Below are positions 1 through 64,000 of a stretch of 64,000 nucleotides of DNA, in pieces. Location of the stretch: IMG/VR virus record IMGVR_UViG_3300010885_018971, positions 26,796 to 90,795 of that record. The stretch is one strand, 5' to 3'. The notes beneath the pieces are model-generated. The model did no database searches. It saw only the letters and a program-made list of their open reading frames with translations, and had not been told where the DNA came from. A program made the position numbers and the translations under genes. Source of the stretch: a virus. Position 1 is the first letter of the stretch, and every line of letters starts with the position of its first letter.

Positions 1-67
1 GTTTCATTTTCACTGCTCGCCTAAAATGTCCCGCAGTATTTTTTTACTTCAAAAAGGTTGCTAAGGT

Positions 68-289
68 ATGAATTCCATTGAGATTACCATTTCCCGAGGT
101 TTGGACATTAATCTTATCCTACAGCAGATTGTTGATTGGGGTTTAACCCTAGATAATCTTACCATTTGTCGTAGGGACTCCTACATGATTGATCTTGGTA
201 TTTCTTCCAAGTATAACTTTGATCTTTGTTTGTTTGAGGAATTTCTTCAAGAGTTGGAATATGAGCATGATATGAAAGAATTAGCATGA
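68..289 (+). CDS. hypothetical protein
   Basis: 73 aa ORF, AAGG upstream, ATGA overlap with next small ORF. Confidence 0.55.
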   Translation: MNSIEITISRGLDINLILQQIVDWGLTLDNLTICRRDSYMIDLGISSKYNFDLCLFEEFLQELEYEHDMKELA

Positions 290-387
290 GTCTAGATAGA
301 ATTGCTGGTTTTGCATTTGTAGTGGCATTGGCTGTGTTTGTACACTGGTTCTTTGCGCTATGCTTTTTTATAATCTTTCTATGGTGA
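286..387 (+). CDS. small hydrophobic membrane peptide (33 aa, MSLDRIAGFAFVVALAVFVHWFFALCFFIIFLW)
   Basis: manual translation; fills the gap between 289 and 392; ATGA-coupled to the upstream stop. Confidence 0.5.
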   Translation: MSLDRIAGFAFVVALAVFVHWFFALCFFIIFLW

Positions 388-391
388 TACT

Positions 392-733
392 ATGAGTTTA
401 GATGTTGATTTAATGGTGGTTCAGCCTGTATCGATTTACTCTGGGAATATTACTCACAATCTGGGTAAGATGGCTTCCGAGGTTAAGTTGAGTAATGGTA
501 AGACTTTATATGATGTTCTTTGGCGACCTGATGAGCATGGGTTTAAGACTGGTGAGGATATTGCTGAACTTCTAGATGAAGGGTTTAATATTCTGCTCGC
601 TTCTCCCGAAGAGTATAAGAAATATAACCCAGAGAATGGGTGGGGTTCCTATGATGGATTGGTGGATTTTGTTTATAAGTATCGTAACGCATGCTGGGAT
701 AGTCCAGAGGCAGAATTAAGGGTGAGTCGATGA
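392..733 (+). CDS. hypothetical phage protein
   Basis: 113 aa ORF with NITHNLGKMA and NPENGWGSY motifs; coupled to next gene. Confidence 0.75.
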   Translation: MSLDVDLMVVQPVSIYSGNITHNLGKMASEVKLSNGKTLYDVLWRPDEHGFKTGEDIAELLDEGFNILLASPEEYKKYNPENGWGSYDGLVDFVYKYRNACWDSPEAELRVSR

Positions 734-1038
734 GTTATGCACGATGGTCGAATAGTAGTTGGTATGCCTTCTACAATGTAAATGGTAGATTATCGCTTTG
801 GTATGACATGGATCATACCATTGATTGGGAGTATTCGGAACTGCAGGATATCATGTCCAAGGACTCCGAGAAGATTCCGCTATTCTTCATGGCGGTGTAT
901 AAGTGTACTGAGGAAGATGCTCAAGAAGCCATGGGCTATATTCGTTATTACCTGGAGGAATATGATCCCAAGGATAGTGGAGAGTATAACAAAGAAGTGG
1001 CTGAATTCATAAAGAAATGGGAGAGTGAAGGTGAATAA
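730..1038 (+). CDS. hypothetical phage protein
   Basis: 102 aa, ATGA overlap, GGGTGAG upstream. Confidence 0.7.
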   Translation: MSYARWSNSSWYAFYNVNGRLSLWYDMDHTIDWEYSELQDIMSKDSEKIPLFFMAVYKCTEEDAQEAMGYIRYYLEEYDPKDSGEYNKEVAEFIKKWESEGE

Positions 1039-1276
1039 GATCTGGAAACTAAAGTATGAGAATGGAACTTGGATAGTTCTGTTCCATCCGAACAATGGTG
1101 AGTTTACTAACCTGTCCCCCGAGGATATGGCATCAGTCTTTAGGACCAAACCCTCTGTTGAGGATCTTAGGACTCAGGTATGGGCAGATGACCTTATTGA
1201 GCGATATCTTGATACCAAGGACTTCTCCGATGCAAAATCCCTGTTACAAAAATATCGCTTGCCTTGCAAGGAATAA
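1025..1276 (+). CDS. hypothetical protein
   Basis: 83 aa ORF in tight operon; exact start uncertain. Confidence 0.6.
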   Translation: MKVNKIWKLKYENGTWIVLFHPNNGEFTNLSPEDMASVFRTKPSVEDLRTQVWADDLIERYLDTKDFSDAKSLLQKYRLPCKE

Positions 1277-1287
1277 TGGAGTATAAT
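1259..1287 (+). promoter_or_regulatory. sigma70-type early promoter TTGCCT-N17-TATAAT
   Basis: -35/-10 with 17 bp spacer; same pattern recurs at 3375, 7593, 10954, 11523. Confidence 0.6.
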
Positions 1288-1288
1288 T

Positions 1289-1510
1289 ATGAATGATAAA
1301 GAAATTATTGAAGTGGCACAAAAAGTTGATGATACAATGTATAAACTCATTGAGGAATACGAGATCTCTCCGCTGATCGTTGGAAGCATTGTTCTTGCAC
1401 GATTGATGGTTCTGACTGACATGACTGAAGAAAATAATGATTTTAGAAAGATTCTAAGATCTGCACTGGCCACGCCCAGTAAACCCTTAACTGAAAGGAC
1501 TATACAATGA
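1289..1510 (+). CDS. hypothetical protein
   Basis: 73 aa, GGAG RBS. Confidence 0.7.
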   Translation: MNDKEIIEVAQKVDDTMYKLIEEYEISPLIVGSIVLARLMVLTDMTEENNDFRKILRSALATPSKPLTERTIQ

Positions 1511-2415
1511 AGATCGCTACCTGCTCTGACATTCACTTGGAATTCGGTGAAATCGAATTAAAGAATCCCAGTGATGTTGAAGTATTGATTTTGTCTGGTG
1601 ACATCTGCGTTGCAGCGGATATCTTACCACTCAATGAAAAAGAATTACCAGGTTTTGCCAATGCAAAGTCTGAAATGATCCATGAGTTCTTTCAGAATTG
1701 CTGCAGAGAATTCAAACATGTGATTTATATTGCTGGTAATCATGAGCACTATCATGGTGACTACATCAAGACCATTCCCAAGTTAAAAGAACTTCTGGGA
1801 TATAACGTCAATCTTCATATTCTTGACAAAGAACGTGTTGAGTTCAATAACGTAGTGTTTCTTGGTGGTACTCTCTGGACCGACATGAACAAAGAAGATC
1901 CTAAAACATTAGCTCAGATTCGTGGTATGATGAATGATTTTAGAACTGTTGAAAAGAGTGATGAAGTGGTTCACTACAAGACTCCGATCTATGCCGTTAA
2001 GGAAGACGGTAGCTATGATTATGATAATGTAGTGAGCATGGAATTTCATACTCGCACAGCAAAGTTTTCCCCGCAGGATGCTGTGGTGGATCACAAAGCC
2101 ATGCTTGAGTTTATTGATTCACAATACAAAGATATTCCTCCATGGAAAACGATTGTAGTTGTTGGTCACCATTCTCCCAGCAAAACATCTACACACCCTC
2201 GTTATAGGAAAGAAGAGTTGATGAATGGTGGATACAGTTCTGATCTTGATAATTTTATCCTAGATCGTCCAGGTATCAAACTTTGGACTCATGGACATAC
2301 TCATGAGGATTTTGACTACATGATTGGTAATTGTCGTATTGTTTGTAATCCTCGTGGTTACATTCACTACGAAGATCGTGCTGATCGTTTTGAATTAAAG
2401 GTGGTTGAAGTATGA
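1507..2415 (+). CDS. calcineurin-like metallophosphoesterase
   Basis: DIHLE, SGD, AGNHE, HH and HGHTH motifs. Confidence 0.9.
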   Translation: MKIATCSDIHLEFGEIELKNPSDVEVLILSGDICVAADILPLNEKELPGFANAKSEMIHEFFQNCCREFKHVIYIAGNHEHYHGDYIKTIPKLKELLGYNVNLHILDKERVEFNNVVFLGGTLWTDMNKEDPKTLAQIRGMMNDFRTVEKSDEVVHYKTPIYAVKEDGSYDYDNVVSMEFHTRTAKFSPQDAVVDHKAMLEFIDSQYKDIPPWKTIVVVGHHSPSKTSTHPRYRKEELMNGGYSSDLDNFILDRPGIKLWTHGHTHEDFDYMIGNCRIVCNPRGYIHYEDRADRFELKVVEV

Positions 2416-2588
2416 GTACATATGTAATTACAGTTGAGGAAGATCCAGAGACTGGAGAATTAGTTCTTCCTTTCTCTGACGAAATGCTTGCTGAAGTTGG
2501 TTGGGCAGCTGGCGATATACTTAATTGGGAAATACAAGATGATGGTTCATGGACATTAAGGAAAAAAGATGGAAACGAACCAGTGTGA
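2412..2588 (+). CDS. AbrB/SpoVT-like small DNA-binding protein (58 aa)
   Basis: manual translation MSTYVITVEEDPETGELVLPFSDEMLAEVGWAAGDILNWEIQDDGSWTLRK; LP...L...GW..GD.L.W pattern; ATGA overlap. Confidence 0.7.
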   Translation: MSTYVITVEEDPETGELVLPFSDEMLAEVGWAAGDILNWEIQDDGSWTLRKKDGNEPV

Positions 2589-2706
2589 GTACGCAGACTC
2601 TGCACTTGAGCATTACATGAAGAAGTGCATGCGTTTAGAAGAAGAAAATCGTGAATTGAAAAAACAAATTGAAAAATTACTTTGGATGATAGAGGAGAAA
2701 GATTAA
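2569..2706 (+). CDS. small coiled-coil protein (45 aa)
   Basis: manual translation METNQCEYADSALEHYMKKCMRLEEENRELKKQIEKLLWMIEEKD; AAGGA RBS; TAATG overlap with next gene. Confidence 0.6.
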   Translation: METNQCEYADSALEHYMKKCMRLEEENRELKKQIEKLLWMIEEKD

Positions 2707-3002
2707 TGAGCAAATTTACTTTTATGTGTGAAGACGAACCGATGCCTTTTGCAGATGCAGTAACAACCAAAAGAACATTTGAATTCAGTGCAGTATCGTT
2801 GAATGATATTATTCAAGAATTTGAATACTTCTTGAAGGGTGCTGGCTTCTATATTAATGGAACTCTTGATGTTGTTCCTGAAGAAGAATGCGATTATAAC
2901 CCAGATGCAAATTTAGAATTATATGATGCAATGGACTTACCGCAAACAATCCACAGTCATCATTATTATGATACAGAACGTAACAAACCAATAAAGGCTT
3001 AA
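2706..3002 (+). CDS. hypothetical protein
   Basis: in-frame start MSKFTF after AGGAG RBS. Confidence 0.7.
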   Translation: MSKFTFMCEDEPMPFADAVTTKRTFEFSAVSLNDIIQEFEYFLKGAGFYINGTLDVVPEEECDYNPDANLELYDAMDLPQTIHSHHYYDTERNKPIKA

Positions 3003-3003
3003 A

Positions 3004-3378
3004 ATGACAAAAGTATTTACAGACGTAAGCGTATTTCTGAGTGCGTGTGGTCAAGAGGTTCCCTCTAAACCATCTGCACCATCTGAACTATCAACCCTAT
3101 ACATGAAGTTAATTCAAGAAGAGTTTATTGAACTCTTCACTGCAATTAAGAATGATAACAACACTGAACAACTAGATGGATGTTTTGATCTAATTTGGGT
3201 GGTTGTTGGGTACATGAAGGCACGTGGCTGGGATTGCGAAGCTGCATGGGATGAAGGCGCAAGATCTAATCTTGCAAAAATTGACCCTGTTACTGGTAAT
3301 GTTATACGTCGCGAAGATGGTAAGATTCTTAAACCAGAGGGCTGGACACCACCTAACTTTGCGAAATTTGTCGCTTGA
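3004..3378 (+). CDS. MazG-like all-alpha NTP pyrophosphohydrolase (PRA-PH-like)
   Basis: LIQEEFIE, DGCFDLIWV, SNLAK and REDGKILKPEGW motifs. Confidence 0.85.
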   Translation: MTKVFTDVSVFLSACGQEVPSKPSAPSELSTLYMKLIQEEFIELFTAIKNDNNTEQLDGCFDLIWVVVGYMKARGWDCEAAWDEGARSNLAKIDPVTGNVIRREDGKILKPEGWTPPNFAKFVA

Positions 3379-3403
3379 CTTTAATTGATATTTCAGGTAT
3401 AAT
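3375..3403 (+). promoter_or_regulatory. sigma70-type promoter TTGACT-N17-TATAAT
   Basis: near-consensus; followed by TATATT-ATG. Confidence 0.8.
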
Positions 3404-3409
3404 TATATT

Positions 3410-3916
3410 ATGATTATTACACTATTTTTAGATATGGATGGCGTGCTTTGCAACTTTGACAAAGCATACAGTAAACTCACAGAGATTCGTGAGAAAGATC
3501 ATAAGCAATTTCGTAATGCCGTAATGAACTATAAGATTTTTGAAGATCTTGAGTTCATGCCTGATGCGCAAGAATTGCTGAATCACGTCTCCAAACTAAA
3601 TGGTGTTCAAGTTGAAATTCTAACATCCATGGGTACTTTTGAAACTGATATGGGTAATCAAGCAAAACAACAAAAGATGCGTTGGTTGGATTCTAAAAAC
3701 ATTCCATACAAAGCAAACTTTGTTCGTTCAAAACAAGAGAAGGCTATGTACGCTAATCCGTATACAATATTGATTGATGACTCAACTGGTTGCGTTAAGC
3801 CATTTGAAGTTGCTGGTGGTCATGCAATCCTTCATACAAGTTCCAAACAATCCATTAAAGATTTAAACTCAATTATTCCTCAGATCGGTGCTTTGTCTGC
3901 CGTGAGGTTTATATGA
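3410..3916 (+). CDS. HAD-family 5'(3')-deoxyribonucleotidase-like protein
   Basis: LDMDGVL motif I, ILTS motif II, K...ILIDD motifs III/IV. Confidence 0.85.
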   Translation: MIITLFLDMDGVLCNFDKAYSKLTEIREKDHKQFRNAVMNYKIFEDLEFMPDAQELLNHVSKLNGVQVEILTSMGTFETDMGNQAKQQKMRWLDSKNIPYKANFVRSKQEKAMYANPYTILIDDSTGCVKPFEVAGGHAILHTSSKQSIKDLNSIIPQIGALSAVRFI

Positions 3917-4203
3917 ATGATTTATTAAAACCAACATTTGATTGGATACGTGATGACTTTAAATCTAACCGAGTTCGCTTTGTTATTGAGTTGCTTGCTT
4001 GGGCTATCAGTGTGGGTTGCTCGATTACTATGGCAGTCACAGTCCCCAACCCTCCGCTTCTTGCTCTTTATCCCATTTGGATCACTGGTTGTGCTTTGTA
4101 TGCTTGGGCTAGTTGGACTAGGAAATCTTTTGGCATGCTCGCTAACTATCTACTGTTAACTACTATTGATACTGTTGGTTTACTTCGAATGCTATGGATA
4201 TAA
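3913..4203 (+). CDS. small membrane protein (about 3 TM)
   Basis: hydrophobic segments; GAGG RBS. Confidence 0.7.
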   Translation: MNDLLKPTFDWIRDDFKSNRVRFVIELLAWAISVGCSITMAVTVPNPPLLALYPIWITGCALYAWASWTRKSFGMLANYLLLTTIDTVGLLRMLWI

Positions 4204-4667
4204 AATTAGTTGAAATAACTTTGCCAGAAACTTTTGTTAATAGTGTTTTAGCATTACGTGGCGTAGCCAAATCTGTTAAAAGAAGTAACAAAGGTGGCTG
4301 GCATAGTCATCGTTGCAATCGTGAAACCTACTCATGGGCATCAGAAGTTGTAGATGATGTACAAAACTCAGTTGGTATTGACGGAGAAATAACTTACTGG
4401 TATAATATTAATACTGGTAGCGATTACAATGAGTGGCATGATCACGATAGGGGTGATACTGATCAGGTGTGTGGTGTCCTCTATCTTCAAGTTCCTGAAA
4501 ATGCTGGCGACTTTGAATATAAAATTAGAAAAGAAACTTTTCGGATTAAACCATATGCTGGATTATTGTTGTCATTTCCTGATGATTTAAAGCATCGTGT
4601 TTTGCCAAACGATGGTAATGGTGAAAGAGTCTCAATGGCTTTTAATTTTTGGAAAATGTTAAAGTGA
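4194..4667 (+). CDS. putative 2OG-Fe(II) oxygenase (TIGR02466/PF13759-like)
   Basis: SNKGGWHS, WHDH, GVLYL, FP..L.H.V, ERVSMAFN. Confidence 0.8.
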   Translation: MDIKLVEITLPETFVNSVLALRGVAKSVKRSNKGGWHSHRCNRETYSWASEVVDDVQNSVGIDGEITYWYNINTGSDYNEWHDHDRGDTDQVCGVLYLQVPENAGDFEYKIRKETFRIKPYAGLLLSFPDDLKHRVLPNDGNGERVSMAFNFWKMLK

Positions 4668-5275
4668 ATATATTTTATCTACACGAAGATACTACAGAAT
4701 GCGCAAAACAGCATCTTGACAAACATGTCGTTAAGATGATTCTAGAATATGCACAACTTCTTTCTACTGCTCATCGTTTACTAGATGGATATGAGTATGA
4801 AGGTAAGTCTATTTCTGGACGTAAAGCCATGAGATGGAAACTAGATGATTCTCGTGAAGATAATTTATACATGGCATCACACATGAAACACCCATCTGGG
4901 ATTTGGTGTCGTGAAACTTCTGCAAACTATACATGGTTATACTCTTTGTGGAGAGATCTTATGAAAGAATATACATTTCGTTACGGTAAACACCATGTTG
5001 CAGAAAGATTAATTCCTTTCCTTGATAATTTACCAACAAACATAAAATTTGGTGATATCACTCCAATGCCGCAATGTATGCCTGAAGACTACAAAGTCCC
5101 AACAGATTCTATCCAAGCATATCATAACTATTACATCAATGACAAACAACCATTTGCTGTTTGGACGAATAGACCAATTCCAAACTGGTTTGTATCTGCT
5201 TGGCGTATTAAAAACCACAAGGCTATTGCTTTAATTACTGAAAATAAAGTAAAGTTCAAAATGATTCCAGCATAA
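4664..5275 (+). CDS. pyrimidine-dimer DNA glycosylase (DenV)-like protein
   Basis: GTG start, NIFYL...DKHVVKMILEYAQLLSTAH, HP..IW, EY..RYGK.H, PQCMP. Confidence 0.75.
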   Translation: MNIFYLHEDTTECAKQHLDKHVVKMILEYAQLLSTAHRLLDGYEYEGKSISGRKAMRWKLDDSREDNLYMASHMKHPSGIWCRETSANYTWLYSLWRDLMKEYTFRYGKHHVAERLIPFLDNLPTNIKFGDITPMPQCMPEDYKVPTDSIQAYHNYYINDKQPFAVWTNRPIPNWFVSAWRIKNHKAIALITENKVKFKMIPA

Positions 5276-5283
5276 TGATCTAG

Positions 5284-5290
5284 CTAAATA
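5284..5290 (+). promoter_or_regulatory. T4-type late promoter (CTAAATA)
   Basis: (C/A)TAAATA recurs just upstream of genes at 9049, 20752, 28736, 36899, 43661, 53035, 56469, 57615, 60563, 61120 and on the minus strand at 20255 and 20730; gp33 is present. Confidence 0.6.
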
Positions 5291-5307
5291 GAAAAGAAGG
5301 AGTTATT

Positions 5308-5553
5308 ATGCCAACATATTTGTTTAAGAATACCGAAACAGGTGAAGTCTTTGAAAAGGTTATGAAAATAGCCGAATTTGATTCATACAAAGAACAAAAC
5401 CCCACCCACGAAAGATACTATGATGGTTTCGCGCCAGCATTTGCGGGAGACCATGTTTCAATTAAAAAGGACACAGGATTTAAGGAGGTGCTACAAAGGG
5501 TACACGAAAAAACACCAGGAAGTCAATTAAATACTTTATCGTCTCAAATCTAA
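5308..5553 (+). CDS. FmdB-like regulatory protein (Cys-less variant)
   Basis: MPTYLF...TGEVFE N-terminus; usual position before phoH. Confidence 0.65.
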   Translation: MPTYLFKNTETGEVFEKVMKIAEFDSYKEQNPTHERYYDGFAPAFAGDHVSIKKDTGFKEVLQRVHEKTPGSQLNTLSSQI

Positions 5554-5564
5554 GGAAACTCTTA

Positions 5565-6332
5565 ATGGCTCGAACAGCAGCAAAACCAAAACCAATAGAT
5601 AATGTACAAGGTGAGCCAAGATTAAAAGCAGTAAACAATACGCTAAAAATAAGAATTGATGATTTAAAAACTTTTGATCCATTGACGGGAAATCAAAAGT
5701 TATTTTTTGATGCGTATAAACGTGGAGATTACTTTGTTGCACTACATGGTGTTGCTGGAACTGGTAAAACATTTTGTGCTTTGTATAAAGCCATTGAAGA
5801 AGTATTGGAGAAATCAAATCCATTCAACAAGATTATCGTAGTTCGATCTGCGGTTCAATCTCGTGAGATCGGTCATCTTCCAGGTGATGTAAATGAGAAG
5901 ATGGAAATTTATGAACAACCATATCGTCAAATCTGTCAGACACTGTTTGATCGTAAAGACGCCTGGGATAGATTAGAAGAACAAGGTCATATTACTTTTA
6001 TTTCTACATCATTCATTCGTGGTATGTCCTTTGACGATGCTATCATTATTGTTGATGAGATGCAGAATTTGACTTATGAGGAGATTGATACCGTTATGAC
6101 TCGTGTCGGTTATCGATCAAAGATTATTTGGTGTGGTGATTATCGCCAGACTGACTTGAATAAAAGAAAGAACGATGTTACTGGAATTTTAAAATTCTTT
6201 GACATTGCTCAACACATGAGCGCATTCACTCGTATTGAGTTTACTGTTGATGATATTGTTAGATCATCTCTTGTGAAAGATTATATCTTGGCAAAACTCA
6301 GATATGAAGACTTCGAGGATAAAAAGAAATGA
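5565..6332 (+). CDS. phoH: PhoH-family ATPase
   Basis: GVAGTGKT Walker A, IGHLPG, RGMSF, IIVDEMQN, GDYRQTD. Confidence 0.95.
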   Translation: MARTAAKPKPIDNVQGEPRLKAVNNTLKIRIDDLKTFDPLTGNQKLFFDAYKRGDYFVALHGVAGTGKTFCALYKAIEEVLEKSNPFNKIIVVRSAVQSREIGHLPGDVNEKMEIYEQPYRQICQTLFDRKDAWDRLEEQGHITFISTSFIRGMSFDDAIIIVDEMQNLTYEEIDTVMTRVGYRSKIIWCGDYRQTDLNKRKNDVTGILKFFDIAQHMSAFTRIEFTVDDIVRSSLVKDYILAKLRYEDFEDKKK

Positions 6333-6949
6333 TAACTGGCGAACAATTCAATCACCTATTCCCACGCAACCCTGATCCAGAGTTGTGGGCAAATTCCATG
6401 GCTGAAGTATTTCCAACTTATGAAATCAATACCCCACGTAGAGTTGCTGCATTCCTTGCTCAGTGTGGCCATGAGTCTGGTGGGTGGACAATATTCCAAG
6501 AAAATCTAAACTACTCTGCGCAGGGTTTGAATAGCATTTTCAAGAAGTACTTTCCAACTATTGAATCGGCACAGCCATATGCTCGTAAACCAGAAATGAT
6601 TGCCAACAAGATCTATGCAAATCGCATGGGTAATGGTGCACCAGAAACTGGTGATGGATGGAAATATCGTGGACGTGGACCAATTCAATTAACTGGTTCT
6701 GCCAACTACAAAGCATTTGCTCAAGAAATGTTTGACGACTGGGAAAATCTTTACAACAATCCAGATTGGGTTACTGAAGATAAGGACTTTGCTTTGATGT
6801 CAGCTATTTGGTTCTGGAATAAAAACAAACTAAATGCTCTTGCTGACATTGAAGATATTAAGACAATGACTAAGCGCATTAATGGTGGTTACCTTGGACT
6901 CGAAGACCGCATTAAACATTATAATGAATGTATCCACTTGTTAGGTTAA
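6329..6949 (+). CDS. GH19 (chitinase-like) endolysin
   Basis: FLAQCGHES, ENLNYS, YRGRGPIQLTG..NY, TKRINGG. Confidence 0.92.
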   Translation: MITGEQFNHLFPRNPDPELWANSMAEVFPTYEINTPRRVAAFLAQCGHESGGWTIFQENLNYSAQGLNSIFKKYFPTIESAQPYARKPEMIANKIYANRMGNGAPETGDGWKYRGRGPIQLTGSANYKAFAQEMFDDWENLYNNPDWVTEDKDFALMSAIWFWNKNKLNALADIEDIKTMTKRINGGYLGLEDRIKHYNECIHLLG

Positions 6950-7603
6950 ATGAAAAACTTTATACACCATGAATTCGATAAACTCCAACGTGAAACCTCT
7001 CCCAATGGTAAAAGAGTTTACAAAACTCCGTCAGGTAGAGCCTATCCTAGCGTCACAACAGTTACAGGACTCCACTCAGCAAAATCAATCGCACAGTGGC
7101 GAGCAAGAGTCGGAGAAGCAGAAGCCAACAGAATCTCAGGTCGCGCAAGTGCACGTGGCACAAGAATCCACAGTCTCTGCGAATCATTCCTCCGCAATGA
7201 AAGATGTGAGCCTGATATCTTCGATAGAGAATTATTTGAAGGAATTTCACCCCACCTTGAAGAAATAGATAATATACATGCGCTTGAAGATCCTCTGTAC
7301 TCAGATCATCTTGAAGTTGCGGGAACTGTTGATTGTATTGCTGAGTTTAGAGGTAAGTTATCGGTTATAGATTTTAAGACTTCTAGTAAAGTAAAAACTC
7401 GTGATAATATTCACAACTACTTTATGCAAACATCTGCATATGCTGTTGCGTTTGAAGAAAGAACTGGTATTCCTGTTGGTAAACTTGTAATTATAATGGG
7501 GATAGATAATGAAGATCCGATAGTGTTTGTTGAGAAACGTGATGATTGGATTGATGGTTTTTGTAAGCTAAGATTAGACTACAAAAATAAATTTGCTTTG
7601 TAA
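6950..7603 (+). CDS. PD-(D/E)XK exonuclease
   Basis: YPSVTTV, RGTRIH, AGTVDCI, IDFKTS, Q..AYA. Confidence 0.88.
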   Translation: MKNFIHHEFDKLQRETSPNGKRVYKTPSGRAYPSVTTVTGLHSAKSIAQWRARVGEAEANRISGRASARGTRIHSLCESFLRNERCEPDIFDRELFEGISPHLEEIDNIHALEDPLYSDHLEVAGTVDCIAEFRGKLSVIDFKTSSKVKTRDNIHNYFMQTSAYAVAFEERTGIPVGKLVIIMGIDNEDPIVFVEKRDDWIDGFCKLRLDYKNKFAL

Positions 7604-7621
7604 ATAAATAAGAGGTATAAT
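7593..7621 (+). promoter_or_regulatory. sigma70-type promoter TTGCTT-N17-TATAAT upstream of tmRNA
   Basis: 17 bp spacer; same TATAATTAT extension as other copies. Confidence 0.65.
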
Positions 7622-7622
7622 T

Positions 7623-7790
7623 ATGTTATGTGATAAAGTTGAGATTGGACCCAGTATTATTATTCTAGACAAAGAGGTGACGTTAAGTTCGTTGCCTGGA
7701 TGGGTAGAAGGTGATATGTTCAAATTGATTATTGGTGCAAATGGAAATGTTACATTTATCAAGGTTACCCAACCTGGAGGTGTAATGTAG
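7623..7790 (+). CDS. small hypothetical protein (55 aa)
   Basis: manual translation MLCDKVEIGPSIIILDKEVTLSSLPGWVEGDMFKLIIGANGNVTFIKVTQPGGVM; AGAGG RBS. Confidence 0.55.
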   Translation: MLCDKVEIGPSIIILDKEVTLSSLPGWVEGDMFKLIIGANGNVTFIKVTQPGGVM

Positions 7791-8053
7791 TATTGCTGTA
7801 TGAAATGATGTAAAAGGTGTTCTGGACGGGAGTTCGATTCTCCCCACCTCCACCAAAATTCATTATTGTGTAGTAGTGAGTTTTGGTGGGGGTGACTAGG
7901 TTTCGACAGGGCAATAAGTAACTGAGTGGACAGCACGAGACAGATACTCGTAAAAAGTAAATAAAGTAAACGCAAACGACTCACAGTTCGCATTGGCAGC
8001 CTAAACGCTGACTAGGGTTTCGGTAGGTTTCCTCGTAACAGAATAACCTACCA
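7791..8053 (+). ncRNA. ssrA: circularly permuted (two-piece) tmRNA
   Basis: acceptor piece ends in T-arm GGGAGTTCGATTCTCCC plus CACCTCC-A-CCA (7855); 32 nt intervening hairpin; coding piece starts GGGGGTGACTAGGTTTCGAC (7888) with G3-U alanine wobble; tag 7972-8004 encodes ANDSQFALAA*; outer ends approximate. Confidence 0.92.
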
Positions 8054-8172
8054 CTGTTAGTTAGTCTATGCTTGATGCCAGCAACCGATACCTTAGTATC
8101 TCGTACTGAACACATTGCGACGAATCTGACAAGTTGATAGTATTTTTTAAAACTTTTTCTAAGGAAATTCAA

Positions 8173-8355
8173 ATGAAAACATTGATCGCTACAATTTTGT
8201 CCGCATTCGCATTAACATCTTTCGCTGCTGACGCACCTAAACCTGCTCCAGCTGCACCTGCTGCTGCACCTTCTGCTCCAGCTGCACCAGCAGCTAAAAA
8301 AGTAGAAGAGAAGAAAGTGGAAGCTAAGAAAGAAGAAAAGAAAGCATCTAAGTAA
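8173..8355 (+). CDS. secreted Ala/Pro/Lys-rich small protein
   Basis: AAGGA RBS; signal peptide MKTLIATILSAFALTSFA; low-complexity mature part. Confidence 0.75.
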   Translation: MKTLIATILSAFALTSFAADAPKPAPAAPAAAPSAPAAPAAKKVEEKKVEAKKEEKKASK

Positions 8356-8871
8356 ATGAGATGTGCCGTACTCTGTAATGGACCAAGTCGTAGTCTTTAC
8401 GTACCATCTACAGAGTACGGATTTGTCATGGGTTGTAATATACCATGGACTACAGTTGATGCAACTATAGTTCTTGATGAAGAGGTAGTTAGGTTGTGGG
8501 CAAAGAAACCAGATCTAATTACAGTTCCAACATATTTTTCAGTTAAAGCATGGCAAGAAACTGATGCAATAAAGAAACGTGATTTCTTTAGACCATTTTT
8601 AGTTAAAACAATAACTCCAAAATATCCATATCATTCTAGTGGACATAATGCTGTTGAACAGGTTATTACCAAAGGTTATACGAACATAGATATATTTGGA
8701 TGTGATTCTTGGTTTAGTAAAGTAGGAAGATCTTATACAAGAACGCATATTAAAGAAGGTGGAATCGTTGATGGAGATATGAGACATATCGAAGGATGGC
8801 GCACCCGATGGAAAGAAATAATGGACAAACATTCAGAAGTAACATTAAATTTTATAGGGGAAACTAAATGA
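8356..8871 (+). CDS. GT29/MptE(DUF115)-like Rossmann-fold protein
   Basis: AVLCNGPS, GCN, SSG..A, G...I.IFGCD pattern. Confidence 0.55.
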   Translation: MRCAVLCNGPSRSLYVPSTEYGFVMGCNIPWTTVDATIVLDEEVVRLWAKKPDLITVPTYFSVKAWQETDAIKKRDFFRPFLVKTITPKYPYHSSGHNAVEQVITKGYTNIDIFGCDSWFSKVGRSYTRTHIKEGGIVDGDMRHIEGWRTRWKEIMDKHSEVTLNFIGETK

Positions 8872-9056
8872 AACATTTACTAGCAATTATAGCAATGGCT
8901 GTTGCTTCTACTGCATTTGCAGCTGAGCCAGCGAAGAAAGAACCAGCGAAGAAAGTTGAGAAGTGCATTCCTAGCAAAGAAGTAGTTTGTCAGGATTCTT
9001 TGAAAGGCAAAGAGCGTCCTACACCAAAGAAGAAAAAAGAAGAAACTACTAAATAA
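8868..9056 (+). CDS. secreted Lys-rich small protein with Cys pair
   Basis: signal peptide MKHLLAIIAMAVASTAFA; resembles the 8173 protein. Confidence 0.7.
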   Translation: MKHLLAIIAMAVASTAFAAEPAKKEPAKKVEKCIPSKEVVCQDSLKGKERPTPKKKKEETTK

Positions 9057-9117
9057 TTCGTGGGTTGTAGGTACCCAATAAAACCTTCATTACACAACAC
9101 ACAAAAAGGAGTAAATT

Positions 9118-9393
9118 ATGTCAAATTTGACACCATTCGAGATTCGCCTTGAATTACTAAAAATGGCGAAAGACATGCTTAACGATGAGTATTACGGTAA
9201 GCGTGAAGTAATTAGCAACGACTGGCAAACTAAAGTCGAATCTGCTAAAATCAATGGAGGCACGATTCCTGATCATCCAGGATTCCCTGCTATCCCATCT
9301 GAACACGATATCATTGCTAAGGCGCAAGTCTTAAATGGTTTCGTTTCAAACGTCCCCACAACAATAGAAAAGACTAGCAAGAAGTCTACCTAA
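9118..9393 (+). CDS. conserved hypothetical T4-like phage protein
   Basis: FEIRLELLKMAKDML...IIAKA..LNGFVS; AAGGAG RBS. Confidence 0.8.
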   Translation: MSNLTPFEIRLELLKMAKDMLNDEYYGKREVISNDWQTKVESAKINGGTIPDHPGFPAIPSEHDIIAKAQVLNGFVSNVPTTIEKTSKKST

Positions 9394-9450
9394 TACGGGA
9401 TTGGGAGGACTTGCTCACGCAAGTTTTCCCTTAACTAATTAAGGAGAAAT

Positions 9451-9966
9451 ATGCGAGTATATTTAAAAATACTTCTAATAATTACAACGATGGTAGGTGC
9501 CACTGCATATGTGACATCCATACCTCAAGAACAAAAATTATTCAATGTCAGATATAAAGAACTAACATCTGATGTAAGAAAACAAATTGATTGTCTTGCA
9601 GATAACATTTACTTCGAAGCAGGACATGAACCAGAAGAAGGCAAAATTGCAGTTGCCTTGGTTACACTTAATAGAACGCAAGATCCTAGGTTTCCAAAAG
9701 AAATTTGCTCTGTAGTCAAACAGAAGGTAAACTTAGTGTGTCAGTTCTCTTGGATCTGTGAACCCATGAAAGCAATAAAACATAATGATGTATACAGAAA
9801 GTCTCAAGATGTGGCTTTGCATGTATATGCTAATTATGAAATGATTGATGACATTACAAATGGTGCACTTTACTACCATGCAGACTACGTGAATCCAGGA
9901 TGGAAGTTGAAAAAGACTAAAGTCATTGGCCGACATATTTTTTATAAAGAAGGCAGTAAAATCTAA
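9451..9966 (+). CDS. SleB-like cell wall hydrolase (Hydrolase_2) with N-terminal hydrophobic anchor
   Basis: CLADNIYFEA, AVA.VTLNR, CQFSW, GALYYHADYV.P.W, IGRHIFY. Confidence 0.92.
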   Translation: MRVYLKILLIITTMVGATAYVTSIPQEQKLFNVRYKELTSDVRKQIDCLADNIYFEAGHEPEEGKIAVALVTLNRTQDPRFPKEICSVVKQKVNLVCQFSWICEPMKAIKHNDVYRKSQDVALHVYANYEMIDDITNGALYYHADYVNPGWKLKKTKVIGRHIFYKEGSKI

Positions 9967-10526
9967 TGATGAACAAATTAAACCTCCAGCTGAATGAATC
10001 TTCTGATTCTAGGCATTCGTTTTTTCTATTGATGGAGGAAATTACTCTTGCTACATGTAAGCAAGCAGTTGAGTGGATATTCGAAGCCAACTTTGCTGAA
10101 GAAACACCTGACCGATTAAATATGGTCATAACTTCTCCAGGTGGTGATTTGAATGCCGCATTTGCTTTGGTTGATACCATGCGTGGATCTTCCATTCCAA
10201 TTCGAACAATTGGACTTGGACAGATTGCTTCAGCTGGACTTATGATTTTCATTGCTGGTGAAGCAGGACAGCGTATTCTTACACCGAATACTTCTATCTT
10301 GTCACATCAGTACTCATGGGGTGCTTTTGGTAAGGAGCATGAGTTGTTTGCACAAATTAAAGAATTTGACTTGACAACCAAACGTATGATTGCTCATTAC
10401 AAAAAATGCACTGGATTAAAAGAAGATCAGATTCGTGAATACTTATTGCCACCACAAGATGTTTGGCTGAGTGCTCAAGAAGCTAAAAAATTAGGACTAT
10501 GCGATGACGTTAAAGAACTTAAGTAA
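9966..10526 (+). CDS. clpP: ClpP-like protease
   Basis: ITSPGG, IASAG (Ser), SHQ (His), DVWLSAQEA..LGL.D. Confidence 0.9.
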   Translation: MMNKLNLQLNESSDSRHSFFLLMEEITLATCKQAVEWIFEANFAEETPDRLNMVITSPGGDLNAAFALVDTMRGSSIPIRTIGLGQIASAGLMIFIAGEAGQRILTPNTSILSHQYSWGAFGKEHELFAQIKEFDLTTKRMIAHYKKCTGLKEDQIREYLLPPQDVWLSAQEAKKLGLCDDVKELK

Positions 10527-10695
10527 ATTTGTTCGTTATTCTGGAATTTGGGTTAGTTTCGTACTTAACCCTTATCATTGGAGACTTGAATTTAAATTCA
10601 TGCATCCAGATGAGTTGAATCCAAACATGCGTGGATTCTTTGTTTCACTTTTACCCTTAACAGTAAGAGTGGTTGTTGATGATGGAACTTGGTAA
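10504..10695 (+). CDS. hypothetical protein
   Basis: 63 aa, AGGA RBS. Confidence 0.6.
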   Translation: MTLKNLSKFVRYSGIWVSFVLNPYHWRLEFKFMHPDELNPNMRGFFVSLLPLTVRVVVDDGTW

Positions 10696-10698
10696 ATT

Positions 10699-10920
10699 AT
10701 GGAGAACTCTTTGAATAAAAATCTGTTAACTCTAGTTATTGGGATAGTTATGATTGCAACGACTTTAATCGGTTGTTTGACGTACTATCATTTGAATCAG
10801 TTGCAAGCGATGAAATCCAACATAGAATCTGCAATCGTCAAGGGAATCGACCCAGTTGCAGTTAGGTGTTCGTACGACTCGAATACTACGGTCTGTGCCC
10901 TCTACGCGAGTCGAAAATAA
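10699..10920 (+). CDS. membrane-anchored small protein
   Basis: N-terminal TM; GIDP.AVRC and C-terminal Cys pair. Confidence 0.7.
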   Translation: MENSLNKNLLTLVIGIVMIATTLIGCLTYYHLNQLQAMKSNIESAIVKGIDPVAVRCSYDSNTTVCALYASRK

Positions 10921-10953
10921 TCCCCCCAGATCCGTAGGGCATCAAAATATCCC

Positions 10954-10982
10954 TTTACTTTAATTCAAAAATAGGGTATAAT
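10954..10982 (+). promoter_or_regulatory. sigma70-type promoter TTTACT-N17-TATAAT
   Basis: followed by the same TATATTATG as at 3404 and 11552. Confidence 0.75.
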
Positions 10983-11010
10983 TATATTATGGGAGTGAAC
11001 TGGAAACACT

Positions 11011-11352
11011 ATGCAAATGATACGTACCTCGTTTAAGAAGCTGAAGCCACGCAAGCCGAATGCAAAGCAACGTGACCTCGATAAGTCTTGGGAAGACCTG
11101 CTTAAGAAATATGAGCCCAAGAAGCCGATGACGAAATCGTCGGATGAGTTCTCATATTCACTTGGAAAATCTGCTCGTCGTGAGACGCCTAAGATTCCAA
11201 GTCTTCCATTCACTGGTGGACCATGCACAAAAGCACCAGACAAAGTTTATACTGGAACTATGATGAAGGGTATTGGTACGATGCATAAGTCAAATGCTGT
11301 TCCAATTTTTAGTGATGAAGAAGCAGTTGCTATTGCAACAATGAGGAGATGA
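11011..11352 (+). CDS. conserved hypothetical T4-like phage protein
   Basis: basic protein with GIGTMHKSNAVP motif. Confidence 0.8.
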   Translation: MQMIRTSFKKLKPRKPNAKQRDLDKSWEDLLKKYEPKKPMTKSSDEFSYSLGKSARRETPKIPSLPFTGGPCTKAPDKVYTGTMMKGIGTMHKSNAVPIFSDEEAVAIATMRR

Positions 11353-11543
11353 TTATGAAAGAGTTTTGCGTTAACTGTGCTGAGAAAGAAGCCCAACTTG
11401 AAATACTTAACCAAAAGTATGAAAGAGAAATGCAGTGTATGCGTGAACAACTGAACAAAGCAAAAAGTGAAAATGAAGCACTTTCGCTTGATGTTGCTTT
11501 TTATGGTGGCAACATCACAAACTTGTCTTGCAATGGAAAATAA
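11349..11543 (+). CDS. small coiled-coil protein
   Basis: 64 aa, CxxC then heptads; GAGGAG RBS. Confidence 0.65.
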   Translation: MIMKEFCVNCAEKEAQLEILNQKYEREMQCMREQLNKAKSENEALSLDVAFYGGNITNLSCNGK

Positions 11544-11551
11544 GGTATAAT
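11523..11551 (+). promoter_or_regulatory. sigma70-type promoter TTGTCT-N17-TATAAT
   Basis: 17 bp spacer; TATATT-ATG follows. Confidence 0.75.
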
Positions 11552-11557
11552 TATATT

Positions 11558-11824
11558 ATGAATCCGAACTACACCAAAATCGTATCCTGTGCCTCTGACC
11601 GTAATCCAGTTGGCATTCAAAACATCTACGTTGAACTCCTCACTGATCGCATGAAGTTAGATAAATTCTTCTCCATGTATCTTGATAAGTTTGAACGTAA
11701 GATGGATCCCGACAAAACTAATACACCTATCTGGGCTCTTTACAAAAAGAAACTCAAAGAATATGGTGACCTACAACAAGCCATTAAAGTGGCTGAATAC
11801 TATCTAAAGAAAAGTTATGTTTAA
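11558..11824 (+). CDS. hypothetical protein
   Basis: in-frame ATG (MNPNYTK) 7 nt after the -10 box. Confidence 0.7.
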   Translation: MNPNYTKIVSCASDRNPVGIQNIYVELLTDRMKLDKFFSMYLDKFERKMDPDKTNTPIWALYKKKLKEYGDLQQAIKVAEYYLKKSYV

Positions 11825-12032
11825 AAATTCAAACGAATTTTCACTTCACATTGAACAGTTAGTCAAAGAGAAACGAATCAATCACATGGACGCTGTACTT
11901 GAATACTGTAAAGATAATTTCCTTGAACCAGGAGATGTTTCAAAACTTATCAATAAGTCTCTTAAGGATAAAATTGAGATGAACTTTCGTGAATTGAATT
12001 ACTTACCCAAACAGGCTCAATTGGATGTTTAA
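11817..12032 (+). CDS. 33: late transcription coactivator gp33
   Basis: FS..IE..V......MDAVL.YC...LI.KSLKDKI..E..ELNYL; synteny with 59 and 32. Confidence 0.88.
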   Translation: MFKNSNEFSLHIEQLVKEKRINHMDAVLEYCKDNFLEPGDVSKLINKSLKDKIEMNFRELNYLPKQAQLDV

Positions 12033-12646
12033 TGGACGGATTTAAGGCATATAAGTATTACATTGCAATTAAACTACACTTCACAAAAGATTCCTTTGAT
12101 GTTTTCAAAAATCGTGGAACAGTCAAAGGTACTCGTGAAGCATTTAACGCAAGAAACGATAGATACATGTTTGAGAAGTTAGCTCGTAAATACCCAGTCG
12201 ATAAAGATCTGATTCAGTTCTATGTTGCAAACTACGCTTATGGTAATGAAAATGTTATATATGCAATTGAAGAAGCTGACTCATACCTTATGGAATGGAA
12301 TAAACGTAAACAATCTATCACCAAGATCTTTGCAGATGATCTAAATAAGATCTTGATGGATGCATACAAACGCAAACTTAAAGAACCATCTATTTTAAAT
12401 TTTACTTTAAATCAATATCCAAGTATACTTAACCTATACCTTGGAAAACAAATTGGGATTGAAACTCTTAGGATCTTAGATGACGTAGCTACTTTAATTC
12501 AACCATGGAAAGAAAATGCTTCCATGACTCTGCTTTGGGAAAATGAAATACGCAGAGTTGAAAAAGCAAAAGGGTTTGTTAAATATGATAAAGAAAAAAC
12601 TGAAAATCTTTATCAAGAGTTCTTGAAAGAAATCAAAGAGTTGTAA
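12032..12646 (+). CDS. 59: helicase loader gp59
   Basis: Y..YIAIKLHFT...FD.FK..G, F..RNDRY.FEKL. Confidence 0.88.
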   Translation: MDGFKAYKYYIAIKLHFTKDSFDVFKNRGTVKGTREAFNARNDRYMFEKLARKYPVDKDLIQFYVANYAYGNENVIYAIEEADSYLMEWNKRKQSITKIFADDLNKILMDAYKRKLKEPSILNFTLNQYPSILNLYLGKQIGIETLRILDDVATLIQPWKENASMTLLWENEIRRVEKAKGFVKYDKEKTENLYQEFLKEIKEL

Positions 12647-12647
12647 A

Positions 12648-12866
12648 ATGGGTAAGACATTTTTAAAGAATCCGAAGCGATTCGATGACGAGATTCCTGG
12701 CCAGCGTTCTGGGAAAAACAGTAAGCATTCCAATGGGAAGAAAACTGGTGGTATGAAAACGCTAAATAGTTATGTTGAAGATTATGATGATCCTTTCGAG
12801 GATGAATTTGAAATTAAAGATGAGATTTTCATAAAACATACTAAACAAAACGACGATACTAATTAA
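12648..12866 (+). CDS. hypothetical protein (basic N-terminus, acidic C-terminus)
   Basis: 72 aa ORF between 59 and 32. Confidence 0.65.
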   Translation: MGKTFLKNPKRFDDEIPGQRSGKNSKHSNGKKTGGMKTLNSYVEDYDDPFEDEFEIKDEIFIKHTKQNDDTN

Positions 12867-12890
12867 TACTTTTATACAAAGGAAATACAA

Positions 12891-13805
12891 ATGGATATTC
12901 AAACACTCCGCAAAATGCGTTCTTCTGACTTCGGCAAAATCGCTGGAGAATTCGAGAAAATCGCAAATCCCCAAACCCAATCTAAGTCATATGCTGACGA
13001 TCGCTTCTGGAAACTTGAAGGCGACAAAGCAGGTAATGGTACAGCCACCATTCGTTTTCTACCACGTGTAGAAGGTGATGAGTTGCCATGGGTTCGTATC
13101 TTTTCTCATGGTTTCCAAGGACCAACTGGTAAGTGGTACATTGAGAACTCACTAACTACTCTTGGTGAGAATGATCCTGTTGGTGAATTGAACACCAAAC
13201 TTTGGAATTCAGGTTCTGACGCAAACAAGAAAATTGCTCAGGCTCAGAAACGTCGCCTATCTTTCATTGCCAATGTTTTGATCGTATCTGATCCAAAGCA
13301 TCCTGAGAATGAAGGTCAGGTTAAGTTGTTTAAGTTCGGTAAGAAAATCTTTGACAAGATCATGGATAAGGCTCGCCCAACTTATGAAGACGAGACACCT
13401 GTAAATGTGTTTGACTTGTGGGAAGGTGCTAACTTCAAACTGCGCATGCGCAAGAAAGATGGTTACACTAATTATGATGAGTCTTCATTCCAAGATCCTT
13501 CAGCTATCACTGAGGATGAAGAAAAGATGTTGGCTATTGTAAATGCTCAAACTAAATTGTCTGAGTTTACAGATCGCAAGAACTTTAAATCTTATGATGA
13601 GTTGAAGAAAAAACTTGAAGAAGTTCTTTCTGGTGATGCGTTCTCTTCAAAATCTGCTGCTGAGATTGCTGAAGAAGAAGATCGTCCAGTGGCTGCTGCA
13701 CCACAGATTAAATCTGTTCCAGCACCAAAGTCAAAGGAAGTCTCTTTGACTGATGACGATGAAGACGTAATGTCTTACTTTAAGAAAATCGCTCAAGAAA
13801 ATTGA
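12891..13805 (+). CDS. 32: single-stranded DNA binding protein gp32
   Basis: DDRFWK, GNG.A.IRFLP, HGFQGPTGKWYIENSLTT, FGKKIFDKI, acidic tail. Confidence 0.96.
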   Translation: MDIQTLRKMRSSDFGKIAGEFEKIANPQTQSKSYADDRFWKLEGDKAGNGTATIRFLPRVEGDELPWVRIFSHGFQGPTGKWYIENSLTTLGENDPVGELNTKLWNSGSDANKKIAQAQKRRLSFIANVLIVSDPKHPENEGQVKLFKFGKKIFDKIMDKARPTYEDETPVNVFDLWEGANFKLRMRKKDGYTNYDESSFQDPSAITEDEEKMLAIVNAQTKLSEFTDRKNFKSYDELKKKLEEVLSGDAFSSKSAAEIAEEEDRPVAAAPQIKSVPAPKSKEVSLTDDDEDVMSYFKKIAQEN

Positions 13806-13821
13806 TTGATTGATGCTTAGC

Positions 13822-13848
13822 AAAAAGCCACCGAAAGGTGGCTTTTTT
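13822..13848. terminator. bidirectional rho-independent terminator
   Basis: AAAAAGCCACC-GAAA-GGTGGCTTTTTT between convergent genes. Confidence 0.92.
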
Positions 13849-13851
13849 CAT

Positions 13852-16377
13852 TTAGTAGGCTCCGTACCTACTTCCAATATATTTGTTATAAGATCCCTCT
13901 TCATTTCTATATGGAGATTTTATAATATTTGATTGATTGGTTGTATTATTAACCGTAGTTGGTGCATTAACAACAGCAGTTCCACCACCACCTCTGGTTG
14001 TTAAATCTTCTTTAGCTCCACTAACTTCATTTGATTTACCAGCAACAATATTACCAGATGATACTGTTGGAGTTATCGCATTTGCCTTTGTATTAGTTTT
14101 CTGTGCAATAGCCATATCAATCGTGCGAAGTTTCTCTTCATACGATTCAATAGATTGTTGATTCTGAGTTCTTGGTCCAGCAGCAACAGTTTTTTGTCTT
14201 AAATCTTTTAACTGCTCAAGAGTCATGGTGTTTGTAGAACCAGTATCAACCTTTATTGGAGATGCTGCACCTTGTCGTAATGTTCCAGATCCATTACCAT
14301 CTGGTGCAACAGTAGCTGCCTTTTCTTGGGCTCTAGCAATGTCTCGTTGTGCTAACATCTGCTGAGGAGATTGTTGACCGCCTGCGCCTTGCGCTTTTCT
14401 TGCGAGAAATTGTTCTCTGGTCAATGTTGTAGTAGGATTTGCAGTTATGAAGTTATCATAGCTATAATCCATAGTTTCTGCTGCAGTTTTTATTGGAGAT
14501 GTTTTATTATCAACACGTCTAGGATCAGTTGCAGCTGCCTCAGCCGAACCTCTTCCTGCCCCAGCAGTACTATTTCCAGCAGGGATTTGTTTAGTTTCAG
14601 CTTTACCGAATGGATAGAATGGACCAACAGAAACCTTCTGATTAACTACTGGTATTGTAAACCCAATTTCTGGTATGCTAATACTTTGAAGCATACCAAT
14701 AATACTAGCACCCATACCTTTAAAGAAATCAGTAACTGGTTTAAATACTTCACCAATCTTACCAAACGCATCAGTTACAAGACTCCCCAATTGTTTAAGA
14801 CTATCAATTGGATGCATTATTAAATCTTGTATCTTCTGTGGAATAAACAATACCATATCCACAAAATCGCTGAATAGTTTCTCGAACGAGAATGAGTCTA
14901 ACATTTTTTCAATATTTTTAAACCCAAGTGCTCCAGCTACCCAAGACACAGCATCTTTAATTAGATCAGCAAGGCCAAAGATTAAAGAATTAAATAATCC
15001 CTTAATGGCTCCACCAATTGCACCAATTAATCCACCTTTCTCAAAACCTTCGAACGCACCCTTAACTGTATCCCAAACTGTCATGATAACAAACAGTGGG
15101 AAGAATAGTTTCTCAGCAATGACTGCAACCTTACCTATGTATTTACCAAACTTTGATATGTACTCAGAAATGCTACTAAAAATTTTACTTAGGAATTCTG
15201 AACCACCAATCAATCCTTTTACTGCATCATAGGCTGCAACAAATGGTTTGGTTAACTTAGATAAACCATCTTTGAAACCTTCAATGAACTTTCCGAGTTT
15301 AGATTCTTCACCAAAAGAGAATAGACTCTTTACTTTACCACCCATCTCTTCAAAGAACTTTCCAATACCTTGAAATTTTTCACTTATGAATTTCTTCAAT
15401 GACTCTGGAACTAATGTTTCAAAGAATAGTTTAATTGTCTTCACCCATGCGCGAGCAAACCCAATAAGTCCACCAACCAAACCACCGATAAGTAATCCAA
15501 GTGTACCCAGTCCACCTTCTTCTTCTCCAGGTTTGCCAATATCTTTAGCGTCTTTAGGTTTAGTATTATTGGCAATTATTCTTAGTAATTCTGTTTGAGT
15601 TTCTTCTCGTTTAATTGACTCTAGTTCCAATTCATCAGTTTTGATTGCTGGGTTACCACTCTTAATAACAGACATTGGTGTGTTGCCCATGGGCAATTTC
15701 TTTTTAGAATCAACACCCATCTCCTCAACACGATAATCCATCTTTGCTAGTTTTTGCGTACTAGTCTCTCTAGTCTCAAGAAGTTTCTTGCCTTTAGTAG
15801 TATTACGTAGCTGTTCTTCAGAGATACCTAACTTAGTAAAATTCTGAATTTCTTTTTCATTTTTAGATATATGTTTCTGTTGCTCTTTGATATCAACAAG
15901 TTTATTTCTGGCTTCTTGTTCAGTGGTTCCATTTAACTTCATGTCACCTTTAACAAAATTCTTATCAGATTCTCTTCTATTAAGAGCACTATCGATAAAA
16001 CCACCACTACCCTTTTTAACCATGCCCATGGTATCTAGTGTACTTCTTAGACTACCGAATTTATTGGCAAATCCTTCTTTGATTTTTTCAGCAGCAGTCT
16101 TTGGTGTTTTCTCATCAACCATCTTAGCAATGTTCTTAGAAGATTCTTTTGTTAAATCAATTAAATCTTTAATGTTATCGCTAACTTCTTGAGTTGCCTT
16201 CAACTGGTCGTCATTTACAACTTCATCTTCTTTAACTCTATCATCAGCAAGTGCCTTTGATAATTCTGTCAATGCTTTAATTGCAGATAATTGTGTAAGA
16301 GATTGTTGTTGTAGTTCCAGAAGTTTTTTAAACTCACTGGAACTTACGTTAACGACATAGTTTGTGTTTTTTGCCAT
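13852..16377 (-). CDS. tail tape measure / gp29-like baseplate hub protein
   Basis: 841 aa; coiled-coil N-terminus, amphipathic G/F/K-rich middle, VNAPTTVNN C-terminus; follows gp26 and gp51. Confidence 0.7.
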   Translation of the reverse strand: MAKNTNYVVNVSSSEFKKLLELQQQSLTQLSAIKALTELSKALADDRVKEDEVVNDDQLKATQEVSDNIKDLIDLTKESSKNIAKMVDEKTPKTAAEKIKEGFANKFGSLRSTLDTMGMVKKGSGGFIDSALNRRESDKNFVKGDMKLNGTTEQEARNKLVDIKEQQKHISKNEKEIQNFTKLGISEEQLRNTTKGKKLLETRETSTQKLAKMDYRVEEMGVDSKKKLPMGNTPMSVIKSGNPAIKTDELELESIKREETQTELLRIIANNTKPKDAKDIGKPGEEEGGLGTLGLLIGGLVGGLIGFARAWVKTIKLFFETLVPESLKKFISEKFQGIGKFFEEMGGKVKSLFSFGEESKLGKFIEGFKDGLSKLTKPFVAAYDAVKGLIGGSEFLSKIFSSISEYISKFGKYIGKVAVIAEKLFFPLFVIMTVWDTVKGAFEGFEKGGLIGAIGGAIKGLFNSLIFGLADLIKDAVSWVAGALGFKNIEKMLDSFSFEKLFSDFVDMVLFIPQKIQDLIMHPIDSLKQLGSLVTDAFGKIGEVFKPVTDFFKGMGASIIGMLQSISIPEIGFTIPVVNQKVSVGPFYPFGKAETKQIPAGNSTAGAGRGSAEAAATDPRRVDNKTSPIKTAAETMDYSYDNFITANPTTTLTREQFLARKAQGAGGQQSPQQMLAQRDIARAQEKAATVAPDGNGSGTLRQGAASPIKVDTGSTNTMTLEQLKDLRQKTVAAGPRTQNQQSIESYEEKLRTIDMAIAQKTNTKANAITPTVSSGNIVAGKSNEVSGAKEDLTTRGGGGTAVVNAPTTVNNTTNQSNIIKSPYRNEEGSYNKYIGSRYGAY

Positions 16378-16378
16378 T

Positions 16379-16522
16379 TTAATTCTTCTTAGATTCTAAG
16401 CGTTGTTTTTCTTCTTCTAGATGTTGAATCAGCATAGTTACATATATCTCTCTCTCAAATGGTATCATTCCTTCTAATTCTGCCAGTGAGTATTTGTGAT
16501 ACTGCATTAAAGCAAAATTCAT
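16379..16522 (-). CDS. 51: baseplate hub assembly protein gp51 (possibly expressed by frameshift from gp26)
   Basis: manual translation MNFALMQYHKYSLAELEGMIPFEREIYVTMLIQHLEEEKQRLESKKN; frame stays open upstream to 16570. Confidence 0.85.
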   Translation of the reverse strand: MNFALMQYHKYSLAELEGMIPFEREIYVTMLIQHLEEEKQRLESKKN

Positions 16523-16560
16523 TTTATAATGATTAAACAAAGACTCATGTGAGAGATTTA

Positions 16561-17274
16561 TTAAAAAAAACTATCTAGACCCTCCAGAACTTTGTTATGT
16601 TGCAGAGCGCAAACAGGACAGGTATATTTAACCTCTTGTTGCAATCTAGGCATCGTTTCAAAGAACTTCTGAATCTTCGCGAATTGTTGAGATGTTAGAT
16701 TCTCAAGGAATTCAATAATGTCAGCTTTGGTTTGTTCTTTTGTATAAAAGAGTTCACTACCATTATAGATTGCTTCAATCGATGCGGAGATAACATTAAA
16801 TACCGAATCAATATCAGTTGTATCTACTTTTTCAAGTTGTTTGATAATATTGATTGAAGGATACTTCATGATAACACCAACGTCATCAAAAAGTTCAATT
16901 GTTTTGTTATGACCTTCTGGGAAGGTTACATTAACTTTAGTTAAATCGAATGTAATTTTAACTCTGGCTTTTTCATCTGTGCAAACATCACATGGAAAAA
17001 CTAGATCGACATTTTCTCCAACTGACTTTGCTCTAATTTGAGTGAAGAGATATTCAAGATCAAACGTGGCCAAAGTATCTGCGTTAACTTTGCCATTGGT
17101 ACAAGACTTAACGATTTCTTTTAAGGTATTGACCATGGTCTCAGCATTTTCGCTATGTTGAGCGATTAGAAGTGCCTTTTCTTCTTTGACCAAGAATGGT
17201 CTGTACTTAATGGATTCCTTTGTTGAAGGAATCACTGTAGTATACATTGGTGAGGTATTAATTGGTAAAGCCAT
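16561..17274 (-). CDS. 26: baseplate hub assembly protein gp26
   Basis: MALP, YRPFLVKEEK.LL.A, FDLEYLF..IRAKSVGE, CPVC, LEGL.SFF. Confidence 0.92.
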   Translation of the reverse strand: MALPINTSPMYTTVIPSTKESIKYRPFLVKEEKALLIAQHSENAETMVNTLKEIVKSCTNGKVNADTLATFDLEYLFTQIRAKSVGENVDLVFPCDVCTDEKARVKITFDLTKVNVTFPEGHNKTIELFDDVGVIMKYPSINIIKQLEKVDTTDIDSVFNVISASIEAIYNGSELFYTKEQTKADIIEFLENLTSQQFAKIQKFFETMPRLQQEVKYTCPVCALQHNKVLEGLDSFF

Positions 17275-17275
17275 T

Positions 17276-17707
17276 TTATGTTTCTCCTTTATTCATATTT
17301 TGGATCATTTTCGCCAGTTCAGAAGTGCTACCAACAAAGATAGCATTATTCGTAACTGACTTCGCTGCCTCTAATTTCTTTGGGGCATCTAATTTTTGTT
17401 TCTGTTGGTGTATATCCAACAGCTGTTGATTCACGTCAGCAAGTTGTTTCATAAGGTTACCCACAACCTCAAAGGCACGTGGGTGTTCAGATTGTTTAGC
17501 TACTTCCAGAGCATGCATTAAAGCATTCTGGCCAGTAGTTAATAATTCACGAAGATTATTACGAGAGATATCGTAATCGTTTTCAATTTTTGATTCACTG
17601 GATTCAATTATTTCTCCAGTAGAAGCGTCAATCGTTTCACCTTCAGCAGAAGTCTTAGTGATCGTCGGAAGATCAAATACTTCTGATAATCTATCATCAA
17701 TTTTCAT
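17276..17707 (-). CDS. 16: terminase small subunit gp16-like
   Basis: DY..SR.NL..L...G, A..SEHPRAFEV, NNAIFVGSTSEL. Confidence 0.8.
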   Translation of the reverse strand: MKIDDRLSEVFDLPTITKTSAEGETIDASTGEIIESSESKIENDYDISRNNLRELLTTGQNALMHALEVAKQSEHPRAFEVVGNLMKQLADVNQQLLDIHQQKQKLDAPKKLEAAKSVTNNAIFVGSTSELAKMIQNMNKGET

Positions 17708-18126
17708 TAAAGTTCACCACGTTCCATTAAAATTTTCTTGTTTGCTTGGTGCTCTGTTTGTGTTAAATCTTTGTTTTCACCTTTATATGGAACTGCATAA
17801 TTATTTTTTATTAGCCAGTCATTTACTTGTGTTCCATCTTCCAGAATAAAAACACCAAGGATCCTACCAAACTTATCATCATTATTATCTGACCTTTGGG
17901 TTTCAATAATTTGCCAAGAACCGACAGGAAGTTTTTCTCCCAGTTTCTTTTTAGATAAAAGACCTCTTGGTTTTTCTTCTTTATTCGTAGTTCTAGATTC
18001 AGGTGTATCAATCCCAGCCATGCGAACACGTTGGTTTGCTAATACAATATTAAACCCTAAGTCTAAATCAATATCAACAGTATCACCATCAAGAACTTTA
18101 TTAATTTTACATTTATATTGGTACAT
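17707..18126 (-). CDS. SNase/thermonuclease-like nuclease
   Basis: KVLDGDTVD.D.DLGF, RVRMAGIDTPESRT, KFGRILG. Confidence 0.9.
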   Translation of the reverse strand: MYQYKCKINKVLDGDTVDIDLDLGFNIVLANQRVRMAGIDTPESRTTNKEEKPRGLLSKKKLGEKLPVGSWQIIETQRSDNNDDKFGRILGVFILEDGTQVNDWLIKNNYAVPYKGENKDLTQTEHQANKKILMERGEL

Positions 18127-18133
18127 AATATCC

Positions 18134-18538
18134 TCAGTCGTTACGAGTATTTCTAGTTGGTGGATCAGCAGGATCTAAACCACCACTGAATTGTGTAAGA
18201 GTTGGCTTAACTGTTAGTGGTATGCCAGATAATGTAGGTAATGCGGTTTGTGCAACTGGTGCAGGTACATTACTTGCCGCCCCTGCTACCTTTTCTTGCG
18301 TACGACCCCATGCTGCGATACCTAGAACAGCACCCATTGCCAAGTGAAATAAACCAGCACCTTGTAGTGTTAGTGGATTCCATTGAGTTACTGGCTGTTT
18401 TAGAGAGGCTTGCAGGATTGACCATGCGACAGGAAATATGATCATATCACAAAAACAAACAATCATGTACATCCAACCCATGGCTGGGCGCCATTTCTTT
18501 TGCATCCAGTCTTCATCTTTTTTAACTTCTTCTGCCAT
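18134..18538 (-). CDS. putative holin (GTA 3TM holin-like)
   Basis: WRPAMGW.Y, TM segments, LFHLAMGAVLGIAAWGRTQEK. Confidence 0.75.
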   Translation of the reverse strand: MAEEVKKDEDWMQKKWRPAMGWMYMIVCFCDMIIFPVAWSILQASLKQPVTQWNPLTLQGAGLFHLAMGAVLGIAAWGRTQEKVAGAASNVPAPVAQTALPTLSGIPLTVKPTLTQFSGGLDPADPPTRNTRND

Positions 18539-18541
18539 TTA

Positions 18542-18883
18542 TTAATCCTTCATTGCGCCAATTTTCTTCGTCATGCCGATTCTATCTTCAAGAATCGCAA
18601 TGTGTTGACGATTTTCCATGATAGCATCACGGTTCTTTTGAATTTCTTTTTCTAAGTCTTGACGTAGTTTTTCACGGGCTAATTCAGCACCACTGTTGCT
18701 GGCTTGCTTGTTGTCTGTGGTTACTACTAGACTTACCTTCTGATTGAGAATAGTTACATCGTGCGATATCGCTCCTAACGCACTGATCAAATATCCTGTT
18801 GAACCAATTAGTAGTGGCAATAGGGCAAACAATAGTTTCTCTATAAATGCACCCTTTTGACTTTCTTTGTTTTCATCTGCCAT
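18542..18883 (-). CDS. membrane-anchored coiled-coil protein
   Basis: start MADENK after AAGGAG; one TM then heptads; adjacent to holin. Confidence 0.7.
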   Translation of the reverse strand: MADENKESQKGAFIEKLLFALLPLLIGSTGYLISALGAISHDVTILNQKVSLVVTTDNKQASNSGAELAREKLRQDLEKEIQKNRDAIMENRQHIAILEDRIGMTKKIGAMKD

Positions 18884-18911
18884 GTTATTCTCCTTATTGT
18901 TATTATTGTTA

Positions 18912-19646
18912 TTACCAACCATCGCCAAAACCACCTATATCTCCCATAGGATTACCATTGGAAATAATAGTTGAGTCGTTAAAAATTCCATTAATTAAAT
19001 TTACTGCTCGGTTTATTGTAGAACCAGTAGTAAAGTTCTGGGTATCTCCCTGAAGATTTAATTCAGATCTATTAACATAAGCACTCTGTGGAACTAAAGG
19101 TTTGCTAGTTACTTCAGCATCCCAATATTTGTACATCATACTTACAGTAACTTTCATAATATCTTTTTGATCATATCCAATTTGAACTGCACTAACAGTT
19201 TTAGGATATGCTTCATACATTTTGACTATATACATAGCATCGTCATTCATGTTCTCAACCCAGATTGTCATTTCTGGACTAATGTAGTTTTTATAATAAT
19301 TGAAGTTTCTTGTATTTCCCTGTTGAATACTTTTAATCCACTGGTCAAAAATACCTTTAACAATCATATCTCCATCAACATAAAAACTAAATTGAAGAGG
19401 ATCATAGTTAAACTCATAAGGCATTTCGCGAACTTCACCGAATGTTCTAATTTGAGTAGTATTAACATTCAATCCAGGAAGTGATGCTGAGTCACAAAAC
19501 AAATGCATTCTCTGAAAATCATACTCGCTGTAAGTACCGATCGATCTAATTGTTTGCGGAAGAGCCATCTCAATGCTATATCGGTTGGCTTTCGCCATAC
19601 CAGAACTCTTGTGAATCTCTCCGATGAAATCTGCTATGTTGCTCAT
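18912..19646 (-). CDS. 54: baseplate tail tube initiator gp54-like
   Basis: G.AK.NRY, CDSASLPG, F..D.D......FD.W, YY..Y, AYPK.V; start MSNIADF. Confidence 0.8.
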   Translation of the reverse strand: MSNIADFIGEIHKSSGMAKANRYSIEMALPQTIRSIGTYSEYDFQRMHLFCDSASLPGLNVNTTQIRTFGEVREMPYEFNYDPLQFSFYVDGDMIVKGIFDQWIKSIQQGNTRNFNYYKNYISPEMTIWVENMNDDAMYIVKMYEAYPKTVSAVQIGYDQKDIMKVTVSMMYKYWDAEVTSKPLVPQSAYVNRSELNLQGDTQNFTTGSTINRAVNLINGIFNDSTIISNGNPMGDIGGFGDGW

Positions 19647-20248
19647 GAAGTTGCCTGTGCGATAGAATCTTTCCAAACACGTTCTTTATTAGATTTAACA
19701 AAGCGTTCAACAGGAAGCAACATTGCAGTTGCCCAATCAGCCGAATCGACTTTCTTAAATGGAGACTTCACGTGGTCGGTCAAGTAATGTTTGATACATG
19801 GTTCAGCTGCTTTGTATTTTGATACACCAGAGATGAGTGACCATGAGTATTTTAATCGTGTAGTTCCATCCATCTTATCATTGTTCTTGAATGTCATTAG
19901 ACGATCAAGCAGTTGGATTCTAAGTGGGTATGGAAGATAATGCATATTCAATCCCATAAAACCTCCAGGGATTGATGCGTACGGAAACACTAAAGGGAAT
20001 CTATCATAGTACGGTAAAGTTGCTTTCAACTTTGGATCGTAGAAGAACATGTATAAATTACCAGGAATAATTCTAGCCTTTAGGTTAGTAGTATCCCTCA
20101 TTATTCGGTTTGGTGTTATCCCTTGCTTATTTAAAAGCAATACCTGTTGGGCATACCATGCGCGAGACTTCTTCACCGAAGTTTTGAGGTCGTATTTATT
20201 ACGCTCAAAAACATCGAGCATGGATGGATTTTTAGATGTAGTAGCCAT
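19643..20248 (-). CDS. 2: DNA end protector gp2
   Basis: YMFFYDPK.K.TLPYYDRFPLV, GLNMHYLP, CIKHYL..HV. Confidence 0.92.
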   Translation of the reverse strand: MATTSKNPSMLDVFERNKYDLKTSVKKSRAWYAQQVLLLNKQGITPNRIMRDTTNLKARIIPGNLYMFFYDPKLKATLPYYDRFPLVFPYASIPGGFMGLNMHYLPYPLRIQLLDRLMTFKNNDKMDGTTRLKYSWSLISGVSKYKAAEPCIKHYLTDHVKSPFKKVDSADWATAMLLPVERFVKSNKERVWKDSIAQATS

Positions 20249-20262
20249 ATTACTTATTTAGG

Positions 20263-20700
20263 TCATTTAAGACCAAGTTCATGCTCAGTTATTATCTTAA
20301 ATTCCCAGCCACGATCCTTTGAATACTCGGTGGCAGCCTTCCATTTTGCTTGATTCTTTATAAAGGCAAGAGACTCTGTCAGGTATCTCTGGGTTTGTTT
20401 TCCAGGATAGACTGGGGGTTGGGTTTGAGAAGCTGGTTTTACCTCGATCAAGAAGGTTTTAAGTAAACCATCTTTGTTCCTAATTTGTATTTGGAAGTCT
20501 ACGAAATAACGATGAATCTTATCATCAGTTGGGCAACGATACGGTATTATTGTTTCTTCTGATTTCCATTTAACGACTGATGGATTCTTGTCACACCATG
20601 AGGCAAACCTAGTCTCCCAGGAACTTCTCATAATTATACAAGTTGGATCCCCAGAGTATTTTTCTGGAAAAACAGGCACAAATCTTCTTTTATGGAACAT
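20263..20700 (-). CDS. 4: head completion nuclease gp4
   Basis: KY.GDP..I..RSSWE, W.SEE..IPY, HRYFVDF, IEVKP..QT, NQAKW.AA, ITE.EL. Confidence 0.95.
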   Translation of the reverse strand: MFHKRRFVPVFPEKYSGDPTCIIMRSSWETRFASWCDKNPSVVKWKSEETIIPYRCPTDDKIHRYFVDFQIQIRNKDGLLKTFLIEVKPASQTQPPVYPGKQTQRYLTESLAFIKNQAKWKAATEYSKDRGWEFKIITEHELGLK

Positions 20701-20729
20701 AAATATTATAAGGAATAAATAACCACTTT

Positions 20730-20758
20730 TATTTAGACTACTGCTCGTAACCTAAATA
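20730..20758. promoter_or_regulatory. divergent pair of late promoters (CTAAATA on each strand)
   Basis: TATTTAG at 20730-20736 and CTAAATA at 20752-20758 between divergent gp4 and gp48. Confidence 0.7.
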
Positions 20759-20786
20759 ATGATATAGCCAACTAAAAGAGAAACCA

Positions 20787-21893
20787 ATGGCACTACAAAA
20801 CCTTACACCTGCAAATCGTTTATATGCAGCCACATCTTTTGAGGCTGGAAAATACGACATTCAAAGCACTCAGTACCCTGATGATCTTTATAGTAACACT
20901 CGTGAATATGGTGGAAACTACGCTTTATTCTATATTAATATTGTTCAAGAATCTAAACTTAACACACAATATAGCCAAACTACTTTAGTTGACGACGTAC
21001 CAGTGGGTTTACGAGGAGATCTCGTGGGTCTTAATTTAAGTAAGAATGAATCAATTAGCGCATCTGCATTAGCTGGATTTTTTGGTGGTGCTCTTGCTGG
21101 TGGAGCATTAAATGTTGGTTCTATTAAAACTGGAATTAAGGCTGGTGCTGCTGGCGCAGTTTATGGTTCTTTAGCAACCCAAGCAATACCACTATCAACT
21201 AATGCTGAGACGTTGTCTCGTAGTCAACAGAAACGAACAAAACATGCTATCGCTTTACACATCCCAAACCAGTTAAACATTAATTATAGCGTTGACTGGC
21301 AGACTGATGAAACTTTTGCCTTTCAGGCAGCTGCAGTTGCCAACAGAGAATTAGCAAAAGCTATTTCTACGGGAGCCAAGAAAAATTCCGATAAAGCAGA
21401 TGAAGTCCAAACTGCTCAAATGGGTTCTATCGCACAAGCTATTGCTTTAAGAACAGCACCTGGGATTGGTGGTGCATTATCCGCTGCAACAGGAAACTCT
21501 GCTAATCCAAAGAAAGAACAAATATTTAAGAGCGTAAATTTTCGAGAGTTTACTTTAGATTATACATTCTCTCCAAGAGATGCTGCAGAAGCACAGGCTG
21601 TACGAAATATCATTTATCTATTCAAATTACATATGCACCCAGAGTACAAAGATGAGAATGGATTCATATTCGTGTATCCTTCTGAATTTGATATTACATA
21701 TTATCAGGGTGGCAAAGAAAACTTAAATTTACATAGACACCCTTCTTGCGTACTAAAAGGTATGTCGGTAAACTATACACCTAATGGCGCATTTAATACG
21801 TTTGAGGATGGCATGCCAACTCAAATTAACATACAATTACAATTCTTAGAATTGGCTATCCTTACTAAAGAAACTATTCAGGCTAACTACTAA
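20787..21893 (+). CDS. 48: baseplate tail tube cap gp48
   Basis: NP.KEQIF.SV.FR.F...Y.F.PR...EA..V..II..FK..MHP; YPSEFDI; VNYTPNG. Confidence 0.88.
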   Translation: MALQNLTPANRLYAATSFEAGKYDIQSTQYPDDLYSNTREYGGNYALFYINIVQESKLNTQYSQTTLVDDVPVGLRGDLVGLNLSKNESISASALAGFFGGALAGGALNVGSIKTGIKAGAAGAVYGSLATQAIPLSTNAETLSRSQQKRTKHAIALHIPNQLNINYSVDWQTDETFAFQAAAVANRELAKAISTGAKKNSDKADEVQTAQMGSIAQAIALRTAPGIGGALSAATGNSANPKKEQIFKSVNFREFTLDYTFSPRDAAEAQAVRNIIYLFKLHMHPEYKDENGFIFVYPSEFDITYYQGGKENLNLHRHPSCVLKGMSVNYTPNGAFNTFEDGMPTQINIQLQFLELAILTKETIQANY

Positions 21894-22405
21894 TGGCTTA
21901 CTTCAATAAACTTCCAGAGATGCTCTACAATTTCCAAATTGGAGATAAAGAGAGAATGGTTATCGTACGAGATATTACTGCCAACGTAAGAATTGTCAAA
22001 GCAGTTTTAGATTCAATCACGTTATATGATGAGTATGATGTTGTTGATGGCGAAACACCAGAAATTGTTTCAGAGAAAATATACGGCTCTCCAGAATACC
22101 ATTGGGCAATCATGATTGCAAATCTTCGTTTCGATTATCTAAATGATTGGGTAATGCCTTACGATAGATTAGTTCAATACTGTACGGATAAGTATGGTGA
22201 AGGTGAAACTGGTAGTATTCATCACTATGAAGATGAAAATGGATATGTTGTTAATGACGACTATCCTTTGGCAACACCAATCGATAATATAACTTATGAG
22301 AGTCGTATTAATGAATCAAAACGCAGAATTAAAATTGTTTCAAAACCAATTATTCAGCAAATGGTGAATGAATTTGATACATTAATGAACCCAAATGGCA
22401 TCTAA
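21893..22405 (+). CDS. 53: baseplate wedge gp53
   Basis: YF..LP, DGETPE.VS.KIYG...YHW.I, HHYE, NE.KR.IK. Confidence 0.92.
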   Translation: MAYFNKLPEMLYNFQIGDKERMVIVRDITANVRIVKAVLDSITLYDEYDVVDGETPEIVSEKIYGSPEYHWAIMIANLRFDYLNDWVMPYDRLVQYCTDKYGEGETGSIHHYEDENGYVVNDDYPLATPIDNITYESRINESKRRIKIVSKPIIQQMVNEFDTLMNPNGI

Positions 22406-23726
22406 TACAAGTTCCAATGTTGTAAGATTTGCTGGCGATATAAACGTCAGTAAAATCACGATCAGTTCTTTAATTACAAATAAAAAATTTAATGTAAAGA
22501 ACCAGCTTTTAACTATTCAAGTTTTTGAAGACATATTTTCACCATTTATTACAGGCAATTTAATCTTTAGAGAATCAGTAGATTTTGCCAGCAATTTTCC
22601 ATTCGTTGGTGAAGAAGTTGTAGATATAGAATTATTTACACCATCATTAAATGAGTCCAATCCACAAGAAGGTGTTATTAAAGGTAGATTCTATATCTAC
22701 AAAATGGCAGATCGTGAAGAACTGGCAAATAGGAATACTGTTTATCAGTTACACTTTATTTCAATAGAAGCTATCACTGATCTTAATGTAAAAATCTCAA
22801 AGGGATTTAGTGGTAAGATATCTGATATCGCAAAAGAACTTCTTGCGAATGAAGGCACACTGTCTACCAAGAAAAAACTTAATATTGAAGAAACGACCAA
22901 TAAAACAAAATATGTTTCTAACTTCTGGTCGCCAATTAAAAACATTAATTTTATTTTAAATACTGCGCAAAACATAAGTAAGTCGCCTACATACATTTTC
23001 TATGAAAGTAGATATGGATTTAATTTTGTTTCATTGGATACATTAAATGAGCAGTCATCGTTTCAAACATTCCAACAATATGATATTAAACAAATTCCAA
23101 ATGCATCTGGTGGATCGGATAGAGATTTAAATTTAGATTATAGAAAAATATCAGATTTAAGTATTCCAGTTAGCCATGACTACATGGATAAAGTCACTTC
23201 TGGTGTATATGGATCTACACTTCTGTTTGTTGATATTGCATCTAAACAATACTTTAATTTGAAAAACTCCATGTTTGATAACTGGGGTAAAGATACTGAT
23301 GAATCGCGTTTAAATCAATATCCAATTTCTTCAAGAAAAATACTATCAACTTATCGATCAACGATGTATAATGATACCATTGAAGTAGGACTATTCAGTG
23401 ATTATGAAGATGTTTCAAATGCAAGAGTTCGTCAAAAACGTATCTCGAGATTAAAACAGGCTGAGGCGCATAAAATACATATTACAGTTCCTGGAAGAAC
23501 TGATTATACTTGCGGTCAAGTTGTGACAGTCATCAAGTATAAAGCAGAGCCAATAGCAAAAGACAAAAGTGACTCTAAAGAAATTTTAGATGGTATCATT
23601 AGCGGAAGATATTTAATAGCTTCGATTAACCATGTAATAGATATAGAAAAACATGAGTGCCACATGACATTAATTAAAGACTCAATGATCATTGATTTGA
23701 ACAGAGGTACGACAACTTATGAATAA
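22395..23726 (+). CDS. baseplate hub protein (gp27-like)
   Basis: EDIFSPFITG, PFVGEE, FYE...GFNF.S, VPG.....G, SGRYLI..I.H; between 53 and 5. Confidence 0.75.
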   Translation: MASNTSSNVVRFAGDINVSKITISSLITNKKFNVKNQLLTIQVFEDIFSPFITGNLIFRESVDFASNFPFVGEEVVDIELFTPSLNESNPQEGVIKGRFYIYKMADREELANRNTVYQLHFISIEAITDLNVKISKGFSGKISDIAKELLANEGTLSTKKKLNIEETTNKTKYVSNFWSPIKNINFILNTAQNISKSPTYIFYESRYGFNFVSLDTLNEQSSFQTFQQYDIKQIPNASGGSDRDLNLDYRKISDLSIPVSHDYMDKVTSGVYGSTLLFVDIASKQYFNLKNSMFDNWGKDTDESRLNQYPISSRKILSTYRSTMYNDTIEVGLFSDYEDVSNARVRQKRISRLKQAEAHKIHITVPGRTDYTCGQVVTVIKYKAEPIAKDKSDSKEILDGIISGRYLIASINHVIDIEKHECHMTLIKDSMIIDLNRGTTTYE

Positions 23727-26700
23727 ATTTTACACAGGTTGCGTAGAAGATAGAAACGATCCATTAAAGTTGGGTCGTTGTCAAGTACGTATTGTTGGTT
23801 TACACACTGAAGACAAAACAGTACTACCAACTAAAGATTTGCCATGGGCATTTCCAGTAACACCTATTACTTCTGCTGGTATTTCAGGTATTGGAACAGC
23901 ACCACTTGGACCAGTGGAAGGTTCATGGGTTCTAATTATGTTCATGGATCCAGACGAGCAGATGCCAATTATGATGGGTACTCTCGGTGGGATCACACAG
24001 ATTCCAAATGCTAAAGATGATCCAGCAAGACTTCAAATCGATAAAGTTGATGCTGATGGTTATATAAACCAATCTGCTGGAGATCCAACTGCAAGTGGCG
24101 GTAATGCCGCAGAAAATCTTCAAGACGGTAAAGTATATACAGATCCAAATGATATTATTGGACCACTGGCTAAACTTATTGCTCAAGGAGAATCAGGGAA
24201 TGCTGGTTATGACGCATTTAATCGTGGCAGTGGAGCACCGAAGGGCACTGGGTCAGTAGGTGGCCAGAAGTTATCAATCTCTGAGATGACAATCAAAGAG
24301 ATTATGGAAAGACAGGCACTCCAACCTGGAATGCCAGACAGATTATTTGCAGTTGGTAAATATCAGTGTATTCCTACGACACTTAAAGATGCTTGTCAGA
24401 AACTTAACATCGATGTAGAACAGACTTTCTCTCCAAACATTCAAGACATTATTTGTCAAGAATATTTGGTTGCACGTAAGCGTTCACGATTGATGGCGTA
24501 TTATAGAAACCCTGATAAGAATAATGAGACTTTCTTAAAAGAAGCTGGTAGGTCTCTTGCTGCTGAATTTGCATCACTTGAAGATCCAAACTTTCCTGGG
24601 TTTCCATATGGTGGCGAGCAGGGAACATATTATAAAAACAAAAATAAAGTAAAAACCAGTTGGTCAACTGTTAAAGAAACTTTAATTCAAGAATGGGAAT
24701 TTAGGAATGACCCTAAAATTCCTTCACCAACTGTAACTGTAGCTGCTGGTGATAAAATTGAACAAGGTACAGACTACACTGGTGTTCAGAAATTAGTTCC
24801 CAAAGATGATTCAAAGTTATCTCCTCCAACACCTTCTGCTGGTGATAGTTTTGTAGGTGGTCTTATTGGAGCAGCACTACCTGACATTGCTGGTGGTGGG
24901 TTTGGTGATTTATTGGGTGATTTTGGAGATTTAGGCGATTTCGGTCTTGGAGATTTAGCATCACTTGGTGATTTAGAATCTCTTGGTTTAGATTTTCAAG
25001 GAATTGCTGATCTTGGTCTTGGAAGTTTAGCTGATTTGGGATTAGGAGATCTTGGTAGTCTTGGAGATCTTGGTGGGTTACTTGGAGATATGGGTCTAGG
25101 TGGACTGGCCAATCTTAATACAGATTTAATTAGTTCTGTAACTTCTTTAACAACACAGTTCTCTGAATTAACAAGTTCATTCAATTTAGATGGTCCACTT
25201 ACCAATATTTTAGCCAGCACAGGTAATGGTGGGTTCAATTTAAATTCATTAGTTGGAAATGCAACAGGTTTAAATGTTAATGGTGTAGACATAAATGGTT
25301 TAGTATCAAAAGCCACTGGTATTAATGTTAATAATTTGGTAAGTCAAGCCACCAATGGTTTGAATGTTAATAATATTATCGGTCAAGCCACCAATGGTTT
25401 GAATGTTAACAATCTAATCAACCAAGCAACTAGTGGATTGAATGTTGGTGGATTTAATGTGGCCAATTTAGCCAATCAGGTAACTGGTGGCACTGGACTT
25501 AATCTTAATAATATAGTTGGAAACGTAACAAATGGTTTAACTGGCGGTACATTTAATCTCAATAATGTAGTTGGACAGTTTACTAATGGTTTGAATGTTA
25601 ATAACATTATTAGTCAGTCGACTGGGTTAAATCCAAATACTCTACTTAATCAATTTGGCGGTTCAATAAATCAGATTGCATCAAACCTTGGTATTCCAAA
25701 TATATCTGGTTCTGTTACTGGTCTTATTGCAAAACTTGGGTTGGTGAATCCAAATGCAAATTCATTAGTTGCAGAACTTACTAGAATTGCTGGATCATCT
25801 ACTGGTCAAGCGACTTCAATATTAACTAGGTTAGAACAAGAACCAACTATTCAGCTTCCAGAAGTTATTGGTGAGACTAAACCAGACGGCACTATTAGCA
25901 CAGGAAGTAACGTAGATCCAAATCTTGGATTCCAAGATCCAAATGGTCAGTATCCAAGATATAAGAATGAGCAAGATACAAATCGTTTGGCTCATGGTAA
26001 CAATCTTGGAAGAACAATTGTCATGGAGAAAGAAGCTGCGCAGAAATTAGATGTGCGCATTGCTAATGGTGGTACATGGGATCAATCACCAATTCCTTAT
26101 AATGCGGTATATCCATACAATAAAGTTACTCAAACCGAATCTGGACATGTAGTTGAATTTGATGATACTCCAGGTTCAGAACGTATTCACTTCTATCATA
26201 GATCTGGTTCGTTTACAGAAACTGATGCTAATGGCACACGAGTTAATCGAATAGTTGGTGATGGATACGAAATTCTAGAACGTAATGGTTACGTTTACGT
26301 CAAAGGTGCATTGAATGTATCTGTTGATGGAGCATTAAATCTTCGTACAGATAACATTTTTAACTTAGAAGTCTCTGGTGCTGCAAACATTAATATTTAC
26401 AACGATGCTAATGTTAATGTTAGTGGTAACACTAATATGGCTGTTGGTGGAACATTCAATCTAAAAGCCAACAAAATTAATATGGAGTCAGAAGGTCAAT
26501 TTAATATTAAAGCTGGAACTGGTTTAAATATGCAATCTGGTAAAGATATGAATATCTATTCTGAAGGATCTGTATTCGTTGAAGCCGACAGTGATATTCA
26601 TAATAAAGCAACTGGTGGTATATTTACTGAAAGCGATGAAGATATAAATGTTAAGTCTGGTGGGTTGATTAACCTTGATAGCGATTCAAGTACTAATATT

Positions 26701-27765
26701 AGTTCTGGAATGAAGGTTAACGTACAAGCAACTACTAACTTGAACTTAAAAGCAAATGTATATGCTACATTGAGTTCATTGGCTGCTGTTGATATTAAAG
26801 CCACTGGTTTGGTTAATATTGATGGTACACTTATTAACTTGAATAATGGTATTGCTACTGGCGCTGGTTCAGCCACTGCAGGTAGAGGTGCTAAGCCAGC
26901 TGGATATGCTGGACAGGCAGATATTGAAATTCCAATTGAAACTCGTGGAACTTCTGGTGTTGTTTCATTACCACAATTAAGTGTTCCTACCCGTGGATCA
27001 GAAACTGCATTCGAAACTAATGATAAGAGTGTTGGACGTGATGATCTTGCAACTTATCGTGCAAATAGAATAGCAAAGAATGAAACATCTGCAGTTGATA
27101 TTACATCAGATACTTTCGCTAAAGATGTTGCTAAACCATCTGGAACTTCTTCTGGTGCAGTAATTGTTAATGTTTCAACTATTAAGAATATGTCTCCAGA
27201 TGCATTTAATGCAGGTATGAGATTATCAAAGAATTGGACACTCGGTGAGTTGACTAAAGGTGGAACTAGAATTCCAAAGATGACTTATATTGTTCCTTCC
27301 TCTAAAGGTGGACCAAGAGATACTAGCCTTACTCCGCAAGATATTGTTGCTAACTTAAAAATCTTGTGTGATAATATTCTTGAACCAATTACTGAAGAGT
27401 ATGGTAAGAATTCATTCACTATTACTAGTTGCTTCAGAAGATGTTCCAATGGACCAAATGATCCAGGAGATCTAGGATTGCGAGATTCAAGTGGGAACTT
27501 TATTCCAGAGCATGGTGATCATGTGAAGGGAAGTGCTGTTGATATTACGTTCAAAGAAGGTAAGGCTAAAACTTATTCTGTATGTAAAGAATTACCAACT
27601 GTATTGACAAGTTGGAATCAGTTGATCATGGAATATGACAGAGGTGGTTCAGCTTATTGGATCCATGCTTCTATCAAACAGAATGGAAATAATGGCCACT
27701 GCTTCAGTATGAATAATCATAAGATGTGTGTGGCTTCTGTCAACTCAGGATTTGTGTTAGTATAA
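23719..27765 (+). CDS. 5: baseplate central spike gp5 with lysozyme-like and C-terminal peptidase M15-like domains
   Basis: GCVEDRNDPLKLGRCQVRI OB fold; AVGKYQ.IP.TL; YPYNKV..TESGH..EFDDTPG.ER; beta-helix repeats; ITS.FR..H..G.AVDI..WIH.S. Confidence 0.92.
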   Translation: MNKFYTGCVEDRNDPLKLGRCQVRIVGLHTEDKTVLPTKDLPWAFPVTPITSAGISGIGTAPLGPVEGSWVLIMFMDPDEQMPIMMGTLGGITQIPNAKDDPARLQIDKVDADGYINQSAGDPTASGGNAAENLQDGKVYTDPNDIIGPLAKLIAQGESGNAGYDAFNRGSGAPKGTGSVGGQKLSISEMTIKEIMERQALQPGMPDRLFAVGKYQCIPTTLKDACQKLNIDVEQTFSPNIQDIICQEYLVARKRSRLMAYYRNPDKNNETFLKEAGRSLAAEFASLEDPNFPGFPYGGEQGTYYKNKNKVKTSWSTVKETLIQEWEFRNDPKIPSPTVTVAAGDKIEQGTDYTGVQKLVPKDDSKLSPPTPSAGDSFVGGLIGAALPDIAGGGFGDLLGDFGDLGDFGLGDLASLGDLESLGLDFQGIADLGLGSLADLGLGDLGSLGDLGGLLGDMGLGGLANLNTDLISSVTSLTTQFSELTSSFNLDGPLTNILASTGNGGFNLNSLVGNATGLNVNGVDINGLVSKATGINVNNLVSQATNGLNVNNIIGQATNGLNVNNLINQATSGLNVGGFNVANLANQVTGGTGLNLNNIVGNVTNGLTGGTFNLNNVVGQFTNGLNVNNIISQSTGLNPNTLLNQFGGSINQIASNLGIPNISGSVTGLIAKLGLVNPNANSLVAELTRIAGSSTGQATSILTRLEQEPTIQLPEVIGETKPDGTISTGSNVDPNLGFQDPNGQYPRYKNEQDTNRLAHGNNLGRTIVMEKEAAQKLDVRIANGGTWDQSPIPYNAVYPYNKVTQTESGHVVEFDDTPGSERIHFYHRSGSFTETDANGTRVNRIVGDGYEILERNGYVYVKGALNVSVDGALNLRTDNIFNLEVSGAANINIYNDANVNVSGNTNMAVGGTFNLKANKINMESEGQFNIKAGTGLNMQSGKDMNIYSEGSVFVEADSDIHNKATGGIFTESDEDINVKSGGLINLDSDSSTNISSGMKVNVQATTNLNLKANVYATLSSLAAVDIKATGLVNIDGTLINLNNGIATGAGSATAGRGAKPAGYAGQADIEIPIETRGTSGVVSLPQLSVPTRGSETAFETNDKSVGRDDLATYRANRIAKNETSAVDITSDTFAKDVAKPSGTSSGAVIVNVSTIKNMSPDAFNAGMRLSKNWTLGELTKGGTRIPKMTYIVPSSKGGPRDTSLTPQDIVANLKILCDNILEPITEEYGKNSFTITSCFRRCSNGPNDPGDLGLRDSSGNFIPEHGDHVKGSAVDITFKEGKAKTYSVCKELPTVLTSWNQLIMEYDRGGSAYWIHASIKQNGNNGHCFSMNNHKMCVASVNSGFVLV

Positions 27766-27766
27766 A

Positions 27767-28396
27767 ATGGCACTAAAAATAACTCAGTCTAATCTTGTTG
27801 GGTTTGAGGTAATCCCAGGAGACGAACTAGATGTAATTAGAGCAGGAACTGGTGGAGAGGATGGCTCTGGTGGTACAATACCTCAGACTTATTTACCAAC
27901 AGTTTACGAATCAATGCCGTATTCTATTGATTTAACATTCGAGGGATTATATGCAACACCAACTGAACCACCAACTTATACAACTTTACCAGCAACTCTG
28001 GTAACTACTACCTTTAATTGGGCTTCTGTTGGATTAATATACACACCATTAACTGTTAATAGTATTAGGATATCTGGTGCATCATCTTACGACTTCAATA
28101 CTCAATATTATAATTTTGTTAAACCAGATTACAATACTCAAACATTACCACCACCAACATCGCCTCCATTTAATTTGATATATGAATATAGTCTACCAAC
28201 TAATAAATCACAAAAACTTACATATGCTAGTATTTTTGTTACAATTCCCCCAGATCCACTTGACTCAATTCCTATAGGTATTATAACAGTTGATATGGAA
28301 CAATGGATTCATTGGTCATTCGCAAGTGCTAGAGCGAAAGTTTTATTCTTAAAAGCAAATGGTAGTATTCCAACTAACCTACCACCAAAAGTATAA
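27767..28396 (+). CDS. hypothetical baseplate-associated protein
   Basis: 209 aa between gp5 and PAAR. Confidence 0.7.
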   Translation: MALKITQSNLVGFEVIPGDELDVIRAGTGGEDGSGGTIPQTYLPTVYESMPYSIDLTFEGLYATPTEPPTYTTLPATLVTTTFNWASVGLIYTPLTVNSIRISGASSYDFNTQYYNFVKPDYNTQTLPPPTSPPFNLIYEYSLPTNKSQKLTYASIFVTIPPDPLDSIPIGIITVDMEQWIHWSFASARAKVLFLKANGSIPTNLPPKV

Positions 28397-28408
28397 AGGA
28401 TTTTAATA

Positions 28409-28732
28409 ATGTTTGCAGTTTCAAGAGTTACGGATACAGTTGCTTCTCCGACTGGCACAGGTTGGAAATGCCTAATGCCAACTACAACATCAATTATTGG
28501 TCCAGGAGTTCCAACTGTATTGGTGAACTATTTGCCAATTTGTGTTTCAGGAGATGCAGTAATGCCTCATCTGGGTGCTTTTTGTAAACCAGACATATCA
28601 TTTGTAATTGGCACTAGTCTTACAGTGCTTTCTGGAGGGTTTAGACCAGTTGCAAGTATTGGCGATGAGGCATTTGGATCGGATTTACCAAACTTTATAA
28701 TTAGAGGTTCTTTCAATGTTCTTGTTGGTTAA
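28409..28732 (+). CDS. PAAR-like spike tip (gp5.4-like)
   Basis: AVSRVTD, TVLVN, GD...PH, VA.IGD, GSFNVLVG; position before gp25. Confidence 0.75.
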   Translation: MFAVSRVTDTVASPTGTGWKCLMPTTTSIIGPGVPTVLVNYLPICVSGDAVMPHLGAFCKPDISFVIGTSLTVLSGGFRPVASIGDEAFGSDLPNFIIRGSFNVLVG

Positions 28733-28747
28733 TTACTAAATAAGTAT

Positions 28748-29140
28748 ATGGCAAGAAATACAAGAACATTCACCGATCTAGATCTAAATTTTCTGGCTCA
28801 TCCAGTCACTAAAGACGTGACTGCCAAAACAGATGAACAGGCAGTTAAGGCGTCAATACGTAATTTGATTTTAACATCAAACTACGAAAAACCATTTCAC
28901 CCAGAGATTGGCTCTCCAATTAAGTCATTATTATTCGAACCAGCAACTCCTCTGTTGCCAGTTCTTATTAAAAAGGCTATCAGACAGACTATTGAGAACT
29001 TCGAGCCGAGAGCTAGATTGACTGACATAATTGCAAATTTAAGCGCAGACAATAATGATGTTTATGTAACCGTAGAATTCACCCTAATTAATACTACAAC
29101 TCCAATTAGTGTTAATTTGGTACTTAACAGAACGAGATAA
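28748..29140 (+). CDS. 25: baseplate wedge gp25
   Basis: DLDLNF..HP, AVK.SIRNLILT...E.PF.P.IGS, LLFEP, FEPR. Confidence 0.95.
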   Translation: MARNTRTFTDLDLNFLAHPVTKDVTAKTDEQAVKASIRNLILTSNYEKPFHPEIGSPIKSLLFEPATPLLPVLIKKAIRQTIENFEPRARLTDIIANLSADNNDVYVTVEFTLINTTTPISVNLVLNRTR

Positions 29141-29143
29141 GAT

Positions 29144-30994
29144 ATGGCAATCGAAAGCAAAAGAATCCAAGTTAGTGAGCTAGACTTCGATCAGATTAAA
29201 ACTAACCTAAAGAATTTTCTTAAAGGTCAAAATCAGTTTTCTGACTATGATTTTGAAGGTTCTGGCCTTTCAGTTCTTCTTGATGTTTTAGCGTACAACA
29301 CGCATTATAATGCACTTTACACAAACTTGGCTGTCAATGAGATGTTTCTTGACTCAGCCAGTAAACGTGCCAGTGTAGTTTCGATTGCTAAGTCTTTGGG
29401 CTATACCCCACAATCAGCTACATCAGCTAGAGCAATTGTTAATATGGAAGTTACCAATCCAGGATCTACTCCATATTCTTTAACGCTTCCACAATATTCT
29501 CCATTCACAACTGTTATTGATGGAAAATCTTATATCTTTTATAACACTTCTGAAGTAACAATTATTCCTCCAAATAATATCTATACGTTTGCTGATTTAG
29601 AATTAGTTGAAGGAACACCAATAACCTTTAAATATACAGTTGCTGATGGACAGCAATATATTATTCCAAATACTAATGCGGATATGTCTACTTTAAAAGT
29701 TCGTGTTCAAGAGTCTTCAAACTCAGACATGTTCACTACATTTTATCCAGCAACTTCTTTAGTGCAACTTGCATCAGACAGTAATGTATATTTCTCTAAA
29801 GAAATCGATAATGGTTTATATGAAATTGTTTTTGGTGATGGTGTAGTATCCTCTGCTCTGACAAATGGTAATATAGTTCACTTAGATTATTTTATCACAA
29901 AAGGATCTGTTGCTAATGGTGCACGACAATTCTTATATGCTGGAACAACCCTAATCGGTGGTGTTCCTGTAATTACAACTACAAGTCCAGCTTCTGGTGG
30001 AACTGAGTCTGAAAGTATTGACAGTATTAAATATAATGCACCAAGATTATATGCTGCGCAGAATCGTGCAGTTACGCCTGATGATTATAAAGCATTAATA
30101 TATGGGGCATTTCCTTATATTAAATCTGTATCAGTTTGGGGTGGCGAGGACAATAATCCTCCAGTTTACGGTAGAACTTATATCTGCGCTAAACCAACCA
30201 ATGCCATCAAATTAACAAACCAACAAAAGTCTGATATCACAACTACGTTGCTTTCTTCTAGGAGTGTAGTTTCAATAACACCTGTTATTGTTGATCCAGA
30301 ATATATTAATATTTCTCTAGATGTTACAGTTTACTATAACGATAGAAAAACTACAAAAACTGTTTCTCAAATCTCTGCATTAGTTATTGATACTATTTTT
30401 GCTTACGATGATACAAATCTACAGAAATTTGATGGAGTATTTAGATACTCTCAATTGAGCCGTTTGATTGATTTGGCTGAACCTTCTATTGTAAGTAATA
30501 TCACAACAGTTCTACTCCGTAGAAAAGTATCACCTCGTTATAATGTTTCTGCTGAATATACAATCAATTTAGTTAACCCAATTTTCTCAGCTGGTGTTCC
30601 TGAAGGTGCAGTAACTTCAACAGGTTTTTATATTAAAGGTAGTGAAGAAATTCACTATCTACAAGATGATGGTGTTGGTAATATTCAACTATATTATATT
30701 ATTGCATCAAACGCAGCCACGACTGGTACAACTAAACTTATCGTAAATCCAAAAATTGGAACTGTTGATTATGCTGGTGGTATTCTAAATATTAAGAATT
30801 TAAATATTACTGCATTGGGAGATATAGATTTTGAGATTTCATTTAAACCCCAATCAAACGATGTTGTTTCTGCTTATACACAAATTGCTGAAATTGCACG
30901 AGATCATTTAACTGTTACTGCCATTGCCGATAAAACATCAAATGGTGATCTACGTGGCGGAAAGAATTATACATTTACTTCTAGCAGAAACTAA
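29144..30994 (+). CDS. 6: baseplate wedge gp6
   Basis: ELDFDQIK.NL, DYDFEGSGLS.LLDVLAYNTHY, FGDG, QNRAVT..DY, WGGE. Confidence 0.95.
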   Translation: MAIESKRIQVSELDFDQIKTNLKNFLKGQNQFSDYDFEGSGLSVLLDVLAYNTHYNALYTNLAVNEMFLDSASKRASVVSIAKSLGYTPQSATSARAIVNMEVTNPGSTPYSLTLPQYSPFTTVIDGKSYIFYNTSEVTIIPPNNIYTFADLELVEGTPITFKYTVADGQQYIIPNTNADMSTLKVRVQESSNSDMFTTFYPATSLVQLASDSNVYFSKEIDNGLYEIVFGDGVVSSALTNGNIVHLDYFITKGSVANGARQFLYAGTTLIGGVPVITTTSPASGGTESESIDSIKYNAPRLYAAQNRAVTPDDYKALIYGAFPYIKSVSVWGGEDNNPPVYGRTYICAKPTNAIKLTNQQKSDITTTLLSSRSVVSITPVIVDPEYINISLDVTVYYNDRKTTKTVSQISALVIDTIFAYDDTNLQKFDGVFRYSQLSRLIDLAEPSIVSNITTVLLRRKVSPRYNVSAEYTINLVNPIFSAGVPEGAVTSTGFYIKGSEEIHYLQDDGVGNIQLYYIIASNAATTGTTKLIVNPKIGTVDYAGGILNIKNLNITALGDIDFEISFKPQSNDVVSAYTQIAEIARDHLTVTAIADKTSNGDLRGGKNYTFTSSRN

Positions 30995-33492
30995 TGATTA
31001 CCAGACCTAAAGTATCTTCCCTGTTACCATCACAGGTTCCTGAGTTTGTCAGGGAAGACTACACAACATTCGTTGAATTCCTAAAAGCGTATTATGAATT
31101 CTTAGATCAAAATTATGATACGAATTTCACTACACTTAGAGATTTAGATAAAACTCTAGACTCATTTATTGATCAGTTTAAAAACGAACTTGCAATAAAT
31201 TTACCATATAGTGTTGTAAATGAAAGATTTTTATTAGAAAAAATTAAAGATCAGTACCTCGCTAAAGGTTCTGAGGCATCTTTTAAGTTATTATTTAAAA
31301 TTTTATTTGATAAAAAAGTAACTGTAGAATATCCATCAAAACAAATTCTTCGTGCATCTGATGGTAAGTGGAATCAAGACGTTGGTGTTTTTGCCAGAGT
31401 TAATGCTGGCAGTCCAGATGATATTGTTGGTAAGATTGTTGATGTAGTTACTCCAACTAAAATTCTAAGAGTTCAAGTTGATAAAAGGCAGTATGTTGAG
31501 GTTGAGGTTGATAATGTAACTCAGATTTCTGGTGATATCTATGAATTTTATATCGATCGTAGATTCTTTGGTAGTATCAATATTGGAGATTCTCTCCGCT
31601 ATGCAGATACTTTTGAAGCAACCATAGTACCAACAACAGCAAAAATTGAAATACAAAAACCTGGAAAGAAGTTTAAAGTAGGTGATTTATATCCTATTAA
31701 AAATGGTAATGGTAATGGTAGTATATTAAAAATATCTAGAGTTAGTGCTACTGGTGGCATTGAAGCTGCTGAATTTGTTAGATATGGCATTGGTTATGAA
31801 ACAGATTTTACTGCAAACATAATTCCAATATCTGGGACATCTGCCAACTCAAATTTATCTAGTAGTTTAACAATCTCTGGTGTTAGTCCAAATTATAGCA
31901 TTGGGTTCAATGAATCTACCGATGGATTTTTTGAACAGGGTATTATCAATATAACAGATTATACTGAAACTGGTGAATACTGGGATGGTACATATTCTGG
32001 GCAAATTATTCGTGAGTTCTTTGTTGATAACAAATACTCAGTTCTAGATCCAGATGAACCTGCATATGTTAAGATTAATCTTGGTGCATTAGCAAAATAT
32101 CCAGGATACTATACTACTAATGATGGTTTCTTGGATGATGCTATTTTTATTCAAGATAGTCGTTATTATCAGGCATTCGCCTATGTTCTTAAGATTGATG
32201 AGAGATTAGATACATATCGTTCTGCAGTTAAAACTTTAGTTCACCCAGCTGGTATGGCTTTGTTTGGTGAGTTTGATATCCGAAACGAATTTGATGCTGG
32301 AACATCTTTAGAATTTGCATTAAGATACCTTTTTGTTGCATTTCAAGATGAGCAGTTTATTGCAGACAATATATCTACAAAATTCTTAAATAAGACTCTA
32401 ATATCAGGGCATTTAATAAATGATAATGCAACACCAGAGCAAGAAGAAGCAATTCCTACTGATGTAAATTTCATTGAAACATCTAAGTTAATAAACAACA
32501 CAACTAGTAATTATGATGATGATGTAGAACCGAATGAAGTCTTCCCAGTAGAATCTCAATATTTAAATGCAGATGGACTAACATATAGAGATGGTATTAG
32601 CATAATTGATTTTAGTAAGCATGTTCAATCTGCTTACTTAAATGATGGAGTTACGTTAGATACCAATTTGGTAACAATGTTGGAAGATCCAGCAATAACT
32701 TTATCAAAACCTCTGCAGGATTCTTTCTCTATGGCGGAGACTATTTCGGCAATAGATATGTCGAAACTGCTATCATCTGGGCATTTAATAAATGATAATG
32801 CAACTACAGATTCTGAATCAGTAACTCCAACAGAGAGTTACGTAAGTTTACTATCTAAGCCGTTGGGCTCTCAATTACTTTACGATGAAATTACCACAGA
32901 AGATAGTAATGTTTCTATGGATACTATTCCAGACGCTTCTACTATTCTATTCAGTAAACTAGTGAATGATACTTTACTTTATGATGGTGTTACACTAGAT
33001 GACAATACATTCACTGTAACTGAAGATGACTATTTAAATGCAGATGGATTAACTTACCGAAAAGGTATTAGCACATTCGCTATTACTAAGGTATTTAATT
33101 CGCCTATTTACGACCACTATTTGTATGATGGTGCAGTTTTAGATACGGATACAGTTGCGCCATCTGAATCTATTTCAGCAATAGATATGTCTAAATCGCT
33201 ATCTACACATTATTTGTATGATGGTGTAACGAACGATAATAACGAAGTACCTATTTCAGACACTACTGGAACAGATTCAGCACGAACTGTTCCATATATT
33301 GTCCTAAATAAGTCTATTACTAACATAACCACGAATTACGATGGTGACTTAGATGATGAAACAATTACTGTGACTGGTGGAGGAGGAAATATATGGTTCA
33401 ACCCATATTCTGAACCTTATCCTGTTGCACAATCATACTTTTTAAACGATAGCGGAAACTATGTTGAAGGTGAATCCGCTTTTACTGGATAA
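30994..33492 (+). CDS. 7: baseplate wedge gp7-like with acidic C-terminal repeats
   Basis: PEFVRE.Y..F..FL.AYY, KGSE.SF, SDGKW, IQDS.YYQ.F.Y, HPAG...FG. Confidence 0.85.
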   Translation: MITRPKVSSLLPSQVPEFVREDYTTFVEFLKAYYEFLDQNYDTNFTTLRDLDKTLDSFIDQFKNELAINLPYSVVNERFLLEKIKDQYLAKGSEASFKLLFKILFDKKVTVEYPSKQILRASDGKWNQDVGVFARVNAGSPDDIVGKIVDVVTPTKILRVQVDKRQYVEVEVDNVTQISGDIYEFYIDRRFFGSINIGDSLRYADTFEATIVPTTAKIEIQKPGKKFKVGDLYPIKNGNGNGSILKISRVSATGGIEAAEFVRYGIGYETDFTANIIPISGTSANSNLSSSLTISGVSPNYSIGFNESTDGFFEQGIINITDYTETGEYWDGTYSGQIIREFFVDNKYSVLDPDEPAYVKINLGALAKYPGYYTTNDGFLDDAIFIQDSRYYQAFAYVLKIDERLDTYRSAVKTLVHPAGMALFGEFDIRNEFDAGTSLEFALRYLFVAFQDEQFIADNISTKFLNKTLISGHLINDNATPEQEEAIPTDVNFIETSKLINNTTSNYDDDVEPNEVFPVESQYLNADGLTYRDGISIIDFSKHVQSAYLNDGVTLDTNLVTMLEDPAITLSKPLQDSFSMAETISAIDMSKLLSSGHLINDNATTDSESVTPTESYVSLLSKPLGSQLLYDEITTEDSNVSMDTIPDASTILFSKLVNDTLLYDGVTLDDNTFTVTEDDYLNADGLTYRKGISTFAITKVFNSPIYDHYLYDGAVLDTDTVAPSESISAIDMSKSLSTHYLYDGVTNDNNEVPISDTTGTDSARTVPYIVLNKSITNITTNYDGDLDDETITVTGGGGNIWFNPYSEPYPVAQSYFLNDSGNYVEGESAFTG

Positions 33493-33511
33493 TTACCACA
33501 AGGAGAATCTT

Positions 33512-33955
33512 ATGAACTTAAAAGAAAATTTAAAAGCTACTGGTGAACTTACAATTTCTGTTTTCACCCAAGACGGAAAATTAAAAGAATCCAAGAAAGT
33601 TCCAAACTTAGTTGTTACCGTTGGTAAAAACTATATTGCTAGTCGTATGGCTGGGACTGCTTCTACTGTTATGTCTCACATGGCAATTGGAACTGGAACT
33701 GGAACTCCAAGCGTAGGAAACACTACTCTAGGAACTGAAGCTGGTCGTGTTTCATTGGCATCATTTACTGCTTCCACAAATACTGTTACTGCAACAGCAA
33801 CATTCCCAGCTGCCACTGCTACTGGTGCTATCACTGAAGCTGCAATCTTTAATGATGGATCATCTGGTACTATGCTTTGCCGCACAACATTCCCTGTTGT
33901 TAATAAAGCTGCAGGTGATTCTATCGCTATCACTTGGGTTGTTACTGTAAGTTAA
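33512..33955 (+). CDS. baseplate/tail structural protein
   Basis: NLVVTVG...IA.RM, MAIGTG, ITEA.IFN; AAGGAG RBS. Confidence 0.75.
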   Translation: MNLKENLKATGELTISVFTQDGKLKESKKVPNLVVTVGKNYIASRMAGTASTVMSHMAIGTGTGTPSVGNTTLGTEAGRVSLASFTASTNTVTATATFPAATATGAITEAAIFNDGSSGTMLCRTTFPVVNKAAGDSIAITWVVTVS

Positions 33956-33971
33956 TTAAAAGAAAACACAA

Positions 33972-36899
33972 ATGGCTACATCTTCTTTAATGAAGACCTC
34001 TCTGCATAATTCTATTGCAGATGGTTTATATACTGAGATTATAACAAACTATTCAAGATATTATTATTTCTTGGGGAGAACTCTCACGTGGGAAGATGAG
34101 CTAACACCTCCAGAGCCAGTAGATAGTTATGCTTATGATTTACAAACTCGTAATGAAATTATCACAATGAAAGCGATTAAAGCTACTGACGTAGCTTATG
34201 TTGTTAATCGTATTGATTGGACTAGTGGAACAGTTTATGATCATTTTGACGATCAGTATTCAACTGAAGTCCAAGGTGTTAATTTAACTGATGGTGGATT
34301 TAGTTATGGTTCTGCGCCAAATGTTTACATTGGTTCAGAAGGTGCTGTACTTTGGGTTCCAAATACTGCATATGTTTATGGAGATATGATTAAAGTTTTA
34401 GCCAGTGGTAAAGTTTACATAGTTACTAATACAGGAATTACTGGATCTACTGCTCCAAGTCATACCACAGGATCTCAATTAAATGGAACGGCATCTTTAG
34501 ATTATGTAAATCATAATGATGCTGGTGGATCTGGTGCAACGGCAGAATCTACTGTTCTTGATGGTTCTGTTATTGACATTAGCTTAACCAATCGTGGTAG
34601 AGGATATATTTCCAATCCATCAATTACAATTATTGGTGGTGGCGGTGGTGGCGCAATTGCAACTGGTGTAGTTACAATTGCTGCTTCTGGAACGCAGAAA
34701 GTGGAAAATTCTCAATTTTATGTTGTCACTGATGAATTCAATGTGTATCAATGTATTGATAATAATGATGGAACTCCATCAGTGATAAAACCAACTGGAA
34801 CTTCTATTGATGTAGTCAAAACTAGCGATGACTATATTTGGAAATTTCTTTACAATATACCGATCGCTTTAAGAAATAAATTTTTTACAGATTCTTACAT
34901 GCCAGTTCTAACTGCATTAAGAGATCAATTTTATTCTTCTGGAACTTTAAAAACTATCCGTATTAATCAAGCAGGAAGTGGATATAGTTATGGAACTATT
35001 ACGATACAGGGGGATGGTAATTCTTCTGGAGAAGCATTATATTTAACTGATCATTCTTTCACTGCTGGTGGTTCTGGTTATTCAACACCAACTATTTCTA
35101 TTGATCCTCCATTCAATGGGGTATCTCCATGGCTTTCTCAACAATCTCCTATTGTTGGTCAGTATTTAAGTTATGGTAATAATATATACCTAGTTTCAGT
35201 TGGTGGAACTACATCAACAGTTGGTCCAATTCATCGTTTTGGTACAGTAGAAAATGGAACAACTGCATTAACATATGCTGGCACTACAGTTACAGCAGAA
35301 GCTGTTGTAGAAGATGGCGAGATTACTGATCTTATTGTATATGGTATGTTAAGAGACATACAAATTCTTAGTGGTGGCTCAGGATACACTCAAGCACCAA
35401 CAGTTTATTTTGATGGTGGTGGCGGTTCAGCTGCCTCAGCAACAGCAGTATTACAAAATGGATCAATAATTCGTGTAATCATCACAGATCCAGGATATGA
35501 TTATATAACTGCTCCAGATATTACATTCGGTACTTCATGGGCACCATCAACAAGTGTTAGTATTGGTGATCAGATTTATTATTCAACTAGACTTTATACT
35601 GTTACTGGTTCAGGAACTACTGGTGTTACTGCACCAGTACACTTGTCTGGATCAGCATCAAATGGTACTGCAACCCTAGATTATGCTGGAGCTCAGGCAA
35701 CTGCAAGTACTTTGATTAAATATGGGGCTGGTTACTCAGATATTCCAACAATTACTATTACAGAAGAACTTGGTGAAGGCGCAGCATTTTATTTCACTGG
35801 CATAAAATCAGAAGCTAAATTAATACCAATTTTTGCAGCAGATACTTTGGGACAAGAGTGGCAAGATAGCACCACATATACCTTAGGGTTAAAAGTTTGG
35901 TATAGTAATAGATTATATACAGTAATAACTGGTGGTATCAGTGGGGTTGTTGAGCCAACTCATACAGCAGGTTCAATAACTAATGGTACTTGCACGTTTA
36001 GATTTGAAGGTTATTTTGGTCAATTGATTGGTGTGCAAGTTGATGATCCAGGAGTCGGATACACTTATGCCAATTTGAGTATCACTGGCGATGGCGAAGA
36101 TGCAGAAGTTGTTGCAGACTTATCTCCAGGTGATGTTAATACTCTTCAAGCAAATATTGAATTACTAACTGTAGATGGTAAAATATTAAACTGTCCAATT
36201 ATTTCAAGTGGTTATGGTTATGGCTTTGCCACAGTTACAATCACTGGAGACGGCACTGGTGCTGTAGCAGAAGCTATTATTAGTAATGGTGCAATTGAAC
36301 GTATTAATATTACTAGCAGTGGATCTGGATATCGTAAGGCAACTGTTACCATTACTGGTACAGGATTTGGTGCACAGGCAAGAGCAATTATTGGTCCATA
36401 TGGTGGATATGGAAAAGAAGCGCTAAATAATTTATACGCTCGCACATTAATGTTCTATAGTAATATTTCTCAAGATAGGAATCAGGGATTTAATGTAAAT
36501 AATGACTATCGTCAGATTGGTATTATTAAGGGACCAAGGCAATATTCAAACACTCAACCATTGACTCTTATTTTAGCGTCGGCATGCTGGGTTATTTCTG
36601 GTGTAGCAAACCCTACCCTCTTCCCAATAGATTCTATCATTTATAAAACTAGTGATTCTACTAGATTTAGAATTGTTACTAATACGGGATCATCATTGCT
36701 ACTTCAATCCATGGACAACGCATTAATTACAACTGGAGATGCATTTACTAATGATAACTCAGATTTATTCGCATCAACTTCAGTGACTCCTCCAAACGTA
36801 GATAAATATTCTGGAGACTTACTGTTTATCGACAATAAACAAGCGTTTACGCCTACAAATGATGAAGCAGTTACCCTTAGAACTGTTATTAGGTTCTAA
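33972..36899 (+). CDS. 8: baseplate wedge gp8-like with inserted repeat and carbohydrate-binding modules
   Basis: YYFLGR...W, R.DW.SGTVY, FYV.TDE.NVY.C.DN, WKFLY, YRQIGII, YSGD.LFIDN. Confidence 0.85.
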   Translation: MATSSLMKTSLHNSIADGLYTEIITNYSRYYYFLGRTLTWEDELTPPEPVDSYAYDLQTRNEIITMKAIKATDVAYVVNRIDWTSGTVYDHFDDQYSTEVQGVNLTDGGFSYGSAPNVYIGSEGAVLWVPNTAYVYGDMIKVLASGKVYIVTNTGITGSTAPSHTTGSQLNGTASLDYVNHNDAGGSGATAESTVLDGSVIDISLTNRGRGYISNPSITIIGGGGGGAIATGVVTIAASGTQKVENSQFYVVTDEFNVYQCIDNNDGTPSVIKPTGTSIDVVKTSDDYIWKFLYNIPIALRNKFFTDSYMPVLTALRDQFYSSGTLKTIRINQAGSGYSYGTITIQGDGNSSGEALYLTDHSFTAGGSGYSTPTISIDPPFNGVSPWLSQQSPIVGQYLSYGNNIYLVSVGGTTSTVGPIHRFGTVENGTTALTYAGTTVTAEAVVEDGEITDLIVYGMLRDIQILSGGSGYTQAPTVYFDGGGGSAASATAVLQNGSIIRVIITDPGYDYITAPDITFGTSWAPSTSVSIGDQIYYSTRLYTVTGSGTTGVTAPVHLSGSASNGTATLDYAGAQATASTLIKYGAGYSDIPTITITEELGEGAAFYFTGIKSEAKLIPIFAADTLGQEWQDSTTYTLGLKVWYSNRLYTVITGGISGVVEPTHTAGSITNGTCTFRFEGYFGQLIGVQVDDPGVGYTYANLSITGDGEDAEVVADLSPGDVNTLQANIELLTVDGKILNCPIISSGYGYGFATVTITGDGTGAVAEAIISNGAIERINITSSGSGYRKATVTITGTGFGAQARAIIGPYGGYGKEALNNLYARTLMFYSNISQDRNQGFNVNNDYRQIGIIKGPRQYSNTQPLTLILASACWVISGVANPTLFPIDSIIYKTSDSTRFRIVTNTGSSLLLQSMDNALITTGDAFTNDNSDLFASTSVTPPNVDKYSGDLLFIDNKQAFTPTNDEAVTLRTVIRF

Positions 36900-36936
36900 T
36901 AAATATAAAAGATTACTTACAGGATAGAGATCAACA

Positions 36937-39900
36937 ATGTTAGATTTTAACACCGAACCGTATAATGATGACTTTGATGAAAACAATAAATTCTACAGAA
37001 TTTTGTTTCGTCCAAGTTTTGCTGTTCAAGCCAGAGAATTAACTCAGCTACAAACAATTCTACAAAATCAAATTTCCCGTCAGGGTGACCACCTCTTTAA
37101 AGAAGGTGCTATGGTCATTCCAGGACAGATCTCTCTTGACACAAAATATAATTATGTTAAATTGCAGGTATTTAACTCTGCTGGTGATGTAACTGAAACA
37201 TTCGTTTCTAATTTGCAAGATAAAACTTTGGTTGGAACATCTGGCATTACTGCCCAAGTATTAAATGTTGTAAGTGCAGAAGGCGCAGACCCAACTACGA
37301 TTTACGTTCGTTATACATCCACTGGAGATGATAATACTACAAAGGTTTTTGCTAATGGTGAGATATTAACCGCAACAGATGACAGTTATACTGTAACTGC
37401 TTATGCCTCAGGTGCTACTGGGGTTGGTTCTGCTGCAACTGTACAACGTGGTGTTTACTATGTTAATGGTTTCTTTGTTCTTTGTGACACGCAAACAATT
37501 CTTCTGGACAAATATACTAATAATCCTTCTTATCGTATTGGTCTAAATGTTATTGAATCTAAATTAACTCCAGAAGATACTGGATATGAGATGCTTCTGG
37601 ACAATGCTCAGAATAGTTTTAACTATGCTGCTCCAGGTGCTCATCGTTACTTTATTGATTTAATTCTAACTAAACTTGCTGAAGATTCAGAAGAAGATGA
37701 TGGTTTTATTGAACTCTTATCGACGACTGAAGGACAAGTTAAACGTGAAGTTACTAAAACTGCTTATGCAGAAATTGAAAAAACACTGGCTCGTCGTACA
37801 TATGATGAGTCTGGTAATTATACAATTAAACCTTTTGCACTCGATGTTCGCGAGCATCGTAGCAATGAACGTGGTCAGTGGTTAGAGAATACTGCTTATT
37901 TAATTGGCGACGTAGTTACTAATGGTGGAATCACGTACGCTGCTAAGAATTCTGCAACTTCAGTTAATATTCCTCCAACACATACTAGTGGAACATCTTA
38001 TGATGGAACATCTTCTAGTGGTGTAAATTGGGAATATAATTTAAAACCAACATATAATCGTGGTATCTATACCCCAGAAAATGGTGGGGATGAAGCTAAA
38101 TTAGCTATCGGTATGGAGCCAGGAAAGGCATACGTTCAGGGATATGAGATCGAAAAGATCGCAACTGAATATGTTACTGTTGATAAAGCAAGAACATCAG
38201 TTCAAGTTACTGATAGTTATCTAAATACTCCACTTGGTAATTTTGTTTACGTAACAAATATTAACTCATTACCGCCATTCGATTCAACGACTGGCTGCCC
38301 AAAGATTATAATCTATAATAGATTCACTTCTTCTGTTGGTGTTGCTCCAACAAGTGCAACCGCAATTGGTACTGCTCGTGTTCGTGGTATTGAATGGCAC
38401 AGTGGCACTATTGGCCAGCAAACAGCAGTATACAAATTATATCTATTTGATGTAAGTATTACTTCTGGTTATGATTTTGACCGCGACGCAAAGGCATTCT
38501 ATTATAGTCGTTCAGATACTAATTTAAACTTTACTGCTAATGTTAATGCAGTAACTTTAAATTTAGTGGGTTCAGCAACAACTTATAGCAGCTATCCAAC
38601 TAAAGGTGCTTCTACTTCATTGACTGGTATTGGCTCAGCATGGTCGGGTGGCACACTAACAAGCCCAGCACTTAAAGTTGGTGACTATATTTACGTAGGT
38701 TCTTCAGCAAATATCCGTAGAGTAGTAACAGTTACTAGTAATGGAGTTATCGTTGTAGATTCTTCAGTTACTGTTGATGGTGGAATTATTAGTTTAGTTA
38801 AAACTAAAATGCAAGAGCCAACAAACAATACTCTTATCTTCCCACTACCAAACTACGCTATTAAATCTGTTCGTGATGCAAGTTCCGCAAAACAGATTAT
38901 TTACTATGGTATGCAATACCTTAGTGGGACTACTGGTTCTGGTTCTGGTGGTTCTTGTACTCTAACTATTAATACTACTGCTGGTGTATTTGCAGAATCT
39001 ACAGAACCAGATAACTATATTGTTGTTTGGTATGATGCAAGTGCAGGCGGTGTAGTTGTTTTACCAACTTCTATTAGTGCAGGTGGTTCTTCATCTATTA
39101 CATTCACTCTTCCAGATACTTACGCTTCTTCTAACTTTATTGTAATGGCAACAATTAAGAAGATTGGTTCTGATGGTGGTGAAAAAACTAAAACTCTACA
39201 AACAACTACTCAAACATATACTACTCAAGCAACAGCTACGAAGGCTATCTTGTCATTGGGTAAAGCTGACGTATTTCGAATTAAATCCATTATGATGGAT
39301 ACTGGAAATTTCACTAGTCCGAGTGGTACTTATGGTATTAGCATCTATGATCGTTACGACTTCGATAATGGTCAACGTGATGAATACTATGATGTAGGTA
39401 GATTGTTCCTAAAGCATTCTTATTCAGCACCTACTGCTCCAATCTCTGTTGAGTTTGAGTATTTCTCTCATTCATCTGGCGATTACTTTACAATCAATTC
39501 ATATCCAGGAACAGTTCGTGTAAACGATATTCCTTCATATAATGGCATTTCATTGCGTGATGTATTAGATTTCCGCCCTAGAATTGGTGACGCTGGAACA
39601 ATATTCTCTGGTTCTGGTTCATCATTCTCAATGCCACCTAAACGTGGTCAAGATATTACGGTAGATTATTCATACTACCTATCTCGTAAGGATAAAATTG
39701 CAATTAGTCGAGATGGTTCATTCTTTAATGTTGCGGGTGTTCCTGCCTTAGTTCCAGGTGAACCATTAGATCCTGCAATTGGTATGGTTCTTTATAAACT
39801 GTCACTTGAGCCATATACTTTTGGCACATCAAACGCTAATATTATTGTTGATCAGGTTGACAATAAGCGTTATACCATGCGTGATATTGGTAAACTAGAA

Positions 39901-42900
39901 AAACGTATTGATAATTTAGAGTACTACACATCTTTGTCTTTACTAGAACAAGAAACTAAAGGGTTGTCAATCACTGATGCCAATGGACTTGAGAGATTCA
40001 AGAATGGTTTTATTGTTGATTCGTTTACTGGACATAACGTAGGTAATGTACTATCCCCAGACTATCTCTGCTCTGTTGATATGCAGAATGGCGAATTACG
40101 TCCATTCTATAATATTAATAATGTAAATTTGATTGAAAGCATCTCAAACGATAATGATCGTACCACTGCTGGTTATAAAGTTTATGGAGATCTTATTACG
40201 CTTCCTGTTACTGATCATATTCCTTTGGTTAAGCAACAATATGCTTCTCGTATAGAGAACATTAATCCATTCGCAATCTTTACTTTCTTGGGTGATATTA
40301 AACTTAACCCATCATCTGATGATTGGTTTGAAACACAACGTGCTCCAGATATTGTTCGTAACGTAGAAGGTAACTTCAATACTATTGCAGCACTTGCAAC
40401 TCAGGCTGGTATTCTTGGAACTATCTGGAACGCATGGCAAGTTAACTGGATAGGTCAATCAGTTCCAGTTGGTGGAGCATTGATTCAATATACAACAGGC
40501 GATAACTGGGCGTCACGTGGGTACATGGGTGATACTACTGGATCTAATGTTGGATCTGGTGCAGCAGTCTATCTTGATGTAAATGAATTTAATAATCGTT
40601 TTGGTGGTGGCGGAAGTGGTCCAGCACGTCAGGTTTTTGTCTCGACTACTGCACAAACTATTTCTAGATCTAGACAAGGTGTTAAATCTACACTTGCAGT
40701 TCAGATGGAACGTCAAGTTGTTGACGACAAAATAATTTCAACTACGTTAATTCCTTACATTCGTAGACGTAACGTGTTGGTTCAGGTTAAGAAATTAAAA
40801 CCAAATACAAGATTTTATCCTTATTTCGATGATATTTCCGTAAGTGCATATTGCACCCCATCTTCTTATATTACATATACACTGCCGTCTTTAACATCAA
40901 CAGATTTTGAAACATCAAAGAATTCAGGTAGCCTAGCTTCTGAAACAGCACGTACTATTGATACTAATTCTGGTGCGTTTACTGCTGATGCTGCAGGTAA
41001 TACTTGTTTGAATATTGGTGATGTTATTACTGGTGCATCTTCTGCTGCAACTGCTGTAGTTGTTGGCAGAGAATATGATTCAGATACTGGAATTAGAAGA
41101 CTTCACGTAATGAACATAAAGGGAACTTTTACTGTAAGTGAAACAATCTCTGGTTCTATTTCTGGTGCTGTTGGTACTGTTACTGCTCGCGAAAGTAATA
41201 AAACTCAAGGTGGTAATTTAATTACTAACGGTAGTGGTGAACTAAACTTTGTATTCTTTATTCCAGATAATGATAATATTAAGTTCCGTACTGGTACTCG
41301 TGAGTTCAAACTTCTAGATGTTAGCACTGTTAATGGTCAACAATCATCTTCTGCTAAAGTTCAATACGAAGCAAAAGGTATCCTAGAAACTAAACAACAG
41401 ACTGTTCTTTCTATCCGTAACGCACACATTATTCAAGAAATTGTTAACGAGAATGATACTGTTACTAAAACCATTGAACGTGTTGCCCGTGATACTGGTT
41501 GGTATGACCCATTGGCTCAGACTTTCTTGGTTCAATCCAAGGGTGGCGCTTTCTTAAGTAAAGTAGATATCTTTTTTGCAACTAAGGATAGTAAACTTCC
41601 AGTAACATTGCAAATTCGCGATGTTGTAAATGGATATCCAGGTAAACGTATTCTACCATTCTCTGAAGTCACATTGAAATCAGAGCAGGTAAATATCTCT
41701 AGCACTACTGTTGCAATGACAGATGGTTCTGGAACAAACTATCCTAAGTATGACACTCCAACTACGTTCACGTTTCCATCTCCTGTATATGTTCAGGATG
41801 GAGGTGAGTACTGTATTGTATTGGCTTCTGATTCAAGCAACTATAAAGTTTGGATTAGTCAGATGGGTGATCAGATCCCAGATTCTTCAAGAACTATTTC
41901 TGAACAACCTTATGCTGGCGTTCTATTCAAATCACAAAATGCTTCCACTTGGACAGCAAACCAAGATCAAGATTTGAAGTTTACTGTTTATCGTGCTAAA
42001 TTTGATATTCTTGCACAGGGTAGCGTTGTATTTACAAACGATGTTCTACCAATGAAAGTTATTGACCTAGATCCTTTCCAAACTGTATCTGGAACTAACA
42101 AGGTTCGTGTTTGGCATCGTGATCATGGATTATTTGTTAACTCTAAAGTTACTTTAGATAATCTAGATACTACAGTTTATGCTGGAACTACTTCTTCTGG
42201 TGGAACTATTACTTGCTCAACATCAAGTACTACAGTTACTGGTATTGGTACATTGTTTATTGATGACTTCACTGCTTCTGGTGCCGCACTATTCCGTGCA
42301 TCTGATGGTAAGTGTATCGGTATCGTTGATCATGTGACTAATGATACTACTTTAGTATTGAAAGCAACTGCTTCAGTTACAATAAGTTCTGGAGTTGCAT
42401 ACAAATATGCTCTTCCAGTAAATGGAATTCCAGTAACAGAATTGTATAAAGATGTTCTTGGCGCAACGATTACGCATAACATTACTGATGTTGATTTAGA
42501 TTCTTACGTAATTGAAGTTACAAGTAATGCAGATACTACTGGCTACACAGGTGGAGAAACTGTTCGTGCTGGACATAACGTAGTCTATGATATCGTTCAA
42601 CCAAGCGTTCAGGCACAAAACTTCTCAGATACACGTTGTGACTTTACGCTGAAGACTACTTCTGGTAAATCAGTTGATGGTTCAGAATCTCCTTATGTTG
42701 TTGGAGATTATTATGGTGTCATCCCGAATGATAGTAACTATCTCTATGCACCAGCTGTTGTTGCTTCAACTGTTAACGAAGATGCATTTGTAAGTCAGAA
42801 ATCTGTTTACTTGCAAGCTGCAATTTCAACCACAAATGATGCTCTATCTCCTATCATTGATACGCATAGAACTTCATTGATTGCAATTTCTAATAAGTTA

Positions 42901-43593
42901 AACAAACCACGTGAAGATAATATCAATGTGGCTGAACTTGATAACGTAACTTTATTCACTGGTGCAACTGGTGCTTATAGTTTCGCAGGTTCAACAATCA
43001 CTACTAGCAATGCTACAGTTGCGGCACTGATTCAAACTGTTTCTGTTGGTAAGTATATTACAGTATCAAGCGCAACTACTGCGGGTAACAATGGTACTTA
43101 TCTAGTTACTGGCGTAGCTGGTGATGGTGCATCTACTGGGACTATTACTATTAGTGGAACTTTCGCAAATAATGAATCCGCAGCTTCTGGTACTAAAGTT
43201 CAGTTGAGAAACTTATTCGTTGATGAAATTGCTCCAAAGGGTAGTTCTTCTATTAACAAGTATATATCCAAAGCAATTAAATTGGCAAACCCTTCTAACT
43301 TCTTTAGAATTCGTTTGGCAACTAACTGCCCGAATGAAGCTGATGTATTGGTCTATTATAAGACAAATCCAGTTGGCACTACTCGTGACCTAGAGACAGT
43401 TAACTGGACTTTAACTAGCCCAGATACACCCATTAAGAAGGTTCAAAATGGTGGTGGTATTTTCTATGATGTAGATTATTCTGAAGATGGTTTAGTTCCT
43501 TTCGATGCAATTGCAGTCAAGATTGTAATGCAGTCTACAAATAGTTCTGCTGCGCCAAGGATTAGAGATCTAAGAATTATTGCTTGCGTATAA
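36937..43593 (+). CDS. large virion structural protein (DUF4815/VrlC-like)
   Basis: PY.DDFD...FYRILFRP...VQARELTQLQ.ILQNQ; APGAHR; YTMRDIGKLE.RI..LEYYT; DPLAQTF. Confidence 0.88.
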   Translation: MLDFNTEPYNDDFDENNKFYRILFRPSFAVQARELTQLQTILQNQISRQGDHLFKEGAMVIPGQISLDTKYNYVKLQVFNSAGDVTETFVSNLQDKTLVGTSGITAQVLNVVSAEGADPTTIYVRYTSTGDDNTTKVFANGEILTATDDSYTVTAYASGATGVGSAATVQRGVYYVNGFFVLCDTQTILLDKYTNNPSYRIGLNVIESKLTPEDTGYEMLLDNAQNSFNYAAPGAHRYFIDLILTKLAEDSEEDDGFIELLSTTEGQVKREVTKTAYAEIEKTLARRTYDESGNYTIKPFALDVREHRSNERGQWLENTAYLIGDVVTNGGITYAAKNSATSVNIPPTHTSGTSYDGTSSSGVNWEYNLKPTYNRGIYTPENGGDEAKLAIGMEPGKAYVQGYEIEKIATEYVTVDKARTSVQVTDSYLNTPLGNFVYVTNINSLPPFDSTTGCPKIIIYNRFTSSVGVAPTSATAIGTARVRGIEWHSGTIGQQTAVYKLYLFDVSITSGYDFDRDAKAFYYSRSDTNLNFTANVNAVTLNLVGSATTYSSYPTKGASTSLTGIGSAWSGGTLTSPALKVGDYIYVGSSANIRRVVTVTSNGVIVVDSSVTVDGGIISLVKTKMQEPTNNTLIFPLPNYAIKSVRDASSAKQIIYYGMQYLSGTTGSGSGGSCTLTINTTAGVFAESTEPDNYIVVWYDASAGGVVVLPTSISAGGSSSITFTLPDTYASSNFIVMATIKKIGSDGGEKTKTLQTTTQTYTTQATATKAILSLGKADVFRIKSIMMDTGNFTSPSGTYGISIYDRYDFDNGQRDEYYDVGRLFLKHSYSAPTAPISVEFEYFSHSSGDYFTINSYPGTVRVNDIPSYNGISLRDVLDFRPRIGDAGTIFSGSGSSFSMPPKRGQDITVDYSYYLSRKDKIAISRDGSFFNVAGVPALVPGEPLDPAIGMVLYKLSLEPYTFGTSNANIIVDQVDNKRYTMRDIGKLEKRIDNLEYYTSLSLLEQETKGLSITDANGLERFKNGFIVDSFTGHNVGNVLSPDYLCSVDMQNGELRPFYNINNVNLIESISNDNDRTTAGYKVYGDLITLPVTDHIPLVKQQYASRIENINPFAIFTFLGDIKLNPSSDDWFETQRAPDIVRNVEGNFNTIAALATQAGILGTIWNAWQVNWIGQSVPVGGALIQYTTGDNWASRGYMGDTTGSNVGSGAAVYLDVNEFNNRFGGGGSGPARQVFVSTTAQTISRSRQGVKSTLAVQMERQVVDDKIISTTLIPYIRRRNVLVQVKKLKPNTRFYPYFDDISVSAYCTPSSYITYTLPSLTSTDFETSKNSGSLASETARTIDTNSGAFTADAAGNTCLNIGDVITGASSAATAVVVGREYDSDTGIRRLHVMNIKGTFTVSETISGSISGAVGTVTARESNKTQGGNLITNGSGELNFVFFIPDNDNIKFRTGTREFKLLDVSTVNGQQSSSAKVQYEAKGILETKQQTVLSIRNAHIIQEIVNENDTVTKTIERVARDTGWYDPLAQTFLVQSKGGAFLSKVDIFFATKDSKLPVTLQIRDVVNGYPGKRILPFSEVTLKSEQVNISSTTVAMTDGSGTNYPKYDTPTTFTFPSPVYVQDGGEYCIVLASDSSNYKVWISQMGDQIPDSSRTISEQPYAGVLFKSQNASTWTANQDQDLKFTVYRAKFDILAQGSVVFTNDVLPMKVIDLDPFQTVSGTNKVRVWHRDHGLFVNSKVTLDNLDTTVYAGTTSSGGTITCSTSSTTVTGIGTLFIDDFTASGAALFRASDGKCIGIVDHVTNDTTLVLKATASVTISSGVAYKYALPVNGIPVTELYKDVLGATITHNITDVDLDSYVIEVTSNADTTGYTGGETVRAGHNVVYDIVQPSVQAQNFSDTRCDFTLKTTSGKSVDGSESPYVVGDYYGVIPNDSNYLYAPAVVASTVNEDAFVSQKSVYLQAAISTTNDALSPIIDTHRTSLIAISNKLNKPREDNINVAELDNVTLFTGATGAYSFAGSTITTSNATVAALIQTVSVGKYITVSSATTAGNNGTYLVTGVAGDGASTGTITISGTFANNESAASGTKVQLRNLFVDEIAPKGSSSINKYISKAIKLANPSNFFRIRLATNCPNEADVLVYYKTNPVGTTRDLETVNWTLTSPDTPIKKVQNGGGIFYDVDYSEDGLVPFDAIAVKIVMQSTNSSAAPRIRDLRIIACV

Positions 43594-43594
43594 T

Positions 43595-43831
43595 ATGACA
43601 AAATTTTTGAAAGTTGAGGGAAATGCTGGATTAGTCAGGGATACTGACACTCTAGCAATCCTAAATACTAATAGTTCTGAGTATGAAAAATACGTCGCCC
43701 AGAGAGAATCTCTAAGATTAAGACAAGATGAGATGAATCGTCAGGCTTCCGAGATAAATAACATAAAAGAAGATTTGAGTGAAATCAAACAAATGCTTAC
43801 AGCATTAATTAAAGATCGTATAAAAGGATAA
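43595..43831 (+). CDS. small coiled-coil protein
   Basis: KVEG...LVRD..T.AI.N; typical follower of the DUF4815-type gene. Confidence 0.75.
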   Translation: MTKFLKVEGNAGLVRDTDTLAILNTNSSEYEKYVAQRESLRLRQDEMNRQASEINNIKEDLSEIKQMLTALIKDRIKG

Positions 43832-43837
43832 GGAAAC

Positions 43838-45202
43838 ATGTCAACTATAACCTTAAGAGCGACTAAAGGGTCTCCACTTACCAATACGGAAGTGGACAAT
43901 AACTTTAGTAATCTAAACACTGATAAAATTGAATCCACGTATAGTGGGGCACTGAATAGCCTTACTGGTGGTTCAGCTATCACTACAGTTAGCTCTACCA
44001 CTGGTATTACTACAGGTGCATGGAAAGCAACGACAATTAGCCCACTTTATGGTGGTACTGGTGTTGCTCAGGCTAGTGCCTCAAGTACTTTAACGATCTC
44101 TGGTGCGTACGGAACTACACTTACTGTAAGCGGGACTACTTCTCTTACACTACCAACAAGTGGTACTCTAGCTACCCTAGCTGGTACTGAAACTCTTACA
44201 AATAAAACATTAACCTTTCCTTCGATCGATAACACTAAATTAGGTTATAGTACTACTGCTACTGCAGCTGGTACAACTACCCTATCTTCTACGAGCAATA
44301 ACCAGCAATTCTTTACTGGATCTACTACACAAACTGTTCACTTACCAGATACTTCTACCTTAGTAGCTGGCGTATCTTATACGATCGTAAACCAAAGTTC
44401 TGGTGTTGTTACTGTTAGAACCACAAGTGGTACTAACCTTGTTTTTGCAGTTCCTGCTTCTACACAGGCTACATTCACTTGTATTAGTACAGCTAGTAAT
44501 GCTGCTGCTTCATGGTACTATAATGCTGGTGCATCTGCTGGATCAACTAGTATTATTACTCTAGGTACTATTACTACTGGTACTTGGAATGCTACAGGTA
44601 TTACAGTACCATATGGTGGTACTGGTTTATCATCTGCAACTGCTTATGCTGTTCTTTGCGGTGGAACTACTTCTACTGGTGCTTTCCAATCAATCGCTTC
44701 TGTAGGTGCATCAGGTACGGTATTGACAAGTAATGGTGCTGGTGCACTTCCTACTTTCCAAACAGCTGGTGGTGGTGTTACAGTTTCAGATGATACTTCA
44801 ACTAATAGTAATTCAAGATATCCTCTATTTACATCAGCTACTTCTGGCTCTGTAAGCACAACAAACGTATCCAGCACTAAATTATACTATAACCCAAGTA
44901 CTGGTACTCTAAATGCAACAAACTTTAACTCTCTATCTGACGAGACATTAAAGTCAAATATTACACCTATCGTAAATGCTACAGCTATTGTTCGTGCATT
45001 GAATGGTGTTGAATTTGATTGGACAGATACTGGCGATAAATCTTCTGGTGTTATCGCTCAGCAATTAGAAACTGTTTTACCGCACTTAGTTAATACAAAT
45101 GAAGATGGTATTAAGTCTGTTAACTATCAGGGTATCACTGCTTATCTTATCGAAGCATTCAAAGAATTTGATCAAAGACTACAAAACTTAGAAGCAAAAT
45201 AA
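43838..45202 (+). CDS. tail fibre with C-terminal intramolecular chaperone (peptidase S74-like)
   Basis: KGSPLTN.EVD.NF N-terminus; T/S/G-rich shaft; SD.TLK.NI, GVIAQ.LE.V.P.LV, VNY.G....LIEA.KE. Confidence 0.88.
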   Translation: MSTITLRATKGSPLTNTEVDNNFSNLNTDKIESTYSGALNSLTGGSAITTVSSTTGITTGAWKATTISPLYGGTGVAQASASSTLTISGAYGTTLTVSGTTSLTLPTSGTLATLAGTETLTNKTLTFPSIDNTKLGYSTTATAAGTTTLSSTSNNQQFFTGSTTQTVHLPDTSTLVAGVSYTIVNQSSGVVTVRTTSGTNLVFAVPASTQATFTCISTASNAAASWYYNAGASAGSTSIITLGTITTGTWNATGITVPYGGTGLSSATAYAVLCGGTTSTGAFQSIASVGASGTVLTSNGAGALPTFQTAGGGVTVSDDTSTNSNSRYPLFTSATSGSVSTTNVSSTKLYYNPSTGTLNATNFNSLSDETLKSNITPIVNATAIVRALNGVEFDWTDTGDKSSGVIAQQLETVLPHLVNTNEDGIKSVNYQGITAYLIEAFKEFDQRLQNLEAK

Positions 45203-45203
45203 A

Positions 45204-46217
45204 ATGGCTTTCACAGAAAACGGCACTACCTTAATTAATGATTCAGGTGCATTATCACTAACTGGTTTAACACTTACCAGTACTGATAGGCTTAATGTGG
45301 GGATAACCGCAAAACTTCCAACAGCTACATTTCAAGGTGTTACTGCAGGATTTACGTCAGGTGGTTATGTTGGTCCAAAAAGTGCAGTTATTGATAAATT
45401 TACATTCGCTGCTGATAATACATCAACTAACGTAGGTAGTATTAGTCAGGCAAGATATAACATTGGTGGTAACTCTTCGGCGACGTTTGGGTATACTACT
45501 GGTGGTATTAATCCTTCTGATTCACAAAATACTACAACTATTGATAAATATCCTTTTTCAATATCAAGTGGAACTGGAACATCAGTAGGTGCATTAAGCA
45601 CTGGTAGACAAGGTCTAGTTGGACAATCATCTATTCCATACGGATATGGTTGGAGTACAGGTGGTCAAACAGGAAGCGTAATTGATAAATTTGCATTCGC
45701 TTCAGATGGAAATGCTACTTCAGTTGGCACTATAACTGTTGCTAGATATACTGCAGCAGGACAATCATCGGCAACATATGGATATACCTCTGGTGGTGTT
45801 TCACAAGATAATTCCACTTACTATAGTACGATTGATAAATTCCCATTCGCTTCAAGTACAAACGCTACTTCAGTTGGATCTTTAGCAGTTAGTAGAAGGT
45901 ATGGTAGTGGATTATCTTCCACTATTAGTGGTTATACTGCTAGTGGACAAATTGCATCAGCAACTTACAATACTATTGATAAATTTCCATTCGCAACAGA
46001 TACAAACGCCACGGGAGTTGCTTCATTAGCTATTTCTAAATCTGGTGCTGCTGGTGTTTCATCAACAGATTATGGATATTCTGTTGGTGCATATCTTATT
46101 CCATCAACAACTGTTACATCACAAATAGATAGATTTGGTTTTGCTGCAGATACTTCTGGAATAATTTCTGGCGCATTATCACAGAAACGATACGCTTCAT
46201 CAGGTCAACAGGTATAA
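45204..46217 (+). CDS. Kelch-like six-repeat beta-propeller protein 1
   Basis: about 48 aa repeats GY.SGG...IDKFPFA.D.NAT.VG.L...R. Confidence 0.8.
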   Translation: MAFTENGTTLINDSGALSLTGLTLTSTDRLNVGITAKLPTATFQGVTAGFTSGGYVGPKSAVIDKFTFAADNTSTNVGSISQARYNIGGNSSATFGYTTGGINPSDSQNTTTIDKYPFSISSGTGTSVGALSTGRQGLVGQSSIPYGYGWSTGGQTGSVIDKFAFASDGNATSVGTITVARYTAAGQSSATYGYTSGGVSQDNSTYYSTIDKFPFASSTNATSVGSLAVSRRYGSGLSSTISGYTASGQIASATYNTIDKFPFATDTNATGVASLAISKSGAAGVSSTDYGYSVGAYLIPSTTVTSQIDRFGFAADTSGIISGALSQKRYASSGQQV

Positions 46218-46220
46218 AAA

Positions 46221-47282
46221 ATGGCATTTACACTAACAACTCCAGTAACATCTATTGCTGATACTGAACCAGCAAGCTATTTTGATACTATCACCATAAC
46301 TGGTGGTGCGCTTCAGATGACGCATACTGATCAGTTTCAGGGTACAAATTTTGGATATAATGCTCAGGGTAATACACGTTCTGGTGCTCCAGAACTAAAC
46401 AACTATAAAATAATTGAACGATTTCCATTCGCCACGGATACAAACGCAACTACAGTTGGATCAACTTCTGAAAACAGCGCATATCGTGGATCTGGATGGT
46501 CGGCACCATCTTGTGGTTTCCATAGCCCTGGATATATTGGATTTATTGAAAAAGTACCATTCGCAACTAATTCACCTGTCATGGGTCAGTGGGCAGGAAT
46601 TTGGCGTTTGACTACAAACACTCAACATTACGCAACTCCTAATTCCTCATTATCTCATGGTTATCTGAGTGGTGGAAGAAATCCAGGAAACTCAGGCACC
46701 GTGACTGATATGCAAAGATATCCATTCGCATGCGATTATAGTGCTATTTCTACTGGAGCATTAAACTATAATAGAGAATTTGGTGCTTCTGCGCAAAATA
46801 CAACTAATGGATTTATCATGGGAGGTGGAATTGATAATACTGCTTCTAGGGTTACAACAGTAACATCATTCCCATTCGCAGCATCAACACCAACTAGCAA
46901 TGTTGGTAATCTTGCTAATACTGTTAGTATTAGTACTGGGAATTCTTCAACTACTCATGGTTATTCTTCTGGTGGTAATGCTCCTCCTGGACCATCAGTT
47001 TCCACAATTACAAAGTTTCCATTCTCAGCATCTCCAGCTACTGGAACTACAGTTGGTAATTTGTCTGATACTGCATGGGGAAATCAAATTGGCATAAGTA
47101 GCACTCTGTACGGATATCACATGTTGGGTATCGGAAAAACCAATCCAAATCCGCCAACTACATCACCATTCAGTCAATGGTCTACTCAATACGAAAAATA
47201 CTCGTTTTCAACAGATGGAAATGCTACTTCAGTTGGAAACTTAACAATGGGTAAGTACGGGTTTGCTAGTTGGCAAGATTAA
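46221..47282 (+). CDS. Kelch-like beta-propeller protein 2
   Basis: same repeat, six copies. Confidence 0.8.
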   Translation: MAFTLTTPVTSIADTEPASYFDTITITGGALQMTHTDQFQGTNFGYNAQGNTRSGAPELNNYKIIERFPFATDTNATTVGSTSENSAYRGSGWSAPSCGFHSPGYIGFIEKVPFATNSPVMGQWAGIWRLTTNTQHYATPNSSLSHGYLSGGRNPGNSGTVTDMQRYPFACDYSAISTGALNYNREFGASAQNTTNGFIMGGGIDNTASRVTTVTSFPFAASTPTSNVGNLANTVSISTGNSSTTHGYSSGGNAPPGPSVSTITKFPFSASPATGTTVGNLSDTAWGNQIGISSTLYGYHMLGIGKTNPNPPTTSPFSQWSTQYEKYSFSTDGNATSVGNLTMGKYGFASWQD

Positions 47283-47297
47283 TTAGAGAAAACTAAA

Positions 47298-48338
47298 ATG
47301 ACATTCAAAAGATCAGGTACAGACATTTTTGACTCTAACAGAGTAATGTCAGCTGCAACACTTAATTTAATATCAAATACAGGAACAATTGAAGTTACTA
47401 ATGCACCACCAGCACTGGGTACAGTTGCTGGGTATATTGCTGGTGGTAATGGTGCTTCAAATGTTATTGCTAGATTTCCATTCGCATCAGATACAAATGC
47501 TACTTCAGTTGGAGTTTTAACTGTTGCTAGATCAGATTCTGCAAATACATCATCTCAAGTTGCTACTTATAGTTCTGGTGGGTATACTAGCGGTGCTACA
47601 GAACTTCAAACTATAGAAAGACTGACATTCGCAAGTGCAACTCCATCAGTGACATACATAACTGGACTAATTAATGATTATTATGTTTCACCATCTTATA
47701 GAAGAGGCCACACTGGGGTATCTTCTCCAGTTAGTGGTTATTTTGTAGGTGGAACTTCTCTTGGTACTTCACAGGCTATTATTGATAAATTTTCTTTTGC
47801 GACTCAGAGTTCATCTAGTATGCAATTCGTTGGTAATGTAACAAATGCCAGATATTATATGTCTGGACAAAATTCTGATACAAGTGGATACGTAACTGGT
47901 GGTATCTTAACTAATACTGCGCACACAGATGAGTCCGCAAAGTTTCCATTCGCAACAGACACCAATGCCACCAATGTTCTTACTTTAACTCAAGCTAAAG
48001 CATTTAGTACTGGCATTTCAAATGCAACATATGGTTATCAGGTTGGTGGTCAGATAACTCCACCAACTCTTGTAAATACTGACACGATCAATAGATTTCC
48101 ATTCGCATCAAATGTAAATGCTACAAATGTGGCATCACTGAATACCGTGCGTTCTAATTCAGCTGGATTTAGTTCAACAGCTAGCGGATATGTTGCTCAG
48201 GGATATAATGCAGCTAATCCAACACCGAGTGGGAACAACATATCAAAATTCTCGTTTGCTTCTGAATCTACAAGTTCTTCTGTTGGAACAGTTTCATACA
48301 ATTCAAATAGACAAAGCAACGCTGGATCTCAAGATTAA
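47298..48338 (+). CDS. Kelch-like beta-propeller protein 3
   Basis: same repeat, six copies. Confidence 0.8.
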   Translation: MTFKRSGTDIFDSNRVMSAATLNLISNTGTIEVTNAPPALGTVAGYIAGGNGASNVIARFPFASDTNATSVGVLTVARSDSANTSSQVATYSSGGYTSGATELQTIERLTFASATPSVTYITGLINDYYVSPSYRRGHTGVSSPVSGYFVGGTSLGTSQAIIDKFSFATQSSSSMQFVGNVTNARYYMSGQNSDTSGYVTGGILTNTAHTDESAKFPFATDTNATNVLTLTQAKAFSTGISNATYGYQVGGQITPPTLVNTDTINRFPFASNVNATNVASLNTVRSNSAGFSSTASGYVAQGYNAANPTPSGNNISKFSFASESTSSSVGTVSYNSNRQSNAGSQD

Positions 48339-48343
48339 TTAAT

Positions 48344-48388
48344 AAAAGGTTAATCTAGATTAACCTTTTTCCACTTCGGTGGTTTTTT
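48344..48388 (+). terminator. 26 bp perfect palindrome plus UUCG-loop terminator
   Basis: AAAAGGTTAATCTAGATTAACCTTTT then CCAC-TTCG-GTGG-TTTTTT. Confidence 0.8.
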
Positions 48389-48431
48389 CGTTAGATATAT
48401 AATTATATGATGAATTAAATATGGAGTTATA

Positions 48432-49259
48432 ATGAATCAATTGCATTTTTGCGGTGGGCTTCCAAGATCAGGAAGTACCATCTTGATGAATATTTTACAG
48501 CAAAATCCCAAAGTCTTTACTACAGGTACATGCGCTCTGCATGGCTTAGTGCAAGATGCTATGCTTGTTAAATCAAGATTCAGGGAACAGTTCCAAGCAA
48601 TGTCCGTAGAACAAGCCGATAAGGCTATGTATGGAGCAGTGCATGGCGCAACAAAAGGATGGTTTGAAGCACTGACGAATAAACCAATTATTATATCTAA
48701 AAATCGTTCATGGTCTGATGTATTTCATATTTACCCAGAATCTAAGTATATTTGCATGGTTCGAGATATACGAGATGTTGTTGAGAGTTTTGAAAAAGTT
48801 AATCATAGAACTTTAGCTCTGCATTCTTTTGGAGAATCCTTGACATTATCTGCAGGAATGCATGAAGCCGAAAAATATAAATTTTATTTGGGTGAATCGA
48901 ATTCATTGACCGCATCGTTGACTCTTGAACTTCCAAGATTAATGGAAACTTTTAAGAAAACTCAAAATAAAGTTTTGTTTATTCGTTATGAAGATTTTAC
49001 AACAGATCCTGTTACATCATTAAAACAATTGTATAATTTTATTGGGCAAGAGTATTACGAGCATGATTTAAATAATATTTCTCAATCTGAACTTATTGAG
49101 CATGATAATGCTTACTTCAGAGAACGAACTGATCACACTACACATCCAAAATTTCAATATTATACCGAACCAAATAGATCATTGTCTACAACTTTCCATG
49201 GAAATGTTTTGAATGAATTTAAATGGTTTTATGAAGGATTTTACCCAAATGTTAAATAA
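48432..49259 (+). CDS. PAPS-dependent sulfotransferase
   Basis: GGLPRSGSTIL (5'-PSB loop), K.R.W, VRDIRDVVES (3'-PB), IRYEDF..DP. Confidence 0.88.
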   Translation: MNQLHFCGGLPRSGSTILMNILQQNPKVFTTGTCALHGLVQDAMLVKSRFREQFQAMSVEQADKAMYGAVHGATKGWFEALTNKPIIISKNRSWSDVFHIYPESKYICMVRDIRDVVESFEKVNHRTLALHSFGESLTLSAGMHEAEKYKFYLGESNSLTASLTLELPRLMETFKKTQNKVLFIRYEDFTTDPVTSLKQLYNFIGQEYYEHDLNNISQSELIEHDNAYFRERTDHTTHPKFQYYTEPNRSLSTTFHGNVLNEFKWFYEGFYPNVK

Positions 49260-49848
49260 TATACAACCGATTGAAATTAATGGTCTTACTACATTTATTA
49301 CACAAAGTGTAGTATCAGATAAGGCAGTTGAACAGGCTATAGCAGCAATGCAAGTTTTACGTCCACGTGAAGGTAAGACAGGAACTGGTATTGATAAATC
49401 TAAAAAAGATTCTTTAGATTTAACTTTACCACCAAATCATTGTATGCTTATACAAAATGAGATATTGGAAATTGGAGCACAATATGTAGAGTATTATAAT
49501 CTACATGGTATTGTGCCTCCATTGGCAGTCACTGAACATTTTAATGTTCAAAAATATCCACTCAAAGGTGCTTTTCACAGAATTCATGCAGATCGAGGAT
49601 ATGGTCCGCATGAACATAGTTTAAGAGAACTTGTTTGGATGACTTATTTAAATGATGTTCATACTGGTGGTGAAACTGAGTTTATGTTTTATAAATTAAA
49701 GATTAAACCACAGAGAGGTTTAACATTATTGTGGCCAGCTGGATGGACTCATTTACATCGTGGACTACCATCAGCAACTACGGAGAAAATGATTATTACT
49801 GGATGGTTAACTCCAATTCCAATCGAGACACCTTTGGAGTCAAGATGA
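49249..49848 (+). CDS. 2OG-Fe(II) oxygenase (prolyl-hydroxylase-like)
   Basis: NVQKY, HAD, WMTYLNDV..GGET.F, WPAGWTH.HRG, K.IITGW; start MLNNIQ after AAGGA. Confidence 0.88.
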   Translation: MLNNIQPIEINGLTTFITQSVVSDKAVEQAIAAMQVLRPREGKTGTGIDKSKKDSLDLTLPPNHCMLIQNEILEIGAQYVEYYNLHGIVPPLAVTEHFNVQKYPLKGAFHRIHADRGYGPHEHSLRELVWMTYLNDVHTGGETEFMFYKLKIKPQRGLTLLWPAGWTHLHRGLPSATTEKMIITGWLTPIPIETPLESR

Positions 49849-50438
49849 ACAATATAAAAGAATATAGTCACCATTTATTTGCAGTTCCCATATGGGGTTT
49901 TTATTTAAACACAGAGCAATATCATGCAGCAGATTATATCTCTAAAATTTTAGAGATGAAAAAAAATGAAGAAAGTGTTAAAAAAAGTAATTTTGGTGGG
50001 TGGCAATCTAGAGATGACCTAAATACAACAGAGGGTATCTTTAAAGAATTTGTAGGGATTTTAAATAATCTTTCTAAGGAAATAGGCAACGAATATTTTA
50101 AAGGTGATTTGGCAGGTAATATTGAAGTCCAGGAAATGTGGGCAAATGTTAATTATAAATACTCTTACAATGCAGGACATACCCACAGTGGTATTCTTTC
50201 TGGTGCTTTTTATTTACAGGTTCCACCAAATTCTGGGGATTTAATTTTAATGAATCCTGCAGTTAGAAGTGATACTAGTGTATTACGAACTAAGGATTAT
50301 AATATAAAACCAGAAAAGTTACTTTGTGTACTTTTTCCAAGTTGGCTCGAGCATTATGTTGAGCAAAGTTTGAGTGATGAAGAAAGAATTAGTATTAGTT
50401 TTAATATAGGAATAAAGGGTGAAAATGCAATCTATTGA
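49845..50438 (+). CDS. putative 2OG-Fe(II) oxygenase (TIGR02466/PF13759-like)
   Basis: SNFGGWQS, WAN.N, HTH, SG.FY, FPSWL.H.V, RISISFN. Confidence 0.88.
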   Translation: MNNIKEYSHHLFAVPIWGFYLNTEQYHAADYISKILEMKKNEESVKKSNFGGWQSRDDLNTTEGIFKEFVGILNNLSKEIGNEYFKGDLAGNIEVQEMWANVNYKYSYNAGHTHSGILSGAFYLQVPPNSGDLILMNPAVRSDTSVLRTKDYNIKPEKLLCVLFPSWLEHYVEQSLSDEERISISFNIGIKGENAIY

Positions 50439-51741
50439 CTTTTTTAATAAAAATGGTTACGTTGTTCTTACAGATGTTTTAACCAAAGATCAATGTAAAG
50501 AGTTAACTCAACACATGTTTAATTTACATGAACAGGGTAAACTAATAAAAGACGACCAGTGTCCAACATCTGATGCTGTTTATGGTGATCCAGTATTTGA
50601 TAAAATTCTTCAAGATTTTGCTGAACCTGTTGGGAAACAAGTTGGTAAAAGATTATTACCAACATATACATATGCAAGAATATATCGTCCAGGAGAAATT
50701 CTTAAGAAACACACTGATCGTCCTGCATGTGAGATTAGTACAACATTAACATTAGGATATGAAGGACCAACATGTTGGCCAATTATATTTGATGAAAAGA
50801 AATGTATTCCAGTTTTGCTAGAACCTGGAGAGATGGCAGTATACAAAGGATGCGATGTAGTACACTGGAGAACTGAGTTCAAAGGTAAATGGCATGTCCA
50901 AGTATTCTTCCATTATGTAGATGCAGATGGTCCACATAAAAATGAGTATAAAGATAGACGTGCAGATTTTGGACTTAATAAAACAAGTAATGACGCACAA
51001 CAACAAGCAGATATAGATAAGTACCTTAGAAATTCTATTCCTTCCGTTGCTGCTTATAATAAAGCAGATACTGGTGTAAGACATTTAGACCCAAATCAGA
51101 AGTTTACATTACCAGTTTTGAATGGCGTAATTATTCCCAGTAATGATGAGCACTTCCCTGGATATGCTGTGTTTGATAGTAAAACTCTTCCAGAGATTAC
51201 ATTCACTAAAGAAGAATGTGATAAAATTACTAGTATGGTAAAGAACTATTATCCGACGACTGCGAGTGTAGGTGGTACTGAAGAAAGTAGTAGAGTTAAT
51301 GATAAGATTCGTTCTGCTGACATTTATATCTTAGATAATGATGCAGATAATGCTTGGATTCATAGAAAAATTGGTCAAATTGTTTCTGTTGCAAACAAGT
51401 TACACTTTGACTATGACATAGCTGGTATTACTCATGGTATTCAATTGATTCATTATAAATCAAATGGAGAGGTTCCTGGTCACTATGACTGGCATGTTGA
51501 TTCTGGTCCAGGACAACCAGCCACTAGAAAAATATCATTTACTGCACAATTAACTGACCCGAATGAATATCAGGGCTGCGAATTGATTATAAATAATCAT
51601 GGAGAGACAGTAGTCGCATCTAAGGAACAGGGATCTGTCCATCTGTTCCCTAGTTATATGTCGCATAAAGTTAACCCGATTACAAAAGGTGAACGATTTG
51701 CATTAGTAATTTGGATACATGGATCAAGGAGATTTAGATAA
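50425..51741 (+). CDS. fused double 2OG-Fe(II) oxygenase
   Basis: N domain HTDR..CEIS.T...HWR...QVFFHY; C domain (PKHD/PiuC-like) WHVD..RKIS..FPSY..HKV.P.TKGER..LV.W. Confidence 0.88.
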   Translation: MQSIDFFNKNGYVVLTDVLTKDQCKELTQHMFNLHEQGKLIKDDQCPTSDAVYGDPVFDKILQDFAEPVGKQVGKRLLPTYTYARIYRPGEILKKHTDRPACEISTTLTLGYEGPTCWPIIFDEKKCIPVLLEPGEMAVYKGCDVVHWRTEFKGKWHVQVFFHYVDADGPHKNEYKDRRADFGLNKTSNDAQQQADIDKYLRNSIPSVAAYNKADTGVRHLDPNQKFTLPVLNGVIIPSNDEHFPGYAVFDSKTLPEITFTKEECDKITSMVKNYYPTTASVGGTEESSRVNDKIRSADIYILDNDADNAWIHRKIGQIVSVANKLHFDYDIAGITHGIQLIHYKSNGEVPGHYDWHVDSGPGQPATRKISFTAQLTDPNEYQGCELIINNHGETVVASKEQGSVHLFPSYMSHKVNPITKGERFALVIWIHGSRRFR

Positions 51742-52692
51742 ATGAATGATAATAATGAAAAACTGAAAACTACAGACTTAGCGATTTTTGAAGAAATTCG
51801 CAGAGACTTAGCACTTACATCAACTTTGAATGTGCCGATGAGCTACGTTTTTGGACGTGGTATTGTTGGCAATAAAGAAAGTTTTGGTGGCGCAACTCTA
51901 AACGAAAATACGGTTAAAGTTGATCATGCGCTGGCTAATGTTCAAGAACTACAAAATATCTGGAACCATAGCCATACTCAATGGACTTGGAGACACTTAA
52001 ATCTGTCTTACCATTCTCCTATTAGAAATATGCGTCAAATTTCAGCTGAAATGGCTGCTAAAAAATCCGCTCTAAATGAGGCTAAGTGGAAGCATGTTGA
52101 GAATGAGATGAAAATGCGTAAGATCGAGGAAGAACTTACGAGGGGTATGGAAGACGGGACTATTGATTACTGGCGTGAAGTTGAATTAAAGGTAAGATTG
52201 GCCAAGATGAAAGAAGGTCTTGAGGCAGGAACTACCTATATCGAAGGCGCAATGAAAGATGTATTAACGCTAAATAGTCTTTATGAGCAATTAAAAGAGC
52301 AGGTTTCTTCGTTCTCTGAAGCTGACGTTGAAAAGGAAGAGACAAAATCTCACCTTAAAAGATCATTGGTTCAGTGTATTCGTGATGTAAGGGAACGTGG
52401 GGCTATCTCCAAAGGCGAGCAAGAATACAACGAGCAGATTGGTGTTAATCCAATGAAGTTACAAGGTTTGCTACAAAAATATGTAGCATCTGAGGCTGCA
52501 GAAGATAATTGGAGTTGCAGTGGATTGTATGAGTTTGTTGATAAATTAACAGACGAATTGGCTGATGTTTATAAAGTTGATCATGTACGTATGGGACTTT
52601 CTGGATTTAATCCAGATGTTCTACCAGACTACTCTTATACAAATAAGGTAGCTTTGTTAACTAGTAACAAAAAACCAGAAGAGGAAAACTAA
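51742..52692 (+). CDS. helical/coiled-coil protein of unknown function
   Basis: 316 aa; WNHSHTQW, SP.RNMRQISAE, long heptad region. Confidence 0.8.
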   Translation: MNDNNEKLKTTDLAIFEEIRRDLALTSTLNVPMSYVFGRGIVGNKESFGGATLNENTVKVDHALANVQELQNIWNHSHTQWTWRHLNLSYHSPIRNMRQISAEMAAKKSALNEAKWKHVENEMKMRKIEEELTRGMEDGTIDYWREVELKVRLAKMKEGLEAGTTYIEGAMKDVLTLNSLYEQLKEQVSSFSEADVEKEETKSHLKRSLVQCIRDVRERGAISKGEQEYNEQIGVNPMKLQGLLQKYVASEAAEDNWSCSGLYEFVDKLTDELADVYKVDHVRMGLSGFNPDVLPDYSYTNKVALLTSNKKPEEEN

Positions 52693-52693
52693 A

Positions 52694-53038
52694 ATGGCAG
52701 TAATAGAATACATGATGGTCAAGGATGGACCACGCAGACAAGTTCCTGAATTCGTAGGAGACAGAGGACATTGGTATAGCCCTATCGATAGCACTTATAT
52801 CGGATGGGTTGATGACAGCAGAGATTACTATGTCCCTGACACAGTATTAACTTTGACTAAAGCGCAACTTGTTGCTAGACAGCTTCTGGTGCATGCAGAA
52901 TATCCAATGAGAAAACCTGAAACTGTGGAACATATGCAAAATAATACAAAACCAGATGTAATGACTGAGGCTGAAGTAACAGCTCAAGTTGAAGAATGGT
53001 ATGATGCATTTGTAACGTCAAACACTACAAACGGATAA
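52694..53038 (+). CDS. hypothetical protein
   Basis: 114 aa, GAGGA RBS. Confidence 0.75.
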   Translation: MAVIEYMMVKDGPRRQVPEFVGDRGHWYSPIDSTYIGWVDDSRDYYVPDTVLTLTKAQLVARQLLVHAEYPMRKPETVEHMQNNTKPDVMTEAEVTAQVEEWYDAFVTSNTTNG

Positions 53039-53044
53039 ATAATT

Positions 53045-53167
53045 ATGCCTCCTGAAATACTCGCACATAGATTAATAGAGTTAGATAGTAATGAATTAAT
53101 AGAATTACTAAAAAATTTAGATCCTGAGGCATATGGCGCAATCTTAGACAAACTAGAAGAACTATAA
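53045..53167 (+). CDS. small acidic helical peptide (40 aa)
   Basis: manual translation MPPEILAHRLIELDSNELIELLKNLDPEAYGAILDKLEEL; TAATG-coupled to 53167. Confidence 0.55.
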   Translation: MPPEILAHRLIELDSNELIELLKNLDPEAYGAILDKLEEL

Positions 53168-54270
53168 TGACAATCCGTATCAAAAAAGATAAAATCGAAT
53201 TTGTTGATGATGCAAGTGGGAATACATTTACATTAAAAGAAACAGGCACAGGTTTTACCTTTGATGGTACGATTGCATCGTGGGAAGTACGACCAAATAC
53301 ATATACTGGAACGGCATCGGGGTATCATGCTGGTGGGTTTACAATTCCTGGTACTGCCATAACAACAATTGATAAGATGTCACTTGTATCTGATGGCAAT
53401 TCATCTGCAACTGGTAATTTAACACAGGCAAGAGGTTCCCAGCAGGGTATGTCTTCTTTAACGCATGGTTATTCTGCTGGTGGCTACTGGGGACCAGTAG
53501 GTACTGTAGCTACATTTGAAAAATATCCATTCGCTTCCAATAGTAATTCTACTTCGATTCCATCGTTGCCTGTGGCTAGACGCTTTGAGGCAAATAGTGG
53601 GGTTGTTTATACTGGTGGGCAGGTTGGGTGGATCTGTGGTGGAAATCCAGGATACACAACAATGACAAAAATTTCATTCAATCAAGATGGATCTAACTCA
53701 AACAGTGGTGGTTATCTTGCTGACGGAGGAAGAAATTCTTATACTGCAATTAGCTCTACAACGCATGGATTTTTTGCAACTGGAAGTACTCAACAGCCAG
53801 CGCCAGGATATTCAACTGATAAAATTTTACGATTCCCATTCGCTGCAGGTGGATCGAATCCCATAGCAGGCATCAATTCTCAACTTGCTGCAATTCAGGT
53901 AAGTCCAACTTCAGTTACACCAATTGCTCGCCTTTATAGTCATGGGCATCAATCAAGTACTTCTGGTTATATTTACGGTGGCCAAAGTCCAGCTGGTCCA
54001 GGCACTGATCAGTACGTCATGAGGTTCCCATTTGCTGCAGACAATATTGTCACTAATATTGGTGGACTTGGTTCATCATCTGTTGCAGTTGGATATAATG
54101 GTGGTGCTGCTGTTTCATCACCACAGTTTGGATTTATAGTTGGTGGAACAAATGGTGGATATATGCCTGGAGTAAGAATATTAAAATATCCATTCGCCAG
54201 TGAATTAAATGTAACTTCTGTTGGTTCTTTAACCACTTCCCATGGTCAAGGTTCTCCAGGTCAAGTATAA
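53167..54270 (+). CDS. Kelch-like beta-propeller protein 4
   Basis: GY.AGG..KYPFA repeats. Confidence 0.8.
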   Translation: MTIRIKKDKIEFVDDASGNTFTLKETGTGFTFDGTIASWEVRPNTYTGTASGYHAGGFTIPGTAITTIDKMSLVSDGNSSATGNLTQARGSQQGMSSLTHGYSAGGYWGPVGTVATFEKYPFASNSNSTSIPSLPVARRFEANSGVVYTGGQVGWICGGNPGYTTMTKISFNQDGSNSNSGGYLADGGRNSYTAISSTTHGFFATGSTQQPAPGYSTDKILRFPFAAGGSNPIAGINSQLAAIQVSPTSVTPIARLYSHGHQSSTSGYIYGGQSPAGPGTDQYVMRFPFAADNIVTNIGGLGSSSVAVGYNGGAAVSSPQFGFIVGGTNGGYMPGVRILKYPFASELNVTSVGSLTTSHGQGSPGQV

Positions 54271-54279
54271 GAGTAAAAA

Positions 54280-55374
54280 ATGGCAATAACAATAAACTCA
54301 GATAGAATTAATATTGGCGATACCGTAGTCCAGATAACTCCGACTGGAATTCAGGTAGTCAATGGGCACTTTAGAGCACAGGCTATAGCACCATCTACAA
54401 CAACTGGTGCTATGGGAAGTAACTATGGATATGCTACTGGAGGTCGAACTGGTGTTCCTGGACTTAACGATCAAACAAATATTGAAAAAATAGAAAGATG
54501 GTCATTAACATCAGATGGTAATTCAGCTTCCGTTGGGGCTTTGAGTGGTGCAGGTGGTGGTATCGGAATGTTTAATAATTCATCAATTACTTCTGCATAT
54601 GCATCTGGTGGATATGCTGGTCCACCGTATTTTTCACCTCCAGGGGCTGGAAATAGAAGATCTGGTATTAATAAATTTCCATTTGCATCTTCAGCAAATT
54701 CAACAAGTATTGGCGCACTTTCAACAAATATTGGCAATCCTAGCACTGGTAGAAGTGATGGTGCCAGTTTGACTTCTGAGGCTTCTGGTTATCAAGCCTC
54801 AGGTCAAGATGGTGCTGACTACAGAGTAACAGTTAGTAAGTTTCCATTCGCAACAGATACAAACGCCACCACTGTTTCTCAAGTTAATCAACAAAGATCT
54901 GGTTCTACTGGCGCATCATCTTCAAGCTATGGATACGTAATTGCTGGTAATCAAAATCCAACTACCAATGTGGAAAAAGTTTCATTTGCAACGGATAGTA
55001 ATGCAGTTAGTATAGGCCAGTTATTGGGGGTAGGAAGATCATCGCAGGCATCACAGAATTCTCTTACTTCCGCATATGTAAGTGGTGGATATCCAGATCC
55101 AGGTGGATCACCTGCAGTTATAAGCAGTATTGAACGATTTCCATTCGCCAGTGATGTTCCAGCAACATCAGTTGGTTCAATAACACAGGCCAGACGAGGT
55201 GGTCCAGCTGGTGTTTCTTCAACAACATCTGGTTATACTGCTGGTGGATACGCTGCTGCTTCATGGTCTTCAGTCATTGATAAATTCCCATTCGCCACAG
55301 ATACAAATGCAGTTTCTACTGGATCTTTGTTATCTGGTAAAGGATTTTTCGGTGGCCACGGTAACGTATACTAA
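54280..55374 (+). CDS. Kelch-like beta-propeller protein 5
   Basis: GY..GG..KFPFATDTNA repeats. Confidence 0.8.
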   Translation: MAITINSDRINIGDTVVQITPTGIQVVNGHFRAQAIAPSTTTGAMGSNYGYATGGRTGVPGLNDQTNIEKIERWSLTSDGNSASVGALSGAGGGIGMFNNSSITSAYASGGYAGPPYFSPPGAGNRRSGINKFPFASSANSTSIGALSTNIGNPSTGRSDGASLTSEASGYQASGQDGADYRVTVSKFPFATDTNATTVSQVNQQRSGSTGASSSSYGYVIAGNQNPTTNVEKVSFATDSNAVSIGQLLGVGRSSQASQNSLTSAYVSGGYPDPGGSPAVISSIERFPFASDVPATSVGSITQARRGGPAGVSSTTSGYTAGGYAAASWSSVIDKFPFATDTNAVSTGSLLSGKGFFGGHGNVY

Positions 55375-55386
55375 AAAGAGAACAAC

Positions 55387-56454
55387 ATGGCAATTAAACT
55401 TTACTCAGATCGCATAGAAATCGGCAATTTTACATTGGCCAACGATGGTAATGGAATTAACTTCTCTGGAGTGGCTGAGGCAAATGCTTTCTCATCATCA
55501 TACATTGGCGGAAAACAGGCAGCGTATAGATCTGGTGGTTATCAAGATAATCGAATTTACAAATATAATTTTGCATCATCTTCAAGTTCAGAAACTGTAG
55601 GTGAGCAAGGTCCAGCATATCCACTATGGAATCCTGGTCAGCCTTCAACGATGTTACGTTGGAGATATGGTGGTGGCGGTTCAGCTTCAAAAACTCATGG
55701 TTATGTATTCGGTGGTACTGGTGCAGGTGCTTCCAACGCTTCCAGCATAATTGTTAAATTCCCGTTTGCTGTTCCTTCAGTACCACAGACTGCAGTTGGA
55801 AATTTACCATATGCTGGAGGATGTCCAGAACATGCTCGCAATGGTGAGAATACATTTGCAGCAGTGACTCAATCTCCTAGTCCTGTTGCTCCACAGGGTT
55901 ACTGGACTAAATTCTCATTACAGTCAGACAATCAATCAATGACTGCAACTAATGCTAGAATGGGAGGAAATTCTGGTGGAGTAAATTCATCATCAACTCA
56001 TGGATACATGGCTGGTCAATATGCAGGTAGCGATGTTATTGGTATGTTCCCGTTCGCGAACAGTTTACCATCAGTAACATCTGGAAAACTAAACAATCAA
56101 AGATATGATTGTCGGGCGCATTCTTCTAAAACTCATGCATACGCATATGGTGGATTTACATATAGTATTCCTGGAGGAGCCAATGTTTTATCACAAGAAA
56201 GATGGCCATTTGCCAATAATGGACCAGCAACTACAACAGGTACATTAGCTCCAGGTAATGCCCGACAAGGAGCCATGTCGCATGAAGATGAATCGTATGG
56301 ATACATGGCTGGAACATCAGTTGGTGGTGGCACTTTTACTGCACCATATACGTCACTGACAAGATTTAACTTTTCTACCGATAATTTTGTTTTAGATAAT
56401 GTAGGCACTTTTACGTCTGAAGGCCAATCTAATAACAGTCATATTCAAGTATAA
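55387..56454 (+). CDS. Kelch-like beta-propeller protein 6 (most divergent)
   Basis: HGY..GG..FPFA repeats. Confidence 0.78.
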   Translation: MAIKLYSDRIEIGNFTLANDGNGINFSGVAEANAFSSSYIGGKQAAYRSGGYQDNRIYKYNFASSSSSETVGEQGPAYPLWNPGQPSTMLRWRYGGGGSASKTHGYVFGGTGAGASNASSIIVKFPFAVPSVPQTAVGNLPYAGGCPEHARNGENTFAAVTQSPSPVAPQGYWTKFSLQSDNQSMTATNARMGGNSGGVNSSSTHGYMAGQYAGSDVIGMFPFANSLPSVTSGKLNNQRYDCRAHSSKTHAYAYGGFTYSIPGGANVLSQERWPFANNGPATTTGTLAPGNARQGAMSHEDESYGYMAGTSVGGGTFTAPYTSLTRFNFSTDNFVLDNVGTFTSEGQSNNSHIQV

Positions 56455-56503
56455 AGGTTTTTAGGTGGTATAAATAGATTTATGATTTAACAATGGAGGT
56501 ATT

Positions 56504-57364
56504 ATGGCACAGCGAATTTTAGTGATGGGACTACCAGGATCTGGTAAAACTTATTTTTCGGATCGTCTTAAAACATATCTGGAAACTCATGGGGATATTT
56601 ACAAAGTTAATCCCCAACGAATAATGAATTATGAGGGTATTCCATCTAGGAATTTCCTTCAGGTAGGTGTTGACTGGTTCAACGCTGATGAGATAAGAAA
56701 GAAATATAATGATTGGGATTTTTCTAAAGAAGGAAGAATTCGTCAATCATTGCGTATGTTTCAGTTTGCATTTGAGTGTACTGGTGACTATGTAATTTGT
56801 GACTTTGTTGCGCCACTCGTTGAGATGCGTAATAACTTCAAAGCTGATTGGGTTATCTGGATGGATACCATTGATGCTGGTCGTTATGAAGATACAAACA
56901 AAGCATTTACTCCGCCAGATGTCTATGACTTTAGAATCACTGAGCAAAACGCAGAGAAGTGGGTTGAGTTTGTTGGTTCTCATATTTTAGAAAATCGTCG
57001 CAGACCAAAGTTTGACTGGCAAAAAGAAACAGTTCAAATGCTCGGAAGATGGCAGCCATGGCATGCTGGACATCGTGCTTTATTTGAACGTGCCATTGCC
57101 AAGACAGGACAGGTTGTAATTCAGATTAGAGACTGTCAGGGGTGGCAGGGTTCCAATCCTTTTGCAATTGAGCAGGTAAAGAGTTATATTAAACGTGATC
57201 TAGATACACTATACCAAGGACAATATGAGATTCAGGTTGTTCCGAATATCGTGAATATTACGTATGGACGTGACGTTGGTTATAAGATTGAACAAGAATC
57301 TTTTGATAAATCTGTAACAGATATCTCAGCCACCAAGATCCGCAAGGAAATGGGAATTGAGTGA
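56504..57364 (+). CDS. adenylylsulfate kinase-like domain fused to HxGH nucleotidyltransferase domain
   Basis: GLPGSGKT P-loop, NADEIR, DFS.EGR.RQ, DFVAP, F..P; C domain LGRWQPWHAGH, NI.YGR.VGY, ISATKIR. Confidence 0.85.
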   Translation: MAQRILVMGLPGSGKTYFSDRLKTYLETHGDIYKVNPQRIMNYEGIPSRNFLQVGVDWFNADEIRKKYNDWDFSKEGRIRQSLRMFQFAFECTGDYVICDFVAPLVEMRNNFKADWVIWMDTIDAGRYEDTNKAFTPPDVYDFRITEQNAEKWVEFVGSHILENRRRPKFDWQKETVQMLGRWQPWHAGHRALFERAIAKTGQVVIQIRDCQGWQGSNPFAIEQVKSYIKRDLDTLYQGQYEIQVVPNIVNITYGRDVGYKIEQESFDKSVTDISATKIRKEMGIE

Positions 57365-57563
57365 TACTCCAGTTCGCAGTCTGGCAAAGGCTGTTAGCTG
57401 GCGAGTTACAGGGACTATTGATACGTTTCTTATTAGTTGGCTAATAACAGGGCAGGTGTTACTTGCTTCAGGTATTGCTCTTACTGAAATTATGACTAAG
57501 ATTGTTTTATTTTGGCTGCATGAAAGAGTTTGGAATAAAGTAAACTGGGGTAAATCCCAGTAA
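57357..57563 (+). CDS. DUF2061-family small membrane protein
   Basis: RSLAKAVSWR..GTIDT, E..TK..L...HERVW..V.WG. Confidence 0.85.
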   Translation: MSDTPVRSLAKAVSWRVTGTIDTFLISWLITGQVLLASGIALTEIMTKIVLFWLHERVWNKVNWGKSQ

Positions 57564-57599
57564 AAAATAAACCCCACTTTATGTGGGGTTTTTGTTTTT
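57563..57599 (+). terminator. rho-independent terminator
   Basis: AAACCCCAC-TTTAT-GTGGGGTTT followed by T-run. Confidence 0.88.
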
Positions 57600-57644
57600 G
57601 CAGTTATGAAAACGATAAATAAAGAGTAGATTAGGAGAATTTCA

Positions 57645-57980
57645 GTGGCAGTTATAACAAATATATTCATAGACCAAGGGGCGAGCTATAGTAATATCCT
57701 TACTGTGGCTAGTTCTACTGGGGCTATAAATTTAACTACTTATACTATAAAGTCACAACTAAGAAAATCTTACGGGTCTTCAACTTATTATGATTTTACT
57801 GCCACCATTTACGATGCACTAACAGGAAAAGTAAGACTACAGTTATCTTCGGAACAGAGTTCTGCTATTCCTGCTGGAAAATATCTTTATGATGTTGAAT
57901 TGACAAATACTACTAATGGTCTTAAAGTTAGATTAGTTGAAGGAGTTGTTATTATAAACCCAGAAATAACAAAGACATAA
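57645..57980 (+). CDS. tail-associated structural protein
   Basis: GTG start after AGGAG; IDQGA, RKSY.S, AGKYLYDVE, VEG...I.P. Confidence 0.78.
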   Translation: MAVITNIFIDQGASYSNILTVASSTGAINLTTYTIKSQLRKSYGSSTYYDFTATIYDALTGKVRLQLSSEQSSAIPAGKYLYDVELTNTTNGLKVRLVEGVVIINPEITKT

Positions 57981-57981
57981 A

Positions 57982-58206
57982 ATGGCTGATACGATAATTA
58001 TAGACGATACTGGTTTAGGCATAGATTTTTTTATAGCCGACTCCATGGTGGGCAACCCAACAACAGTAGCAAAAGTTACTGATATATTAGATGTTGATTC
58101 AACATCTCTAAATAACGGATCGTTGTTGGTATACAAAACAACAACGCAGAAATGGACTTCAACGACTACGCTAGAAGCGCAGAATTTAGAAGGTGGTTTT
58201 TACTAA
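57982..58206 (+). CDS. small tail-associated protein
   Basis: DVD......GS.LVY......W and C-terminal EGG.Y. Confidence 0.7.
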   Translation: MADTIIIDDTGLGIDFFIADSMVGNPTTVAKVTDILDVDSTSLNNGSLLVYKTTTQKWTSTTTLEAQNLEGGFY

Positions 58207-58232
58207 ACTAAAGGTAACTAAAAGGAAAGAAA

Positions 58233-60566
58233 ATGGCAGATAAATCAACAATAAAAATTAAAAGAAGTAGTACCACAAACGCACCAAGTACGTTAAATAC
58301 TGGTGAATTGGCCTATTCCTTTGGCGCAGGTGCACAAAACGACAATGGTGGTAGACTATTTGTTGGTGGAATGGGTGTAGGCTCAGATCTAAACTCAGCA
58401 ACTGGTGCTCCAATTATTATCGGTGGTAAATACTTCACTGACATGATGGATCACGTAACTGGCACATTAACTGCTAGTTCTGCTGTTCTAGTCGACTCAA
58501 ATAAGAAAATTGATGAGTGGTTAGTTGATAACCTATCGTTAAATGGCAATACATTAAGTTCAACTGATACCAATGGTAATATTCTAATTACTCCGAATGG
58601 TACTGGTAAAACTGTTATTACAGCACCATACATTGGTGATACATCAACTACTCTTGCTGAATACATCTATGATACAGTTGGTGGTGCAATCACTCAAGGT
58701 ACTGGTATCAGCGTAACGAATGATGATGCTGGGAATACTTCCACTATCGCTCTTGCTTCTGGTGTTGCAACTCCTGGAACATATGGCACTTCTTCAGCAG
58801 TTCCTGCAATAACAATTGACACATATGGTCGTGTTACTAGCATAACTACTAACAGTATTGCATCTTCTGCTCTAACTGTTGCAGCTGATAGTGGAACTGC
58901 TGACGTTGTTACACTTGGTACTGATACCTTGACGTTTGAGGGTGGTACTGGTATTGATACAACAGTATCTAATAACAAAATTAAAGTTGATATTGATTCA
59001 ACTGTTGCTACTTCTGGTAAGAAACTTTCTTTCTTCTCCGCAACTTCTTCTTCAGAATTAGCTGGTGTTATTTCTGATGAAACAGGCACTGGTGTTCTAG
59101 TATTCGGTACTTCTCCAACAATCACTACTAGCATCGTTGCTGGCAGTGCTTCAATGGACATCTTTAATACTACTGCAACTGCTGTTAATGCTTTCGGTGC
59201 TGCGGCAACATTGAGTATTGGTGCTGCTAGTGGTACAACTACAGTTAACAATGATCTAAACCTAGCTTCTGGTAAAGTACTAAAGATTAATAGTACTGAA
59301 GTTCTAAGTGGCACTACTCTTGGTTCTGGTGTTACTGGATCTAGTTTAACAAGCGTTGGTACTATCGGTACTGGTGTTTGGCAAGGTACTGCTGTTGCAG
59401 TTGGTTATGGTGGTACAGGAACAAATACAGGTTCTATCACTGGTACTGGTGCATTAACTTTCACTGCTGGTGGTTCAGATACTAATGTTAACCTTGCTCC
59501 ACAAGGAACTGGTACTGTTGATGTTGGATCTAAGAGAATTACTTCTGTTGCTACTCCAACTCAGGCAACTGATGCTGCAAATAAGGGTTACGTTGATGCC
59601 GTTAAACAGGCACTAGATGTTAAAGATTCAGTTCGTATTGCAACTACTGCAAACTTAAACGTAACTGCTTCTGGCACTGGTGCAGGTAAAACACTTACTA
59701 ATGCTGGCACACAGGCTGCAATTACTATTGATAGCATTCCTCTATCATCTGGTGATCGTGTTTTAGTTAAAAATCAAACTGCTTCTGAAGACAATGGTAT
59801 CTATACGGTTACCACTGTTGGTACTATTTCAACAAACTGGGTATTGACTCGTGCAACTGATGCTGATGGTTCTCCAGCTGCAGAAGTTACTTCTGGAATG
59901 TTTACTTTCGTTGAAGAAGGTACAGTAAATGCTGATTCTGGTTGGGTTCTATCAACTAATGGCGCAATCACTGTTGATACTACTGGATTAACATTCACTC
60001 AGTTCTCTGGTGCTGGTCAAATTACTGCTGGTAATGGTCTAACTAAGACTGGTAATACAATTGATGCTGTTGGTACTACTGACCGTATTTCTGTTAGCAC
60101 TGATGCTATCGATATCGCTTCTACATATGTTGGTCAGATTTCTATCACTACGCTTGGTACTATCGGTACTGGTACTTGGGCTGGCACTGCAGTTGCTGGT
60201 CAATATGGTGGTACTGGTGTAGCAAACACTGGTAAGACAATTACTCTTGGTGGTAATCTTACTACTTCTGGCGCATATGCTACTACACTAACAGTAACTA
60301 ATGATACTAACGTAACTCTACCAACTACTGGTACTCTTGCTGCCACTACAAATACTACATTCAGTACTGGTTCTACTTGGAACGGTAATACAATTGGATC
60401 TGGTTATGGTGGTACTGGATTCAGTACTTATGCAAAGGGTGATTTAGTTTACGCTTCTGCTGTAGATACACTAAGCAAATTAACTGCTGGCGCTGATGGC
60501 ACAATCCTACAAGTTAACTCTTCTGGTGCTTTGGTGTGGGGTGGTATTGATGGTGGAACATACTAA
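58233..60566 (+). CDS. tail fibre protein
   Basis: IKIKRS....P..L..GELAY N-terminus; DAANKGYVD, GDRVLVKNQ....NGIY, LTRATD; ends IDGGTY. Confidence 0.85.
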   Translation: MADKSTIKIKRSSTTNAPSTLNTGELAYSFGAGAQNDNGGRLFVGGMGVGSDLNSATGAPIIIGGKYFTDMMDHVTGTLTASSAVLVDSNKKIDEWLVDNLSLNGNTLSSTDTNGNILITPNGTGKTVITAPYIGDTSTTLAEYIYDTVGGAITQGTGISVTNDDAGNTSTIALASGVATPGTYGTSSAVPAITIDTYGRVTSITTNSIASSALTVAADSGTADVVTLGTDTLTFEGGTGIDTTVSNNKIKVDIDSTVATSGKKLSFFSATSSSELAGVISDETGTGVLVFGTSPTITTSIVAGSASMDIFNTTATAVNAFGAAATLSIGAASGTTTVNNDLNLASGKVLKINSTEVLSGTTLGSGVTGSSLTSVGTIGTGVWQGTAVAVGYGGTGTNTGSITGTGALTFTAGGSDTNVNLAPQGTGTVDVGSKRITSVATPTQATDAANKGYVDAVKQALDVKDSVRIATTANLNVTASGTGAGKTLTNAGTQAAITIDSIPLSSGDRVLVKNQTASEDNGIYTVTTVGTISTNWVLTRATDADGSPAAEVTSGMFTFVEEGTVNADSGWVLSTNGAITVDTTGLTFTQFSGAGQITAGNGLTKTGNTIDAVGTTDRISVSTDAIDIASTYVGQISITTLGTIGTGTWAGTAVAGQYGGTGVANTGKTITLGGNLTTSGAYATTLTVTNDTNVTLPTTGTLAATTNTTFSTGSTWNGNTIGSGYGGTGFSTYAKGDLVYASAVDTLSKLTAGADGTILQVNSSGALVWGGIDGGTY

Positions 60567-60631
60567 ATAACTTAGTATACAGAGGGGAGTTTTTACTCCC
60601 CTGTTCCAGTTTCCTTTTTTAAGGGTTGAGT

Positions 60632-61117
60632 ATGGCGAATAAGATTCTTCTTAAGAAATCTTCAACTGCAGCAAAAGTTCCTGTAGTTGGAGACTTAGAA
60701 TATGGTGAGTTAGCAATTAACTACACCGATGGCAAACTGCATTATAAAACTAATGCTAATGAGATTGATGCATTTTCTTCAAATACAGCAACTGCCACAT
60801 TAAGCAATAAAACCCTTTCATATACGACTTTAGCTGGATCATTAACAGCCTCTGGTTCAACAGGATCATCTGGTCAAGTTTTAACATCATCTGGTGCTGG
60901 TGTTACATGGACAGATGTTACATCACTTGGTTTTGTTGGAGGATATAATAATTCCTCAGCAACATCATTCCCATCGGGAGATTTCCAAGGTACAGATGCA
61001 TATGTCGGTGTAGGTGGTATTGCTTTCGATAGTTTCGGAACTTCACTTGTACCATCTTTCACTTGTATGGATCCAGTTGGATCTTTACAAAGTCAAGATC
61101 TGGGCGCATTAACATAA
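60632..61117 (+). CDS. short tail fibre-related protein
   Basis: ILLKKSS...P....L.YGELAINY.DGKL.YK; G.SGQVL.S.G. Confidence 0.75.
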   Translation: MANKILLKKSSTAAKVPVVGDLEYGELAINYTDGKLHYKTNANEIDAFSSNTATATLSNKTLSYTTLAGSLTASGSTGSSGQVLTSSGAGVTWTDVTSLGFVGGYNNSSATSFPSGDFQGTDAYVGVGGIAFDSFGTSLVPSFTCMDPVGSLQSQDLGALT

Positions 61118-61145
61118 AGATAAATAAGATTTGAAGGAATAATAA

Positions 61146-64000
61146 ATGCCAACACAAGTACAGTTTAGACGAGGTAATACAGCCCAGAACGATGCATTCA
61201 CTGGTGCATCTGGAGAACTCTCGGTTGATACGCAAATACAAACTTTAAGAGTTCATAATGGTTCTACCGCAGGAGGTATGCCATTAGTTACTCTTACTAG
61301 TAGTCAAACCCTAACGAATAAAACACTTACTAGCCCAACTTTAAATAGTCCAACGCTAACAACTCCTACTCTTGGTGCTGCAACAGCAACAAGTATTAAT
61401 AAAGTAGCGATTACTGCTCCAGCAACTAGTGCCACATTAACAATTGCAGATGGTAAAGCATTAACAGTAAATAATAATTTAACATTCACTGGTACAGATT
61501 CTTCATCAGTTGCCTTCGGTGCTGGTGGTACTGTTGCTTATACTGGTGGAAGTTTAGGAACTAGTCCCTCAGTTTCAACATCATTAACTACTCCAAGTTC
61601 TTCTTTTGATCTTATCAATACGACTGCAACTACAGTAAATTTTGCCAAAGCAGCAACTACTCTTTCTATTGGTGCAACAACTGGTACTACAACAGTTAAT
61701 AATAATCTAACTGTTACTGGTAATCTTACAGTTTCTGGTACAACTACAACAGTTAATTCAACAACAGTTAATATTCAAAATGCCTTCGTGTTTGAAGGTG
61801 CAACTGATGATGCATATGAAACTACATTAACAACAGTTGATCCAACTGCAGATAGAAGTATTTCTCTTCCAGATGCTAGCGGTACTATCGTTCTTAAAGA
61901 TACTACTGATACCTTAACTAATAAAACCTACGATACTGCAGGTACTGGTAACGTATTTAAAATTAATACTACTGCAATTTCTGATATTACTGGTACTGGT
62001 AAAGTTGTTTTAGATACAAGTCCAACATTGACTACTCCAACTATCGGAGTAGCAACAGCTACATCTATTAACAAGATGGCAATCACTGCTCCAGCAACTG
62101 GTTCTACCCTCGCTGTTGCTGATGGCAAAACCCTTACTGCAAGTAATACTCTAACATTCACTGGTACTGATAGTTCTTCTGTTGCCTTTGGTGCTGGTGG
62201 TACTGTTCTTTATTCTGGTGGTGCTCTTGGAACTCCATCTTCTGCTACTCTTACTAATGCTACTGGTCTACCTGTAAGTGGTATTACTGCTTCTACTTCA
62301 ACTGCGATTGGTGTAGGTAGTATTGAATTAGGACATGCCACTGATACAACTATCGCTAGATCTTCGGCTGGAGTTATTTCTGTTGAGGGTGTAGTTGTTC
62401 CAACTGTATCTTCAACTGACACATTAACGAACAAAACTATCGCTGCTGGTTCAAACACAATCAGTGGTTTAACTAATAGTAACTTGAGTGGTACTGCTGG
62501 TATTTCTAATGCAAACTTAGCAAACAGTTCTATTACAGTTAATGGTAGTGCAGTAAGTTTAGGTGGATCGATTACAGTTGCAGCTACTGCTTCTAATGCT
62601 TTAACTATTGGCACTGGTTTATCAGGCACCTCTTATAATGGATCTACCGCAGTTACTATTGCAATCGATTCAACTGTTGCTACTTTAACTGGCACTCAGA
62701 CTTTAACAAATAAAACTCTAACTCTCCCAACTATTGGTGGAACAGGTGCTTCATTTAGTGGGTCAACTTCTGGAACAACTACTGTTGTTGCTACAGCAAT
62801 AGCTGGTACAACCACTTTAACTTTACCTGCTGCAACAGATACGCTAGTAGGTAAAGCAACCACTGATACATTAACTAATAAAACTATCGCTGCTGGTTCT
62901 AATACAATTTCTGGTCTTACTAATAGTAATCTATCTGGTACTGCTGGTATTTCTAATGCTAACTTAGCTAACAGTTCTATTACTGTTGGTACTACGGCTA
63001 TCTCATTAGGTGCTTCTAGCACTACTATTGCTGGTTTGACTTCTATTGATGCTACATCTGGAGCAACTTCTTTCTTTGCCACACCTACAGCGCCAGCATT
63101 GTTTGCTGCAGGTACTGCTGTTACTATTGGTGCCACTACTGGTACTACAACTGTTAGAAATGGATTAGTTGTTACTGGTGATTTAACTGTTAATGGTACG
63201 ACAACTACTATTAATGCTACTACTATTACTGTTGATGATATTAATATTGAACTAGGCTCTGTAGCTTCTCCAACTGACGTTACTGCAGCTGGTGGTGGTA
63301 TCACTCTTAAAGGTACTACTGATAAAACAATCAGCTGGTCATCTATTGGTTGGACTTCTTCTGAAGACTTTAACCTTGTTACTGGAAAAGCATATGAGAT
63401 TAATGGAACATCAGTTCTTTCTTCTACTACACTTGGTTCTGGAGTTACTGGTTCTTCATTAACTTCTGTTGGTACTATTGGAACTGGTGTTTGGCAGGGA
63501 ACTCTTGTTGGTGCTACTTATGGTGGTACTGGTGTAAATAATGGATCAAACACATTAACTCTGGCAGGTAATGTGTCACATGCTGGTGCATTTACGCAAA
63601 CCTTTACAGCTACTGGAACTACTTCTGTAACATTACCAACTTCTGGCACTCTTGCTACGTTAGCTGGTTCTGAAACACTAACAAATAAAACTATCGCTGC
63701 TGGTTCTAATACAATTTCTGGTCTTACTAATAGTAATCTATCTGGTACTGCTGGTATTTCCAATGCCAACTTGGCGAATAGTTCTGTTACTATTGGTTCT
63801 ACTTCAATATCACTTGGTGCAACTTCTACTTCTCTTGCTGGCATAACATCGATTACGTATGCTGGTTCTACTTCTGGAACTACTCAGATTATTTCTGGCG
63901 CAATTGCTGGTACTAGCGTACTAACATTACCAGTCGCTACAGATACTTTGGTTGGTAAAGCAACTACTGATACACTAACTAATAAATCATTAACAAGTCC
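61146..64000 (+). CDS. long tail fibre with Mtd-like N-terminal domain (truncated by window end)
   Basis: manual translation MPTQVQFRRGNTAQNDAFTGASGELSVDT...LRVHNGSTAGG; repeated TLTNKT modules; absent from the ORF track, consistent with running off the window end. Confidence 0.85.
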   Translation, partial: MPTQVQFRRGNTAQNDAFTGASGELSVDTQIQTLRVHNGSTAGGMPLVTLTSSQTLTNKTLTSPTLNSPTLTTPTLGAATATSINKVAITAPATSATLTIADGKALTVNNNLTFTGTDSSSVAFGAGGTVAYTGGSLGTSPSVSTSLTTPSSSFDLINTTATTVNFAKAATTLSIGATTGTTTVNNNLTVTGNLTVSGTTTTVNSTTVNIQNAFVFEGATDDAYETTLTTVDPTADRSISLPDASGTIVLKDTTDTLTNKTYDTAGTGNVFKINTTAISDITGTGKVVLDTSPTLTTPTIGVATATSINKMAITAPATGSTLAVADGKTLTASNTLTFTGTDSSSVAFGAGGTVLYSGGALGTPSSATLTNATGLPVSGITASTSTAIGVGSIELGHATDTTIARSSAGVISVEGVVVPTVSSTDTLTNKTIAAGSNTISGLTNSNLSGTAGISNANLANSSITVNGSAVSLGGSITVAATASNALTIGTGLSGTSYNGSTAVTIAIDSTVATLTGTQTLTNKTLTLPTIGGTGASFSGSTSGTTTVVATAIAGTTTLTLPAATDTLVGKATTDTLTNKTIAAGSNTISGLTNSNLSGTAGISNANLANSSITVGTTAISLGASSTTIAGLTSIDATSGATSFFATPTAPALFAAGTAVTIGATTGTTTVRNGLVVTGDLTVNGTTTTINATTITVDDINIELGSVASPTDVTAAGGGITLKGTTDKTISWSSIGWTSSEDFNLVTGKAYEINGTSVLSSTTLGSGVTGSSLTSVGTIGTGVWQGTLVGATYGGTGVNNGSNTLTLAGNVSHAGAFTQTFTATGTTSVTLPTSGTLATLAGSETLTNKTIAAGSNTISGLTNSNLSGTAGISNANLANSSVTIGSTSISLGATSTSLAGITSITYAGSTSGTTQIISGAIAGTSVLTLPVATDTLVGKATTDTLTNKSLTS
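62877..63760 (+). repeat. 77 bp exact direct repeat inside the long fibre gene (62877-62953 and 63684-63760), with a degenerate third copy near 62430-62505
   Basis: AATAAAACTATCGCTGCTGGTTCTAATACAATTTCTGGTCTTACTAATAGTAATCTATCTGGTACTGCTGGTATTTC occurs twice. Confidence 0.85.

Follow-up and report, generated by a model that had tools for sequence, protein, structure and literature searches.

The genomic setting closest to that of the locus analyzed here is the host recognition cluster (HRC), which the main text of Zaragoza-Solas et al. 2020 (PMC7029224) defines for pelagi- and cyanomyophages as a hypervariable island after VrlC. The cassette described below occupies the same place, within the structural genes of aquatic myophages of the T4 type, and the HRC of that text likewise mixes tail fibers with seemingly unrelated enzyme genes; those discussed are glycosyltransferases, read as modifying the host O-chain. 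The terms "sulfotransferase" and "2OG-Fe" do not occur in the main text of PMC7029224, and therefore a propeller/oxygenase/sulfotransferase cassette is apparently not described there. Bacterial "hydroxylate then sulfate" operons with phage-tail-like substrates were predicted computationally in 2010 (Iyer, Abhiman, de Souza, Aravind, PMC2938197). These operons encode beta-hydroxylase-type and PhyH-type 2OG oxygenases, a sulfotransferase and sometimes a PAPS synthetase, together with a non-enzymatic protein taken as the substrate, and the hydroxylate-then-sulfate logic is the same as that considered here. The substrates differ, being bacterial collagen-like Gly-rich peptides or T4 short-tail-fiber "tail-collar" proteins in the operons and phage Kelch-like or RCC1 propellers in our loci. 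The preliminary description of this DNA knew of no experimental description of such a system; our literature searches likewise found no experimental report, but the 2010 prediction means that the idea itself had been published.

Viral 2OG oxygenases of the P4H and LH types, such as PBCV-1 P4H and mimivirus L230, act on Pro-rich or collagen-like viral proteins. These are enzymes of eukaryotic giant viruses, their substrates are (PAPK)n or collagen and not propeller loops, and we know of no sulfotransferase that takes part in these hydroxylations. The first oxygenase of our cassette matched the PBCV-1 prolyl 4-hydroxylase (PDB 5c5t) weakly (E 9e-4) and LH3 at E 0.02-0.05, and a GT25 gene in variant loci of the cassette recalls L230, a lysyl hydroxylase/glycosyltransferase. 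Mycobacteriophages reportedly encode enzymes that glycosylate their own virion proteins, to judge by the title of one report (Freeman et al. 2023, cited in PMC12801897); that case concerns a different phage group, and glycosylation as opposed to the hydroxylation and sulfation proposed here. A virion preparation of a cyanomyovirus was found to contain a TolB propeller together with an Ofd1-like oxygenase (PMC12801897).

The window analyzed comprised 64,000 nt (positions 26,796 to 90,795 of IMGVR_UViG_3300010885_018971); all coordinates below are those of the window, and all features are on the + strand. It comes from an uncultured, T4-like myophage of aquatic origin, with OM43 and SAR11 myophages as its closest cultured relatives. 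A 2218-aa VrlC homologue (36937..43593; phrog_358, E 0) bounds the HRC on its upstream side; by tblastn it was 42-45% identical to the VrlC annotated in the Pelagibacter phages HTVC008M and Mosig. This gene was followed by a tail fiber or spike with a C-terminal intramolecular chaperone (43838..45202; Pfam Peptidase_S74, E 5e-13, residues 367-418). The cassette lies directly 3' of these two genes (45204-56454) and consists of six paralogous propeller genes that enclose those for a sulfotransferase and three oxygenases, as well as for a coiled-coil protein, a protein of 114 aa and a conserved 40-aa peptide. Further downstream were more fiber and virion structural genes of 777, 163 and 951 aa, the last open at the window end (58233..63998), with PHROG matches to tail fiber and virion structural families. 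All the genes listed in the preliminary description were present on the + strand at the positions it gave.

The propellers form two triplets, A (45204-46217, 46221-47282 and 47298-48338; 337, 353 and 346 aa) and B (53167-54270, 54280-55374 and 55387-56454; 367, 364 and 355 aa), of which B1 and B3 are divergent. Triplet A was assigned by paralogy, blade HMM, AF2 and Foldseek, and triplet B by paralogy and repeat parsing. The claim of six Kelch-like propellers was borne out, as each paralogue had about six repeats of about 48 aa and the AF2 model of the first was a six-bladed Kelch-type propeller (pLDDT 91.5). Foldseek aligned this model to Keap1/KLHL domains with E about 1e-18, TM 0.85-0.92 normalized by target and rmsd about 2 A. 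Like the Kelch propellers of Keap1, KLHL3 and KLHL12, the window propellers have six four-stranded blades of about 48 aa, but they share only about 15% identity with them, have a repeat signature of their own (IDKFPFAxDxNATxVGxL...GQSS...GYxSGG across the family) and had no match to Pfam Kelch models even at E 10. In place of the BTB/BACK domains of Keap1/KLHL there is only a short N-terminal beta segment. Kelch-like proteins are also known from poxviruses, and the same fold occurs in predicted phage proteins, including phiKZ-like "virion structural proteins". With the blade HMM, six blades were found in 198 of 208 distinct family members.

The Pro-rich loops noticed at the outset proved to be real, family-wide and position-specific. 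Pro made up 14.0% of the blade-connecting loops (n=1002, family-wide) vs 2.9% of the blade cores, the loop consensus was GG-x-[ATS]-P-P-x-x-N, and in loops of the commonest length position 3 was Pro in 71%. Among the few records that were informative, no clear relation was seen between the Pro content of the loops and whether an oxygenase was present. Comparison with the nearest relative showed identities of 88% for the fiber, 78% for unk1 (the coiled-coil protein) and 53-67% for the enzymes vs 29-38% for the propellers; the propellers evolve far faster than the enzymes. They are also almost confined to phages: 335 viral stretches carried them, whereas 185,579 prokaryote species yielded just 10 contigs, all short and from MAGs. 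The propellers thus behave like host-recognition proteins, based on their position beside fibers, their hypervariability and this distribution. No signal peptide or membrane segment was detected in the propellers or the cassette enzymes.

The sulfotransferase (48432..49259; 275 aa, soluble) is of the PAPS type (PF13469, E 7e-18). Its PAPS sites were intact, and the 5'-PSB motif GGLPRxGST and 3'-PB motif RDxRDxxES were invariant in 17 homologues. A profile search retrieved TPST1/2 at 4e-7 and the CurM sulfotransferase at 1e-6, and the Nod-factor fucose sulfotransferase NoeE matched at 2.6e-7, which places the enzyme about equally close to protein-tyrosine sulfotransferases and the sugar sulfotransferase NoeE.

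Four 2OG-Fe(II) domains in three genes had been proposed, and this count was upheld. Ox1 (49213..49848) is a P4H-like oxygenase (PF13640, E 1.5e-10) that weakly resembles the prolyl 4-hydroxylases of PBCV-1 and Bacillus (E about 1e-3) and has an intact metal triad (H125-x-D127 and a later His). Ox2 (49731..50438) is a putative oxygenase of the TIGR02466/PF13759 type (E 2.5e-22 and 1e-18, respectively); judged by homologues of about 185 aa vs its 235-aa ORF, its true start is probably further downstream. Inspection of the ox2 sequence did not find an HxD/E motif. Ox3 (50419..51741) is a double oxygenase with a PhyH-like N-domain (phrog_2954, 3e-46) and a PiuC/YbiX-like C-domain (phrog_61, 7e-29; E about 1e-7 to PiuC structures), and both of its metal triads were intact, H98xD100...H165 and H359xD361...H416...R426 being invariant in 23 homologues. 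The PhyH-like domain is mislabeled "ferrochelatase" in phage records. The double oxygenase also exists as two adjacent genes beside fiber genes in Mosig, HTVC033P and S-SCSM1, phages that lack these propellers, and therefore the propellers cannot be its only substrate.

Three further genes lie between ox3 and triplet B. In its AF2 model (pLDDT 89.3), unk1 (51742..52692) is entirely helical and forms a long hairpin of antiparallel coiled coil, and it is likely to be an assembly factor or scaffold; searches returned generic coiled-coil matches only. Its family comprises 409 representative clusters, and 61 of 83 aligned members matched phrog_1409, which has no assigned function; the window's own unk1 did not match it. 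Unk2 (52694..53038; 114 aa) had no match in Pfam or PDB, and the Atlas pointed to tail-fiber assembly families at chance level only. The third gene (53045..53167) encodes an acidic, probably helical 40-aa peptide, and its stop codon overlaps the start of propeller B1. It was recognized by translation and tblastn conservation, with 51 matches at E < 0.1 (21 different sequences) in the corresponding place of related loci, and was kept in more than 20 loci.

Linkage was assessed in two locus sets, 75 propeller-anchored loci, many of them cut short, and 74 sulfotransferase-anchored viral loci. In the former, and with that truncation, ox3 was present in 41, unk1 in 34, the S74-fiber homologue upstream of the propeller array in 33 and the sulfotransferase in 28. 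The latter held ox3 in 56/74, more than any other enzyme, propellers in 52/74, unk1 in 41/74, unk2 in 36/74 and ox1 in only 9/74. The co-occurrence that the preliminary description had put forward as a check was therefore strong in both directions for propellers, sulfotransferase and oxygenase, but did not extend to the kinase (8/74). Linkage was kept through rearrangement, with one to ten propeller copies, the sulfotransferase before or after the propeller array and unk1 and unk2 in swapped order. Propellers, sulfotransferase and oxygenases also lie beside the fibers of Synechococcus phage S-SKS1, at about 30% identity. In three loci, the propellers next to the same enzymes (sulfotransferase and oxygenases) belong to a second, unrelated family (RCC1), and GT25 and GT2 genes are present as well. 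In one relative the sulfotransferase is about 55 kb from the propeller module, and in about a dozen loci it stands alone. Conserved synteny within one phage lineage can be explained by common descent alone.

The gene called an APS kinase fusion in the preliminary description (56504..57364), with TATAAATA at 56469 before it, encodes a P-loop kinase joined to an HxGH nucleotidyltransferase. The label suits the N-domain only as a borderline APS-kinase-like one: against the APS kinase model the whole protein scored 20.5 bits, under the cut-off of 21.1 (22.7 for the N-domain alone), and NAD and FVAP stand in place of the DGD and FISP motifs. The second domain matched NMN adenylyltransferases, with no ATP sulfurylase among its matches. 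At least 7953 homologues were found, including full-length ones in Xylella and Stenotrophomonas siphophages, in which a search for the sulfotransferase found none. Two large relatives, the first complete and the second 91% complete, carry the fusion as a pair of separate genes, and among complete or near-complete relatives one had the kinase but no sulfotransferase, another the sulfotransferase but no kinase. The DUF2061 gene reported after it was present (57357..57563; PF09834, E 2e-22), is translationally coupled to it and encodes a small membrane protein, the sole hydrophobic protein of the region; it was found in one of the 74 loci and was absent from five relatives. The proposed self-contained PAPS supply was thus not supported, given the scarcity of both genes in the sulfotransferase loci, the NMNAT-like domain and the kinase's presence in unrelated phages without this sulfotransferase. 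Both genes are accessory neighbors, and PAPS probably comes from the host.

We tentatively favor, as plausible though somewhat short of probable, a conserved "fiber propeller plus tailoring enzyme" cassette at the VrlC-proximal end of the HRC, whose enzymes modify the propellers or neighboring fibers. The propellers, which we infer to be on the virion, would most likely act as host-binding modules, with variable Pro-bearing loops displayed on one propeller face. The soluble sulfotransferase and oxygenases would most likely act in the cytoplasm before assembly, with unk1, unk2 and the 40-aa peptide as possible assembly helpers; candidate reactions are hydroxylation of Pro, Asn or Asp and transfer of sulfate to Tyr, Ser/Thr or a newly made hydroxyl. 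This retains much of the original interpretation, for which co-occurrence, host-recognition-like propellers, Pro-rich loops and the RCC1-type loci speak, and drops its PAPS supply. A variant in which a TPST/RaxST-type sulfotransferase acts directly on exposed Tyr of propeller loops or fibers, independently of oxygenases that would modify other residues, appears quite improbable. TPST2 and TPST1 were the best solved-structure matches of the family profile (E about 4e-7), Tyr is present in 29% of variable loops, and the alignment includes the PxSK...VRDxR segment, which we take to carry the catalytic Lys158 of TPST2; but the match is limited to the N-terminal half, the presumed catalytic Glu position aligns to a variable column, and NoeE and the CurM enzyme score about as well. 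TPSTs prefer acidic residues, and the loops are poor in these (D 2.8%, E 1.3%).

Alternatively, the sulfotransferase, oxygenases and variant-locus glycosyltransferases might remodel host LPS, O-chain or envelope glycans, blocking superinfection or changing serotype, while the propellers would bind receptors independently and have nothing but the hypervariable island in common with the enzymes. We consider this reading rather unlikely. It agrees with the interpretation of HRC enzyme genes in the main text of PMC7029224, the NoeE match, the GT25 and GT2 genes of the RCC1-type loci and the sulfotransferases unlinked from propellers. However, the enzyme genes do more than lie in one island with the propeller genes, being set among them in the same orientation and at near-zero spacing; two unrelated propeller families are accompanied by the same enzyme set; the closest matches of the P4H, PiuC and PhyH-type oxygenases are hydroxylases of proteins or peptides; and exclusion would pay off late and only briefly if the enzymes were co-expressed with fibers. 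It seems improbable that the oxygenases, sulfotransferase and kinase fusion are general auxiliary metabolic genes in a plastic fiber-adjacent region, serving 2-oxoglutarate/nitrogen balance or small-molecule or nucleotide/cofactor chemistry, with the propeller linkage reflecting shared descent and not function. Such cargo would fit the very wide distribution of 2OG oxygenases in marine phages, where their function is unstudied (PMC9602691), the "ferrochelatase | 2OG" pair in 241 phage records, mostly propeller-less, and the many kinase fusion homologues, some of them in unrelated siphophages. Against it, the linkage holds through rearrangements, divergence to 30% identity and the swap of propeller family, unk1, unk2 and the 40-aa peptide travel with the enzyme set, and oxygenase clusters again abut fiber genes in three very different phages.

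T4-type late promoter motifs were not enriched in the window by motif scan. The terminator reported after the third propeller is plausible in that role: RNA folding placed tandem hairpins followed by U6 at 48344..48388, between triplet A and the enzyme genes (dG -13.7 kcal/mol, z -2.5), but the consensus terminator scan of the window missed them. The same scan did find the terminator reported downstream of the DUF2061 gene, an intrinsic terminator-like hairpin (57569..57591) with a 9-bp stem, five GC pairs and a following T-run, which closes the unit.

The analyses confirmed the gene content that the preliminary description had reported for this region. The cassette genes all lay on the + strand, with almost no intergenic gaps, in a virus record of 90.8 kb that is rated as 57% complete and has the window as its final 64 kb. 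The gene of a VrlC homologue of 2218 aa (36937-43593, +) and a small ORF were followed by a fibre gene encoding a C-terminal Peptidase_S74 chaperone (43838-45202, +), three genes for Kelch-like propellers (45204-48338, +), a 93-nt spacer, a sulfotransferase gene (48432-49259, +), three oxygenase genes (ox1, ox2 and ox3; 49213-51741, +), genes for proteins of 316 aa (unk1), 114 aa (unk2) and 40 aa (51742-53167, +) and three further propeller genes (53167-56454, +). The genes of a kinase/nucleotidyltransferase fusion (56504-57364, +) and a DUF2061 protein (57357-57563, +) were coupled to each other and preceded a clear terminator hairpin (57569-57591, +), 3' of which lay further genes for fibre or virion structural proteins. 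The 93-nt spacer folded as two hairpins and then U6 (dG -13.7, z -2.5); the consensus terminator scan did not list these hairpins, and based on the fold the terminator claimed earlier at this point is therefore plausible. The T4 late promoter motif TATAAATA was not enriched, with three occurrences seen and 6.75 expected. Other candidates from the first reading of the sequence were a permuted tmRNA and a possible gp26/gp51 -1 frameshift (window 7791-8053 and 16379-16580).

The cassette started 245 nt past the VrlC homologue, and fibre genes lay within its variable island, which in T4-like aquatic myophages is known as the host recognition cluster. In pelagimyophages and cyanomyophages, this hypervariable cluster is placed right after VrlC (Zaragoza-Solas et al.; PMC7029224). 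The other border of the cluster is the neck gene gp14, and the virus record stops at the end of the window. Baseplate gp6 and VrlC were closest (40-45% identity) to those of the OM43 phage Melnitz and the Pelagibacter myophages Mosig and HTVC008M, followed by cyanomyophage homologues (36-39% identity), and no psbA was found in the incomplete record. Based on these OM43 and SAR11 relatives and the lack of psbA, we dropped the host label "cyanophage". Megablast with the complete region as query had no match among cultured phages.

To determine how the cassette genes are associated in other viruses, we used two anchors, namely 75 propeller loci, many of which were cut short in sequence, and 74 sulfotransferase loci. 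Near the propellers were ox3 (41 loci), unk1 (34), unk2 (34), an S74 fibre (33), the sulfotransferase (28) and ox2 (26), and these partner genes were on the same strand and interleaved as in the window. Near the sulfotransferase were propellers in 52 of the 74 loci, ox3 in 56, unk1 in 41 and unk2 in 36. The genomic co-occurrence expected from the preliminary description was thus found for the sulfotransferase with propellers and with ox3, and the kinase fusion was present in 8 of the 74 loci. In a variant of the cassette from phages that are more distant (L151:84-14789, and loci L149 and L150), two RCC1-repeat propeller proteins of 727-729 aa took the place of the Kelch-like ones and flanked 2OG oxygenases; next came a 37%-identical sulfotransferase, the glycosyltransferases GT25 and GT2 and the kinase fusion, and these loci also had a split ox3 and further oxygenases. 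The cassette is a real and widespread association, specific to phages, in which hypervariable propellers are joined by a sulfotransferase and by oxygenases that resemble protein hydroxylases.

The six propellers were paralogues, each built from some six repeats that are about 48 aa long, and six blade-HMM matches were obtained in 198 of 208 distinct members of the family. An AlphaFold2 model of the first propeller, built with 67 homologues, was confidently all-beta (pLDDT 91.5) with 24 regularly spaced strands, and Foldseek matched it to the Kelch domains of Keap1, KLHL12 and KLHL3 (E ~1e-18, TM by target 0.85-0.92, rmsd ~2 A). According to this model, the propellers belong to the Kelch-type six-bladed beta-propeller fold class, that is, six four-stranded antiparallel blades of about 45-55 aa each around a central axis. 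No Pfam family, Kelch included, matched any of the six at E <= 0.01, and two had no match even at E <= 10; as all the Pfam Kelch models miss them, the propellers are Kelch-like in fold and have a repeat signature of their own. Their sole PHROG match was phrog_19111, to which no function is assigned in that database.

The propeller family comprised at least 1378 proteins, whose names never went beyond "hypothetical protein". It was found in 335 confirmed stretches of IMG/VR, in Synechococcus phage S-SKS1 alone among cultured phages, and in ten short MAG contigs, the only matches in a search of 185,579 genomes of prokaryote species, so that the family is essentially confined to phages. The ten contigs (L154-L163) were from MAGs of Gammaproteobacteria, Glaciecola, Planctomycetota and Flavobacterium; they are probably phage fragments binned into MAGs and do not clearly indicate a host. 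In the locus most closely related to the window (L117), identity was highest for the kinase fusion (94%) and the fibre (88%), lower for unk1 (78%) and the enzymes (53-67%), and only 29-38% for the propellers. Such fast evolution of the propellers beside conserved enzymes fits host-recognition proteins that are served by a conserved tailoring set.

The Pro-rich loops noted in the preliminary description were borne out, and the enrichment in the family exceeded that in the propellers of this window, in which Pro made up 10% of loop residues. In 1002 loops, defined as the stretches between consecutive blade-HMM matches, Pro accounted for 14.0% of residues, compared with 2.9% within the cores of the blades and 4.5% within the N-terminal segments, and 83% of the loops had at least one Pro. 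Loops of the commonest length (8 residues, n=317) had Pro in 71% of cases at position 3 and in 39% at position 4, with the consensus GG-[FY]-[ATS]-P-P-x-[VST]-N-[TVI]-IDKFPFA. As a fixed Pro may be structural, this enrichment is compatible with modification and is no proof of it. No clear relation was seen between the Pro content of the loops and the presence of an oxygenase: most loci lacking an oxygenase were truncated, and the few informative records included one with Pro-poor propellers and ox3 ~28 kb away, and a 65-kb fragment with Pro-rich propellers and no oxygenase.

The claim of four 2OG-Fe(II) oxygenase domains in three genes was correct, since ox3 is a fusion of two 2OG-type domains. 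Ox1 was P4H-like (PF13640, H125xD127) with weak matches to the prolyl 4-hydroxylases of PBCV-1 and Bacillus. Ox2 was in the TIGR02466/PF13759 family and no HxD/E motif was found in it; as listed (49731-50438) it has a GTG start and 235 aa and overlaps ox1 by ~118 nt, while its homologues are ~185 aa long, and its real start is probably ~50 codons downstream. The C-domain of ox3 was PiuC/YbiX-like (PF13640) with H359xD361, H416 and R426 invariant, and we found no paper stating a substrate for PiuC. In the N-domain, H98xD100 and H165 were invariant and the Pfam PhyH match was only at E 0.064; a homologue of this domain, ORF248 of S-SCSM1, is reported to carry a PhyH domain (pfam05721; PMC9602691). 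Judged from their sequences, ox1 and both ox3 domains are assigned to the 2OG-Fe(II) oxygenase superfamily by their triads and ox2 by its family models. The ox3 N-domain (window 50419-51030) also matched PHROG families labelled "ferrochelatase", a name given to its stand-alone homologues in many cyanophage and pelagiphage records (H28-H52). Based on the HxD...H triad and the likeness to PhyH, this name looks like an annotation error copied between records.

The sulfotransferase scored 66 bits against PF13469 (Sulfotransfer_3; cut-off 27), and two PAPS-binding motifs, GGLPRxGST and RDxRDxxES, were invariant across 17 homologues, as was expected of a PAPS-dependent sulfotransferase, to which class the family score and both motifs assign it. 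The top matches of a profile of these homologues were TPST1/2 (~4e-7, N-terminal half only), followed by the CurM sulfotransferase, and in NCBIfam the Nod-factor sugar sulfotransferase NoeE was matched at 2.6e-7. The Lys of the PxSK segment was conserved, and the position of what is presumably the catalytic Glu of TPST aligned with a variable column of the phage alignment. The scores for TPST1/2, NoeE and the CurM enzyme were similar, and the acceptor may be a protein Tyr or a sugar.

The other three proteins of the cassette may be assembly helpers. The model of unk1 (pLDDT 89.3) was entirely helical and contained a long coiled-coil hairpin of antiparallel helices; a profile search of the PDB, Foldseek and VIA-align returned generic coiled-coil matches only, Atlas had no usable match, and tblastn against cultured phages had none. 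The unk1 family had 409 representative clusters; of the 83 members that were aligned, 61 matched phrog_1409, which has no assigned function. Searches of the PDB and Pfam with unk2 were empty, and Atlas led to tail-fibre assembly families at chance level. The 40-aa peptide (53045-53167) is acidic and probably helical, and its conservation, position included, extends to more than 20 related loci. Its gene is missing from the gene listing; the stop codon and the start of the fourth propeller gene overlap, and ATAAATA is just upstream of the peptide gene at 53035.

The preliminary description had also proposed a self-contained supply of PAPS, and this part was not borne out. DUF2061 was in one of the 74 sulfotransferase loci and in none of the five relatives searched, and we found no paper stating its function. 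The N-domain of the kinase fusion scored against Pfam APS_kinase near the cut-off of 21.1 bits (20.5 for the whole protein, 22.7 for the domain alone); it has a Walker A motif, with NAD and FVAP at the sites of the DGD and FISP motifs of APS kinase (CysC), and a precomputed match to PF01583 is recorded for many of its close homologues. The C-domain (GRWQPWHAGH ... ISATKIR) best matched NMN adenylyltransferases (NF002243, 2.7e-6; TIGR01527, 1.4e-5; PDB 2qjt, 3.8e-4) as well as the general cytidylyltransferase fold, and no ATP sulfurylase was among its matches. At least 7953 homologues of the fusion were found, the best 120 of them being 79-90% identical. Full-length relatives occurred in siphophages of Xylella (Xylella phage Sano-like), Stenotrophomonas and Xanthomonas, in which the sulfotransferase search had no match. 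In two large relatives, one complete and one 91% complete, the two domains were encoded apart from each other and at a distance from the cassette. A record rated as 91% complete had both domains and no sulfotransferase, and one 89%-complete record had the sulfotransferase and no kinase. The fusion is thus accessory, and we rejected a "miniature PAPS synthase" as a core part, given its rarity in sulfotransferase loci, its occurrence in phages in which the sulfotransferase search had no match and its NMNAT-like C-domain. Its products could be PAPS, NAD or of CoA type.

The earlier interpretation held up in part. We consider self-decoration of fibre or propeller proteins by the cassette enzymes to be the best explanation, with about even confidence. 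The linkage persisted with propeller copy numbers from 1 to 10 and with altered gene order, and in S-SKS1, whose genome combines propellers with oxygenases and a sulfotransferase, it was kept at ~30% identity. Signal peptides and membrane segments were lacking from all the enzymes and propellers of this cassette. The sulfotransferase was alone in about a dozen loci and in one relative lay ~55 kb from the propeller module. That the enzymes are unrelated cargo, set against the persistent linkage, appears unlikely. Remodelling of the host surface by the enzymes is a less likely alternative to self-decoration; PMC7029224 interprets enzymes in the host recognition cluster as modifiers of host O-chains. 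The ox3 pair, in the form of two neighbouring genes, adjoined tail-fibre genes in Mosig, podophage HTVC033P (53 kb) and S-SCSM1 (L078-L080), three unrelated marine phages from which Kelch-like propellers were absent; in all three, clusters of 2OG oxygenase genes bordered directly on the fibre genes. This strengthens a general connection of oxygenases with fibres, and shows that propellers are not the sole possible substrate.

We speculate on how self-decoration might proceed. Each blade of a virion-displayed propeller would keep a semi-fixed Pro or Pro-Pro in an exposed loop (GG-x-[ATS]-P-P), the P4H/PiuC-type oxygenases would hydroxylate these prolines, and the sulfotransferase would then add O-sulfate to the hydroxyls so formed, or to Tyr, Ser or Thr close by. 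The binding face would thereby be ringed by five or six anionic groups, which would tune receptor range or protect the adhesin. We consider this scheme improbable as a whole, and the particular step in which loop hydroxyproline would become an O-sulfate ester is conceivable but of low probability. If the scheme were correct, there would be, to our knowledge, no earlier example of a phage virion protein that is enzymatically hydroxylated and sulfated, nor of hydroxyproline carrying an O-sulfate.

A related prediction was made in 2010 for bacterial operons that combine oxygenases of the beta-hydroxylase and PhyH types with sulfotransferases, with PAPS synthetases and with proteins that are collagen-like or of the tail-collar kind, in which a co-encoded surface protein would be hydroxylated and then sulfated (Iyer et al.; PMC2938197). 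The phage cassette resembles these operons in having a PhyH-like oxygenase, other 2OG oxygenases and a sulfotransferase, and differs in having Kelch-like propellers as its non-enzymatic partners; neither a collagen nor a tail-collar domain was found in it. A 2025 study found a propeller of the TolB type together with an Ofd1-like oxygenase in a virion preparation of a cyanomyovirus (PMC12801897), and a 2022 paper stated that the functions of phage 2OG oxygenases had not been specifically investigated (PMC9602691). Our literature search found no paper joining phage, sulfotransferase, tail fibre and 2OG oxygenase. Self-decoration, if true, would provide a function for phage 2OG-Fe(II) oxygenases and would mean that abundant aquatic phages chemically edit their own host-binding proteins, an extra layer of host-range control invisible to sequence-based receptor predictions. 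It would also offer a test of the 2010 prediction that protein hydroxylation followed by sulfation, typical of animal extracellular matrix, arose first in bacteria and phages. The cassette is common, occurring in hundreds of viral contigs, and as at least one carrier, Synechococcus phage S-SKS1, is in culture, the question is directly testable.
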